Below are positions 1 through 64,000 of a stretch of 64,000 nucleotides of DNA, piece after piece. The stretch's first letter is position 1; every line of letters starts with the position of its first letter. Made by a program: the position numbers and the translations under genes. The stretch lies in assembly GCA_977017645.1 (NCBI GenBank), contig OZ360219.1, positions 153,574,001-153,638,000 on the forward strand. Direction: 5' to 3'. The notes under the pieces are model-generated. The model was not told the origin of the DNA, searched no databases, and saw nothing but the letters and a program-made list of their open reading frames with translations. This stretch comes from Torpedo marmorata. Taxonomy: Eukaryota.

Positions 1-367
1 GCCACGATGGCAGGGGAGCAGGGAAATTGGTCAATCCTTGATATGCCAGTAAAAATTTGGCCCAGCTGCTAACATGAATCCAGGCTGGAGATGTGTTTTG
101 TATTCCCAAGAGATCCAGTCATGTTTCTTTTTGATGTGATTAATGTAGCAGATTTGGGATTAGCTGGGTATTTCCAGAGGACTTGGAACCCTTCAGATCC
201 AGGAGAGAGTAGATTTTCTGGAGTTTGTGTGGGGGCACCTGCATTGTCAATGCTCAATAGCTACAATGATGCTTGGTACTTTGTATCTGTACATTTTGAT
301 CTAAATTATGAGATTGTTGTTTTGTATTCAATATTGTATCCAGTAAATTAAGGTTCTTGTTTTATAG

Positions 368-459
368 TGTGCATTGTGTTAAAGATTCCTATCCTCCGGA
401 GCTACTTGAAGCTTGGGACAAGTATAATCAAATCAAGGTGTCTGAAAATGATCGTCCAG
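368..459 (+). CDS. HASPIN: Haspin kinase internal coding exon (VHCVKDSYPPELLEAWDKYNQIKVSENDRP); upstream exons lie outside the window
   Basis: tttatag| acceptor and |gtgaga donor; peptide matches the haspin motif VHCVxGSYPPxLLxAWDxYN...S(A/E)NDRPD; phase-1 end joins the exon at 5032. Confidence 0.93.
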
Positions 460-676
460 GTGAGAGCAGTAGTAGTTTGTTTCTATAGTGGTACAGAATC
501 TGTCTTTGCTCATGTACTCAAATGCTTTTTGCACACTTTAGGAACAAAAATGAATATTTCAAAACTTGGGACAGACAGATGTTGGTTACCGTATTTGACG
601 GCATACAAGACCCACTTTTTCCCCCTAAAAATTGGCTCAAAAATATCCCCTGGGTCTTATATGCAAAGTTGAAATT

Positions 677-787
677 GAGCAGGTTGCCGGCTACTCGCCC
701 AGCTTCAAGAAGCCCGCGGACGTGCTGCGGCTGTCCAGGAAGCGGGCCCGCAGCTTCGCGGGCCACCTTCCCTCGGGTGGCCCGTGA
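677..787 (+). pseudogene. DONSON: Captured DONSON-like N-terminal exon-1 fragment (EQVAGYSPSFKKPADVLRLSRKRARS...*)
   Basis: Resembles the recalled vertebrate DONSON N-terminus GYSPxF(R/K)KPxxV(V/L)RLxRKRARS; no ATG; TGA at 785-787 in a CpG context; not in the ORF track. Confidence 0.75.
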
Positions 788-1252
788 TTTCCGGAGCCAC
801 CTCCGCCGCATACTTCCCCCGGTGAGAAGGCCGACCATGGCGGCCCCCGCCAGCAGCTCAACGGCCGTGTTTGTAGTACATGCCGATGGTGCAATCGATC
901 GCAGCTCGACAGGCCGCTCGCTCACTGCCACCCGCCCCCGCGCCTTATTCAATTTGTTCGGGGGGCCGTGCTCGTCGAACAAAGGCTCAGCGTGGAGCCT
1001 GATCTCCGAGGCCTAGTGCTCCCCTCAAAGCAAGCGATCGATCATCTGCTCCCCGCGACAGTGGGCCCTGCCCGTTGCCCTGGAGACCGGCTTCTCTCCC
1101 TCCCGCCCTTGCGCACCCGCGGGTCCCGGCACGCCTGTCAATCAATCAGCGTTTGCACGATGGGGATGGAAGCGGCCTGAGCTTTGGCGTGCGGCGGGCA
1201 GGAGGACGTGTTGCTCGTGTGCGAGGAGGCCGGTGGCGGGCCACAAGCAAGC

Positions 1253-1363
1253 ATGGGTGCCTATCTGTCTCAGCCCAACATGGTGAAGAGCTCCAGTGAG
1301 CGGTGTACTGACAAATTCGGCTTCGGCGTCTCGGCCATGCAAGGCTGGAGGGTTTCCATCGAG
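1253..1363 (+). pseudogene. PPM1G: Captured PPM1G-like first coding exon (MGAYLSQPNMVKSSSERCTDKFGFGVSAMQGWRVSIE) with intact splice donor
   Basis: MGAYLSQPN and SAMQGWRVSxE are the PPM1G/PP2C-gamma N-terminal signature; ends GAG|gtgagt; preceded by a GC-rich UTR-like stretch; no further PP2C exons seen in the window. Confidence 0.88.
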
Positions 1364-1399
1364 GTGAGTGAAGGCACACACATGCGCGTTATCTGCAAG

Positions 1400-1432
1400 G
1401 GGCCTTACAGGAGGAACCCGTTTGCCATCTTA
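1400..1432 (+). pseudogene. DONSON: Second DONSON-like fragment (GPYRRNPFAIL)
   Basis: RRNPFA recalls the conserved DONSON RRNPFA motif downstream of RKRARS; the match is short and supported mainly by context. Confidence 0.5.
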
Positions 1433-1924
1433 CCCGTAAATGCACAAAAAAAATTCTTAATATTCCCTGCTGAAATGGAGGGGATCTTATATGCCCGTGG
1501 GTCTTATATGCCGACAAATACGGTACATTTGAACTTTTTTTCAGTTATTTGTAAATTTTGTGTTTTAAAATAAATATATATATTCTGATTTCTTCATGTC
1601 CTTAATGGCATCCAACAAATACAAAGCATTGAATGTTTAATTAGCATGAATACCACTCTTTCCAAAGCAGCAGTTATTGCACCAACTATTAAAATAGAAT
1701 CATTGACACATGCACAACTTAAACAGGCCCTTTCAGCCCAACTCTTCTATTTGACTGTGATGCTTATCTAGGCTAATATTGATCTGTTGCTGTGGCAAAT
1801 ATTAATTTCCTCCTTCAGTACAGCCAGAGAGCTATAAAATAATCCAATATTGACAGGAAAATTGCCGTAGATTGTGCATCGTGGTCTGCCTTGTGAATGA
1901 CAAGACCCATCCCAATTACCAGAG

Positions 1925-2205
1925 ATCAGAATTTATTGTCATGAACATGTCACAAAATTTTGCGGCAGCATCACAAGTGCAAACATTTCCATAAACCACA
2001 CTTCAAAATAAATTTTAAAAAGTGCAAGAAAAAGGCAAAGTGAGGTAGTGTCTGTGGTTCATTGTTCAATCAGAAATCTAATGGCAGAGGGGAAGAAGCT
2101 GTCCTTGTGCCGCTGAGAGCTTGTCTTCAGGCTCCTGTACCTTTTTACCGAGGGCATGGCCTGGGTGGTGGAGGCTGCATTCTTAAGACACAGCCTCTTG
2201 TAGAT
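1925..2205 (-). mobile_element. Rex1/Babar LINE 3' fragment
   Basis: RYRSLKTSSQRHKDSFFPSAIRFL C-terminus and GACAATAAATTCTGA tail shared with the copies at 36041, 39990 and 63150. Confidence 0.8.
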
Positions 2206-2614
2206 GAATAGTTGTTGGGCTATGCTCTGGATTATGTGTGGGCAGTCACAACTATCTTCTCGCCATCTCTGCATTCTTGGGGGCTTCTGCTGGACATGAT
2301 CAAGACCATTGCCTAAGATATTGGCAAAGGCTGCTGAATGGTCCATGCTGGATTCTAGCAATATATAAATTGGCTCCAGAAAATATTTGTCCAAGCCATT
2401 TAAGTAAATTCTGAGGCTGATTTTTGTTTTTTTCTCAGAGTGTATGCTTTGTGTGCTGGTTTGTGGTCAATTTTGGTTGCACCCCTTATTGCTAATTTCC
2501 TGTTGGTTCAGCTTCTTCTCAATTTTTTATTCAATTGAATGTTCACTGTCCAGACATCACAATTGAGGTGTTTTTTTCCCATTCAATAGGCCTTTTCACA
2601 CTTAGAGGAGGCTT

Positions 2615-2745
2615 TCTCAAGCCTGAAACGTCGGTTATGTATTTCTACCTTTGCTACATAAAAGACACTGTTTGACCTGCTGAGTTTCTCCAGCATTTGT
2701 GTTTTTTACTTCAACCACGGTGTCTACAGATTTTTGTGATTTACT
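2615..2745 (+). mobile_element. Penelope-like element terminal fragment
   Basis: Nearly identical to 11430-11555 (GAAACGTCGGTTATG...TGACCTGCTGAGTTTCTCCAGCA). Confidence 0.7.
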
Positions 2746-3871
2746 TTCTCTGATAGTATCTGGTGAATAAAATAAATCACGGGTGGTTTTCCCTTTGGAG
2801 GAAGTGCTTAATCATTTTGGATATAAAATCACATCATGCTTGACTTTTTCTTAATTTGTATGTTCAACTAATTTATTCACCACATTGTAATTCTAAAATT
2901 TTAATTTCCTCTCCTTACACCCATCTATCTTCATTATTGGCAATATCTTTGTTAACTTGGCGTACTTTCCACAAGTTGCAAGTTTCCTTGCCCTGGAGTA
3001 ACATGCTTACAATCTACTTCCGTCAATCTAGATGTCACTAAACACTGTTTTTGTTTGCTTGCAGACTCAGGCCTTAATTTTTTTGTATTCCTTTTGTCAA
3101 ATTATCAGACACAACTTTGTCTTTTTGTACTTGTCTTTCCTAATGCCATGTAGTATCCAAGTCTGTTGTACTACAATTCAAATGAAATTCGATGTTGCAT
3201 CAAGTGGAATTATCTTTCATGCAACATTCATCTTCAAACATCCCAAACACTTTGTGATGAAAGGAAAGTTACTACTGAATCTGTTGGATGTGGTTAGCCC
3301 ATGGTCATTGCCCCAGACAAACTAAGCAACGATGTCCTGGGCCTGAGATGTTCATCTCATAAAATTATAACTGCATTGTTGACAATGGTTAATGTTCTTT
3401 GGTCTGGATATTTGACAACTTTGCTCTGATTCTAAAGCTTATTGTCTTGGTCTACCCTTCAAATTTGGCCACTATAGTTCTCCACTTCATGTCCATTCTG
3501 AACAGAATTACTGTTTTTTAATTGTCATTCATTTTGCTCGAGTTGCTTTGGTATCATTAATTAAATAGCATCTATAATTTTCTTTCTTTCAGTAAAATCG
3601 GATACACTTTTTATATAACACTTTAAAAATTAAATACTGAAGCATAACACTTACTGAGTATTTCTGCTCATTTCCATTTATTTTCTTTAAACTCTTAACC
3701 TTTTTGCATTTTAATTCCAATTTTAATTTTTGATATTTGTAGGGGATAAATATATGATTGCATTCATATTCAGCATTTTTTCTTTCTTGCTTAATTGTAT
3801 GGTATATAAATTACCAAATATAATTTTAAGAAGTTTGACTTTAATTTAAAATGAGTTATTGACTTATTTGC

Positions 3872-4625
3872 TCAAGATCAAGATTCAATTTATTGTCATT
3901 GTAATAAAACAGTGTCATATTACATGAAATTGCTTTTGCCTGCTGTCAGGCAGACAGATTTGCCATCGACAGAAATTGCCTGAAGCGCCTCTCACAGTCA
4001 GAGAAAGAGAAGCAAAAGGGAGTTCCCCCAAGAATCACCGAGCGTCCGTAGATTCACCTCCAGCGCCTCCGCAGCCACACAGAGTCCAGTCCAAACCATT
4101 GGCAACCCGAGCTCCAAATCCGAACCTCCGACACGGTCAGGAACCCTTCAGCGCCCTCTGCACCCCCTCGCATCCGGTTCCGATACCTGGTACTCCCGAC
4201 AGCAGTCTCCAGCAGCCCACAGCCTCCGTGTGTTCCTCGCCTCGAGTCGTCAGCAGCCCACCGCATGCATGGGTCTTTCAGCCGCAGAGCCCCCTCACTG
4301 GTCTGCCGCTGTGGTCACTGTCCCGTGGGTCGTCTCCACTGCTTCTCCTTCTCAGACGTGGGATGGTCTCACCGTTTTCTGGTGCCCTGCGCCAGTCCTC
4401 CACTTCCCTGGAGTCTGCAACCCCTTGTGGCTGCTGCTGATCATAGGTGCCGCCATCTTGGGCGCAGACCCCACGGTCGCGGGATTTTAAATAAAACCAC
4501 CGTCGTCTCCTTCAAAGTCTGTGCGGAGCCAACAGCAGTTGACTGGGCGATTGGACCCCGCGGGAGCGCTGTATCTCCGCGACAGCGCTGCTGTTACAGC
4601 GGCTCCGGCAGTGCTGCTATTTTCT
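3872..4625 (-). mobile_element. Non-autonomous GC-rich retroposon with (TCTTGA)n tail
   Basis: Homologous to 50375-51355, 56139-56929 and 61028-61885; GACAATAAA plus (TCTTGA)n 3' end; no conserved ORF. Confidence 0.75.
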
Positions 4626-5031
4626 TCGTATTTTCTCATCGGCTATGCTACCATTGGTTTTAACTTAAAATCTTTGTCAGGTAAATAATTGCTGTCTGCG
4701 GTACAGTTTATTTTACAAGTCAATCCAAGCAAAGTATTGGTGAAAAAAATTGTATCAAAATAAACAATTTTTTAAAAAGCATTTTGAAGGAATATAAAAT
4801 GGATATGGTTGGAGGCAAAAACAGCAGAGAAGGATTTTTCAATTTCTACCTCAATAACTTAATAATATCAAGGATTTAATCTGTTTAAATAAACTTCTCA
4901 ATGATTGATTTCAAGTTTAACAGTTATTTTTGGAGTTAAAATTATTCAGTGGTTAAAATTATTTCCTATTTTTCCAAGATAATTGAAAGTTCTTAACATT
5001 GTATAGGTAAAACATATTTTCTCTTTACTAG

Positions 5032-5111
5032 ATGAATTACAGAATGAGCAACTTTACATCATTTTTGTATTTGAATATGGTGGTTGTGATCTAGAAAGTA
5101 TGAAAACAAAG
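5032..5111 (+). CDS. HASPIN: Haspin coding exon (DELQNEQLYIIFVFEYGGCDLESMKTK, hinge region)
   Basis: ctttactag| ... AAG|gtacat; matches haspin QLFIVLEFEFGGxDLE; phase 1 to phase 0. Confidence 0.93.
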
Positions 5112-5229
5112 GTACATTTTTCAATATTTTCTGTATCTTGCATTCATTGATTTTTCTATCAAATTTATTAATATCCAACTGTTGCTGCAAATACCTCATT
5201 CACACTTATTACATAATGCATTCCTACAG

Positions 5230-5318
5230 ATACCTTCCCTTGAAGAAGCAAGAAGTATACTGCATCAAGTAACTGCAGCCTTGGCTGTGGCTGAAACTTG
5301 TTTACATTTTGAGCACAG
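5230..5318 (+). CDS. HASPIN: Haspin coding exon (IPSLEEARSILHQVTAALAVAETCLHFEHR)
   Basis: cctacag| ... AG|gtaaac; matches haspin AKSILHQLTASLAVAExxLxFEHR; phase 0 to phase 2. Confidence 0.95.
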
Positions 5319-6089
5319 GTAAACGTGGGGAAGGAAGGAAGAATCTTTTTTAAACTTTTGTGAAATAAGATCCTAGCCTAAAATTGAATCCCCTTCAATA
5401 TTTTAAGGGACGTGAAGCACATTTGTGCCTTAAAGGTGTAGATTTAGCTTAGTGGCTTGACTGAGTTTTCAAAGTAAGGATATTGAGAATCACAATTAAT
5501 AAGTATGCAATTTGTCATCATATTGGTTACTGATGCAGCCTGAGGCATAGATCTATAGTAGATGTGAATTTAACAGGCAGTGCCTCAGTAAATTTCTCCC
5601 TTTTCTCAGATATTGTTTGGAGTTCATTCTCTTGAATTCTATGCACGTCTTCTCACGGGTAGTGAAGTTGTTTCTCAATAAACATTGATTCTTTTGTTGT
5701 CTTAAATGTCCATTCAAAGCTATGTGAAGTTAGGAATTTCTGAGTGAGTCCATAATATGATTATTTCTGCATTTTCCAAAATTTACCAGTAAAGGAAGTT
5801 TTAAATTGAAGTGTTAAATTAGAGGGCATGGAAGTGATGGGTGATTAGACCTTCATTTGTTTAAAATCTGATCTGCAAATCTTGGATGCTCAAGTTTGTG
5901 AACGGTGATTGGAGGACTTTGCCAGTTTAGCCAATATGGAATTAGAGGTGAGTGAACACTAATGTAAACACTAATGATGATATGTAGGATATCGAGTCAG
6001 ATGTTGAGCTTTAACTACAGATTACCAAGAAATACAGATGAAAAATCGAAGACTTTTGTTGAGCTCTGCAATGGCCATAATTTGAACGG

Positions 6090-6363
6090 TGCACAACAGA
6101 CATGCAACTCCATTCCACATCTAAACAGTGAAAGAGCAAGATTTGTATCTAAATATCCACAGCACTTTTGATTAGAAGACATAAAATAATGATCATAAAA
6201 ACAAGTTGATTTTGATCCTCCTAATCCAGTCGGAGGATCAAAATCAACTTGTTTTTATGATCATTATTTTATGTCTTCTAATCAAAAGTGCTGTGGATAT
6301 TCAGATACAAATCTTGCTCTTTCACTGTTTAGATGTGGAATGGAGTTGCATGTCTGTTGTGCA
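6090..6363. repeat. Long near-perfect inverted repeat (foldback)
   Basis: 132-bp arms (6090-6221 and 6232-6363) with one mismatch seen; 10-nt loop TAATCCAGTC. Confidence 0.92.
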
Positions 6364-6392
6364 GTCTGCCTTAATTTCAATGTACCTAAATA

Positions 6393-6868
6393 CAGGTGCT
6401 CCCGTACTTACGATTTTTCAAAGTTACGATGGTTCGAATCCGTACTTTCAATTTAGAATTCCGATCTGTTCCTGCGCTTGCGATATGCGGTACACTACTC
6501 TCTTACAATGCTGGGTGATGGCAGCATCGCGCGAGAGTATCATATAGCATACTCTCACGCGATGCTGACTCAACCACGCTCGCAGTCTCTGTAGCGATCA
6601 CGCGAACGAGTGAAATTTATGACCCTGTCGCTTTAGCATCCCCACCATCCTCACCATCCAGCAATTAATTTTAGTTCAATGCTTCAAACATTCTTCATGC
6701 CCAGTGTGCTTTCAGCTGTGTACGTTAATGGTTTTTTCAGTGTGGAATAAAGGTATTCAAAATTTAATTATAAAATATGGAAGGTGCGGTATTCTTTTTC
6801 GACACGATTTTTTCGACTTACGATGGGTTTGCCAGAACGTAACCCCATCGTAAGTTGAGGAGCACCTG
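6393..6868. mobile_element. Tigger/pogo-like MITE
   Basis: TIRs CAGGTGCTCC...ACTTACGAT at both ends, TA duplication (6391-6392, 6869-6870), internal hairpin at about 6522-6567. Confidence 0.85.
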
Positions 6869-7044
6869 TATTCTTTCTTCGGAAATGTGGCAGAATGTTT
6901 TGCTTTCTGACGAGTGATTACAAAATTCATCTCACTGAATCATATTTTGGATCAGTATCACGTACTAAGATCCACTCAAAAGGCTGCAAGAAATGGTCCT
7001 TGTATCTTACAAAAGATCTGAAACTCTAAAAAAATTATACAATA

Positions 7045-7610
7045 CACAAACGTGCTGGAGAAACTCAGCAGGTCACGCAGTAAAGGGTAACCAATGTTTC
7101 TGGCCTGAGCCCTTTATCAGGTATAAGCAAAAACAGGCATACACCTGAATAAAAAGAGGAGGGAGGGAGGAGTACAGGCTAACAGGTAGAAGTTCATGGG
7201 TGGATACAGGTGGGAGGGTAGAAGAGAATAAAGCTCAGAAGCAATAGGGTAGCTCTCTGATGAGGGAGGGAATGGAAGGCGTGGGGAGCTGGAGGAAAGG
7301 AGAAAAAGCATTAGGGAGGGGGTTAATGGAAATCGCTCAGAAGTGATAGGGTAGCTCTCTGATGGGGGAGGGAAGGGAAGGCGTGGGAGCTGGAGGAAAG
7401 GAGATATAGCATTAGGGAGGGGGTTAATGGAAATCGGAGAAGTAGATGTAAATGCAATGTGGTATGGAATGTAAGGTGTTGTTACTCTATTTTGCGGGTA
7501 GCCTCGGTTTGACAGTGCATGAGGCCATGGATAGACATGTCAGTGTGGGACTGGTGTGTGGAATTGAAATGGTTGGCCTCTAGGTGGTCCTTGCTGTTGC
7601 AATCTGCAGA
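7045..7610 (-). mobile_element. Penelope-like element, degenerate 3' part
   Basis: Homologous to 52190-52690 and 11031-11555 (ANHFNS/MSxHGL-coding region, purine-rich tract, terminal motif). Confidence 0.75.
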
Positions 7611-7964
7611 CTTTCTTGTAAAATAAAATTGTTTCTTTGACATTGGAATTGGCTCTGTTGGGGGGGGGGCAGTGGTGGGAGGGGAGGTGAGGAGGAGAGG
7701 CTGTTTATTACTAACATTGAGTTGAACTACACATTATTCCATTAGAAGCTCTTGACATTCCAAATCTGAGCAACAGATTTGGGGCAAAAAGTACCTGTCC
7801 TTTTGTATTACTATTTGTAGAAATTGTTGTTAGGAAAATTCTTGATTCTGCATTGTATTGTGCTTTCTTGCAAGGACCCACCTCAAGAATTTTGGACCTA
7901 TAGTATATTTTTAAAAGCTCCAATTGCTTTTAGATATTAATTGAATTGTTTGAATTCATTTTAG

Positions 7965-8107
7965 AGACCTACACTGGGGTAACGTTCTTGTCAAGAAAAC
8001 TGGCGTCAAACAAGTTGAATACAAGTTGTGTGGGGATACTTTCAAAATTAACACCCATGGATATACAGCTCATATTATTGATTATACCCTATCAAGAATG
8101 GGTAAAG
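7965..8107 (+). CDS. HASPIN: Haspin coding exon with catalytic loop and DYT motif (DLHWGNVLVKK...IIDYTLSRMGK)
   Basis: ttttag| ... AAAG|gtcagt; completes HRDLHWGN and carries the haspin-specific DYT in place of DFG; phase 2 to phase 1. Confidence 0.96.
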
Positions 8108-11030
8108 GTCAGTAATGTTAAAATATATGCTGAAAAAGCTGCCTGTGTGACTATTTTGATTTTAAATAGAGGTGTTTCTGTTAATCAATGAGACATGCAG
8201 TTTTTTTTCCACTTCATCATTTCACTAAAACTAACAAATTTGTTTCTGAGTCTCAGAAGGGAAGGAGAGAGAGAGCGATAGTGATCGGGGCTTCATTGGT
8301 GAGAAGAACAGATAGGTGATTCTGTGAAAAGGATTGAGACACGGATGGTATGTTGCCTTCCAAGGGCCAGGATTAGAGATGTCTGATCAGTCCGTAGCAT
8401 GCTTGAGTGGGAGGGAGATCAGCCAGATGTCATGGTACACGTTGGTACCAATGACATAGATAGGAAAAAGAATGAATATAAAGAGTGAATATAGGGAATT
8501 AGGAAGGAAGCTAAAAAGCAGGACCTCGAGGGTAATAGTCTCTGGATTGCTGCTTGTTCCATGTGCCATTAGGGCAAGAATAGGAAGTTATGGCAGATGA
8601 ATGTGTGGCTGGTGCAGGGGGCAGTGGTTTAGATTTGTGGATCATTGGGATCTCTTCTGGGGAAGGCATGAGCTGAAGAAATGGGACGGGTTGCACCTGA
8701 ACTGGAGAGGGACCAATATCCTTGTGGGCAGGTTTGCTGGAGCTTTTGGGGAGGGTTTAAACTAGCTTGGCAGGGGGATGAGAGCCAGAATGTTAGGTCA
8801 ATGAAAGAGCAGTTAGTGGAAACGTAGATGCAATGTCTCGTGAGACTGTGATGAAGGACAGGCAGTGGAAGGAACATAAATGGATGGGTTGAAATGTGTG
8901 TACTTTAATGTAAGAAGTATTAGGAATAAGGGTGATGAACTTAAAACATGGATCAGTACATGGAATTATGAAGTGGCTGATACAGAAACTTGGCTGATGC
9001 AAGGACAGGATAGGCTGATGCATGTTTTGGGCTTTAGATGTTTTAAAAGGGATAGGGAGGGAGATGAAAGAGAGGGGATGTGGCATTGCTAATCACGAAT
9101 AGGATCACAGCTGCAGAAAGAGAGGTCGTTGAGGAAGGATCAACAACTGAATCAGTGTGGTGGAAGTCAGAAACTGGAAGGGAGCAATCATTTTATTGGG
9201 AATAGTCTATAGGTTCCCAAAGAGCCGCCAGGCCATTGACAAGCAGATATGGAGGCAGATTTTAGAAAGGTACAAAAATAACAGGGAAATTGTTGTGGGA
9301 GACTTCAACTTCCCTAATATTGACTGGCACCTCCTAAATGCAAAAAGTTCAGATGGGGAAGAATTTGTCAGATTCATCCAAGAAGCATTCCTGACGCAGT
9401 ATGTGGACAAGCCAACTAAAGGAGAGGCCATACTGGATCTAGTACTTGGTAATGAACCTGGTCAGGTGACAGACCTCTCAGTGGGTGAGCATTTTGGAAA
9501 CAGTGACCATAACTCCCTGACCTATAGTTATGGACAAGGATAGTAGACAAAATGGAAAAGTATTTAATTGGGGAAGGTCTAATTACATTGGGATTAGGTA
9601 GAAATTTATGAGAGTAAATTGGGAACAGATGTTCTCAGGGAAATGCACAGCAGAAATGCAGAGGATGTTTAGGGACCACTTGTGTGGGGTTCAGGGCAGA
9701 TTTGTCCCACTGAGACAGGGAAAAGATGGTAGGGTAAAGGAACCATGGTGGACAAGAGAGGTGGAACAGCAAGTCAGCAAGAAGGAAGTAAATGTCAAGA
9801 AGGGCCCATGAGATTTGTATGGTAGCTAGGAAAGAACTTCAGGACGGGAGACCGAGAAGTGGGGGTGGGGGAGGGGTCACAAGAAGGCCTTGGCAAATAG
9901 GATTAAGGAAAACATTAATGTATTCTGCATGTACGTAAGGAACAGAAGGATGATGAGAGTGAGGGAAGGTCCACCTCGGGATCAAGGTAAAATGTGACTG
10001 GAGCGAGAAGAGGTCCTCAATGAATACTTTTCTTCAGTGTTCACTTATGAAAAGATGTTGGTCAATGTGAGGTCCGTGTGGTACAGGCTAATATGTCTGG
10101 AGCACGGTGAGGTTGAAAAAGAGGAAGTGCTGGATCTTTTTAAACTATTTGGATATGTGACCTGATGAGATATACCCAGGTCACTACAGGAAGCGAGGGA
10201 AGATATTGCTGGGGCATTGGAAATAATCTTTGCATCCTTCCTGGCCACAGAAGAGGTGCCAGAGGATTGGAGATTGGCAAATGTAGTTCCCTTGTTTAAG
10301 AAAGGTAATGTGGCAAATCTTGGGAATTATAGATGTGGAGGATTCTTGGAGACAGGATTTATGAATATTTAGAGAAGCACGGTCTTCTTATGGATAGTCA
10401 GGATGGCTTTGATAACCTCATGAGCCTAATTGAGTTTTTTGAGAAGGTGATGTAAGAAATTGATGAAGGTAGGGCAGTGGATGTGCTGCGTATGGATTTC
10501 AGTAAGGCGTTTGACAAGGTCCTCCAAGCTAGGCTCATTCAGAAAATCATGAGTCATGGGATCCATGGAATCTTGGATGCATGGATTAGGAATTGGCTTG
10601 GCTGCAAGTGGAAGTAAAGGGAATGTATTCTGCGTGGAGGTCAGTGACGTGTCGTTCTGTAGGGATCTGTTCTGGGACCCCACCTCTTTGTGATTTTTAT
10701 GATTGATTTGGATGAAGAAGTGGAAGGGTGGGTCAAAAAGTTTGCAGGTGACACAAAGGTTGGAGGTGTGGTAGTGTAGAAGGTTGTTGTAGGTTGTAAT
10801 GGGATTCAGACAGAATGCAGATATGGGAGTTCAATCCAGATAAGTGTGAAGTGATGCACTTTGGGTGGTCAAATGTGAGGGGGAGTATGTGGTCAATGGC
10901 AGGATTCTTAACAGAGTAGAGGAACAAAGGGATCCATAGATCCATCAAGGTTAACGCACAAATTGATAGAATGGTTAAGAAGGCATATGGTGTGCTGGTC
11001 TTCATTAGTGGAGGAATTGAATTCAAGAGC

Positions 11031-11558
11031 CGTGAGCACCTCCTCTCTGTCCGCAACCACAGCGTCCTCCTAGTAGCCAACCATTTCAATTCTGGGTCAC
11101 ACTCCCAGACTCACATGTCTGTCCATGGCCTTTTGCACCTGACCACCCGCAGATTGGAGGAACAACACCTTTTCTTCTGTCTGGGCACTCTCCAGCCAAA
11201 TGGCATTAACATTGATTTCTCTGCTTGCTCACCTTTTCTTTCCCCTCCCCCTTTCCTATCTTTCCAGTTCTCCCCTCCCTTCCTCCTTACCCACCCAGCC
11301 ATCCCTCCTCCCCCTCATTGCTGCTGTCCCCTCCCTCCCCTCATCCACCTCTCATCTCCTGCCTTTGCCAACCCCCCCTACCCTTTTGTTCGGACGCCTG
11401 CCGGCATTCTCTCATACCTTGATGAAGGCTCAAGCCCGAAACGTTGGTTATGTATTTCTACCTTTGCTACATAAAAGACACTGTTTGACCTGCTGAGTTT
11501 CTCCAGCATTTTGTGTTTTTTACTTCAACCACGGTGTCTACAGATTTTCGTGATTTAC
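11031..11558 (+). mobile_element. Penelope-like element, 5'-truncated, inserted in CR1
   Basis: EHLLSVR...VANHFNS...RRLEEQHLFFCLGTLQPNGINIDF (GIY-YIG C-terminal region); imperfect duplication agccgtgag/agacgtgag. Confidence 0.8.
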
Positions 11559-11984
11559 AGACGTGAGGTAATGTTGCAGCTCTCTAAAACTCTGGTTAGA
11601 CCACAGTTGGAGTATTATGTGCATTACAGTAAATATGTAGAAGGTTTAGAGAGGGTGCAGAAGAGATATACCAGGATGTTGCCTGGAATGGAGAGCATAG
11701 CTATGAGGCAAGGTTAACCCAGCTAGGGCTTTACCCTTTTGGAGTGACGAAGGATGAGAGGAGACTTAAAAGAAGTATATAAGATTATGAGAGGCAGAGA
11801 AATGGTGGCCAGCCAGAATCTTTTTCCCAGGGCGACAATGGCAAGTACCAGAGGACATCTGTTTAAGGTGAGTGGAGGAAAGTTCTGGGGAGATGTCAGA
11901 GGTGAGTTTTTTTCTACATAGTGCAGTGGGTGCCTGGAATACATTGCCAGGGATGGTGGTGGAGGCTGGTACAACAGGGAAATT

Positions 11985-14018
11985 ACCTTTGGCAGAATTA
12001 GTTAGAAAATATCCTAAAATAGTTGGTATTAAAGTTGGAATGGAAGAACATAAAATTAGTTTATTTGCAGATGATGTATTGATATATATGACAAAATCTA
12101 CTACATCCTTAGTACAATTGTCTGTGTTATTGAGAGAATATGGGGAAATATCTGGATATAAAATTAATTCTGATAAAAGTGAAATTATGGCATTATCACA
12201 AGGGGATTATAGTAGATGTAAAGAAATTACACAATTTAAGTGGGCAAAGGAAGGAATTAAATATTTGGGAATAAGGGTTGATACAAAATTGGCTAATTTA
12301 TACAAATTAAATTGTTTACCATTATTTGTGAAAATAAAGAAAGATTTAGAAAATTGGAAAGATTTACCTATAACTTTAATGGGAAGAGTAAATTGTATTA
12401 AAATGAATGTTTTTCCAAGAATTCAATATCTTTTTCAATCAATTCCTTATGGAATTCCTCAAAAATTTTTTAAAGATTTAAATTCAATTATTAGAAAATT
12501 TTTATGGAAAGGAAAGTTAGCAAGAGTAGGTATGGAAAAATTAACTTGGAATTATGAAATGGGTGGTTTACAACTTCCTAATTTCCAAAATTATTATAAA
12601 GCAGCTCAACTAAAATTTGTTAATGAATTTTTTGATTCAACTAAATCTTCTGCTTGGATTAAAATAGAATTAAATAATATAGGAGAAGATTCCAAAGAAG
12701 AAATTATTTATAAATGGGATTCTAAATTAATATCAACAAGGAAGAAAAATTCGCCTATTTTTAAACATTTGTTAGAAATATGGAATAAGACGGATAAGGA
12801 AATAGGAGGAAAAGGATTGATTTCTTCAAGGATGCCTTTATATCAAAATGGACTTATTCCATTTACTATTAATAATCAATTATTTAAAATTTGGTTTCAA
12901 AAAGGAATTAAGAAAATTAATGATTGTTTTGAAGCTGGAAAATTTATTTCTTTTCAAAGAATGAAAGATAAATTTAATATATTAGATAATACACTTTTTG
13001 CTTATTATCAAATTAGAGCTTTTCTGATTGAGAAATTAGGTTATGCTTTGATTTTACCAAGACAGAATGAATTAGAATTATTAGTTACTAAAGGAGATGT
13101 CAATAAATTTATTTCTCAAATGTTTAAATTGTTTCAGAGGAAAATGCCTAAAGTAGGAATTCATAAATCAAGATTAAAATGGGAATTAGATTTGAATGTA
13201 AGAATAGATGAAAATCATTGGAAAGAATTATGTAAATTAAGTATGACGAAGATTATTAATGTTAGATATAGATTAGTACAATACAATTTTTTTCATCAAT
13301 TATATTTAACACCTAAAAAACTAAAGAAATTTAATCCGACATTATCAGGTTTATGTTTTAGATGTAATAAAGAGGAAGGGTCTTTTGTACATTCTACATA
13401 GTTTTGTCCAAAAGTTTATGATTTTTGGCTGAAAGTTAAAAAATTTTTAGATAAAGTATTTAAGATTACATTTCCAATGGATCCTATGATATTTTTGTTT
13501 GGAGATATTAGATAATTTAGTATTAAGATGAAATTAAATATGTATCAAATAGAATTTTTGCGAATTGCTTTAGCTGTTTCAAAGAAATGTATTGCTATTA
13601 CTTGGAAATCTGAATTAGATTTAGGATTAGAAAGATGGCATGCAGAACTTCGTTCGTGTATACCACTTGAAAAAATTACTTATAATTTACGTAACAAATA
13701 TCATTTTTTCTTAAAAATTTGGAGCCCATATATGAAAGTTGTTGGTTTAAGGATTTGAAGATCTCTGGATATCGGATCTACTGGCATACCTGACCTCCAC
13801 AATAGAATTAGTTTATAGATTGGCATTCTCCTTACTCTATTTTTTTCTTTCTTTTCTCTTCTTCCTTTTCTATTTTTATTTTCTATTTTTATTTTTATTA
13901 GATTAGTGGGGAGGGGGGGTGAAAATGTATCACAAATAATTTGATAATTTTATATTTTATTTTATGTATTTTGTGATTTAAAAATTTTAAATAAAATATT
14001 TAAAAAAAACTTTAAAAA
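11985..14018 (+). mobile_element. 5'-truncated AT-rich L1 (ORF2 RT and C-terminal CCHC region)
   Basis: SLFADD RT motif, YLGI, CxxC...H; A-rich tail; 12-bp TSD AACAGGGAAATT (11973-11984, 14019-14030); stop at 13399-13401. Confidence 0.93.
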
Positions 14019-14309
14019 AACAGGGAAATTCAAAACACTCTTAGATAGGCATATGTATGTAAGAAAACTGGAGTGTATGGGTGTGTGGTTAGGAAGGGTT
14101 GGATAGTTGTGGAGAAGCTTAACATAGGTCAGCACAGCAATGTGAGCCTGAAGGGCCTGTATGTTCTAATATTTGAGTAATAGAAGCATCAAGAATAGCT
14201 TTACTAGTTTAATGTTAACTTTATTTTGCTTAAGTATCACCTAATTAAGAAAGATAACTTAATCTATGCCCATGTGTAATCCTTTTTAACCCACATTTTC
14301 TCAATTAAT

Positions 14310-15810
14310 GGAATCATAGAGCTATACAGCACTGAAACAGGCCCTTCAACCCAACTCATCTATGCTGACCAAGATGCCAGTCCCATTTGCCAGTGGTTGG
14401 CCGATATCCTTCCTAACCCTAACCTTCAGCCCAACTCATCTATGCTGACCAAGCTGCCAGTCCCATTTGCCAGTGGTTGGCCGATATCCTTTTTAAGTTG
14501 GCCTCATCAGCAACAATGATGAGTCGCACTACAGAGAAGAAAGAGATGGAAAATCTTCTGAAATGGTGCGAGAGTAACAACCTGAGTCTCAACATGGACA
14601 AGACGAAGGAGATGATCGCGGACATCAGGAGGACCAGGAACGACCACCCTCCACTACAAATCAATAGCTCCGTAGTAGAGAGTGGAGAGCATCAAGTTTC
14701 TTGGACTTCACTTAACTAGTGACCTATCATGGACACTCAACATCTCCTCACTTGTCAGGAAGGCGCAACAGCGACTGCACTTCCTGAGAAGACTGAAGCG
14801 GGCAAGGCTACTGGCCACCATTATGTCAACCTTCTATAGGAGCTCTATTGAGAGCATCCTGGGTGGCTGCATCACAGTGTGGTACGGTTACTGCAGAGAA
14901 GTGGATCACTGGAGTCTCCCTCTTCCCCCATCGACGTGATCTACCGGGATCGTTGTCTGAAGAGGGCGCGCAAAATCATTGAGGACCCCTTCCACCCTGC
15001 ACACAGCATCTTTCAGTTGCTCCCATTGGGGAAGAGATACAGGAGTATCAGAGCCAGCACCACCACGGGCAATGAGAATGCTGAACGACCAAAGGAACTG
15101 CTCACACTAACCATCCGAGACTCTCAATTGTACAAAACAATATTTATTTATTAATTTTTATAGATAAAATACTTGTACTGCATATGTATTATTTATCTGT
15201 ATGTGTGTTATGTCTGGTTGTGTGTCTGCATGTTTTGCATCGAGGACCGGAGAATGCTGTTTCGTTGGGTTGTACTTGTACAATCAGATGACAATAAACT
15301 TGACTAAACCTTCTCTATCCACATACTTGTCTAAATGTCTTTTAAACATCATACTCGCCACTACAGCGTCTTCTAGCAGTGTGTTCCATACAAGCACCAG
15401 TCTGTCTGTGTTGGGGGGTGGGTAGGTACTGCTCGGGTCCCTTTTTAAATCCTACCCCTTTCACCTCAAACCTGTAACCCCTAGTTTTACACTCCCTACC
15501 GTCAAGAATACTGACTGTCATTCTCATGCTTTTATAAACATCTGTAAGGTCACCCCTCAGCCTCCTGCAGTCGAGGGAAAGAGGTCCTAGCTTATCCAGC
15601 CTCTCCTTGTAACTCAAGCATGCCAGTCCCAGTAACATCTTCTTGAATCATGTTTGCACCCTTTACAGCTTAATGACATCCTTCTTGTAGCAACTGGACC
15701 AGAACTGCACATGATACTCCTCATGGGGGCTTACCAGCATCTTATACAGCTATAAAATGAGATCCCAAGTTTTGTTCTCAATGCCCTGACTGTTGAAGGC
15801 AAGTGCAAGA
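14310..15810 (-). mobile_element. CR1 3' fragment, interrupted by Rex1, with an 80-bp-period internal duplication
   Basis: LSYKERLDKLGxLSLxxRRLRGDL on the minus strand; repeated block at 14343-14411 and 14423-14491. Confidence 0.75.
14497..15305 (+). mobile_element. Rex1/Babar LINE 3' part
   Basis: WCxxNNLSLNxDKTKEMI, KAQQRLHFLRRL, RYRSI motifs; GACAATAAACTTGA tail. Confidence 0.85.
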
Positions 15811-15825
15811 GTCGTAGGCTCAATA

Positions 15826-16088
15826 ACTTACCTTTGCCGTGGCGCTCCGATGCCTCGTCGGGTTGTGGAGAGCTTGCGACGTTCGTAGGCCGTCCTCGGC
15901 CTGTTTGTACTCTGCGCATGCGCTGGAGTGCCGACGGGCGCATGCGCAGTCTGAAATTGACGTCGTGCGCGGTGTAGTATGGGAAATGTAGTATGCGCGG
16001 TGGAGAGTGCGCAGTGGAATAGGAGCGATGTGAGCATGCGCGAATCGTAAAGGGAATAGTAGAAAAATGGCGACGTAGTAGGGTGAGT
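15826..16088. promoter_or_regulatory. CpG-rich, housekeeping-type bidirectional promoter-like cassette with outward-facing splice donors
   Basis: NRF1 palindromes (15913-15923, 15938-15948), CRE-like TGACGTC (15958), ZNF143/SBS motif TGGGAAATGTAGT (15980-15992), YY1 AAAATGGCG (16064); + donor G|GTGAGT at 16083 and - donor AAG|GTAAGT at 15831. Confidence 0.65.
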
Positions 16089-16784
16089 GACATTGCCATA
16101 TCTTTATTGACCGTTTCAAGACGTTTCATAGCGTTTCATAGATCATTTCATCGAGCCTTTAAACTAGTTTATTTGTAGTTTAAAGTAGTTTAATTGAACA
16201 TCTGAATACAGTCAAAAGGAATCATTTAAAGGAACTCATACATCATTTTCAAGAACTGTTTATATTAAAGTCATTGAAGATTACTGCAAGTCACGTGTGT
16301 AAATAAAGTTTTTGAACATATTGGACTTTGTTGGTAAATTAATTGAAACGCGTCAAAGACAAGTATCTCACTTAACCTCCAGGTGACTAATGTTGGATCG
16401 AAGTCATCATAATAGCAAGTATGCCATGTACCTTCTTCATCACCCTATCTACTTATGTTCTGATTTAACATTCCTTGCTTTCATTGTTTCAGAAGAAATA
16501 AAACTAATTGCTTTTCTCACCTTTTGTATTATTGGATTCTATTCTCCACTTCAGAAGCATCAGGGTTTTTTCAAGATTGCCACACAAGGTATTTTCATTT
16601 GCTGAAAACCAGCTTGGACATGGAAGATTAATGAATGTTGTCAAAATTCAGGAATTATTGTTCATTTTCCTGATATGCCCATGTTCATTAAACAAGAATG
16701 CGTGTGTTTATCATTGCTTATGATAATACCTCTCGCTTAACCAGAGCTAGGCAGCAAATTATGATTCTCTCACATAGCAGCAGA

Positions 16785-17070
16785 ATTGGCTTGATGGTAG
16801 GAGACAGAAACTGATGGTGGAGTTTTGTTACTCAGATTGGAGGCCTGTGACTAGTGGTGTGCTGCAGGGATCGATGCTGAGTTTTACTGCTGTTTGTCAT
16901 CTATATTAATGACTTGGATGACAATGTAGTTAACATGGTAAATTTATGGATGACACCAACATAGATTGTATAGTGAACAGTAAGGAAGGTTATCTAAGAT
17001 TACAACAGGATCTAGATGAAGTGGGAAAGTGGGCCAAGGAATGGAGGACGGAATTTAAATTGGACAAGGC
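16785..17070 (+). mobile_element. CR1 RT fragment
   Basis: Degenerate NWL..RRQ..V...SGVxQGS and YINDLD coding sequence. Confidence 0.7.
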
Positions 17071-17572
17071 TCCTCAATTCCTAGATGTATATGTGTATTA
17101 GCATGTTATGTTTTTTTAAATTGTATTATGATATTTATGTACATCTGCCCATGGACCTGGAGAAACGCTATCTCGTCTTACTGTGTATATGGTAATGAAC
17201 GACAAATAAAGGTGACTTGACTAGACGAGGTGTTGGTTAAATCATGGCAAGTTGAATGATAGGGCCCTGGACTGTTTGACCTGCTGAGTTTCTCCAGCAT
17301 TTGTGTTGTTAAGCTTGAAGGGGTGTAGAAGATTCACTAGAATGTTGCTGGAACTGGTAGGCTTGAATTATAAGGGTTGGCTGGAACTTTTCTCCCTGGA
17401 GCATTGGAGACCATGGGGGGTCCTTTACATAATGTAGGGATCTAAAACTAGAGGACAATAGCCCCTTTCACACCACCAACCCACCTAGGAAGCGAGAAAA
17501 CTTACAGGGAAAGCTTGTCTCGGGAGCTTTTTACACTGCACCATTATTTGCAGGTAATTCGCCAACTCGGGA

Positions 17573-18400
17573 TTTTTTTAAAGTCTCTTTATTAATTCCA
17601 TAAAATCATGGATATAACAGTTCATTCACTATATACGTTTACAGAAAACAAAAAGCAAAGAAAAGCATTATCACATGTTCCATTAATCCATCCATAACAA
17701 AGTATACATTACAGATATATATCATTTTTTTTCTTTACAATTTAGTATTATAATACCAATAGGTATAAAAAGAACCAAGCCACAAAAAAAAAATTAAAAT
17801 ATAGTAATTTCATCATAATACATTTTTTTATAAAAGCTAAAGCAATCTAAACTAGCCTACCACCTACCCCCACCCCAGAATTGCACTGACCTGTAGAAAT
17901 AATATAACTTCAAATCATGAGGAATCATAAACTCTGATAATAGTCGATAAAGGAACCCCAAATATGAGTAAATTTTAGGTTTAATTTAATATTTGAACAT
18001 CTAATCTTTTCTAATGTTAAATAGGACATTAAACTTGATAGCCAATCTTCATATATAGGAGGATTACCATCCTTCCATTTTAGCAAGATCTGTCAGCTTG
18101 CAACCAGAGAAGAAAAAGCAATCACATGTTTTTGATTATTAGTAAGATCATGATTACTAGGATCATTTATACCAAATATTGCTATAAATGGATTTGGATC
18201 TAATTGAGTAGCTAAAACCAAAGAAAGAGTACAAAAAATTTTGTTCTAAATCTAACTAAGGGCACAACCAAAACATGTGAAATAATGTATCTTCATGAAC
18301 ATTACATCTATCACACATAGATGATATATTTGATGAAAATTTAGCCAGTAAAGATTTCGAGTAATGAGCTCTGTGAACTACTTTGAATTGAATTAAATTA
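17573..18400 (-). mobile_element. L1 3' fragment of a second family
   Basis: QFKVVHRAHYSK...CDRC...HMFWLCP; T-rich end at about 17573. Confidence 0.8.
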
Positions 18401-18559
18401 TTCTTGCACATAATGAAGAGGTATGGATACGGTCCAAAATATTGGACCACACTGAAGGTGAAAAAACTTCTAAAAAATCTCTTTCCCAAGCCTCCTTTAT
18501 TTTATCCACATGCTGTATCACATTTTCTTTTAAAAGGTTATAAAATACTGACAATGGGC

Positions 18560-19015
18560 CCGCTCCCTCACGCTGCCCGCTTCCCTGCCCCGCTCCCTCA
18601 TGCCGTTCGCTCCCCTGCCCTGCACCCTCACACCGCCCGCTCCCCCGCCCTGCTCCCTCACGCAGCCCGCTCTCTTACGCTGCCCGCTCCCTCGCCCTGC
18701 TCCCTCACGCCGGGGCTGTCGGGATTGAGCGGGGCGGTGGGATCGGTATGGGGCTGATAGGGGGGAGATGGGGCAAGAGGAAGGGGGAATGGAAGAGAGG
18801 GAGGGGTGGGGAGGGAGGGGAATGGAGGAGGAAGGGAGCGGGGTGGCGGGGTTCAGGTCGCGGGGCTCAGGCAGCAGAGCGGGGCGGGGGGCTGTCAGGC
18901 AGCGGGGCTCAAGGAGCGGGGCGGGGGGCTGTCAGGCAGCGGGGCTCAGGCAGCGGAGTGGGATGGGGGGCTGTCAGGCAGCGGAGCTCAGGCAGCAGAG
19001 CGGGGGGCTGTCAAA
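18560..19015. repeat. GC-rich imperfect tandem repeats, C-rich then G-rich
   Basis: About 30-bp CCCGCTCCCTCACGC units at 18560-18710; GGGGGCTGTCAGGCAGCGGGGCTCAGG units at 18860-19015. Confidence 0.75.
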
Positions 19016-19769
19016 CTGCCAGACTGATGCAAGCACGCAGGCACTTATGTCACTAATGGTACCTGGTAAGTCGAGTAGACCATTCACACCGCCAGAAGGT
19101 GATTAATGAGTTAACTCGGCCTTATGTATTTTCACACCGCGTGATTTTTCCCTCCAATTTGGAGGATTAACTCACATGTAATCGGCGGTGTGAAAAGGCC
19201 TATAGATTTAAGATGAGAGGAGAAAGATTTAAAAGGAACCTGAGGAGCACGTCCTTCACGCATAGGAGAGTGCATATATGGAACAAGCTGCAGAGAAAGT
19301 GGTAAAAGCAGGGACAATTGTAATGTTCAAAAGGCATTTAGACAGATACCTGTATATGGAAAGGATCAGAGGGATATGGGCCAAACGCGGGCAAATGGGA
19401 CGAGCTTGGTCATATGGACAAGTTGGACAAAAGGACCTGTTTCCTTGTTATAGTACTCTATGATTTGAATGAAACATCAGCTCTGACATTTTATAAAGCA
19501 CTATTGTTAAAATAAGTTAAAACGACTCTACCCAAATGTTAGATGCATGGTGATTGGTTGGAAGAAATAACTGGTACTCCCTTGATCCAACTCTGTTTTA
19601 AATTCCTAAATTTAGCCTCAGTCCAAGAACATTCATCCAAAATTAAACATTTGTTGTCGATCATTGATCAATATAACTCTAAGATCATGTATAGTAGTTT
19701 GGTTCTGAATGTTACTTGAATAAGTTTTAAAAATTTGGTTGCATCTCTTACCATCACCACATCCCACTC

Positions 19770-20690
19770 TTCAAGTTTATTTGTCATCTGATTGTACCAG
19801 TAAAACCCGACGAAACAGCATTCTCCGGTCCACGGTGCAGAACAGTGCAAAACACGTGTACAGACATAACACGTACAGATAAATGACACATATACATAGT
19901 ACATATGTACATATATTAAAATGAATATTATTAATAAATAGAGTCGTGGAGAGTTGTTTTAGCAGCCATTCAACAGTCTCACTGCCCATGGGAAGAAGCT
20001 GTTCCTCAGCTTGGTGGTTCTGGCTCATATACATACTTCATTTTTACTAATTGGAGTAGCTGGAAGATGCTGTGGACGGGATGGTAGGGACCCTCCCTGA
20101 TTTTGCGAGCCCTTTTTAAACAAAGATCCTGGCAAATCACATCAGAGGGTGGAGGGAGTTAGACCCCATTGATCCTCTGCCGCTTTTATGGTCCTGTGGA
20201 TTGACCTCCGATCCAATGCTCTCCAGCAACCGTACCACACTGTGATACAGCCAGCCAGGACGCTCTCAATAGAGCTCCTGTAGAAAGTTGACAGAATGGT
20301 GCCCAGTAGCCTTGCCCACCTCAGCCACCGAAGGAAGTGCAGTCGCTGTTATGCCTTCCTGACAAGTGAGGAGATGTTGTGTGTCCAGGATAGGTCACTT
20401 CTCAAGTGGACTATGAGGAACTTGGTGCTCTCCACTCTCTCCACTACCGAGCTATTAATGTGTCGTGGAGGGTGGTCTCCTGAAGTCCACAACCATCTCC
20501 TTTGTCTTGTCCAAGTTGCGACTCGGGTTGTTATTCTCGCACTATTTCACAAGATTTTCCACTTCTCTATTCCAACTCTTCATTGGTGCTGATGAGGTGT
20601 ATTCTGCAAACTTGATGACTGTTGGAGCTAGATCTGGCGTTGCAGTCGTGGGTCAGTAGTGTGAACAAGAGTGGACTGGGCACACAGCCC
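19770..20690 (-). mobile_element. Rex1/Babar LINE 3' part
   Basis: Reverse-complement homology to 14497-15305 and 22250-23235. Confidence 0.8.
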
Positions 20691-21134
20691 TGAGATTTTC
20701 CCATTGAAAATCAACACCTGCTGTCTACATTGCTGCAAGTCTCTCTGCATCTTTAGAAATGGGCTGCTCTTTTCTACCTGTGTATGGATAAATCCACAGA
20801 AGACATTGACAGCATTTGCCTGTGAGGGTGTGCTGAAAACACATAGAAGTCCTTTTTTTGTCATCGGAAGAGGGGACGTCTTACAATTGCACAGAAATTG
20901 TTTGATATAAAGTGATGTGTTCTGTTGAAGATCAACTGTAACGTGGAATGACATGTCTCTGAGGTTATTTGACATACTTTCCCTGTGCTAGAACTTTGCA
21001 CTTGCCTCCTTCATCTGTTTTTTGAAAAAAAATCCTATCCTTAATCGTAATAAATTTTGAACTCTTATTTTGTTTCCAATTCTTTGCCAAGTAACTTCAA
21101 TCTGTTCTTTTACCAATTTTTGTAAAAGATCATA

Positions 21135-23235
21135 AGTCAACCTTGCAAATTAAAGACGACAACACCTCCCTTCTGGACAGACTGAACATCTTCTGTGCAT
21201 GGAACAGGATGATGCCGAAGAAAGCTCCGTGTCCCCCTGCATAGCTGCAGCTGAGGTGCAGAGAACCCTATCCAAGGTGAACTCATGCAAGGCAGTGGGA
21301 CCGGAACTTCGTTCGTGTATTCCTTTGGAGAAGATTACTTACAATTTACGCAATAAATATAATTCTTTTTTAAAAATTTGGAGCCCATATATGAGAGCTA
21401 TGGGTTTAAGGATTTGAAATCTCTAGAAATCAGGTCTATTGGCGAGTTTAACCTCCAGGATAAAATTAGTTTTTAGGTGGTTCTCTCCTCACTATTGATC
21501 TATTTTTCTTTTTGTTTTTTTACTATGTATTTTTTTAAATTTTTTTTATTATTATTTTTTTTTAGAATAGTGGGGTTGGGGGGGTTAGGGAAGGGTGGGA
21601 GGGTGTGGGGGGAGGAAATTTATATCACTTGTATTTTGGAAACTACGTATTTTGATTTGTGTACTGTGATTTAAAAATTTAAATAAAATAAAAAATAAAA
21701 AAAAAGGCAGTGGGACCAGACAACATACCTGGTTGTGTACTGAAGGACTGCGCAGCCCAATTGACAGAGGTCTTTATGGACATCTTCAACACCTCACTGC
21801 AGCAGTCCATTGTTCCTGTGGGTTTCAAGACAGCCACCATCATCCCAGTACCAAACATGGCGACAATAAAGGCCTCAATGACTACTGCCCTGTGGCACTG
21901 ACCTCCACCATTATGAAATGCTTCGAGTATCTGGTAATGGCATGCATCAAAGCATATCTCCCAGAGACGCTGGACCCATTTCAATTCGCCTATACAAGAA
22001 CTCGTTCCACTGATACTGTAGCCTTGTCCCTCCACTCTGTCCTGACCCACCTGGAGAATGACGCCTCATATGCTAGGCTATTATTTATCGACTTCAGCTT
22101 GGCGTTTAATATGATCATTCCCAGAGGCTGGTGGAGAAGCTGTCCTCGCTGGGACCCAACACCCCTTTCTGTAACGATTCTGTACTTCCTGGCAGAAAGA
22201 CCACAGTCTGTCTGGGTTGGTGGCAGGACGTCGAGCACTGTCACGCTCAGCACAGGCACACCACAGGGCTGTGTACTCAGCCTGCTCCTGTGCACGCTAT
22301 TGACCCACGACTGCATCACCAGATCCAGCTCTAACAGAGTCATCAGGTTTGCAGATGACAACAGTAGTTGTCCTCATCAGCAACAACGTTGAGTCACACT
22401 TCAGAGAAGGGGAGGAAAATCTCGTGATATGGTGCGAGAATAACAACCTGAATCTCAACATGGACAAGACGAAGGAGATGATCGTGGACTTCAAGAGGAC
22501 CAGGAACGCCCACCCTCCACTACACATCAACAACTATGTCGTGGAGAGCACCAAGTTCCTTGGAGTCCACTTAACAAGTGACCTATCATGGACACACATC
22601 TCCTCACTTGTCAGGAAGGCACAACAGTGACTGCACTTCCTGAGAAGACTGAAGCAGGCAAGGCTACTGGCCACCATCATGTCAACCTTCTACGTGAGCT
22701 CTAGAAAGAGCGTCCTGGCCAGCTGCATCACAGTGTGGTATGGTTGCTGTAGAGAATTGGATCATAGGTCAATCCTCAGGACCATAAGAGTGGCAGAGAG
22801 CATCACTGGGGTCTCCATTCCACCTCCCCACACCCCCCCCCCATTGACGTATGTACCGGGATCGTTGTCTGAAGAGGGCGCGCAAAATAGTTGAGTACCC
22901 CTACCACCCCGCACACTGTATCTATCAACTACACCTGTCGGGAAAGAGATACAGGAGTATCAGAGCCAGCACCATCAGACTGAGAAACAGCTTCTTCCCA
23001 CGGGGAGTGAGAATGCTGAACGAGTAGAGGAACTGGCCACATTGACCATCTGAGACCCTAATCCTTACTAAACAATATTTATTTAATATATCTATATTTG
23101 TCCAGTAATATCTATTGTTTGTCTGTATGTGTGTTATGTCTGGTTGTGTTTTTCCATGTTTTGCACCGAGGGGGACGCTGTTTCGTCAGGTTGTATGTAC
23201 TTGTGCAATCGGATGATAATAAACTTGAACTTTGA
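21135..23235 (+). mobile_element. Rex1/Babar LINE RT region, degenerate, interrupted by L1
   Basis: GPDNIPG, LNDYxPVALTS, LDPFQFAY, LLFIDFSxAFN, GTPQGCVLS, FADD; (CTTGAA)n tail. Confidence 0.88.
21303..21703 (+). mobile_element. Short L1 3' end inserted in Rex1
   Basis: ELRSCIPLEKITYNLR..., polyA; 14-bp TSD AAGGCAGTGGGACC (21289-21302, 21704-21717). Confidence 0.9.
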
Positions 23236-24640
23236 ACTTTTGTCAGTGGAAATAGTTTCTCATTATTTAGCTTGTCAAAACTTTCTAGAATTTTGAATGT
23301 ATTTATCAATTTTATTTTTTACTTGCTCCGAGAAAAACAATCACAAATTTCTTAGTTTCTCCACACAACTAAAGATGAACTCCAGTGCTCCATTTCCAAG
23401 GCTTAGGCATCCTTCTAAAATGTGCTACCCAGAGTTAGGATTAAACTTAAACAATGTTAAGCATAATTTCTTTGATTTTGTTTTGTATTTTTCTTTCTAT
23501 GAAGCTGTTTAAATGCCAAAGTTATTTTGTGTAAAAAAAAAAAAAAAAAAAAAAGCCTTCTCAACTCTTTCTGCAGGATGTTTAGGGAGGGGCTGTAGGA
23601 TTCTCCCCCCCCCTCTTCCTTATTCTCCATGCCCATTCATCACAATAATCATTAATATCATGAGTATATATTTATGAATGTATTATAGTCTTTCAGGGCA
23701 AACAAGGTTACGTTTCTGCACAGCAACCTTCAAATATCCTGATAGTCACTTGGTTCTAGACTCTTATCATTTAAGTGATACTGAATGTCCTCATCCTTAT
23801 TTCATTGTCAGAATGAATCAGTTCACATTCCTTGCATTAAATTTCATATCTTCCTGACATTTGAGAGAATCTGCTTCCTTCCATATTTGAGTTTTGTAGG
23901 ATTTGCAAATACGTCAGAAAGAGGAAATTATACATTATATCTGAGTTTGAAAACCAATGATCACTATTTTCAGTGCCTTAGCAAAGTTTTGTTTGGTTTG
24001 TGCTGCTGTTGTCCCTTTCATTCCAAAGATCTCAATTGTGTAACAAGTCCTTTATTTGGATCAGCCTTTGAAAGTACATATACATTTTGGTCCTCTGTCA
24101 CATCGGCAAACATCAAAGTAGTTGAATGGGTCATTGATAATAACAGTTCAGCCATTTTTTTTAAATGTGATAACAGTTCAGCCATTTTTTTAAATGGTCG
24201 ATGATTTTGTCGCAGGTTATTGTCTAAATTTTATTCTTCTGCTAACACGAAGCCTCCATAAAAGACCATGACTGGAGGAGGCTGACAACCAACAGGGCAT
24301 TGTCACAGCAACACTGTGGAAATGAAATGGCATATCTGTGATCCATTGGCTGTGATGTGAAAGACCAAATCATTTCATGGTTGATGACAACAATAGTTAA
24401 TTGTCCAATGTGACTTTAAATGTTGTGATGAATCTTTTGTGACTCCCTGATTTGGGGTGACATCTTGATTGGAAAAACACCACCTCCAACAGTGCTCCAG
24501 GACTAAATTGAAATTTGTGATGGTATCTTAGAGTTTAAAGTATAACTTCTAGCTTTGTTGGCTTATGATATGTTTTGAATGTATCAATCACTAAATATTT
24601 CCAGTACTGATATTGCTCTGAAACAATTTGTCTTCTCCAG

Positions 24641-24740
24641 ATGTTGTGCACTTTTGTGATCTTTACTCTGAGGACAGTTTCTTCCAAGGTCAAGGAGATT
24701 ACCAGTTTGATATATACAGAAAAATGAAGGAAGTAAATCT
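24641..24740 (+). CDS. HASPIN: Haspin coding exon (DVVHFCDLYSEDSFFQGQGDYQFDIYRKMKEVN)
   Basis: ttctccag| ... |gtgagt; haspin activation-segment motif FxGxGDYQFDIYR; phase 1 to phase 2. Confidence 0.95.
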
Positions 24741-25872
24741 GTGAGTAATGAAAATGTTGAAAGACTTTACTTTGTGTTAAAAGTACATATTCATCTTTGG
24801 ATATTCTTGTGATTTTTGGCTTATAACTACATATAGCTATAGCATATAGTCTACATGTAGGAAATTACATTTAGGGGTTAAGTTGCCAGAACAATGAAAG
24901 ACATTTTTTGTATTTTTCTTTGAGATTGGGATAATTTAAAAAAATTGTTATTATTTGGATGGGTGGAGAAATATTAAACAATGTCTACTATTTATAAACT
25001 GCTTTCAAGGAATCCTCGAGAAATAATTTGGTTGAATACAGAAGTTTGCAAGAAAATGTAACTTTTTTCAATTATTAGTATCAGCCTGGTATATTACCTT
25101 GGGCACAGCTGGATCTTTTTGGTTTTCTGGCAGAATATTTTCCAACCTATTTAACCCATGTGTGAAAATGTTGCATTTATTACAATCCTTTTATGTTTAG
25201 TGTTTATATCTTAAGATGAGTTTTGGGATTATTAAATACTCAAATATGTTTTGCTGATTAGAGAAATGATGTTTTGCATAAATAAGCATCAAACTAACAA
25301 TAGTGCAGCTGCTATTTTTTGATGTGCCTTCCTTCCCAAGTGCAAGGACTGCCTGTTAATTGTTGCAGATGAAAAGATTAGAAGGAAGGCTATTGCTTGT
25401 ATAGTTCTCAGAGCTACTTTACAACTTAGTTTCTTAGGTTGAATAATTTAGAGTAATGTTGGCTGACAATGTTCTAGGAATCAGTCTGTTGAATTAATGC
25501 TAATATTTGCTGTTTTAGAATTGAATCATCAGTGCAAATAAATGTTATAATATTTGAAAGTTATCAGGTAGTTATAAGCCAAACATCAATTCATTTCAAA
25601 TTGTTTAAAAATCAGTTGATGTAACCTTGCATTGCTGCATTGTCAAACAAACAACTTGAAAGAAATGCAGCCATTAGTTTTAGTGTATTGCAATTCATGA
25701 CTCTTTTCAGAATGCATTTTAATCTTAAAATGTTTTAATGCTCAAAATGAATTTTCCTTCCATTCTGAAGTTTATTCCAAATTATCCATGTTCTAAAAAT
25801 CTTAAATAACATTTTTAAAGTCTCCACATGTATTACTCTAATTGAAACAGAATATTTTCTTTTTTTTCTTAG

Positions 25873-26080
25873 TAACAATTGGACAGACTACAATCCACGT
25901 ACAAATGTGTTATGGTTGCATTACCTGGCTGACAAAATGTTAAACATGCGTTACAAGAAAAGAGCCACCAAAGCTCTCAAAATGCTTAAAGAACTGTTTG
26001 AAGGGTTCATGATGGAATGTCTGGAGTATCAAAATGCTGCATGCTTACTCCTGTCTAGTCCTCTGTTTCAACAAAACTGA
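25873..26080 (+). CDS. HASPIN: Haspin terminal coding exon (NNWTDYNPRTNVLWLHYLADKML...SSPLFQQN*)
   Basis: Polypyrimidine tract and ag acceptor; matches haspin NVLWLHYLxDKML; TGA at 26078-26080. Confidence 0.95.
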
Positions 26081-26109
26081 AATATTTTGCCATTAAATGC
26101 AGCAATGTA

Positions 26110-26134
26110 AATAAATTTGGATAACTTTAATAAA
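26110..26134 (+). promoter_or_regulatory. Candidate polyadenylation signals of Haspin
   Basis: Two AATAAA hexamers about 30-50 nt after the stop codon; the region is AT-rich, so chance matches are possible. Confidence 0.4.
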
Positions 26135-26602
26135 ACTTTTAAGAATATGATAGAATATCATGTAATACATTGTGTAAATTTCTATTGTAAAATTTAAAAA
26201 AAAGCTGTTGATACTCTGGTTATGTAATATCTGTAGAGAAAGGGCTGATGCACTCAGTCAATGATCTCTCATTCTTATGAAAGTCACCCAAGATGTGTGT
26301 TGATTTTTTTTCTCTCTGCCCCCTCCCAGGAGTTTGTTTTTATTTCTGATTTTGTTTGAAGTGGTTTTTGTTCATGTAAAAATAATTGTTAAAGTGCAGT
26401 CACATATTAAATGTGCTCTTTAATGTCTTGTATTGCCAAAGTGAAAATTCCATTTTAAGTCATTGCTTGTTGGTCAACAACAAGTGAAACATAAACTTTC
26501 AACACTAAGTTTTGGGTGACTTTAAAATATTTTGTTTCCTGGGTGCACAAAGAAGCCAGGTACAGTTCATGGAACCATGAAAATGATCAGCATGCCAGCA
26601 GC

Positions 26603-26880
26603 AGGGTAGCACGGTTGGCGTTGTGGTTAGCGCAACGCCTTTACAGCACCAGCGATTGGGACCGGGGTTCGAATCCCGCGCTGTCTGTAAGGAGTTTGTA
26701 AGTTCTCCCTGTGTCTGCGTGGGTTTTCCCCGGGGGCTCCGGTTTCCTCCCACAGTTCGAAACTTACGAGGGGTGTAGGTTAATTGGGTGTAAATTAGGC
26801 GGCACGGATTCATGGGCTGAATGGCCTGTTTCCGTGCTGTATGTTTAAATTTTTAAAATTAAAAAATTTAAATTTAAAAT
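26603..26880 (+). mobile_element. tRNA-derived V-SINE (HE1-like)
   Basis: A-box-like TGGCGTTGTGG, B box GGTTCGAATCC, V-domain TGCGTGGGTTTTCCCCGGG...CCGGTTTCCTCCCAC, AT-rich tail. Confidence 0.85.
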
Positions 26881-27360
26881 AAATTTAGAAGGGGAGCGGT
26901 TTCCATTTGAGTTTGACAGTTGGTTCATTCAACTAATTGCTATTTGAGTTTTTGTGGCTGTTCCAATTCATAAAATTTAAGACTGGAAGTTGCCATTCAG
27001 CCCATCAGTTCCAGGACCAGTACAGTAGTTCTGCTGGATCTTCAAGGTCACACCCGAGTACAAGTGAACCTTGCATTGGGGGACAAGATTGCCTTGAAAA
27101 CATTTTGCATTGCAATTTTCCATAATGTTAACCTGCCTCATCTGCGCATGTGTCAAGAAGCAAGAGTTGAAAAAAATAACTTTTTAAAATTTACTTTGTT
27201 TCCAGATAAATTCTGTGAGCGAATTTTATTTCATATCTTAAATTTTTTTCAGTAATTTGTGAATTCTGTCTGCTACCTGAATGGCTATACCATTAAATGT
27301 AATGTAGTTTCTACCTCTTATTAGCTGAAAAGTGTGATACTTTCAGACTTCCCTCAAGAT

Positions 27361-29251
27361 CAGTGGTTCCCAAACTTTTTCAGGCTGCTGCCCCCTTGGC
27401 TCCCAGGCCACATCCCTAGTGCCCCCACACCACACATACAACGAACACACACCTCTTGGTTTTAGGTCTACTGCAAATTTAAAACAACAACTATTGTGTC
27501 TCGCCCTTGTAACTTGTAGATAAATACACATCACCTTTTTAATTGGTGTGCCGTGCCTGCTTGTCGCGATACAGGTGGTAGGTACTGATTGTATGAACCC
27601 ACGAATTAACATCGGTATTGTTTTGCAAACTTGTATCAGAACATTACTGGTTTGCGTGCAGGTGTATGTGTGCCTCCTGTTACGTATTGGTGTTGTGTGT
27701 AAATAAAGTTCACCGTTTCGTACTGACACGTAGCAAGGATTGTTACTATTTGAACCCTTTGAACTTGTTTTCCCACCACAGATTGGCGCTATGAGAATGG
27801 TTCAAGGAAAAACAACTGGGCAATTGGGAGGGAGCGATGTTCTGGCAGAAGGCTAAAATGAAGGGCCCCACGTGTACAGGGGACAGAGTATCGTGGTCGA
27901 TCAAAGATACTGCTGGGTTCGGCAGTCTGGCCAGCGTGCTGGAGGAGCATCGCAAGCCGATGGAATGGTCAGATAGCGTGGACTTGTAAAGGAGGAGATT
28001 TGCCACCATCTTGTGTCCCTCCTCAAATAATCGGAGTTCACGGGATGTAAGGGGAGCCATAGAGGGATCTTTTGGCTGCTGACAGTCTTCCTGCGGCATC
28101 GATACGAAGCCTTGTGACGAAAGGAACACGAGATCACCCAGTTAAAATTTGAGGTGTAAACGCTGCTGCAGCATTGCTCCCCGATGGGGAAACCTTGGCC
28201 AGAGAGAATAAAGGCATGCTGCAAGCATGCAGGCTGGTCAATGTACAGTAGTTTGAGCTGTGGCCACATGCCTGCTCCAGATCTGGGACACGGTTGGTAC
28301 AGGCGTGAGCGTACCCCATCAGAAGCAGGTATCTGGGTGGGTTATCCAGTCAGGAAGACGTGAACAATGGCCTGCGGATGCCGTCTGAGGCCATGGAGGG
28401 TAACACATCCCTGTGGGTCTGGGAAGAAGCTGCTGTCTGGGTGATGGGCCCCTCTGCTGCAGTGGGATTCACAGTCGCAGGCAGAGTGGTGAACGGTAGA
28501 GGATGTGATTAGGGCCCTTAGTGACTGGGATCTAGTTACTGGACTATATGAGGGTGCTCACGGCCGTGAGTACCCTGAGGACTCCGGATAACCGCCGCAG
28601 TGGCGGGACACCACCGTCCTTCCCTATCTGAAGGGGATTGTGCTGTCTTTAATCTGTCCAGCGGTTGGTAAGATAGCGAGGGAGACTGCTGGAAGGGCTG
28701 GAGTACTTGGAGAGGGCCGTGCGTGTTTGGGCCTGGAAGGTAGAAAAGAATGTAGGGCTAACTAAGGACCGGATCAACACGATATTCGCCTTCGCCCTGT
28801 ATGCAATCTGGAAGGAGCAATGTGCAGGGAAGTTGAGCGATGGAATGGGATCCGTCCGCAAAGGGCACGTGTTGGGCCATCCCCTGTTGGCGCCTCCTCC
28901 AGGCCACACCGAGGCCCTGCATGCATCCATCGATGCCCTGCAGGAAGCAGTGGTGGAGCTGCAGTGTCACAAGGGGTGGACCAGTATATGGCGACCGTCC
29001 ACTCCGCTGCAGTAGGATTGTGGCCAGATCTCCCGGTAGATTCGTTCACCTGTCATTTCCCGGCTGGGAATTTCAAGGCCAAATATCCCAGACCACGTAA
29101 CCAAGATACAAACAAACGTTCGGACCACCCCCTTTTTCCTCAACGCCCCCTGACTGCCCCCTTTTTCCTCACCGCCCCCTGACCGCCCCCTTGGAGCTTT
29201 CCACCGCCCCCCGGGGAGGGGGGGCAGCACCGCCCACTTTGGGAATCACTA
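27361..29251. mobile_element. Non-autonomous hAT (Charlie-like) element enclosing an LTR-retroelement 5' fragment
   Basis: TIRs CAGTGGTTCCCAAA / TTTGGGAATCACTA; subterminal GCCCCC repeats; the 8-bp TSD is only partly recognisable. Confidence 0.65.
27508..29015 (+). mobile_element. Truncated LTR retroelement: single LTR (27508-27780), PBS, degenerate gag-like sequence
   Basis: TG...CA segment containing AATAAA, followed by TGGCGCTATGAGAATGGT, which matches 14/18 of the recalled tRNA-Ser(CGA) PBS; no second LTR and no pol. Confidence 0.5.
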
Positions 29252-29314
29252 CAGATGGATAAAAAAGTTTCCTCGTCTTTCTTATATTAATTACAGTACT
29301 TAAATTCTGTGCCC

Positions 29315-32300
29315 TGTGGCGGCCCGCCACTGCGGAGATCGAGCCAGCACATCACGCGGCGCGCACGGTAGTAAACAGCGGCGTAACGCGACCCTAAGTA
29401 TAGCAAACCGGTGCGGTTGAAAGCTGGAGCAGTACAAGACCAGCAGCCCTAAAATGGTGCTGGCCAAGCTGCCCAGTTAACAGATCAATATCAGGCTGGG
29501 GAAGAAGGGTATTCATATGTAAGAACGTTCCCGCCCACTATTGTTATTCATGCGGCTGATGTCAACCAATCAACTCAAATGGCGGGAACTCCAACTGTAT
29601 AAAAGAAGCATTTCCAGCCTCAATAAACCAGAGAGCTTAACCTTCCACACTGCGTGTGTGCGTTTCTTCGTAGCAGTCGGCTACAATTGGTGACCCCGAC
29701 GGTTTAAACGGCATCTAAACCCAGCGATGGATAGCAAAGCAGCGATCAGCGCAGTCGGCCTCAAGCTCCCGACCTTCTGGACAGTTCGACCAGGCTGAGG
29801 CTCAGTTCCAGATTCGGGGCATCACAGCTGAGACCACACGGTACTACCATGTGGTCAGCACCCTGGATCCAGAGACTGCAGACAGGGTGGCCAACTTCAT
29901 CCAGAGGCCACCATTGGAAGGCCATTACACTGTCTTCAAAGAGCTATAGACTGAGACCTTCGGGCTCTCGCGGCGAGAGAGGGGCACGGCTGCTCCACCT
30001 GGATGGGCTAGGGGACAGATCCCTGTCAGCGCTCATGAACGAGTTGCTAGCCCTCCTGGGAGACCACGAGCCCTGCGTCATGTTCGAGCAGGCGTTCTTG
30101 GAGCAGCTGCCCGAGGACATCCAACTGCTCCTGGCTGACGCGGATTTCAGCGACTCCCAGAAAGTCGCAGCATGGGCAGATATTCTGTGGAAGTAGAAAC
30201 AGAAGTGCTCGGCTACCGTGGGGCTCCTCACGAAGTCTTGCAACCCGGCCCTGGAAAGGAGCGGCAGGCAAGAGGCAGGGACGAGTCCAAGGAGAGATGG
30301 TGCTTCTACCACCAAAGATGGGGCTCCGAGGCCCGCCGATGCCGGTCGCCCTGCGAGTTCCAGGGAAACGACAAGGCCAGCCGTCGCTGATGGCCACGGT
30401 GGCTGGCCATCGAGAGAGCCTCCTGTACGTATGGGATCGCCTTTCTGGTAGACGATTCTTGGTGGATACAGGAGTGGAGATCAGCGTGATGCCCCCGACA
30501 GGTTTGGACACTAGATGCAGGCAAGCGGGCCCCACGTTGAGGGCTGCCAACAACAGCAGCATACGGACCTATGGCAAGTGTAGGGCCGAGCTGCAGTTCG
30601 GAGGCAGTCACTTCTCGTGGGAGTTCATGCTGGCCGCAGTGGAACAGCCACTCCTTGGAGCGGACTTCCTGTGGGCCCACAGCCTCCTAGTGGACCTCAA
30701 GGGCAAGAGACTCGTGCACGCGGAAACGTTCCAAACCTTCGCACTGAGGGGCGCCAGGCTCCCGGCACTGCACCTGGACTTCGTCCACAGCTTGGATGAT
30801 GAGTTCTCCAAAGCGCTGGCCGAGTTCCCGGCAATCCTTTCCCCTCAGTTCATGGTGGAGGTGCCCCGACACGGCGTCAGGCATTCCATCCTTACCAAGG
30901 GTCAACCTCTCCACGCAAGGGCGAGACAACTTCCCCCGGAGAAGCTTCAACTGGCCAAGGAGGAGTTCTGGAAGCTCGAGGAGTTAGGCATCGTTTGGCA
31001 GTTGGACAGTCCATGGGCTTCTCCCCTGCACATGGTGCCCAAAGCATCTGGGGGCTGGAGACTGTGCGGCGACTACAGCCGGCTTAACGAGGCCACCACT
31101 CCAGATCTTTACCCCGTACCGCATATCCAGGACTTTGCGGAAAACCTGCACGGAGCGACGATCTTCTCCAAAGTGGATGATGCGAGGGTACCACCAAATC
31201 GCGGTGCACCCTGACGACGTCCCCAAGATGGCCATCATCACTTCATTTGGGATGTTCGAGTTCCTGAGGATGCCATTCGGGTTAAGAACGCGGCACAGAC
31301 CTTCCAGCAACTGATGGACGCGGTGGGCCGAGACCTGGATGGCACCTTCGTCTACTTAGACGATATCCTGGTGGTGAGCAGAACCCGGCAGGAACATCTA
31401 CAACACTCCGAAGCCTCTACAGTTGCCTACGTGAGTTCGGCCTTACTATCAACTTGGCTAAATGCCAGTTCGGGCTGAGCACGATTGACTTCCTGGGCCA
31501 CAGGATTACCAAATGCGGGGCCACGCCACTACCCAGCAAGGTGGAGGCTATCCACAACTTCCTGAGGCCCAGTATGACCAAAGGACTGCAGGAGTTCGTG
31601 GGGATGGTCAACTTTTATTGCAGATTCATCCCCGCAGCTGCTCGAACTATTCGCCCACTCTTCACCCTGATGACCGGCAAGGCGAAGGACTTGACCTGGG
31701 ACGATGACTCAGCACGAGCGTTCGTAGAAGCAAAGGAAGCCCTGGCTTATGCCGCACTCCGGCCCACCCCAGGTTAGACGCACCCACAGCCCTCACGGTC
31801 GATGCCTCAGGAACGGCGATTGGTGAGTTCTGGAGCAGCAGATAGAAGGAAGTTGGCGTCCACTAGCTTTCTTCAGCAAATATCTGCGGCCCCCTGAGCT
31901 AAAGTACAGTGCTTTTGACAGAGAGCTACTGGCGCTGTACTTAGCCATCCGCCACTTCTGGTACTTCCTAGAGGGAAGGGCTTTCACAGACCACAAGCCA
32001 TTGATGTTCGCCCTGGCCAAGATCTTCGATCCCTGGTCAGCCCGCCAGCAGAGACACTTGTCTTACGTCTCGGAGTACACCACCGACGTAAGGCACATCT
32101 CGGGAAAAGACAACGTGGTCGCGGACGCCTTGTCAAAACAGAGCATCCACTCTCTGGCTAACGGACTGGATTTCGTGGCACTAGCGGAGGCACAGCAGCA
32201 GGATGACGAGATGCCTCAGTACTGGACCGCCGTCACAGGGCTGCAGCTTCAGGACATCCCAGTCAGCATAGGTAACACTACCCTCCTGTGCGACGTGGCC

Positions 32301-33805
32301 ACCGGGCAGTTCGACCTATCGTCCCAATGGCATGGAGGCGACGAGTTTTCGACTCCATCCACGGGCTGGCACATCCATCAATCAGGACCACGGACTGGTT
32401 GGTGGCCAGCAAGTACGCGTGGCATGGATTGTGGAAACAAGTCAACGGGTGGGCCAAGACATGCACACAGTGCCAAACAGCCAAGGTACAGCGGCAAACC
32501 AAGGTCCCCCCGCAGCCTTTCGAGACAACAGAGCGAAGGTTTGACCACATTCACGTGGACATAGTTGGACCCTTACCAGTCTCACAGGGTTTCCGCTGCC
32601 TGTTCACAGTGGTCGACCGTTTCACTCGGTGGTCAGGAGCAATCCCCCTGGCCGACACATCCACCAGGTCCTGCGCCAAGGCACTCGTCTCGTCCTGGGT
32701 AGCAAGTTTCAGGCTACCACGCCACATAACCTCCGACAGAGGCGCACAATTAACCTCCAGCCTGTGGACCGACGTTGCCAACCTGTGGGGCGCCCAGCTA
32801 CACCACACGACAGCATACCACCCGCAGTCTAACGGGCTGGTTGAGCGCTTCCACAGGCACCTCAAGGCCGCCTTTATTACCAGACTCAAGGGCCCCAACT
32901 GGGTTGACGAACTGCCATGGGCACTGCTGGGGATTTGTACAGCCCCGAAGGAAGACTTCCACACATTCTCCGCCGAGCTCGTCTACGGAGCTCCACTCAA
33001 GGTCCCCGGGGATTTCGTCCCAACGGCCAGAGGTCAACAGGAGGATACAAACACCTTCCTGGACAGGCTGCGGGAAAAGGTCGGTAACCTGGCTCCGATC
33101 CCACCCTCCAGACACGGGCAAGCCAAGTTCAACATCCCTAAATAACTCCAAGACTGTGAGTATGTGTTCGTACGCAGAGGGCCACACTGTCCACTGCTGC
33201 AGAAGCCCTACGAAGGCCCCTTCCGAGTCGTCCGTAACAACGGGGCCACCTTCGAACTGGACATCGGTGGCAAACCAGAGGTCTTCACTGCAAGCCGGCA
33301 CACACGGACCTGACACAACCCGTGGAGACGCCAGCACCTCGGCGCAGAGGCAGACCACCAAAGACATTGGGGACTGCATCCACGGACACTATGAACTGTA
33401 GCACCGGTTCTGGGGGGGGGTGGTCATGTGGCAGCCCGCAACCGCAGAGATCAAGCCGTCACATCGCGCGGCGCGCACGGTAGTAAACAGCGGCATAACA
33501 CACTGTAACACGACCCTTAGCATAGCGAACCGGTGCGGTTGAAAGCTGGAGCATTACAAGACCAGCAGCCCTAAAATGATGCTGGCCAAGCTGCCCAGCT
33601 AACAGATCAATACCAGGCTGGGGAAGGAGGGTATTCATATGCAAGAACGTTCCTGCCCGCTATTGTTATTCATGCAGCTGATGTCAACCAATCAACTCAA
33701 ATGGCGGGAACTCCAACTGTATAAAAGAAGCATTTCCAGCATCAATAAACCAGAGAGCTTAACCTTCCACACTGCGTGTGTGTTTCTTCGTAGCAGTCGG
33801 CTACA
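29315..33805 (+). mobile_element. Full-length degenerate Gypsy LTR retrotransposon (gag-PR-RT-RH-IN)
   Basis: LTRs 29315-29685 and 33427-33805; TSD GCCC; tRNA-Trp PBS TGGTGACCCCGAC; G-run PPT; gag KLPTFW; PR LVDTG; RT YLDD; RH NVVADALS; IN HHCC, SDRG, NGLVER; several frameshifts. Confidence 0.96.
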
Positions 33806-34059
33806 GCCCTTTAGTTTTTGACGACTTCTATTTATTCTGTACATTCATAATTTTCTGCATCTCAGTTAAGTCTCTCCTCAGCTCATCTATTCTGGTTTTT
33901 TTTTAATCTCATGTCTTTTATTTTAAGTCTGGTCTGTGATCATTTTCTTTAAGGTGTCTTTGTTCCTCCGCATGACTTGATGACCTGCTGTTGATTGTGT
34001 ATTGCCTTGTTATATTTCCACAAATGCATCACTAAAGTGTCTGGTATTGTAAATAGTGA

Positions 34060-34900
34060 ATATGTTTGTCAAAAATTGCAACAGGATCTTGATCAGGTAG
34101 GAAGAGGATTGGTTGATGGAATTTAATGCAGAGAAATGTGAGGTGTTGCATTTTGGGAAGTCTGACAAAGGTAGGACCTACAGAGAGTGATGGGTAGTGC
34201 TGCAGAACCGAGAGATCGAGCACAGGTACATAGTCCCTTGAAAATGGAGTTACAGGTAGACCAGGTGTTCAAAAAGGCTTTCATCAGTCAGAGTATTGCG
34301 TATTGATGTTGGGATGTCATGTTGCAGTTGTACAAGATATTGGTGAGGCCCCATTTTGAGAATTGTGTTCAGTTTTGGCCAGGAAAGATGTCAGTTTGGA
34401 GAGGGTGCAGAGAAGATTTACGAGGATGTTGCCAGGACTCGGGGGAGGGGAGGGGGGTCTGAGCTATAGGGAGAGGCTGAGCAGGCTAGAACTTTATTCC
34501 TTGGAGTGCAAGAGGATGAGGAATGATCTCATGGAGGTACACAAAATCATGCGAGGAATAGATCAGTCTTTTGTCCAGAGTCGGGGAACGTGTAAATCAG
34601 AAGTTATGTTTAAATTGAGGGGGAACCTGTAACCAGAAGTTGGGTTTAAGTTGAGGGGGAAGAGATTTAACAGGATCCTGAGGGGTAACTTTTTATGTTA
34701 CACGGGGTACTGAGTGCATGGAGGTGGTTGAGGCAGGTACTATTGCAATGCATAAGAAAAATTTGGACGGACACATGGTTAGGATGGGTTGAGAGTGGTA
34801 TGGGCCAATTGCAAGCAGGTAGGACAAGTGTGGGTGGGACATTTTGTTTGGCGTAGGCAAGTTGAACTGAAGGGCCTGTTTCGAAGCTACATGACTCTTT
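34060..34900 (+). mobile_element. CR1 3' fragment
   Basis: LERVQRRFTRMLPGL...LSYRERLSRL motif and CR1-type 3' UTR. Confidence 0.8.
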
Positions 34901-36040
34901 GTTTTTTTAAAAAATTGGTCTAAATATTTCTAGATGGGAATATTAAGATTTTCAATATGTGATGATGAAGGCACAGAAAATACCAGGATGGAGTGTAACT
35001 TGGAGGTGATTTCCATAAACCCGTTGCCTCAACATTGGAGCATGTTTTCTCTAATTTTCTACTTGGACATTCTTGGTGTCATGTTAATTTGCATGCTCTC
35101 TGCTTGTTGAAGATTGATAATCTTAAAATGCTACCAGCTGAAGAGTAAAATGAGGAAGAAGAGGCCATGGACCATTGCAGACAAATTTGCTACCACCAGC
35201 AAGACTTGATTGGAGAGTGTTTGTGTTTATTGGGTTGAATGGGAAGTGCTGTTTTTAAAAAAAAAAGTAGCCAGAGTCATGACACCTGAGAGTGTATCTT
35301 CCTGCTTCCCAAATAATTATCCATTCTGAGATGAGATACAAAGGCCCTGACCCTCCAGCTGACAGTAATAATAATCCATTAGCATTGATTCAGCCAATCC
35401 TTCAGAATTATGTGCGTCTCCCATGAGGTCACCTCTCAATACTTCAGTGATGATGGGCCAATCTTTAAAGCTTTTCAGGACCCTTAAGTTCATATGGATG
35501 CTGCGTGACCTGCTGATTTTCTCCAGCATGTTTGTATATTGTGCTTGACCCCAGCATCTGCAGTCTTTCTTGTTTAACTCAGGACAACCTTTTCAACCCA
35601 AGAATTGATCAAGGAAATTTGCACCAGACTGATTTCAAGGCAGCTATGTACATCTTCAGATAGACAAGAAAAGTACTCTGGGTGGAGTCTCCTTTAAGGT
35701 CTTCCATTATTGCAACAATTTGTGAGGGAACGATAACCATAAATCTATATTATGAATCTAATGCAGAGAATGAAAATAAGGCTATTGTCCAAGAGCACAT
35801 TCAAAATTTGCTTTGTTATTTGTCTCAATTTGTTATCAATTCATGCAGTGATTCCAAACTAATCTGATTACGTTCACACCTGGTATTGGAATAATTGTTA
35901 ATATATTAATTGTAGAGACAGTTTGATGATTTGATGACGTGAAGCCCTCCATATGCTTTATTTTTTGTGTATGTAAGTAGCAATACTTTTGATTTTAGTT
36001 GACAATTGTAACGAATGTGTTAATGTCAATATTAATATTT

Positions 36041-37393
36041 CAGAATCAGAATTTATTGTCATGAACAAGTCATGAAATTCGGTGTTTTGCGGCAGCATCA
36101 TAGTGCAATTAACATTCATATTAACCATCTAACGACATTACTATAAAAATTATAAACAATAGTGCACAAAAAGTAAGGTAGTGTCTTTGGTTCATTGATT
36201 ATTCAGGAATCTGATGGCAGCGGGGAAGAAGCTGTCCTTGTGCCGTTGAGTTCTCATCTTAAGGCTCCTGTACCTTTTCCCCGATGGAAACAGAATGAAG
36301 AGGGCATGGCCTGGGTGGTGGGGGTCCTTGAGGATAGAGGCTGCTTTTTTAAGACACCGCCTCATGTAGATGTCCTCGATGGAGTGAAGTTTGGTGCCTG
36401 TGATGTCACAGGCTGAGTTAACAACCTTCTGGAGTTTACTTTTGTCCTGGGAGTTGGCGCCGCCATACCAGGCAGTGATGCAACCAGCCAGAATGCTCTC
36501 CACGGTACACCTGTAGAAGTTTACGAGAGTCTTTGGTGACATACCGAATCTCCGCAAACACCTCACAAAGTATAGCCGCTGACGAGCCTTCTTTGTGATT
36601 GCATCCACGTGGATGCTCCAGGACAGATCCTCGGAGATGTTGACACCCAGGAATTTGAAGTTCTTGACCCTCTCCACTACTGAGTCCTCGATGAGGACTG
36701 GGTCGTGTTCCCCTGACTTCCTCCAGAAGTCACAATCATCTCCTTGGTTTTGCTGACGTTGAGCTCAAGGTTGTTGTCATTACACCATTCAACGAGCTGA
36801 TCTATCTCCCTCCTGTACGCTTCCTCATTGCCGTTTGTGATTCTGCCGACAACTGTGGTGTCATCGGCAAACTTGTATATGGCATTGGAATTGTGCCTGG
36901 CCACACAGTCATGAGTGTATAACGAGTAGAGCAGTGGACTAAGCACGCATCCTTGGGGTGCGCCTGTGTTGATAATCAGTGAGGAGGAGACGTTGATTCC
37001 AATTTGTACTGACTGTGGTCTTCCGATGAGAAAGTCAAGGATCCAGTTGCAGAGGGGGGTACCGAGGCCTAGAGTTTGTAGCTTCTTGACCAGTACTGAG
37101 GGAATAATGGTATTGAAGGCCGAGCTGTAGTCGATGAAGAGCAACCGTATGTATGAATTGCTGTTTTCGAGGTGATCCAGAGCTGAGTGGAGAGCCAGCG
37201 ATATTGCATCTGCTCTGGAGCGATTGTGGCGATAGGCGAATTGCAGTGGGTCCAGATCTTTGCTTAGGTACCGGTATGTGTTAATTCTGGCCATGACCAG
37301 CCTCTCAAAGCATTTCATCACAGTAGAAGTTAGTGCTACTGGGCAGTAATCGTTGAGGCAGCTCACACTACTCTTCTTGGGTACCGGGATGAT
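36041..37393 (-). mobile_element. Young Rex1/Babar LINE, 5'-truncated, in the Gmr1 5' LTR
   Basis: ORFs 36677-37366 and 36192-36677 form RT plus C-terminus with one frameshift; (GATTCT)n tail; LTR sequence resumes on both sides. Confidence 0.92.
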
Positions 37394-38077
37394 TAATTTA
37401 AAGTTAAGTTATAGAATTATATATCTTAGTAAGGTTAGTTGTGGGCTGGTACAGGGTCACACACAGGTCACAGCACATTTGCAGAGAAAAAAACATTACT
37501 CAGAGAGAGTTCAGTTTGGAATCGAAGCGTCTATGAAAGACAAAAGCCATAAAAACTGAAGTGGTTTTTAAAAGCCTTATGATAGCAGCTGTTGCAAACT
37601 CAAGTGCCATTTGAGTGACATATGCCAGACTATTTGGAGTCGTAATCACTTATAATATTGGAACAGAGATAAGGTCAAATGTTTTGTGGATGTAAGTGAT
37701 TTTGAAGAAAGGCATGAGATAATGCTTTCAAAAATGACTAAAACTGTGGTGATGTAATGTCACATGATGTCAGAAATATATAATGAAACCAGAGAGACAT
37801 TTTGAAACAGATTGAACCAGACTGCACCAGACTGAAGAAACTCTGACACTTTGGAAGGACAAAGAAAAAATCTGAAGAACTTTGATATTCTGGAAAGGCA
37901 GAATCATTTTATGAACAGTGATCTCTAAGTGAATGGAGGTGCTGTTTCTGTGTATTATCCTTATCATAGGAGATACACCATATAAGTGGCTTTTAAAATA
38001 AGTAAGACCACTTTCAAATTGTTTCTAAGAAAAGAGAACATCACCATATGTTACTCCTGATCAAGAAAGAAATCATC

Positions 38078-39786
38078 TGATCTTGTTTATCTTCTTTCCT
38101 TGGCCAATGTTCTGTATTAGGGTCTTCAGAGTAGGTATCATATTCTTCAGTTTCAATCTCTGAAGTCTGCTGGATGTCTTTGTTTTTGACATCTGATTCA
38201 AACGATGTATCCTGCTCCCCAGCATATAGTGATGCCTGGGGAGCATCTCCTCTTCTGCTAGCTTCCCTTGATAATGCCCATTGTAGTTCTTGTGATCGTG
38301 TCATTTCGTGCATGTGTATTACCTCCGGCGCGATCCTTGTAGTTTTCCTCCGAGCGCCGGCGCCATCTTCTCCAGCTCCCTGAAGAGGTAGTGTCGGCGC
38401 TGCGGATTCTCCAGATGATCTTCCACGCTGCGATTTCGGTAAGGGCATTACGGCAGCTCCAGGCTCCAGCTGACAGGTAGGCCGTTTTTCTTCTTGTATT
38501 AGAGTCGATTGAATCATTGTTTTCTTCCCTCTCTGTTCCTTTGTTTTTCTTGAGGCCATTGTAGAGAATTTAATAGTAATTTTCAGATTACTTAAAAAAC
38601 TTTAAAAGTTAATTAAAAAGGCTTCTTGGTCTAATCTGTGAGGAGAGGTGTAATTCCACGTCCTTCACCTACGCCATCACGCCACGCTGGAAGACTTATT
38701 ACGTTTCAAAGAATGAAAGATAAATTTAATATATTAGATAATACATTTTTAGCTTATTATCAAGTTAAAGCTTTTTTAATCGAGAAATTAGGTCATGCTT
38801 TGATTTTACAAAGACAAAATGAATTAGAATTATTAGTCACCAATGGAGAAGTTAACAAATTTATTTCTCAAATGTATAAATTGTTTCAGAAGAAAATGCC
38901 TAAAGTAGGAATTCATAAATCAAGATTAAAATGGGAATGAGATTTGAATGTAAGAATAGATGAAAATCATTGGAAAGAATTATGTAAATTAAGTATGACG
39001 AAGATTATTAATGTTAGATATAGATTAGTACAATATAATTTTTTTCATCAATTATATTTAACACCTAAAAAATTAAAGAAATTTAATCCGACATTATCAG
39101 GTTTATGTTTTAGATGTAATAATGAGGAAGGTTCTTTTGTACATTCTACATGGTTTTGTCCAAAGATTCAAGATTGTTGGTTGAAAGTAAAAAATTTTTT
39201 AGATAAAGTATTTAATATTACATTTCCAATGGATCCTATGTTATTTTTATTTGGAGATATTAGAAAATTTAGTATTAAAAAGAAATTAAATATGTTTCAA
39301 GTAGAATTTTTACGAATTGCTTTAGCAGTTTCGAAAAAATGCATTGCTATTACTTGGAAATCTGACTTAGATTTAGGATTAGAAAGATGGCATGCAGAAC
39401 TTCGTTCGTGTATACCACTGGAAAAAATTACTTATAATTTACGTAATAAATATCATTTCTTTTTGAAAATTTGGAGCCCATATATGAGAGCTGTGGGTTT
39501 AAGGATTTGAAGATCTCTGGATATCGGATCTACTGGCAAACTGGACCTCCGTAATAGAATTAGTTTATAGATGATATTCCCCTTACTCTATCTTTTCCTT
39601 TCTTTCTTTTTTTTCTATTTTTATTTTTATTGTTACTTTATATTATTAGATTAGTGGGGATGGGGGGTTAGGGAGGGGAGGGAGGTGGGGGGATGAAAAT
39701 ATATCACATGTATTTTGACAATTTTATATTTTATTCTATTTATTTTGTGATTTAAAAGTTTAAATAAAATAAAAATAATTTAAAAA
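38078..39786 (+). mobile_element. L1 with 5' inversion: inverted 5'UTR and ORF1 start (38078-38685) joined to the ORF2 3' end
   Basis: Minus-strand MASRKTKEQRGKK... ORF1 start; plus-strand ORF2 C-terminus and polyA; 15-bp TSD AAGA(A/T)AGAAATCATC (38063-38077, 39787-39801). Confidence 0.85.
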
Positions 39787-39989
39787 AAGATAGAAATCAT
39801 CGTGAAGATCACAGTTACGTAGCCATAACAAGATAGGGGGAAACTTGTGAACACAATCGTATGAAGACTATCTCTGAAAGACAACCCATCAAAAGACGTG
39901 TGAGTTTGAAAGATATCGAATGCTCCATTCTTGCTTTATAATAACTGCGGAGATTAGAAATCGAATGCTCCATTCTTGCTTTATAATAT

Positions 39990-40515
39990 CTGCGGAGATT
40001 CGGTATGTCACCAAAGACTCTCGTAAACTTCTACAGGTGTACCGTGGAGAGCATTCTGGCTGGTTGCATCACTGCCTGGTATGGAGGCGCCAACTCCCAG
40101 GACAAGAGTAAACTCCAGAGGGTTGTTAACTCGGCCTGTGACATCACAGGCACCAAACTTCACTCCATCGAGGACATCTACATGAGGCGGTGTCTTAAAA
40201 AAGCAGCCTCTATCCTCAAGGACCCCCACCACCCAGGCCATGCCCTCTTCACTCTGCTTCCATCGGGAAAAAGGCACAGGAGCCTAAAGACGAGCACTCA
40301 ACGGCACAAGGACAGCTTCTTCCCCGCTGCCATCAGATTCCTGAATAATCAATGAACCAAAGACACTGCCTTACTTTTCGTGCACTATTGTTTATAATTT
40401 TTTATAGTAATGTCGTTAGATGGTTAATATGAATGTTAATTGCACTATAATGCTGCCGCAAAACACCGAATTTCATGACTTGTTCATGACAATAAATTCT
40501 GATTCTGACTTCTGA
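39990..40515 (+). mobile_element. Rex1/Babar 3' fragment in the Gmr1 5' LTR
   Basis: Near-identical to the reverse complement of 36041-36555; (GATTCT)n tail. Confidence 0.9.
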
Positions 40516-43500
40516 ATTGCAATTTAAAAGGGATCCTGAAGTTCAACAAAAGAAGTTGGAAACTGGACTTTAAAAATTGACTTTTTCAGATTTAAGTTTA
40601 AGCTGAAATGGTTTGGACTTTAACACACACACATTTACATTTGCGCATAGTGGGGTTTAAGTTAGAGTTAAGTTAAGAGATAAGTAAGATATGTTATTAA
40701 TAGTTTAAATAAAAAAAATATTTTTGAATTTACCATTGTCTGGTGAATCTTCCATTGCTGTTCCTTTGTTAGTACTAGCAAGGTTTGTTAGTTCGTAACA
40801 AAATTGGGGGCTCGTTCGCGATTTAACCAAATAATTTTTGAAAGTCAATTAAAAGGCTTATTGTGTGTGTGTAAACAAAACAGCATCAATGGGTTTTGAT
40901 AAATGTTTGGTCACACCAAGTGGTGTATATTTGAAAGTGGAGGAGACTTGGTCAAAGTCTGCAAATATTGCAGATGATTATGTTTTAAACCCCAAAACTA
41001 AGTGTGGGCCAAGTGAAACTTTCCAAGTGAGACTTGATAAGCTTTAGGAATGGCGAAGCTCTTCAGAGTTGCAGATGGTTGAGAATGAGGTGGTAAAACA
41101 ATTTACTGAGAATAAATCTCTTAAGCAGCAGGTACAGATTGAGTTAGAGAGACGTAGAATGGAGATTGAACTACGTAGAATGGAGATTGAACTACGTATA
41201 AAGGAGATGGAGTTAGAAAAATATAGAATTATGAAAGATAGAGAGGAAGCAGGAAAACAAAGAGAGGAAGCAGAACAGCAAAGGAGATTTGAGGCAGAAG
41301 AAGCTGAAAGGCAGAGGCAGTTTGAGCTAGAATTAGAAAAACTTAGAGCTGAGGAAGCCCAAAGGAAATGGGAGTTTGAAGATAGAAGGAGAGAAGCAGA
41401 AAAAAAACGGAGGTTTGAAATAGAAATGAGAGAAATGGAAACTTGGTCAGATTTTGCAGAATTTGCAAATGAGTATGATTTAAATCCAGATCTTAAATTA
41501 AAGCCGTGGAACTTTTAAAAAGGGGCAAAATTCTGCTACATTTGCAGATGAGGATCACAATGTGAAATTTGTGCCCAAAATACCTTTTCAAAAGGGTAAC
41601 ATGAAGTACCAAAATAAGGTAAAACCTTTTGGTTTATTTTGTGACTATTGTAAGAAACATGGTCATGTGGTAGAGAATTGTTTTTTCTTGAAGAGAAATA
41701 GAGAACAGAAAACAGTGCGAGATGCTTGTATTCAAGGAGATGAAAACCAGGGAAATAAAGAAGGGATTGTTGGTAAAATTAGGAAGGAATGTAAATCTTT
41801 TGTGTCAGGAGGTAAGGTTGTTCCTGCAGTAAAGTATCCAATTAAGTTTGAAGCTGAATGGGGAATTGTAGCCAGCAAAGAAAAGGCTGAGCAAACTGGG
41901 TTAAACGTTATGTCTAAAAACTTTGCCAGTGAAGAAAATACTGGACAGATTGATTTAAAAGACACACAAGCTTGTGAAATTAAAAAACAGGCACAAGAAG
42001 AAGCAGGTTGTGGTGACTCATCGGTCACTGTGAATGTTTCTTTGTTACACCAGAGATCTAGAATTGAGCTCGAAAGTAGTGACTGTGCACAGCAGATGAA
42101 AGAGGATTTGTCTTTATCCAGAGCAAAGTTAATAGAGAAACAGAATAAAGAAATTGATCTTGCTGAAGTGAGAGAAAAAGTACTATCTGCTGAAGAAATT
42201 AAGACCGTGCCAGTTGGTTACTATTTAAAAGAAGGAATATTAATGAGAGCATGGAGGTCACTTGAGATTCCTGCTCATGAAGAATGGGCAGTTGTTCATC
42301 AGGTTGTGGTTCCTAAAGATTATAGGGATGAGATTTTAAAACTAGCCCATAGCACACCTTTAGGTAGACATCTTGGGGTAAAGAAAACTACCGGTACCTA
42401 TAAAATTATGAAACAATTTTATTGGCCTAATTTAAGAAAAGATGTTAAGAGATTTTGTAGGACCTGTCACACTTGTCAGGTTGTGGGGAAGCCTAATCAA
42501 AGTCCCACAGTGGCACCTTTAAAACCTATTCCAGTTTTTGGGGAATCTTTTTCTAAAGTTATTGTGGATTGTGTTGGTCCATTGCCCAAAACAAAAGCTG
42601 GAAATGAATATTTATTGACCATTATGTGTGTAGCTTCCAGGTTTCCTGAAGCAATACCACTTAAGAATATTAAAGCAGAAACTGTGTATGGGGCTTTGGT
42701 GAAATGTTTCACTTCATTTGGTTTGTCTAAAGAGATACAATCAGATCAGGGAAGTAATTTCATGTCAGGTGTATTTCAACGGTTAGTTAATAAATTGGGA
42801 TCTAAACAAATTACATCATCTGCATATCACACAGAATCTCAGAGAGCTTTGGAGAGATTCCATTCGACTTTAAAAACTATGATGAGGACTTATTGTTTAG
42901 AGAATGAGAAGGATTGGGATGAAGGTGTTCATTTACTTTTATTTGCAGTAAGGGAAACAATACAATAATTGTTAGGCTTTAGTCATTTTGAGTTAGTGTT
43001 TGGACATGAGGTCAGGGGACCTTTAATGTTGTTGAAAGAACAGTGGGTTAATGAGGATGTGCAGTTGAATTTGTTAGAGTATGTTTCAAAGTTCATTTAC
43101 AGAAGGTCTGTAAGATAGCTAAGGAGAATTTAAAAGTGGCTCAAGGTGATATGAAGGTTTGGTATGACGGAAAAGCAAGAGAGAGAATTTTAAACCAGGG
43201 GATAAGGTGTTAATTCTTTTTCCAACAATTTCTAATCCTTTTAGAGCAAAATTTTCAGGAACTTATGAAATAGAATCTAAGGTAAATGAAGTTAATTATG
43301 TGGTTAAAACTCCTGATAGGAGACGTAAAACACAGAGTTGCCACGTTAACATGTTAAAACTTTATTTGGAGAATATGGATGTTAGCTAGAAGCAGCCTTC
43401 ACTAGAGGTATTGGTTGTGGAGAAAACGGAGGTTATGGATCATGAAACTATACAAGCTAATTTTTGTGAGAGTCATTTTAAAGAGAATATTGTTCCAGTT

Positions 43501-43888
43501 TGTTTGCCTAATTCAAGTGTATTGGAAAATTTGGATGAGAATTTGGCTCATTTGAAACCTCAGGAAAAGGAACAAATAAGACAGTTGATTTTAAAATCCA
43601 GAAATTTATTTCTGGATGTGCCACAGAGAGCATGCCACAATGTTGATGTTGGAGATGCAAATCCTATCAAACAGCATCCATACAGAATGAATATTGAAAA
43701 ATGTAAACAGGTAGATCAAGAGATTGAGTACATGTTAAAGAATGATATTATTAGACGTTCTACTTCAGATTGGAGTTCACCTTGTGTACTGGTACCTAAA
43801 TCAGATGGGACAGTTAGATTTTGCACTGATTATAGAAAAGTTAATGCAGTGACAAAGACAGATGCTTATCCTATCCCTAGGGTAGATG

Positions 43889-43939
43889 TAAAAAACACAA
43901 ATGCTGGAGAAACTCAGCAGGTCAAACAGTGTCTTTTAT
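43889..43939 (-). mobile_element. 51-bp Penelope terminal fragment inserted in frame in the Gmr1 RT
   Basis: AAAAAACACAAATGCTGGAGAAACTCAGCAGGTCAAACAGTGTCTTTTAT is the reverse complement of the Penelope terminus; 9-bp duplication GGGT(A/G)GATG. Confidence 0.85.
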
Positions 43940-45233
43940 GGGTGGATGATTGTGTGGATAAGATTGGAAAAGCTACCTTTATTACAAAGATAGATTTATT
44001 AAAAGGTTACTGGTGTGTTCCCTTAACAGAAAGAGGAAGAGAAATTTCAGCCTTTGTAACCCCATTGGGTTTATATCAGTACAATATTTTACCATTTGGA
44101 ATGAAGAATGCTCCAGGAACATTTCAAAGGATGATTAATTCTGTGTCTCAAGATTTAGAACATACAGATGCTTATATTGATGACTTGGTTACAGGGAATG
44201 ATACATGGGAAGAACACATCTCTGCGTTAGAGAAATTGTTTGATAAACTTTTGAAAGCCAATCTTACTGTTGATTTAGCTAAAAGTGAATTTTGTAATGC
44301 TAAGGTGACTTATCATGGTTATGTTGTTGGCCAGGGAAAACTGGAGCTTGTTCAAGCTAAAATTCAGACAATTATTGAATTTCTTGTACCCACGGGTAAG
44401 AAAGCTGTGAGGAGATTTTTAGGAATGGTTGGGTACTACAGAAAGTTCTGTAAAAACTTAGCTGACATTGCCATTCCTCTGACTGTTCTATTGCAGAAGA
44501 GTGACTTTGATAATATTGAAAATCCAGTGGCTAATGTATCTAAAAAAATTCAATCAACACCAAAAGAATTATTCTACTATTGAAAAGGAATTATTGTCTC
44601 TTGTATGGGCTTTGCAACATTTTGAAGTATATATTTACAATGCTATGGGATCAATTGTGGTTTTTACCGACCATAATCCATTGGTGTTTTTGAGTAAAAT
44701 GAAACTTAAAAATAGACGGTTGTTGAACTGGAGTTTAATTTTACAAGAATATGACTTGGTTATAATGCATATTAGGGGCAGAGACAATGTTATTGCTGAT
44801 TGCCTGTCCAGATGTTGAATTTACATGTTATTTCTGCATTATTTGTTTGTATCGTGTTGTGTAAGAAATCTATTAAACAAATGGTAGATCGTAATTTAAA
44901 ATTTTGACCTTTTAGAAGTTCAAAATTTTCTCTGTGGAACGGAGGTGTAACAAATGTGTTAATGTTAATATTAATATTTAAAGTTAAGTTATAGAATTAT
45001 ATATCTTAGTAAGGTTAGTTATGGGCTGGTACAGGGTCACACACAGGTCACAGCACATTTGTAGAAAAAAAACCATTACTCAGAGAGAGAGTTCAGTTTG
45101 GAGTCGTTGCGTCTTCAAAGACAAAAGCCATAAAAACTGAAGTGGTTTTTAAAAGCCTTAGGATAGCAGCTGTTGCAAACTCAAGTGCCATTTGAGTGAA
45201 ATATGCCAGACTATTCGGAGTCATAATCACTTT

Positions 45234-45425
45234 AAGCAGGCACAGGACTGGTCAGTACTTGGAGGGGAGACCGCCAAGGAACACCAGGTGCTGTAGGTTT
45301 CTGTGAGGGGCGCTGGACAAAATAGCGACCCTCTGTCTGCCTTACGGTAGACAAAAATTAAAGAATTTCATGTATGTTACATTCTAAATGTAGTATTACG
45401 TGACAATAATGGAACCTTTACCTTT
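45234..45425 (+). mobile_element. Short retroposon 3' fragment inserted in the Gmr1 3' LTR
   Basis: Absent from the 5' LTR; GACAATAA plus (ACCTTT)n tail. Confidence 0.7.
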
Positions 45426-47544
45426 TTATAATCTTGGAACAGAGATGAGGTCAGATGTTTTTGGATGTAAGTAATTTTGAAGAAAGGCATGAGGTAATGC
45501 TTTCAAAAATGAAACTAAAACTGTGGTGATGTAATGTCACATGATGTCAGAAATATATAATAAAAGGAGAGAGACATTTTGAAACAGATTGAACCAGACT
45601 GCACCAGACTGAAGAAACTCTGACACTTTGGAAGGACAAAGAAAAAATCTGAGAACTTTGATATTCTGGAAAGGCAGAATCATTTTATGAACAGTGATCT
45701 CTAAGTGAATGGAGGTGCTGTTTCTGTGTATTATCCTTATCATAGGAGATACACCATATAAGTGGCTTTTAAAATAAGTAAGACCACTTTCAAATTGTTT
45801 CTAAGAAAAGAGAACATCACCGTATGTTACTCCTGATCAAGAAAGAAATCATCGTGAAGATCACAGTTCCGTAACCCTAACAAGATAGGGGGAAACATGT
45901 GAACACAATCGTATGAAGACTATCTCTGAAAGACCACTCATCAAAAGACGTGTGAGTTTGAAAGAAATCGAATGCTCCATTCTTGCTTTATAATAATTTC
46001 TGAATTACAATTTAAAAGGGATCCTGAAGTTCAACAAAAGAAGATGGAAACTTGACTTTAAAAATGGACTTTTTCAGATTTAAGTTTAAGCTGAAATAGT
46101 TTGGACTTTTAACACACACACATTTACATTTGTGCATAGTGGGGTTTAAGTTAGAGTTAAGTGTAGAGATAAGTAAGATATGTTACGTTATTACCGTAAT
46201 AGTTTAAATAAAAAAATATTTTTGAATTTACCATTGTCTGGTGAATCTTCCATTGCTGTCCCTTTGTTAGTACTAGCAAGGTTTGTTAGTTCGTAACACA
46301 ATACTCAAAAAGTTCATTTTTATACATATATTTACAGTATTTAAAACAGTATGTACAAATAGCACCATATTCTCTGGTTATGATATAGTAGTAGTCCACA
46401 AACACAAAAAACATCAGGAGGTGTTCCATCCTTCTGCACTGGTGATAACAGTGTTACTTAGCATAACTTTGTAAGTATTGATTGCCCAATAATCATTGGT
46501 TGGCGTCTGCAGGAGTGATCATCCTACATCTCATTTTTACGTACATTCTGCAAGTGTTTTGGTTTTCTCAGAGCTGTTACTTAAGAGGACTTAAACCTTT
46601 TCATATTCCCAGAATATAAATGCTGCCATCTGTCCTCAATCAAGAAATAATTCATCCTACCAGACAGGAATTGTTTTTGTGAAAGAAATGAAGGCCTAAG
46701 ATTTAATTTTAAGAGCAATGGAATAAATAAATAGATCATGTTATATACCAATAAACAGGCTTATTTGGAAAGCCTTCCACTTTGCACAGTTCTTTTGTTC
46801 TGAACCCCTTCAGCTTATTCTGTAAATAAACATGTTCTGAAAATGATGTGTAAGCTTGCATTTCTGATGTGTACAATGCTGAGTAACTGAACATCAAACA
46901 ACTTGAAATAATGGGGCTGTTTTAGTATTGCATTGTTTTAATTTCTGTAGATCTATTTCTCTAATTAGTTTACAAATGAGGTAGTTTTTTTTTATTTGTG
47001 ACTTTAATGTCTTGCACTTGAGGCATTTTATCTTTCATGCAAGGTAATAATACATCTACCCTTCCTTATTATACTGTATAATAAAATCTACATTTGCTGT
47101 TCACTAATTCATGTTCAAAAGAGCAGTTGCTAAAACATGTATCTGTGCGTTTAATAAATGCACAGATGACCCACTTTTTTTCTAAATTAAACACCTAATG
47201 AAACCAAAATTGACACTTCAAGGTGCAAGCGTTTCCCCCCCCCACCCCCCCAAAAGAATAGCATGCTGTCCCGCTAGAGCTAATGTTTGTATCAGTTTTG
47301 AAACTGGATTTCTGCACACACAATTATCAAACAACACATACACTGTTCAGTTATGTAGGAATATGTTGAGCAAGATCAGGGATTTTTTTCAAATGGTGAT
47401 AGATAATTCCCATTACTTTATGCTCAGAACAATATTTACATATACAAGTGAAAGACACATTATCATTTCAGCTGTAATCTCAAATGGTGATTAAGAACAT
47501 CACAGAAAGAATTTATAAAATGAAATTTTATAAAACATGTTTTT

Positions 47545-47632
47545 TCAGAATGAAAAATATTTAGTGAACCATTCCTGTTGCTGAGGATTTTTCCCTTTAG
47601 TTTCATGATTTTCAGTGTTCCCATTTCTACTG
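47545..47632 (-). CDS. Putative terminal coding exon of an unidentified gene (SRNGNTENHETKGKNPQQQEWFTKYFSF*), possibly no longer translated
   Basis: Pyrimidine tract and cag/cag tandem acceptor; open frame ending in an aromatic motif and TGA. Confidence 0.45.
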
Positions 47633-47883
47633 CTGCAACATGAACAGAAAAAAGTTAATTTGCAGTTCATTAAATATCATGTGATCTTTCATTAGTATAC
47701 GGAATAAGATAATTGCATTAGATGAGGAAAATACATTAAAAGGGCACATAAAATGGTCTTTCATATCATTGAATCTGTAGTTTATTTTTGGGAAGTATTC
47801 TTAAATGGTGGAAAATTTGTCTATTTCTCAATAGTATTCCCTAAATGAAGTCAGAAAGCAACCAGTTTATTTTGAAAGGTTAC

Positions 47884-47984
47884 CTTATTCCAATATCCTT
47901 TCTTGATTACTTTATAAATTTCATGTGATTTTCATCAGACATCAAATGATTGTCACCAGAATTTGAAGAAAAGTGAGTGTTTTA
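47884..47984 (-). pseudogene. Exon-like segment with in-frame stops
   Basis: ttttacag| ... AAG|gtaacc; the frame that joins the terminal exon contains two TAA, and the other two frames also stop. Confidence 0.4.
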
Positions 47985-48211
47985 CTGTAAAATGAAACAA
48001 AAACACTTCACAATTTATGTATCGATTCAGATTACCATAGTTTAGATGCTTAAATAACTTGTTTGATGGATAGAACAATCTTCTTGTACTTCTCTTGGCC
48101 ATCTAAAAATATTGAATTCAATACACATTTATTATTACCCACACTTTTGTATCGCACTGGTAATTTATTTTGTTGTTATATTTAGGGAAGTGGAAAGTTG
48201 TATTTAGTTAC

Positions 48212-48489
48212 CTTGACTTGGTAATGGTGAGACCTTGCCCCTGAAATTGTTGTTGTCTTTGTGATGCTTATGTTTCCATACTTGTGTTAGGTGGAGGGGT
48301 TACAGCATATTGGCTCAACAGTAATGAAGAAATAGAGACGTGTTCCAATTCGAGCAGTTGTGTAACTTGGGATTCAAATGGAATATTTGTCCTTTTGACT
48401 TTCTCTGATTGAAGCGACAGAGTGGATGGTTCAGTCAATTTAGCCTGCAGCGTATCCTTTTGGTTAACATTTTGCATCAGACACTTGTG
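48212..48489 (-). CDS. Putative exon of the unidentified gene (HKCLMQNVNQKDTLQ...PPPNTSMET*), stop before the donor
   Basis: ttctccctgcactgacag| ... AAG|gtaact; 73 open codons, then TAA at 48268-48270. Confidence 0.45.
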
Positions 48490-48629
48490 CTGTCAGTGCA
48501 GGGAGAAAGTTTCTCAGTATGGAATAAACCAAGTTTTATTTTGTATCCCTCAACATAATTAGTGGGCCTTTCATCGCACTATTAATTGAGATGTCGGTGA
48601 CAGAAGCATTGAAAAGTGAGGTGAGCTAC

Positions 48630-48677
48630 CTGTCATTGACCTTGTTTTGGTTCTTCTCTGGCAGCCACAGTGCAGAC
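48630..48677 (-). CDS. Possible 48-nt exon (SALWLPEKNQNKVND)
   Basis: ccag| ... CAG|gtagct; open in the phase-2 frame leaving the 51836 exon; splice sites are weak. Confidence 0.3.
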
Positions 48678-50374
48678 CTGGCTTAAGTCCATGGTAAAAT
48701 CTCCCTCAACAAGATATCCCTTATCATTGGGGCCCTTATTTTCTTTATTTGAAATAGTTATTGCTGACTCTTACTCATGATGAGAGGAGGCTGACTGGAA
48801 GTAATTGGCTATGTTAAATTTATCCTGCTTTTGCTGGCTTAACCATTCCAAACTAATGTATTGTCATTTTGATGCTATTTCCAGTTGTTTCAGAACAACA
48901 ATAGAGGGTCGTCCCTATTTAGAGCATAGACCTTTTGCTTGTAACCCTTATGGTGTATTTGCTCATGCCAGTTCTGATAATGCGCCATTGACCTGTAACA
49001 ATATCTGTTTCTCTTTCCACAGCTGCTACTTAACCTGCTGGGTATTTCCAGCATCTTCTGTTCATATCAGTCTTCAACATGATTGAGGCGGGGAGCAGTA
49101 AGTAAATATAAAAGAGCACCTGAGCAGTTAAAATTTTGTATTTATGAAACGGCAGCAGAAAATGCATGGACTGATTAAAGAAAAACAGAAAGCTCGAAAA
49201 GAAATGTTAAAAAAGGCTCTCTCTGAGTTGACTGTTGGCTACTATGAATAAGGAAATTAATTTGGCCATAACCTTTTCTTCAAACTCTAAAAAGCAGATA
49301 CACAACATAAAAAGGAACAGAAAGATGCAGGTAAACCAGTAAATATACCCATCCACCTTGTTTTTGAAATATTTTCATGATTTTTTTTAAACATTCATGT
49401 CCTGTCATCTGACAATTCTGAGTTTTGGTTTTGAGAAAGTTCTGACAGAAAAGCAGCATCAAAGTGTGCCATATCTTCACGCATACAATTCTAACTGCAG
49501 GACCTGACTTCAACACCACAATCAATTTTCTACAATTTCAATCATGCCTCTACTTTATGCTTCTTACTCTCCTGGAAAAATACTACATAGGGAAATGGTT
49601 TCAGCCAGGATTTAGTCAAGGCTTTAACGTCCTACATCTCCATTCTACCTTGTGTCTTGTTCCCTGTCTTGTTCTGGCGATTTGAATAGAAACATCGCTA
49701 CCTTCGCCCTTGACATAGTTTTCTACCATTCTTTGTTCCACTAACAATACACATTATAACAGAAACATTTAATTCAGATAATAAGGCACCTAACTAAATG
49801 TTTTGTCAGGGAGGTTAAAGTAAAATAAGTTAGTGGAATTATTTACGAAGAGAATTCTAAAGTTGAGGCCCTTGGCAGCTGAAGTGTTTACAATGAGGAT
49901 GCTCAACAGGCCAGAATGAGAGGAGAGCAGATCTCTGAGAGTGAAATGGTCAAAGGATGGGATCAATAACCTGGAGGGATTTGAAAGTAAGAAAGGGAAC
50001 AATTAAACCATTAATTAATTGGAGCTAAACACCATCTTCTGGAAGGTCAAGCAGCATAAATGGGGAAAAAAGAATGGTCGGCGTTTCAAGCCAAAACCAT
50101 TTATCGAGACTGGCAATGTATGTTTTTATCCCCAGTCTCAATAATGAGTTTTACCTCGATATGTTAACCTTTCTTTTTCCTCTCACTGATGCTGCTTGAC
50201 CTCCTGAGTTCTTCCAGCAGATTGCGTTTAGCTTCGGATTCCAGCTTTTGCAGTCTCCAGTGTGTCATTAATTAATTGGATCTCTGTATAAGTAGGCGAG
50301 CACCTTGGAGTTATCATAATAATTAAACACTTAGCTGACAAAGGCGTGGATGAGGGTGTAAACACCAGAAGTTT

Positions 50375-51355
50375 GTGCTGGAGCTGCTGTAACGGCAGCG
50401 CTGCCGCTGGTGCAGACCCAGGAGAGCGGAGACGCAGCACTGCTCTGAAAGTTTCAACTGCCTGGTCCTTATGCCGATGACTCTGTACATGCTTCAAACG
50501 GTCTGTTAAAGGAACTGACGGTGTTTTTAAGTGAAATCCTGCAACTGCGGAGGTCTGTGCCCAAGATGGCCACAGCTGTGCTTGGCAGCAACCACGAGGG
50601 GTTGTAGCGCACTGGCGCAGGATACCAGAAACGGGAAAAACACCTATCACTGTAAAGGAGAAGCAGAGGTGATGACCCTTCAGGATGGTGACCACAGCAG
50701 TAAACCAGTGAAAGACCCGCACGGGCTACGGGCTGCTGGAGACTGGCTCATGGGAACCAGATATTGGAGCCGGGATTTGAGAGGGTGCTGAGGGCAAAAA
50801 ATGGTCCCAGAAAGGCCTCAGGCGCTGAAGGCTTCCTGATCGCGCCGGAGGTTCGGGATCTGGAGCTTGGGTTCCCAACAGATCGAACAGGAGTCTGTGC
50901 AGCTGCAGAGGCTGCAGGAGCGCTGGAGGCGAATCCACAGACATTCAGTGACTGAAGGGACTCTCTTTGGCTTCTCTTTCTCTCTTACTGTAAGGGATGG
51001 CAGGCGACAATAATGGTGACTCCGCCTTACAGCAGGCAGAAGGCAATCTTGTGTAATATTAGATGTTCTGTACTGTACGGCATGGTTAGCGTAGCAGTTA
51101 GCGCAATGCTGTTACAACGCCAGCGATCGGGACCGGGGTTTGAATCCCACACTGTCTGCAAGAAATTTATACATTCTCCCCATGTGTGCGTGGGTTTTCC
51201 CGGGGGGCTCTGGTTTCCTCTCACCCTTCAAAACGTACCAGGGGTTGTAGGTCAATTGGGTGTAATTGGGCAACACGGGCTCGTGGGCCAAAAGGGCCTG
51301 TTACTGTGCTGTATGTTAAAATTTAAATTTATTATATGACAATAAAGGAGTCTTG
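50375..51355 (+). mobile_element. Non-autonomous GC-rich retroposon (divergent subfamily) with a V-SINE inserted near its 3' end
   Basis: 5' CTGTAACGGCAGCGCTGCCGCTGG and CAAGATGGC shared with the other copies; GACAATAAA...TCTTGA end. Confidence 0.7.
51075..51332 (+). mobile_element. V-SINE (HE1-like)
   Basis: Homologous to 26603-26880. Confidence 0.85.
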
Positions 51356-51835
51356 AAGAGCTGGGCACTGGTGTAGTCAAGCAGCATATAAAAGGTGCAA
51401 ACAGTGTTACTGATGATGAACATATCATCTCTGTTAAAAATGACAGTGAAGTTGCAAATCATCTGACTCAGAGATATCCTTGGCAGAATGTCAATGGTGA
51501 GGCAACACAGCTTATATCAAGGACCAGAAATGGCAGGTTCAAGTTTCCCATCAGTTGGAGAAAATGTATTCATCCTGTCATTGTCGTTGAACAGGCTATT
51601 TTGTGGGAATCGTGTGGCTGATACAGGTGGTGATTCAGAAACAGTACACCATCAGTGTGCCTGTGAGAACTGATGCTATTAATGCGTTCAGTGTAAAAAG
51701 TTTGATTGTATTCCTGTGAAGCACCTCAGAAAGAAGGTTTCAATGTGCACAGGGAGCTATATAAATAGATTGAATCTACACTACTGTTAGATCGAAGACT
51801 TAAAAAAAAAATCAATATGAAGTTCGGTGCATTAC

Positions 51836-52041
51836 CTTGGGACTGGTTTGTGTGGCTGGACTTGGAGCGGCTGAAGAAATATTCTTGATGTACTGTTGAG
51901 GTTTTGGTCCAGGCTTGGAGATTTGGTCATTGCAGGAAACCTGTTGACTGAACTTGACTCAGAGCTTACAAAGCTTCTCTCGTATGAACTCAGATTTGGA
52001 ACACTGACCACCCGTACTGGTAAATCTTCCATTCCCTTCTT
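51836..52041 (-). CDS. Putative coding exon of the unidentified gene (KKGMEDLPVRVVSVPNLSSYERSF...HKPVP)
   Basis: ttttag| acceptor and CAAG|gtaatg donor; fully open frame in non-repetitive sequence; ATG at 52032 in good Kozak context. Confidence 0.6.
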
Positions 52042-52189
52042 CTAAAATTCCGATTCATAAAAAAAACATACAATAAAATCTTATTAATTACTGCTTTCAA
52101 TGTGATTGCTATAATGGAACAAATTTAACTGAAAATGTAAAACCCCAAGTGATTAGTGGTTAGGAGCAAAGACCTGGTAAACTGTGTGA

Positions 52190-53330
52190 ATAAAAACACA
52201 ATGCTGGAGAAACTCAGCAGGTCACACAGCGTGCTTTATATAGCAAAGATAAAGGTAAATAATCAACATTTCAGGTCTGAGCCCTTCGTCAAGGTATGAG
52301 CAAAATGTAGGCAGGCACCTGGATAAAATGGTGGTGGGGGGAGGGTCAGGGGGAGGAGCACGGGCCCACAGGCAAGAGGTAATAGGTGGATAAGGGAGGG
52401 CACAAGAGAAAACAGGGGGAGGGGGTATAGCTCTGTGAATAGAGAGGGAAGGGGTGGAGAGGTGGAGGAAAAGAGATGGAGGGATAGGGTGGAGAGGGAG
52501 AACGGGGAGTGGTCCAGCAGAAACCAAATATGTCAATGTTAATGCCATCTGGCAGGAGCGTGCCCAGACAGTATATTAGGTGTGGCTCCTCCAATTTACG
52601 TTGGCCCTGATTTGGCAGTGCATGAGGCCATGGACAGACATGTCGGCACAGGAGTGGGGCACAGAATTGAAATGGTTGGCCACTGGGATATACCTGTCAT
52701 TGATGAGGACAGAGCGAAGGTGCTCAGCGAAGCAATCTCCCAGTCTGCGTCCAGTCTCTCCGATGTATAGAAGGCCACAATACGAGCACCGGATGCAGTA
52801 GATGACTCCCGTATATTCACTAGTAAAGTGTTGCTTCACTTGGAAGGACTATTTGGGGCCCTAGATGGTGGTGAGGGTGGAGGTGTGGGCGCAACTGTGG
52901 CACGTCCTGCAGTCACAGGGTAAGGTTCCAAGGGGGTGATTATTAGGAAGGGATGAATGGGCGAGGGAGTCACAGAGGGAGTGTTCCCTACGGACGGCGG
53001 AAAGGGGAGGAGAGGGGAAGATGTGTCTGGTGGTGGGATCATGTTGTAGGTAATGGAAAGTGCAGAAGATAATATGTTTGATGCGGAGCCTGGTGGGGTG
53101 GTAGATGAGGACAAGGGGAATCCTGTTCTTGTTGCGTCCAGGGGCAGGGCAGATGTACGGAAAATGGAGGCAATGTGTGTCAGGTCAGGGTTGAGTTGAT
53201 GGTGGTAGAAGGGAAGCCATATTTTTTGAAGAAGGAGGACATCTCGGATGATCTGGAGTGGAACACCTCGCCTTGGGAGCAGATTTGATGGAACGGTGGA
53301 ATTGAAAAAAGGAATAGAATCATTTCTGGG
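52190..53330 (-). mobile_element. Penelope-like element 3' half with GIY-YIG endonuclease
   Basis: GVIYCIRCSYCGLLYIGETGRRL...EH...VANHFNS; terminal motif shared with the other copies. Confidence 0.88.
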
Positions 53331-53509
53331 AACACAACTGTGTAAATGTTATCTTGCCCTTATTCCGAACTCGCCGCAGGCATTTAAGTCAACTACAGAG
53401 ACTTCAACTTCCCAAATATTGACTGGAACCTCCTTACTGCAAGAGGGATAGATGGGGCAGAATTTGTCAGGTGTGTCCAGGAAGGATTCCTGATACAGTA
53501 TGTGGACAA

Positions 53510-53741
53510 AAGTAAAACACAAAAATCTGTAGACATCGTGGTTGAAGTAAAAAACATAAATGCTGGAGAAGCTCAGCAGATCAAACAGTGTCTTTTATGT
53601 AGCAAAGGTAGAAATACATAACTGACGTTTCGGGCTTGAGCCCTTCATCAAAGCCCGAAACGGCGGTTATGTATTTCTACCTTTGCTACATAAAAGACAA
53701 TGTTTGACCTGCTGAGCTTCTCCAGCATTTGTGTTTTTTAC
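53510..53741. mobile_element. Inverted pair of Penelope termini
   Basis: About 90-bp inverted arms (53547-53637, 53651-53741); flanking duplication ACAG(T/A)ATGTGGACAA. Confidence 0.82.
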
Positions 53742-54121
53742 AGAATGTGGACAAGCTGACTAGAGGAAAGGCCATAATAGCTCTAGTACTAGGTAATGAA
53801 CCTGGTCAGGTGACAGACCTCTCAGTGTGGGTGCATTTTGGTGACAGTGACCACAACTCCCTGACATTTAGCATAGCTTTGGACATGGATAGGAGTAGAC
53901 AAAATGGTAAAGTGTTTAATTGGGGAAGGGCTAATTACGATGGGATTAGCAGGAACTGGGGAGAGTAAATTGGGAACATGTTCTCAGGGATAAGCACAGA
54001 AGTAATGTGAGGGACCACTTGCACAAAGTTCTGGATGAGATTGTCCCACTGAGACAGGGAAAAGATGATAGGATAAAGGAACAGTGGTTGACAAAGCTAG
54101 TTAAGAGAAAAAAGGAAGCGT

Positions 54122-55064
54122 TGTTATGGACCATGACTGACAGTTTGGACTGCAGACGGTAAGCAGGAAGGATGAAGTCTTTTGGAGTATACACTGGGAC
54201 CTGGTACTGAAAGAGTTAACTTGCCCAGGACTTCTTGTATTTACCAGAGAGAGACATCAGGGGGAGACAAAACAGTGAAAAGGACACTTGGTAAAACTTT
54301 GGAAAAGCAGGCTGCAGAGAAAACTCTCTCTCTAAGTCCTACAGTGGAAACTAAATCAGGAACAGTTTTGGAGTTGCAAAGGCGGGAGAACTCAGTTGGA
54401 TCCTGGCGTGTGCATCCCAGGGAAGAAGTGGGGAGAATAGCACAGAGTCTCTTGAATCAGAAAAGTCCAGGCTTGTACATCCCAGAGAGAAAAGGCTGGG
54501 GGAAAACAAGGCCTGATGATTCGGTATAATCCTGAGCTGTGAAAACAGCTTTTGTGAGGAACCGGCTGTGAAATCCAAGTATACGCCTTAATTCCAAAAC
54601 GGATCTGAATTCGCAATCCTTATGAAAACACAAGAAGGGAACGTCATCAGAGAAGAAAAGCAAGCCAAGTATTTGTAAGCATAAACAGTCATTGCCTCTC
54701 TCCAACGTTCATTCAGAAGTACTTCTACCAGCACACAGAGCTGAATTTGGAACCTGAACTTAGAGAGTGAATTTTTGTGGACTGTATTATTTTTTTGACT
54801 GACTTGTTTTTATGACTGACCTGGGGTTTTTGGGGAAAGTTTTTCCATTTTTACATAAGGGTCGTGCACAGACTGTAATGGTCTGGGCTTTACACACACA
54901 CACACACACACACACACCTTTTAGATAAGAATAGTGTTTATAGACATTTATAGTGGGGTTAATTTTTATGAAATTATATGTTTAATTGTATGTAATAAAT
55001 ATAAATTTCAATTTTACCCCCTTTGCATTGCGTCTTCTGTCGTTGCTGGTTTGAATTTGTAACA
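54122..55064. mobile_element. Solo LTR (Gypsy-type)
   Basis: TGTTA...TAACA termini, 4-bp TSD GCGT, AATAAA near the end; interrupts CR1 coding sequence. Confidence 0.85.
54892..54917. repeat. (CA)n microsatellite
   Basis: About 13 perfect AC units inside the solo LTR. Confidence 0.9.
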
Positions 55065-56138
55065 GCGTACATAATGTTTTGGAAGCAAAAGACAGGAAGG
55101 GCTCATGAGAATTATATGGTAGCCAGGAAGGAACTTAAGAAAGGACTGAGGAGACCTAGAAGAGGACATGAGAAGGCCTTGGCATGTAGGATTAAGGAAA
55201 ACCCTAAGGTGTTCTTTTCATATGTGAAGAACAGAAGAATGAAGAGAGTGAAGGTAGGGCCACTTAAGAATAAAGGAGGTAACATGCGCCTGGAGGCAGA
55301 GGAGGTAGGGGAAGTCCTAGATGAATACTTTGCTTCAGTGTTCACCAGAGAGACGGGCCTTGGTTAATGTGAGGTCAGTATAGAACAAGCTTATGTGCTG
55401 GAGCATGTTGAAGTTAAGAAAGAGGAAGTGTTGGATCTTCTTAAACATTTGGATTGATAAGTCCCAGGGACCAAATGAGATAGACACCAGGTTACTACAG
55501 GAGGCGAAGGAAGAAATTGCTGGGTTGTTGGCAATGATCTTTGCATCCTCCTTGGCCATAGGGGAGGTACTGGAGGATTGGAGTATTGCATATACAGTCC
55601 CCTTGTTTAGAAAAGGTAATGGGGAGAATCCTGGGAATTATAGACCAGTGAGTCTTGCATCAGTGGTGTGCAAACTATTGGAAAGGATTCTTAGGGACAG
55701 AATTTACAAGCATTTAGAGAAGCATAGTCTTCTCAGGGATAGTCAGCATGGCTTTGTAAGGGGCAGGCCATGCCTCACGAGCCTAACTGAGATTTTTGAG
55801 GGAGTAACAAAAGAAATTGATGATGGTAGGGCAGTAGATGTGGTGTATATGGATTTTAGTAAGACTTTTGGCATTTCATTCAAAAAATCATGATGCTCAG
55901 GATCCATGGATCCTTCACTGTGTGGATTCAGAATTGGCTTGCCTGTAGAAAGCAGAGAGTAGAGGTGGATGGAATGTACTCTGCCTGGATGTCAGTAACT
56001 AGTGAATTTTCGCAAGGATCTGTTCTGGGTCATCTGCTCTTTGTGATTTCTATAAATGACCTGGAGAAAGAAGTAGAGGGATGGGCCGGCAAGCTTGCAG
56101 ATGACACAAAGGTTGGAGGTGTTGTGGATTGTGTAGAA

Positions 56139-56929
56139 GGAGGAGCGTGGGAGCGGAGATACAGCGCTCCCGCGGGGTCCAACCGCCCAGTCGACTGCCG
56201 TCGGTTCCGCACGGGCTTTGAACGGCCCGTTAAAGGAGCCGATGGTGGTTTTATTTGAGATCCTGTGACCGCGGTGTCTGCGCCCAAGATGGCAGCGCCT
56301 ATTAATTGGCAGCAGCCACGAGGGGCTGCAGACTCCGGGGAAGCGGGGGACTGGAGCAGGGCACCAGTGGACGGGAAGATCACCCCTGTCTGAGAAGGAG
56401 AAGCGGAGAAGACGACCCACGGGATGGTGAGCACAGCGGCGGACCGTTGAGGGGCTCTGAGGCTGAAGGACCAGTGCATGCGGCGGGCTGCTGTCGACTC
56501 GAGGTGAGGAACCCGCGGAGGCTGTGGGCTGCTGGAGACTGCTGTGGGGGGACTCACGACGGGCTGCGGACTACTGGAGGTTGGCTCGAACTGGCTGGAG
56601 GAGTACCAGGTATCGGAACCAGGATGTGAGGGGGTGCCGAGGGCGACCTGACCGTGTTGGAGGTTCGGATCTGGAGCTCGGGATGCCGATCGTTTGGACT
56701 GGACTCTGTGTGGCTGCGGAAGCGCTGGAGGCGAATCTATGGACACTCGGTGACTCTGGGGGAACTCTCTTTTGCTTCTCTTTCTCTGACTGTAAGGATT
56801 GTTAGAGGCGCTTAGGCAATTTCTGCCGATGGCGAATCTGTCTGCCTTGCAGCAGGCAAAAATAAATTTTGTGGTATATGACACTGTCTTATTGCTGTGA
56901 CAATAAATTGAATCTTGAATCTTGATCTT
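56139..56929 (+). mobile_element. Non-autonomous GC-rich retroposon inserted in CR1
   Basis: Highly similar to the reverse complement of 61028-61885; GAAGG duplicated around the composite insertion. Confidence 0.8.
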
Positions 56930-59852
56930 TTTTTTAATTTTATTTAAACTTTTAAATCACAAAATACATAGAGTAAAATGTGATATATTTTCACCCCCCC
57001 CTCCCTTCCCTAACCCCCCATCCCCACTAATCTAATAATAAAGTAACAATAAAAAATAAAAATAGTAAAAAAGAAAGAAAAGAAAAAATAGAATGAGGGG
57101 AATATCATCTATAAACTAAATATATTACGGAGGTCAAATTTGCCAGCAGATCCGATATCTAGAGATCTTCAAATCCTTAAGCTCACAGCTCTCATATATG
57201 GGCTCCAAATTTTCAAAAAGAATTGATATTTATTACGTAAATTATAAGTAATTTTTTCCAGTGGTATACACGAACGGAGTTCTGCATGCCATCTTTCTAA
57301 TCCTAAATCTAAATCAGATTTCCAAGTAATAGCAATGCATTTTTTCGAAACAGCTAAAGCAATTCGCAAAAATTCTACTTGAAACATATTTAATTTCTTT
57401 TTAATACTAAATTTTCTAATATCGCCAAATAAAAATAACATAGGATCCATTGGAAATGTAATATTAAATACTTTATCTAAAAAAGTTTTTACTTTCAACC
57501 AAAAATCTTGAATCTTTGGACAAAACCATGTAGAATGTACAAAAGAACCTTCCTCATTATTACATCTAAAACATAAACCTGATAGTGTCGGATTAAATTT
57601 CTTTAATTTTTTAGGTGTTAAGTATAATTGAAAAAAATTGTATTGTACTAATCTATATCTAACATTAATAATCTTCGTCATACTTACGGTAATTTACATA
57701 ATTCTTTCCAATGATTCTCATCTATTTGTATATTCAAATCTAATTCCCACTTTAATCTTGATTTATGAATTCCTGCTTTAGGCATTTTCCTTTGAAACAA
57801 TTTATACATTTGAGAAATAAACTTATTAACTTCTCCATTAGTAACTAATAGTTCTAATTCATTTTGTCTTGGTAAAATCAAAGCATGACCTAATTTCTCA
57901 ATTAAAAAAGTTTTAACTTGATAATAAGTTAAAAATGTATTATCTAATATATTAAATTTATCTTTCATTCTTTGAAACGTAATAAATCTTCCAGCTTCAA
58001 AACAATCATTAATCTTCTTAATACCTTTTTGAAACCAAATTCTAAATAACTGACTGTTAATAGTAAATGGAATAAGTCCATTTTGATATAAAGGCATATT
58101 TGAAGAAATTAATCCTCTTCCACCTATCTCTTTATCCAACTTACCCCATATTTCTAACAAATGTTTGATAATCGGTGAATTTTTCTTTTTTACTGATATT
58201 AATTTAGAATCCCATTTATAGATAATCTCTTTTTTAAAACTCTCTCCTATATTATTTAATTCTATTTTAATCCAAGCTGACGTTTTATTTGAATCAAAAA
58301 ATTCATTAACAAATTTTAATTGAGCTGCTTTATAATAATTTTGAAAATTAGGAAGTTGCAATCCTCCTAACTCATAGTTCCAAGTTAATTTTTCCATACT
58401 TACTCTTGCTAACTTTCCTTTCCACAAAAAATTCCTAACAATAAAGTTTAAATCTTTAAAAAATTTTTTAGGAATTCCAAAATGAATTGATTGAAAAAGA
58501 TATTGAATTCTTGGAAAAATATTCATTTTAATACAATTTACCCTTCCCATTAAAGTTATAGGTAAATCTTTCCAATTCTCTAAATCTTTCTTTATTTTCA
58601 CAAATAATGATAAATAATTTAGTTTATATAAATTTTCCAATTTTGTATCAACCTTAACCCCTAAATATTTAATTCCCTCTTTAGCCCATTTAAATTGCGT
58701 TACTTCTTTACATCTAGTATAATCACCTTGAGATAAAGCCATTATTTCACTCTTATCTGAATTAATTTTATATCCAGATACTTCACCATATTCTCTTAGT
58801 ATAATAGATAATTGTTGAAGTGACATAATAGATTTTGTCATATATATCAATACATCATCTGCAAACAAACTAATCTTATGTTCTTCCATACCAACTTTAA
58901 TACCTACTATTTTAGGATCTTTTCTAACTAATTCGGCTAAAGGTTCTATTGCCAAAACAAATAATGCTGGTGATAGGGGGCATCCCTGTCTCGTAGATCG
59001 TGTTAAAGAAGATTTTGACGATGTTTGTCCATTTGTAACCACTTTAGCTGATGGTTCTTTATATATAGTTTTAATCCAATTTATAAATATATTACCAAAA
59101 CCAAATTTTTCTAATACCTTAAATAAAAAATTCCATTCTAATCTATCAAAAGCCTCTTCAGCATCTAATGTTACAACTAATGGTAAATCCTCCTTTTTAT
59201 TCAAACCAATTAAACTAATTAATCTAGCTATATTATCCTTTGAATATCTATTTTTAATAAAACCAGCTTGATCTAAATGTATCAAATCTGGTAGATATTT
59301 AGCCATTCTATTTGCTAAAATTTTTGCCATTATTTTATAGTTACATTCAATAATGAAATAGGTCTATATGATTCAGTTTTTAATACATCTCTATCTTTCT
59401 TTGGTATAACTGTAATTATAGCATTTAAAAATGTTTTTGGTAATAAATGAGTTTCTGTAATTTGATCTAATACTTCCATATACGGAGGTATTAATAAATC
59501 TTTAAATTCTTTATAAAATTCTGATGAAAACCCATCATCACCCGGAGATTTACCATTCTTCAACGATGAAAAAACTTCAGTAACTTCCCTCATTGTAAAA
59601 GGTAAGTCTAAAGAATCTCTACTCCGATCATTCAATTTAGGTAATGTAATTTTAGATTAAAATCTATTAATTTTAGAATCATCTTGATCAATCTGTGATC
59701 TATATAAATTCTGATAATAATCTTTAAAAGATTCATTTATTTCTTGAGGTTTATAAGTTATTTCTCCAGTATTCTTCTTCCTTATAGCATTTATAGTTTT
59801 AGAAACTTGTTCTTTTTTCAATTGCCATGCCAAAACTTTATGTGCTCTTTCT
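56930..59852 (-). mobile_element. 5'-truncated L1 (2.9 kb of ORF2) inserted into the retroposon tail
   Basis: KSPGDDG, YRPISLLN, LDAExAFD, RQGCPLSP, LFADD; two frameshifts; 15-bp TSD TTGAATCTTGATCTT (56915-56929, 59853-59867). Confidence 0.94.
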
Positions 59853-61027
59853 TTGAATCTTGATCTTGAAGGTTGTTGTAGGTTACAAAAGGATGTAGAC
59901 AGGATGCAGCGTTAGGCAGAAAAGTGGCAGATGGAGTTAAATCTGGATAAATAAGAAGTGATACATTTTGGCAGGTCGAACCTGAAGGCAGAGTATTTGG
60001 TTAATGGCAGGATTCTTAACAGTGTCTAAGAACAGAAGGACTTAGGGTCCAAATAAATGGATTTCTCAAGGTTGCTGCTGGTTGATAGGGTAGTTCAGAA
60101 GGCTTATGGTATGCTGGCCTTCATTTAGTCGGGGGATTGAGTTCCAAGAGTCATGATAATATTGCAGCTCTATAAAACACCGATTAGGTCACATTTGGAA
60201 TATTGTGTTAAGTTCTGGTTGCCTCATTACAGGAACGATGTGGATGCTTTGAAGACAGTGCAGAGGAGACTTGCCAGGATGTTGCCTAGTTTTGAGATTT
60301 TGTGTCTCATGAGGCAAGGTTAACAAAGCAAGAGCTTTTCGATTTGGAGCGAAGAAGGATAAGAGGTGACTTAGTAGAGGTCTACAAGATTATGAGAGGC
60401 ATAGATAGGATGGACAGTCAGCACCTTTTTCCAAGGGTGACAGTCGCAAATACCAGATGCCATCTGTATAAGGAGAGGGGAAGAAAGTTTAGGGGAAACG
60501 TCAGGGGTAGGTTTTTTTTTAAACACAGAGTTGTGGGTGCCTGGAATGTATTGCCAGGGGTGGTAGTGGAGGCTGGTACGAGGGCATTTAAAGAACTCTT
60601 AGGCAGGCACACGGATGCAAGAAAAATAGAGGGTTGTGTGTTAGGGAAGGTTTAGATTGTTGAGTAAGTTTATATATGTTGGCACAACATCGTGGGCTGA
60701 AGAGGCTGTACTGTGCTGTAATGTTCTGTTCTATGTTCTAAATCAACAGCATAAATACCTCACCTGGCAACATGAGGTGACAACTGACAGCCGAGCTCAC
60801 TTGCCCAGAAACTGAACATGTATAATCATGCAACTTCACTCATTAAGTTTGTCAGTTGTTGGAGACTAAACATTACAAAAAATAGTCTTCTGTTTCCTTA
60901 TCTTTGTTTTCTCTCCCTTACTCAAGATTTTCTTTCTCTTTCTGTATCAGATTTCACTCTCTCTCATTTATCTTCCTTTTACTCCATCCTTCCTCAGTTT
61001 ACTTCTCAAATACTTAATATCCCTGGT

Positions 61028-61885
61028 GATTCAAGATCAAGATTCAAGATTAAATTTATTGTCATAGTAATAAGACAGTGTCATATTCCACGAAATTTCT
61101 TTTTGCCTGCTGCAAGGCAGACAGATTCGCCACTGGCAGAAATTGCCTAAGCGCCTCTAACATTCCTAACAGTCAGAGAAAGAAAAGCAAAAGAGAGTCC
61201 CCCCAGAGTCACCGAGTGTCCGTAGATTCGTTTCCAGCGCTTCCGCAGCCACACAGAGTCCAGTCCAAATGATCGGCATCCCGAGCTCCAGATCCGAACC
61301 TCCAACACGGTCAGGTCGCCCTCGGCACCCCCTCGCATCCTGGTTCCAATACTTGGTACTCCGCCAGCCAGTTTGAGCCAGCCTCCAGCAGTCTGCAGCC
61401 CAGCGTGAGTCCCCCGACAGCAGTCTCCAGCAGCCCACAGCCTCCACGGGTTCCTCGCTTCGAGTCGCCAGCAGCCCGCCGCATGCACTGGTCCTTCAGC
61501 CTCAGAGCCCCTCACTGGTCCGCCGCTGTGGTCACCATCCCGTGGGTCGTCTCCTCCGCTTCTCCTTCTCAGACGGGGGGTGATCTTCCCGTCCTCTGGT
61601 GCCCTGCTCCAGTCCCCCGCTTCCCCGGAGTCTGCAGCCCCTCGTGGCTGCTGCCGATTAAAAAGCGCTGCCATCTTGGGTGCAGACCCCGCGGTCGCGG
61701 GATGTCAAATAAGACCACCGTCGGCTCCTTTAACGGGCCGTTCAAAGCCCATGCGGACCCGACGGTAGTCGACTGGGCGGCTGGACCCCGCGGGAGCGCT
61801 GTATCTCCGCTCCCTCGCTCCCCGCGGGTCCGCACCAGCGGCAGTGCTGCCGCTACAGCGGCTCCGGCAGCGTCGCCATTACAGC
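61028..61885 (-). mobile_element. Non-autonomous GC-rich retroposon, most complete copy in the window
   Basis: (TCAAGA)n at the left end, CpG-rich 5' region with GCCATCTTG, sharp boundary with AT-rich flank. Confidence 0.8.
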
Positions 61886-63149
61886 TTTGTAGTTTCCCCA
61901 AGTTCTGTAATACTTCATTTCTGTCACAACACTGTCTTGAACTCGATTCTTACAACCAAACCCATATAATTGGATAGAATTCTGATGGCAACATGCATGA
62001 AATCTGCACAGGAAAATCTGGGCCGGTGTTTTAAATGCAAATGGGAATCTCAAATAATGAGATGCCATCACTGGTTACTTATCAATAAAGCTCCTTCCTC
62101 GGCCTTAGTAATTTTACTTAATGATGCACATCAAATAATTGGGGTGAATTTGATAAGCTGGTGGATATTTTCAAGAATTTTCTTTTTGCTTTATTTGCAC
62201 CAGGGATAAGATCTTTCTTTGCCTAATTAGTGGAAATTAATTATGTAAATTCTACTGGAGCCAGTTCAGCAGTGTGAAATTATCATTAAAGCAAGATCAA
62301 AGAAAAATGAAATATATTTTCTCTTTGGTGGCTTGCATGCTGAACAAAAAATGAAAGAACCACAGTTCTTGAAAGCTTGTATTATCCACAGTTGGTGAAA
62401 TCTGCATTGTAGTCGAGAAGCAGAATTTTTATTCAGGCAATAGAGGGAAATAAAAATCTGGATCCCCTGTAGCTGATCTCAGAAACTAAAACACTCAATC
62501 ATTAACCTCATTGGTCCAATTAGTTTTCCCTAACTTAATTCTTCCCCCTTTATCCCTCTGAGCATGCTCATGCTTCCAGTTGGTTAAGGAATACCATTTG
62601 GCCATGTGGACCATAGAACAGTACAGCAGAGGAACAGGCTCTTCGGCCCACATGTCTGCACTGAACATGATGCTCAAGTTGAACTAAATCTCTGCTTCTT
62701 GCACATAATAGATGTCCTTCTATTCCCTGCATGTGTTGACAGATGTGCAGGGAGAATGGGAGAGTACTTTCACTTGCAGACTGGTGACCCAGGCCATTAT
62801 CAGGGCTTTGCGAACATAAAAATCAGAGGCACTTTCCCATCAGTGTGATGGGGAGCAGCAGGACAAGAGAGTTCTCCAACAACTTAGAGTAATTAATATT
62901 AACAGGAAATCTGAAATCAGCTAACCACTTGTGCAGATCTTCTTAGACCAATATATCTAGGTTTAATGAACTATTATGCTTTATAAATTAACACATTAAT
63001 CTGCATTTTTCAGGTAGATGCTATTGGTTGAAGAGCCAATAGAAAAACAAGCTCAACACCAAAAGGCAATTAAAATATTCAAATTATGCTTTGGGCTCCT
63101 GGATGATTTTCTAGCACCTTGCAATTCAGTTCAGAATGATTAGTCATTC

Positions 63150-63825
63150 AGATGATTGTGGACTTCAGGAGGAAGTCAGGGGAACATGACTCAGTTCTCA
63201 TCGAGGGCTCAGTAGTGGAGAGGGTCAAGAACTTCAAATTCCTGGGTGTCAACATCTCCGAGGATCTGTCCTGGAGCCTCCACGTTGATGCAATCACAAA
63301 GAAGGCTCGCCAGCGGCTATACTTTGTGAGGTGTGTGAGGAGATTCGGTATGTCACCGAAGACTTTCGTAAACCGTGGAGAGCATTCTAGCTGGTTGCAT
63401 CACTGCCTGGTATGGAGGCGCCAACTCTCAGGACAAGAATAAACTCCAGAGGGTTGTTAACTCAGCCTGTGACATCACAGGCACCAGACTTCACTCCATC
63501 GAGGACATCTACAAAAAAGCAGCCTCTATCCTCAAAGACCCCCACCACCCAGGCCATGCCCTCTTCACTCTGCTATCATCGGGAAAATGGTACAGGAGCC
63601 TAAAGACGAGCACTCAACGGCACAAGGACAGCTTCTTCCCCGCTGCCATCAGGTCCTAAATAATCAATGAACCAAAGACATTGCCTTACTTTTCATGCAC
63701 TATTATTTAAATATATTTTTATAGTAATGTCTTAAGATGGTTATAATATGAATGTTTGCACTATGATGCTGCTGCAAAACACAGAATTTCATGACTTGTT
63801 CATGACAATAGATTCTGATTCTGAA
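63150..63825 (+). mobile_element. Rex1/Babar 3' fragment
   Basis: MIVDFRRK...FKFLG...KKARQRLYF; (GATTCT)n tail. Confidence 0.88.
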
Positions 63826-63879
63826 GTGCTGACATATGCCATTTTCTAGAAATGTTCAAGAAACAGAAAGAAAGTTAAA

Positions 63880-64000
63880 TCCAAAGAATTCTGAATATTT
63901 AATTTAGGTAAAGTAATTCTAGATAAAAATCTATTAATTTTCAAATCATCATGATCAACCTGAGATCTATATAAATTCTGATAATAATCTTTAAAAGATT
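63880..64000 (-). mobile_element. L1 ORF2 internal fragment running off the window
   Basis: Similar to 59630-59735; no adjacent 3' end, so possibly the inverted part of another insertion. Confidence 0.6.

Follow-up and report, generated by a model that had tools for sequence, protein, structure and literature searches.

A pogo-type transposon family of Torpedo marmorata carrying a PPM1G gene start nested in a DONSON gene start

The window, i.e., the whole stretch of 64,000 nucleotides of Torpedo marmorata DNA that was analyzed (contig OZ360219.1, here C1, positions 153,574,001 to 153,638,000), contains Haspin, split into several exons (363-460, 5032-5111, 5230-5319 and ~7960-8110). The exon at 363..460 (forward strand, start approximate) matches human haspin with an E-value of 4e-9 and ends at a phase-1 donor at 461, the next exon at 5032..5111 (forward strand) has a phase-1 acceptor, and the exon after it matches the Pfam family Haspin_kinase. 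In sense orientation and 128 bp 3' of the upstream exon lies an element (589-1523) with a GC content of 60% and a CpG observed/expected ratio of 0.89, compared with 38% and 0.19 in its flanks. Inverted-arm comparison identified terminal inverted repeats (TIRs) of 27 bp at 589..615 (forward strand, also recovered by the family count) and 1497..1523 (reverse strand), bordered by the two copies of a TA target-site duplication at 587..588 and 1524..1525; including the TA, the arms 587-615 and 1497-1525 comprise 29 nt and are 93% complementary. The left element end, composed of TIR and subterminal DNA (589..675), and the right element end (1429..1523), both on the forward strand, match a transposase-coding partner at 80% and 78%, and the left end type is common to the DONSON-only and X-cargo subfamilies described below. 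An initial annotation of this stretch had proposed a Haspin intron as host, a GC- and CpG-rich island in AT-rich surroundings and a non-autonomous mariner/pogo-type element with a TA duplication, all of which is borne out by the flanking exons, the base composition, the TIRs and the pogo-type partner; its TIR length of 26 bp is to be corrected to 27 bp.

The insertion is shared by organism A, a relative, in which contig X1 covers window positions 250-620, with 32 letters inside the element and 12 differences. Contig X2 covers 1504-1949 with only 20 letters inside the element, which is below the bridging rule and suggestive only. An empty orthologous TA site in the Haspin intron was seen in none of four sequencing runs. 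The same intron holds a second GC-rich stretch (60-65%) at 3928-4660 with open frames without Pfam match. Elsewhere in the window an inverted duplication is found at 6015-6590, with similar reading frames on both strands, and retroelement remnants were recognized by Pfam endonuclease, reverse transcriptase and integrase domains at 9151-13401, 21670-22392, 32276-33145, 36677-37408, 41502-44583, and 57169-59363.

The interior of the element is made up of pieces of two genes. DONSON exon 1, nucleotides +8 to +194 from the ATG, which itself is lost, occupies 676..861 (forward strand, 92% to G000:C43:42.158 Mb) and resumes at 1408..1428 (forward strand, ~+201 to +221 by alignment to the gene, encoding RRNPFA), with 4 DONSON bases missing at the site of PPM1G insertion. 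The DNA at 850-1406 corresponds to PPM1G -632 to +155 at ~85%, with an inversion at 902-1043 and two of the three upstream repeats missing. By alignment to the gene it consists of upstream DNA (850..902, forward strand, ~-632 to -581 from the ATG), upstream DNA inverted relative to the gene (902..1043, reverse strand, -590 to -436), upstream and 5' UTR DNA with a single unit of a 105-bp repeat of which the gene has three (1046..1252, forward strand), coding exon 1 with 37 codons, intact ATG and phase 0 (1253..1363, forward strand, supported by protein and gene match), and the splice donor with 43 bp of intron 1 (1364..1406, forward strand). Parent comparison showed that the left DONSON/PPM1G junction (850..861, forward strand) is a 12-nt near-match common to both parents. 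No other site of this kind was found within 1,300 bp of PPM1G 5' DNA; the exact parental overlap is only 2 nt at each PPM1G junction. Pfam gave no match for the two short window peptides, which were identified by PDB and protein searches: the DONSON peptide matches a PDB DONSON chain (E 9e-7) and shows 79% identity to ray DONSON, and the PPM1G peptide is 86-92% identical to four shark and ray PPM1G proteins, in line with a cartilaginous-fish origin of this 6.2-Gb genome. The three peptides of the initial annotation read as given there, and its assignment of them to the N-termini of DONSON and PPM1G holds; what it overlooked is that 850-1252 is PPM1G upstream and 5' UTR DNA as well and that 902-1043 is inverted.

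Comparison of the interior with the genome identified the true parent loci at the identities given above. Native PPM1G exon 1 is located at C11:25,157,996-25,158,112 with its own later exons across the next 115 kb, so that the exon in the window is not the native one, and native DONSON exon 1 is located at C43:42,157,994 with later exons up to 42,183,293. The family TIR is absent from 8 kb around exon 1 of both native genes, which sets the element copies apart from segmental duplications. Parents on C43 and C11, together with the retained donor, intron and upstream DNA, agree with the earlier proposal of DNA-level capture from unlinked loci. The DONSON gene has changed after the capture, since it now contains a 3-base insertion that is missing from the element copies and lacks a codon that the copies retain and that is present in the ray protein. 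On another contig, at G000:C45:51309079-51309282 (L033), the last coding exon of PPM1G (aa 504-571, 78%) is present as a further copy.

About 60 dispersed chimeric copies are present in the genome, and a search with the initial 27 bases of this PPM1G exon gave 61 matches with at most 3 mismatches, the gene itself counted. Among 34 chimeric copies examined, which were chosen because they resembled the window element or PPM1G, the right end is present in all 34 and both ends in 24, and 21 of these 24 full-length copies, distributed over many contigs, are flanked by TA on both sides. The right PPM1G junction is common to 34/34 chimeras and the left one to 20/24, and the element/DONSON junctions are shared by 24/24 and 32/34. 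As the junctions are shared among the chimeras, they point to one capture that was spread by transposition. Two copies are parent-like intermediates, as L048 keeps three and L045 two of the promoter repeats. The 142-bp arm occurs in both orientations in 16 of the 24 full-length chimeras, only forward in 2 and only inverted in 6; the window copy belongs to the last group, its segment 902..1043 being the remaining arm of the hairpin found in the 16 sister copies. A related TA-flanked element end with a similar but distinct TIR adjoins chimeric copies at L013:662 and L023:1326.

The genome also contains elements that carry DONSON DNA only. Locus L062 is undeleted and reaches from the DONSON 5' UTR to +560, including ~245 bp of intron, a form with an internal deletion gave 97 exact junction matches, and a shorter form with the right junction of the chimera and an intact insertion site gave 138 matches. 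Of these 138 precursor-type loci 72 were read, three of which hold another cargo, and the remainder includes 62 full-length copies. The left junction of the chimera is also found in 44 of the 62, and the right junction, which equals the search pattern, was present in 72/72 together with an intact site including the 4 bases missing from the chimera. Since it holds these 4 bases, the DONSON-only form is the precursor rather than a product of deletion, and the order of capture, DONSON and then PPM1G, is thereby shown, as the initial annotation had suggested by placing PPM1G-derived DNA inside an already captured DONSON exon. This order rests on structure and not on a clock, because the subfamilies, which were sorted by diagnostic columns (common segment of 100-180 bp, 3-4% divergence), are all of similar age (2.2-4% divergence). 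In 49/62 full-length DONSON-only copies an 82-bp DONSON unit, the end of which coincides with the PPM1G entry point, is repeated in tandem, indicating that this site broke or slipped repeatedly. Loci L173 and L174 (C25, 69 kb apart) are near-identical precursor copies with the same flanks and represent a segmental duplication, not two insertions.

A transposase-coding partner with the same TIRs was found in L093, a locus picked by hand for its length, which contains a 1,649-bp element with a frameshifted open reading frame. This frame has the domains BrkDBD (E 2e-4, just below the cut-off), HTH_Tnp_Tc5 and DDE_1 (both above it), and 40 related loci scored 83-94%. Four further partner loci were read, all with both TIRs, and all five copies read are broken, so that an intact transposase was not among them. 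The partner elements are 1.65-1.69 kb long, and the open frame of L305 shows a catalytic spacing of 35 residues (DD35D). Passer elements are described with a TA duplication, TIRs below 30 bp, a length of 1.6-4 kb, the domains BrkDBD, HTH_Tnp_Tc5 and DDE_1, and DD35D (PMC7386202; PMC9976928), and the partner fits them in duplication, TIR and length. Judged by domains, DD35D, TA, TIR and length, the element in the window appears to be a non-autonomous member of the pogo (Passer) family. It would have been mobilized in trans by the partner transposase, which rests on the shared ends as 5/5 transposase copies are broken; the autonomous partner that the initial annotation had asked for was thus found as a transposase-coding element with the same TIRs, though only in broken copies. 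Many DDE_1 matches with identical scores in frames of 494-495 aa were observed on small contigs including C146, C318, C923, C1031, C1135, and C1625, which suggests a young, possibly active pogo-type family.

The TA plus TIR pattern has 2,998 exact matches, and 17,021 when up to 3 mismatches are allowed (reversed control: 0), the latter number corresponding to ~8,500 elements; the TIRs, whose occurrence elsewhere had been named as a check, are found thousands of times in the genome. On C1, 67 consecutive elements were selected only by an exact TIR, with two duplicate ends dropped and L093 excluded: 61 are of a derived form, one is a precursor and five carry a GC-rich cargo, X. Two of the 61, L113 and L114, possibly belong to a single copy that was interrupted. 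Parts of both genes are kept in the derived form, namely DONSON DNA (+23 or +62 to +163) and the PPM1G hairpin with 5' UTR to -43, together with a low-complexity expansion; its hairpin has a turning point identical to that of the chimera, and the PPM1G coding exon is present in 0/61 copies. A search with the hairpin center gave 6,372 derived-form matches, and 56/61 sampled copies matched once; a fair estimate of the copy number is ~7,000, and at least 6,372. The ends are of the partner type in 54/56 (left) and 55/56 (right) derived copies, in contrast to the other end type of chimera and precursor, and in 13/61 the transposase start codon reads in frame into DONSON. The derived hairpin folds at -132 to -142 kcal/mol versus ~-53 for shuffles, whereas the window copy and the gene fold no better than shuffles. 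We infer that the end swap may have caused the burst.

The three precursor-type loci with another cargo (3/72) hold a first exon with donor that matches Pfam tRNA_Me_trans (E 1e-5), a family known as TRMU in animals. This TRMU-like sister subfamily has at least 40 copies; 30/30 copies read have the family end and 20/30 contain DONSON DNA as well (cargo loci L171, L176, L205, and L235-L264). The parent exon, L269:2705-3172, was found via Pfam, is not among the 30 cargo loci read, and is located at C57:32,793,104-32,793,571. Further exons of the tRNA_Me_trans family follow 17 kb farther on, and the TIR of the transposon family is absent from 33 kb at this locus. The TRMU-like cargo keeps ~90 bp of intron 1, and all three identified cargoes consist of upstream DNA, first exon, donor and some intron, a 5'-end bias that is subject to ascertainment, as only cargo with coding similarity could be named. 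TRMU-only copies have a 113-bp AT-rich tail (L248:1388-1500) with at least 40 matches, among which its source was not found. Cargo X is GC-rich and internally palindromic (L091, L106, L125, L131, and L271-L300) and is present in 27/30 loci with its left end. This end type gave 773 exact matches, and its first 50-60 bases are common to the longer DONSON-only forms. A search for the X parent with an exclusion pattern gave 64 matches, mostly element variants, two of which were read, neither being a parent. Further shared AT-rich inserts were observed in X variants (L109, L275, L276, L282, L288, L289, and L291), which are possibly more captures or nested elements.

The initial annotation had also seen in the element a mobile exon-shuffling cassette, and a cargo selected as exon-shuffling or promoter unit, e.g., as a new first exon of Haspin, would be in line with several observations. 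The window copy lies sense in the Haspin intron and has retained the PPM1G upstream DNA as well as an intact ATG and donor; in the 31 of 34 chimeras with an ungapped PPM1G exon the ATG is kept in 27 and the donor in 29; the PPM1G part of the window copy has lost little CpG (2/26 CpG sites versus 8/166 others); and 56/56 full-length derived copies still reach CpG-island thresholds. Against this stand 44 synonymous, 85 non-synonymous and three new stop changes in these 31 exons, i.e., a synonymous share of 0.33 against 0.34 expected under a rough neutral model, by which the captured exon appears to evolve neutrally. Furthermore, the phase-0 PPM1G donor is out of frame with the phase-1 acceptor of the next Haspin exon, and the large derived subfamily has lost the exon. 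Across all subfamilies divergence from the column majority is 2.2-4% at non-CpG and 10-17% at CpG sites, a decay that is 3-6 times faster at CpG in the copies, as expected of methylated DNA, while the DONSON gene lost no CpG. A contig guessed to be RNA-derived, X10 (1,819 nt), matches window 1195-1364 and ends at the donor, as expected for the native PPM1G message but not for an element copy. We consider a selected cassette improbable; with a neutral exon, a donor out of frame and a most abundant descendant without the exon, the cargo would most likely be carried along as a neutral, methylated passenger and not as a working exon-shuffling unit.

The reading we prefer, with a probability of roughly 0.85, is that of a ~60-copy pogo/Passer element in which PPM1G is nested in captured DONSON DNA, likely formed by template switching during repair and spread by a transposase acting in trans. 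In the order shown by the surviving intermediates, a small element would have taken up the DONSON 5' UTR, exon 1 and intron, deletions would have led to the 0.4-kb DONSON-only form, and PPM1G -632 to +155 would then have entered at the 12-nt near-homology with removal of 4 bases. Subsequently two of the three promoter repeats would have been lost, and the hairpin, of which the window copy kept the inverted arm only, would have arisen by inverted duplication; finally, the cargo without the PPM1G coding exon would have acquired the ends of the transposase-coding element, followed by a burst to more than 6,300 copies. Both captures would have occurred when a broken element was repaired with template switching, as suggested by the microhomologies at the junctions; the founding copy and the break that started the capture cannot be located. 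Entry of the gene pieces as RNA, by retroposition of PPM1G or DONSON transcripts, could be considered because the three identified cargoes are 5' ends of genes that are likely broadly expressed, as inferred from their known roles. It is very improbable, given that donor and intron 1 DNA are retained in PPM1G (43 bp), DONSON (L062) and the TRMU-like cargo, that the PPM1G piece reaches 632 bp upstream of the ATG, and that no exon 2, poly(A) or LINE-type duplication is found in the copies. Still less probable is that an ordinary rearrangement first joined DONSON and PPM1G and that both were then taken up together, with the DONSON-only copies as deletion products: no support for it was found in the best 40 candidate loci scored, the DONSON-only copies hold the 4 parent bases missing from the chimera, and they include longer forms up to +560 besides the deleted one with its 97 matches.

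As in animal Pack-TIRs (Tan et al., 2021, PMC8277862), to which the element belongs by its biological features, TIR ends of one family enclose host DNA of DNA-level origin with an identifiable, TIR-free parent, short microhomology and target-site duplications (here TA) at distinct sites; the multicopy cases in that survey also spread by transposition and favor GC-rich DNA, and TcMar elements are among the carriers. The survey cut-off of 90% identity and 80-120% length relative to one parent is not reached by the element as a whole (DONSON 92%, PPM1G 85% and rearranged), a cut-off that is a search filter for young cases and not a biological feature; a pipeline with 90% identity and a unique best hit would likely miss such a family. 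According to the accessible text of the survey, 370 cases were found in 100 genomes, of which four were multicopy in reference genomes and none was from elephant shark, the frog multicopy examples had 3 and 5 copies, and a nested two-gene capture is not described, in contrast to the three parent genes, nested capture and 60 to >6,300 copies observed here. Bat Helitrons are likewise vertebrate elements that capture sequentially and with a bias for promoter, 5' UTR, first exon and first intron and that have been amplified, with about a thousand copies for HelibatN3/NUBPL and a combined 4,690 for 15 promoters (Thomas et al., 2014, PMC4224331); however, they are rolling-circle elements described without TIRs or target duplication, while the present family is cut-and-paste with DD35D, TIRs and TA, and one two-gene lineage alone has more than 6,300 copies. 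Rice Pack-MULEs are TIR elements that also duplicate GC-rich DNA of broadly expressed, open-chromatin genes into GC-poorer places, but their ~3,000 elements are reported with more than 1,500 different cargoes (PMC5861414), whereas here few cargoes are massively amplified. Pack-MULEs are characterized as plant Mutator elements with long TIRs and a 9-10 bp duplication (PMC8277862), and the 27-bp TIR and TA of the present element speak against membership. In its behavior the family is closest to bat Helitrons and rice Pack-MULEs, belonging to neither. The Passer descriptions, in their accessible parts, mention neither gene capture nor cartilaginous fish (PMC7386202; PMC9976928). In the literature searched no transposon with DONSON and PPM1G, no shark DNA transposon or MITE capturing gene fragments, and no animal TIR element whose capture was amplified to thousands of copies as in plant and bat elements was found, in line with the initial annotation, which knew of no described family like this; an unannotated consensus may exist in Repbase or Dfam.

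Animal TIR gene capture was reported to be rare and nearly always single-copy in the survey text available (PMC8277862), and here three gene starts were captured, one of them nested, with one chimera being the dominant MITE of the family and accounting for ~6 Mb of sequence that is still above CpG-island thresholds. As a more speculative possibility, to which we assign a low probability, the Passer lineage could be a serial promoter thief with a preference for CpG-island gene starts (3/3 cargoes), in which the combination of hairpin promoter DNA and autonomous ends drove a hundredfold outgrowth and thousands of ectopic PPM1G and DONSON promoter pieces serve as promoters or give rise to hairpin-derived small RNAs controlling the parent genes. 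The intermediates left in the genome constitute a rare stepwise record of the formation of Pack elements, a process called perplexing in the same survey (PMC8277862, as far as its accessible text goes), and MULEs and Helitrons are joined by a third kind of element with the same 5'-end bias. For annotation this is a warning, since in genomes of this kind transposons carry as cargo dozens of "first exons" of DONSON, PPM1G and TRMU-like type. The family allows a direct test of whether the cargo or the end sequence decides on the success of a MITE.
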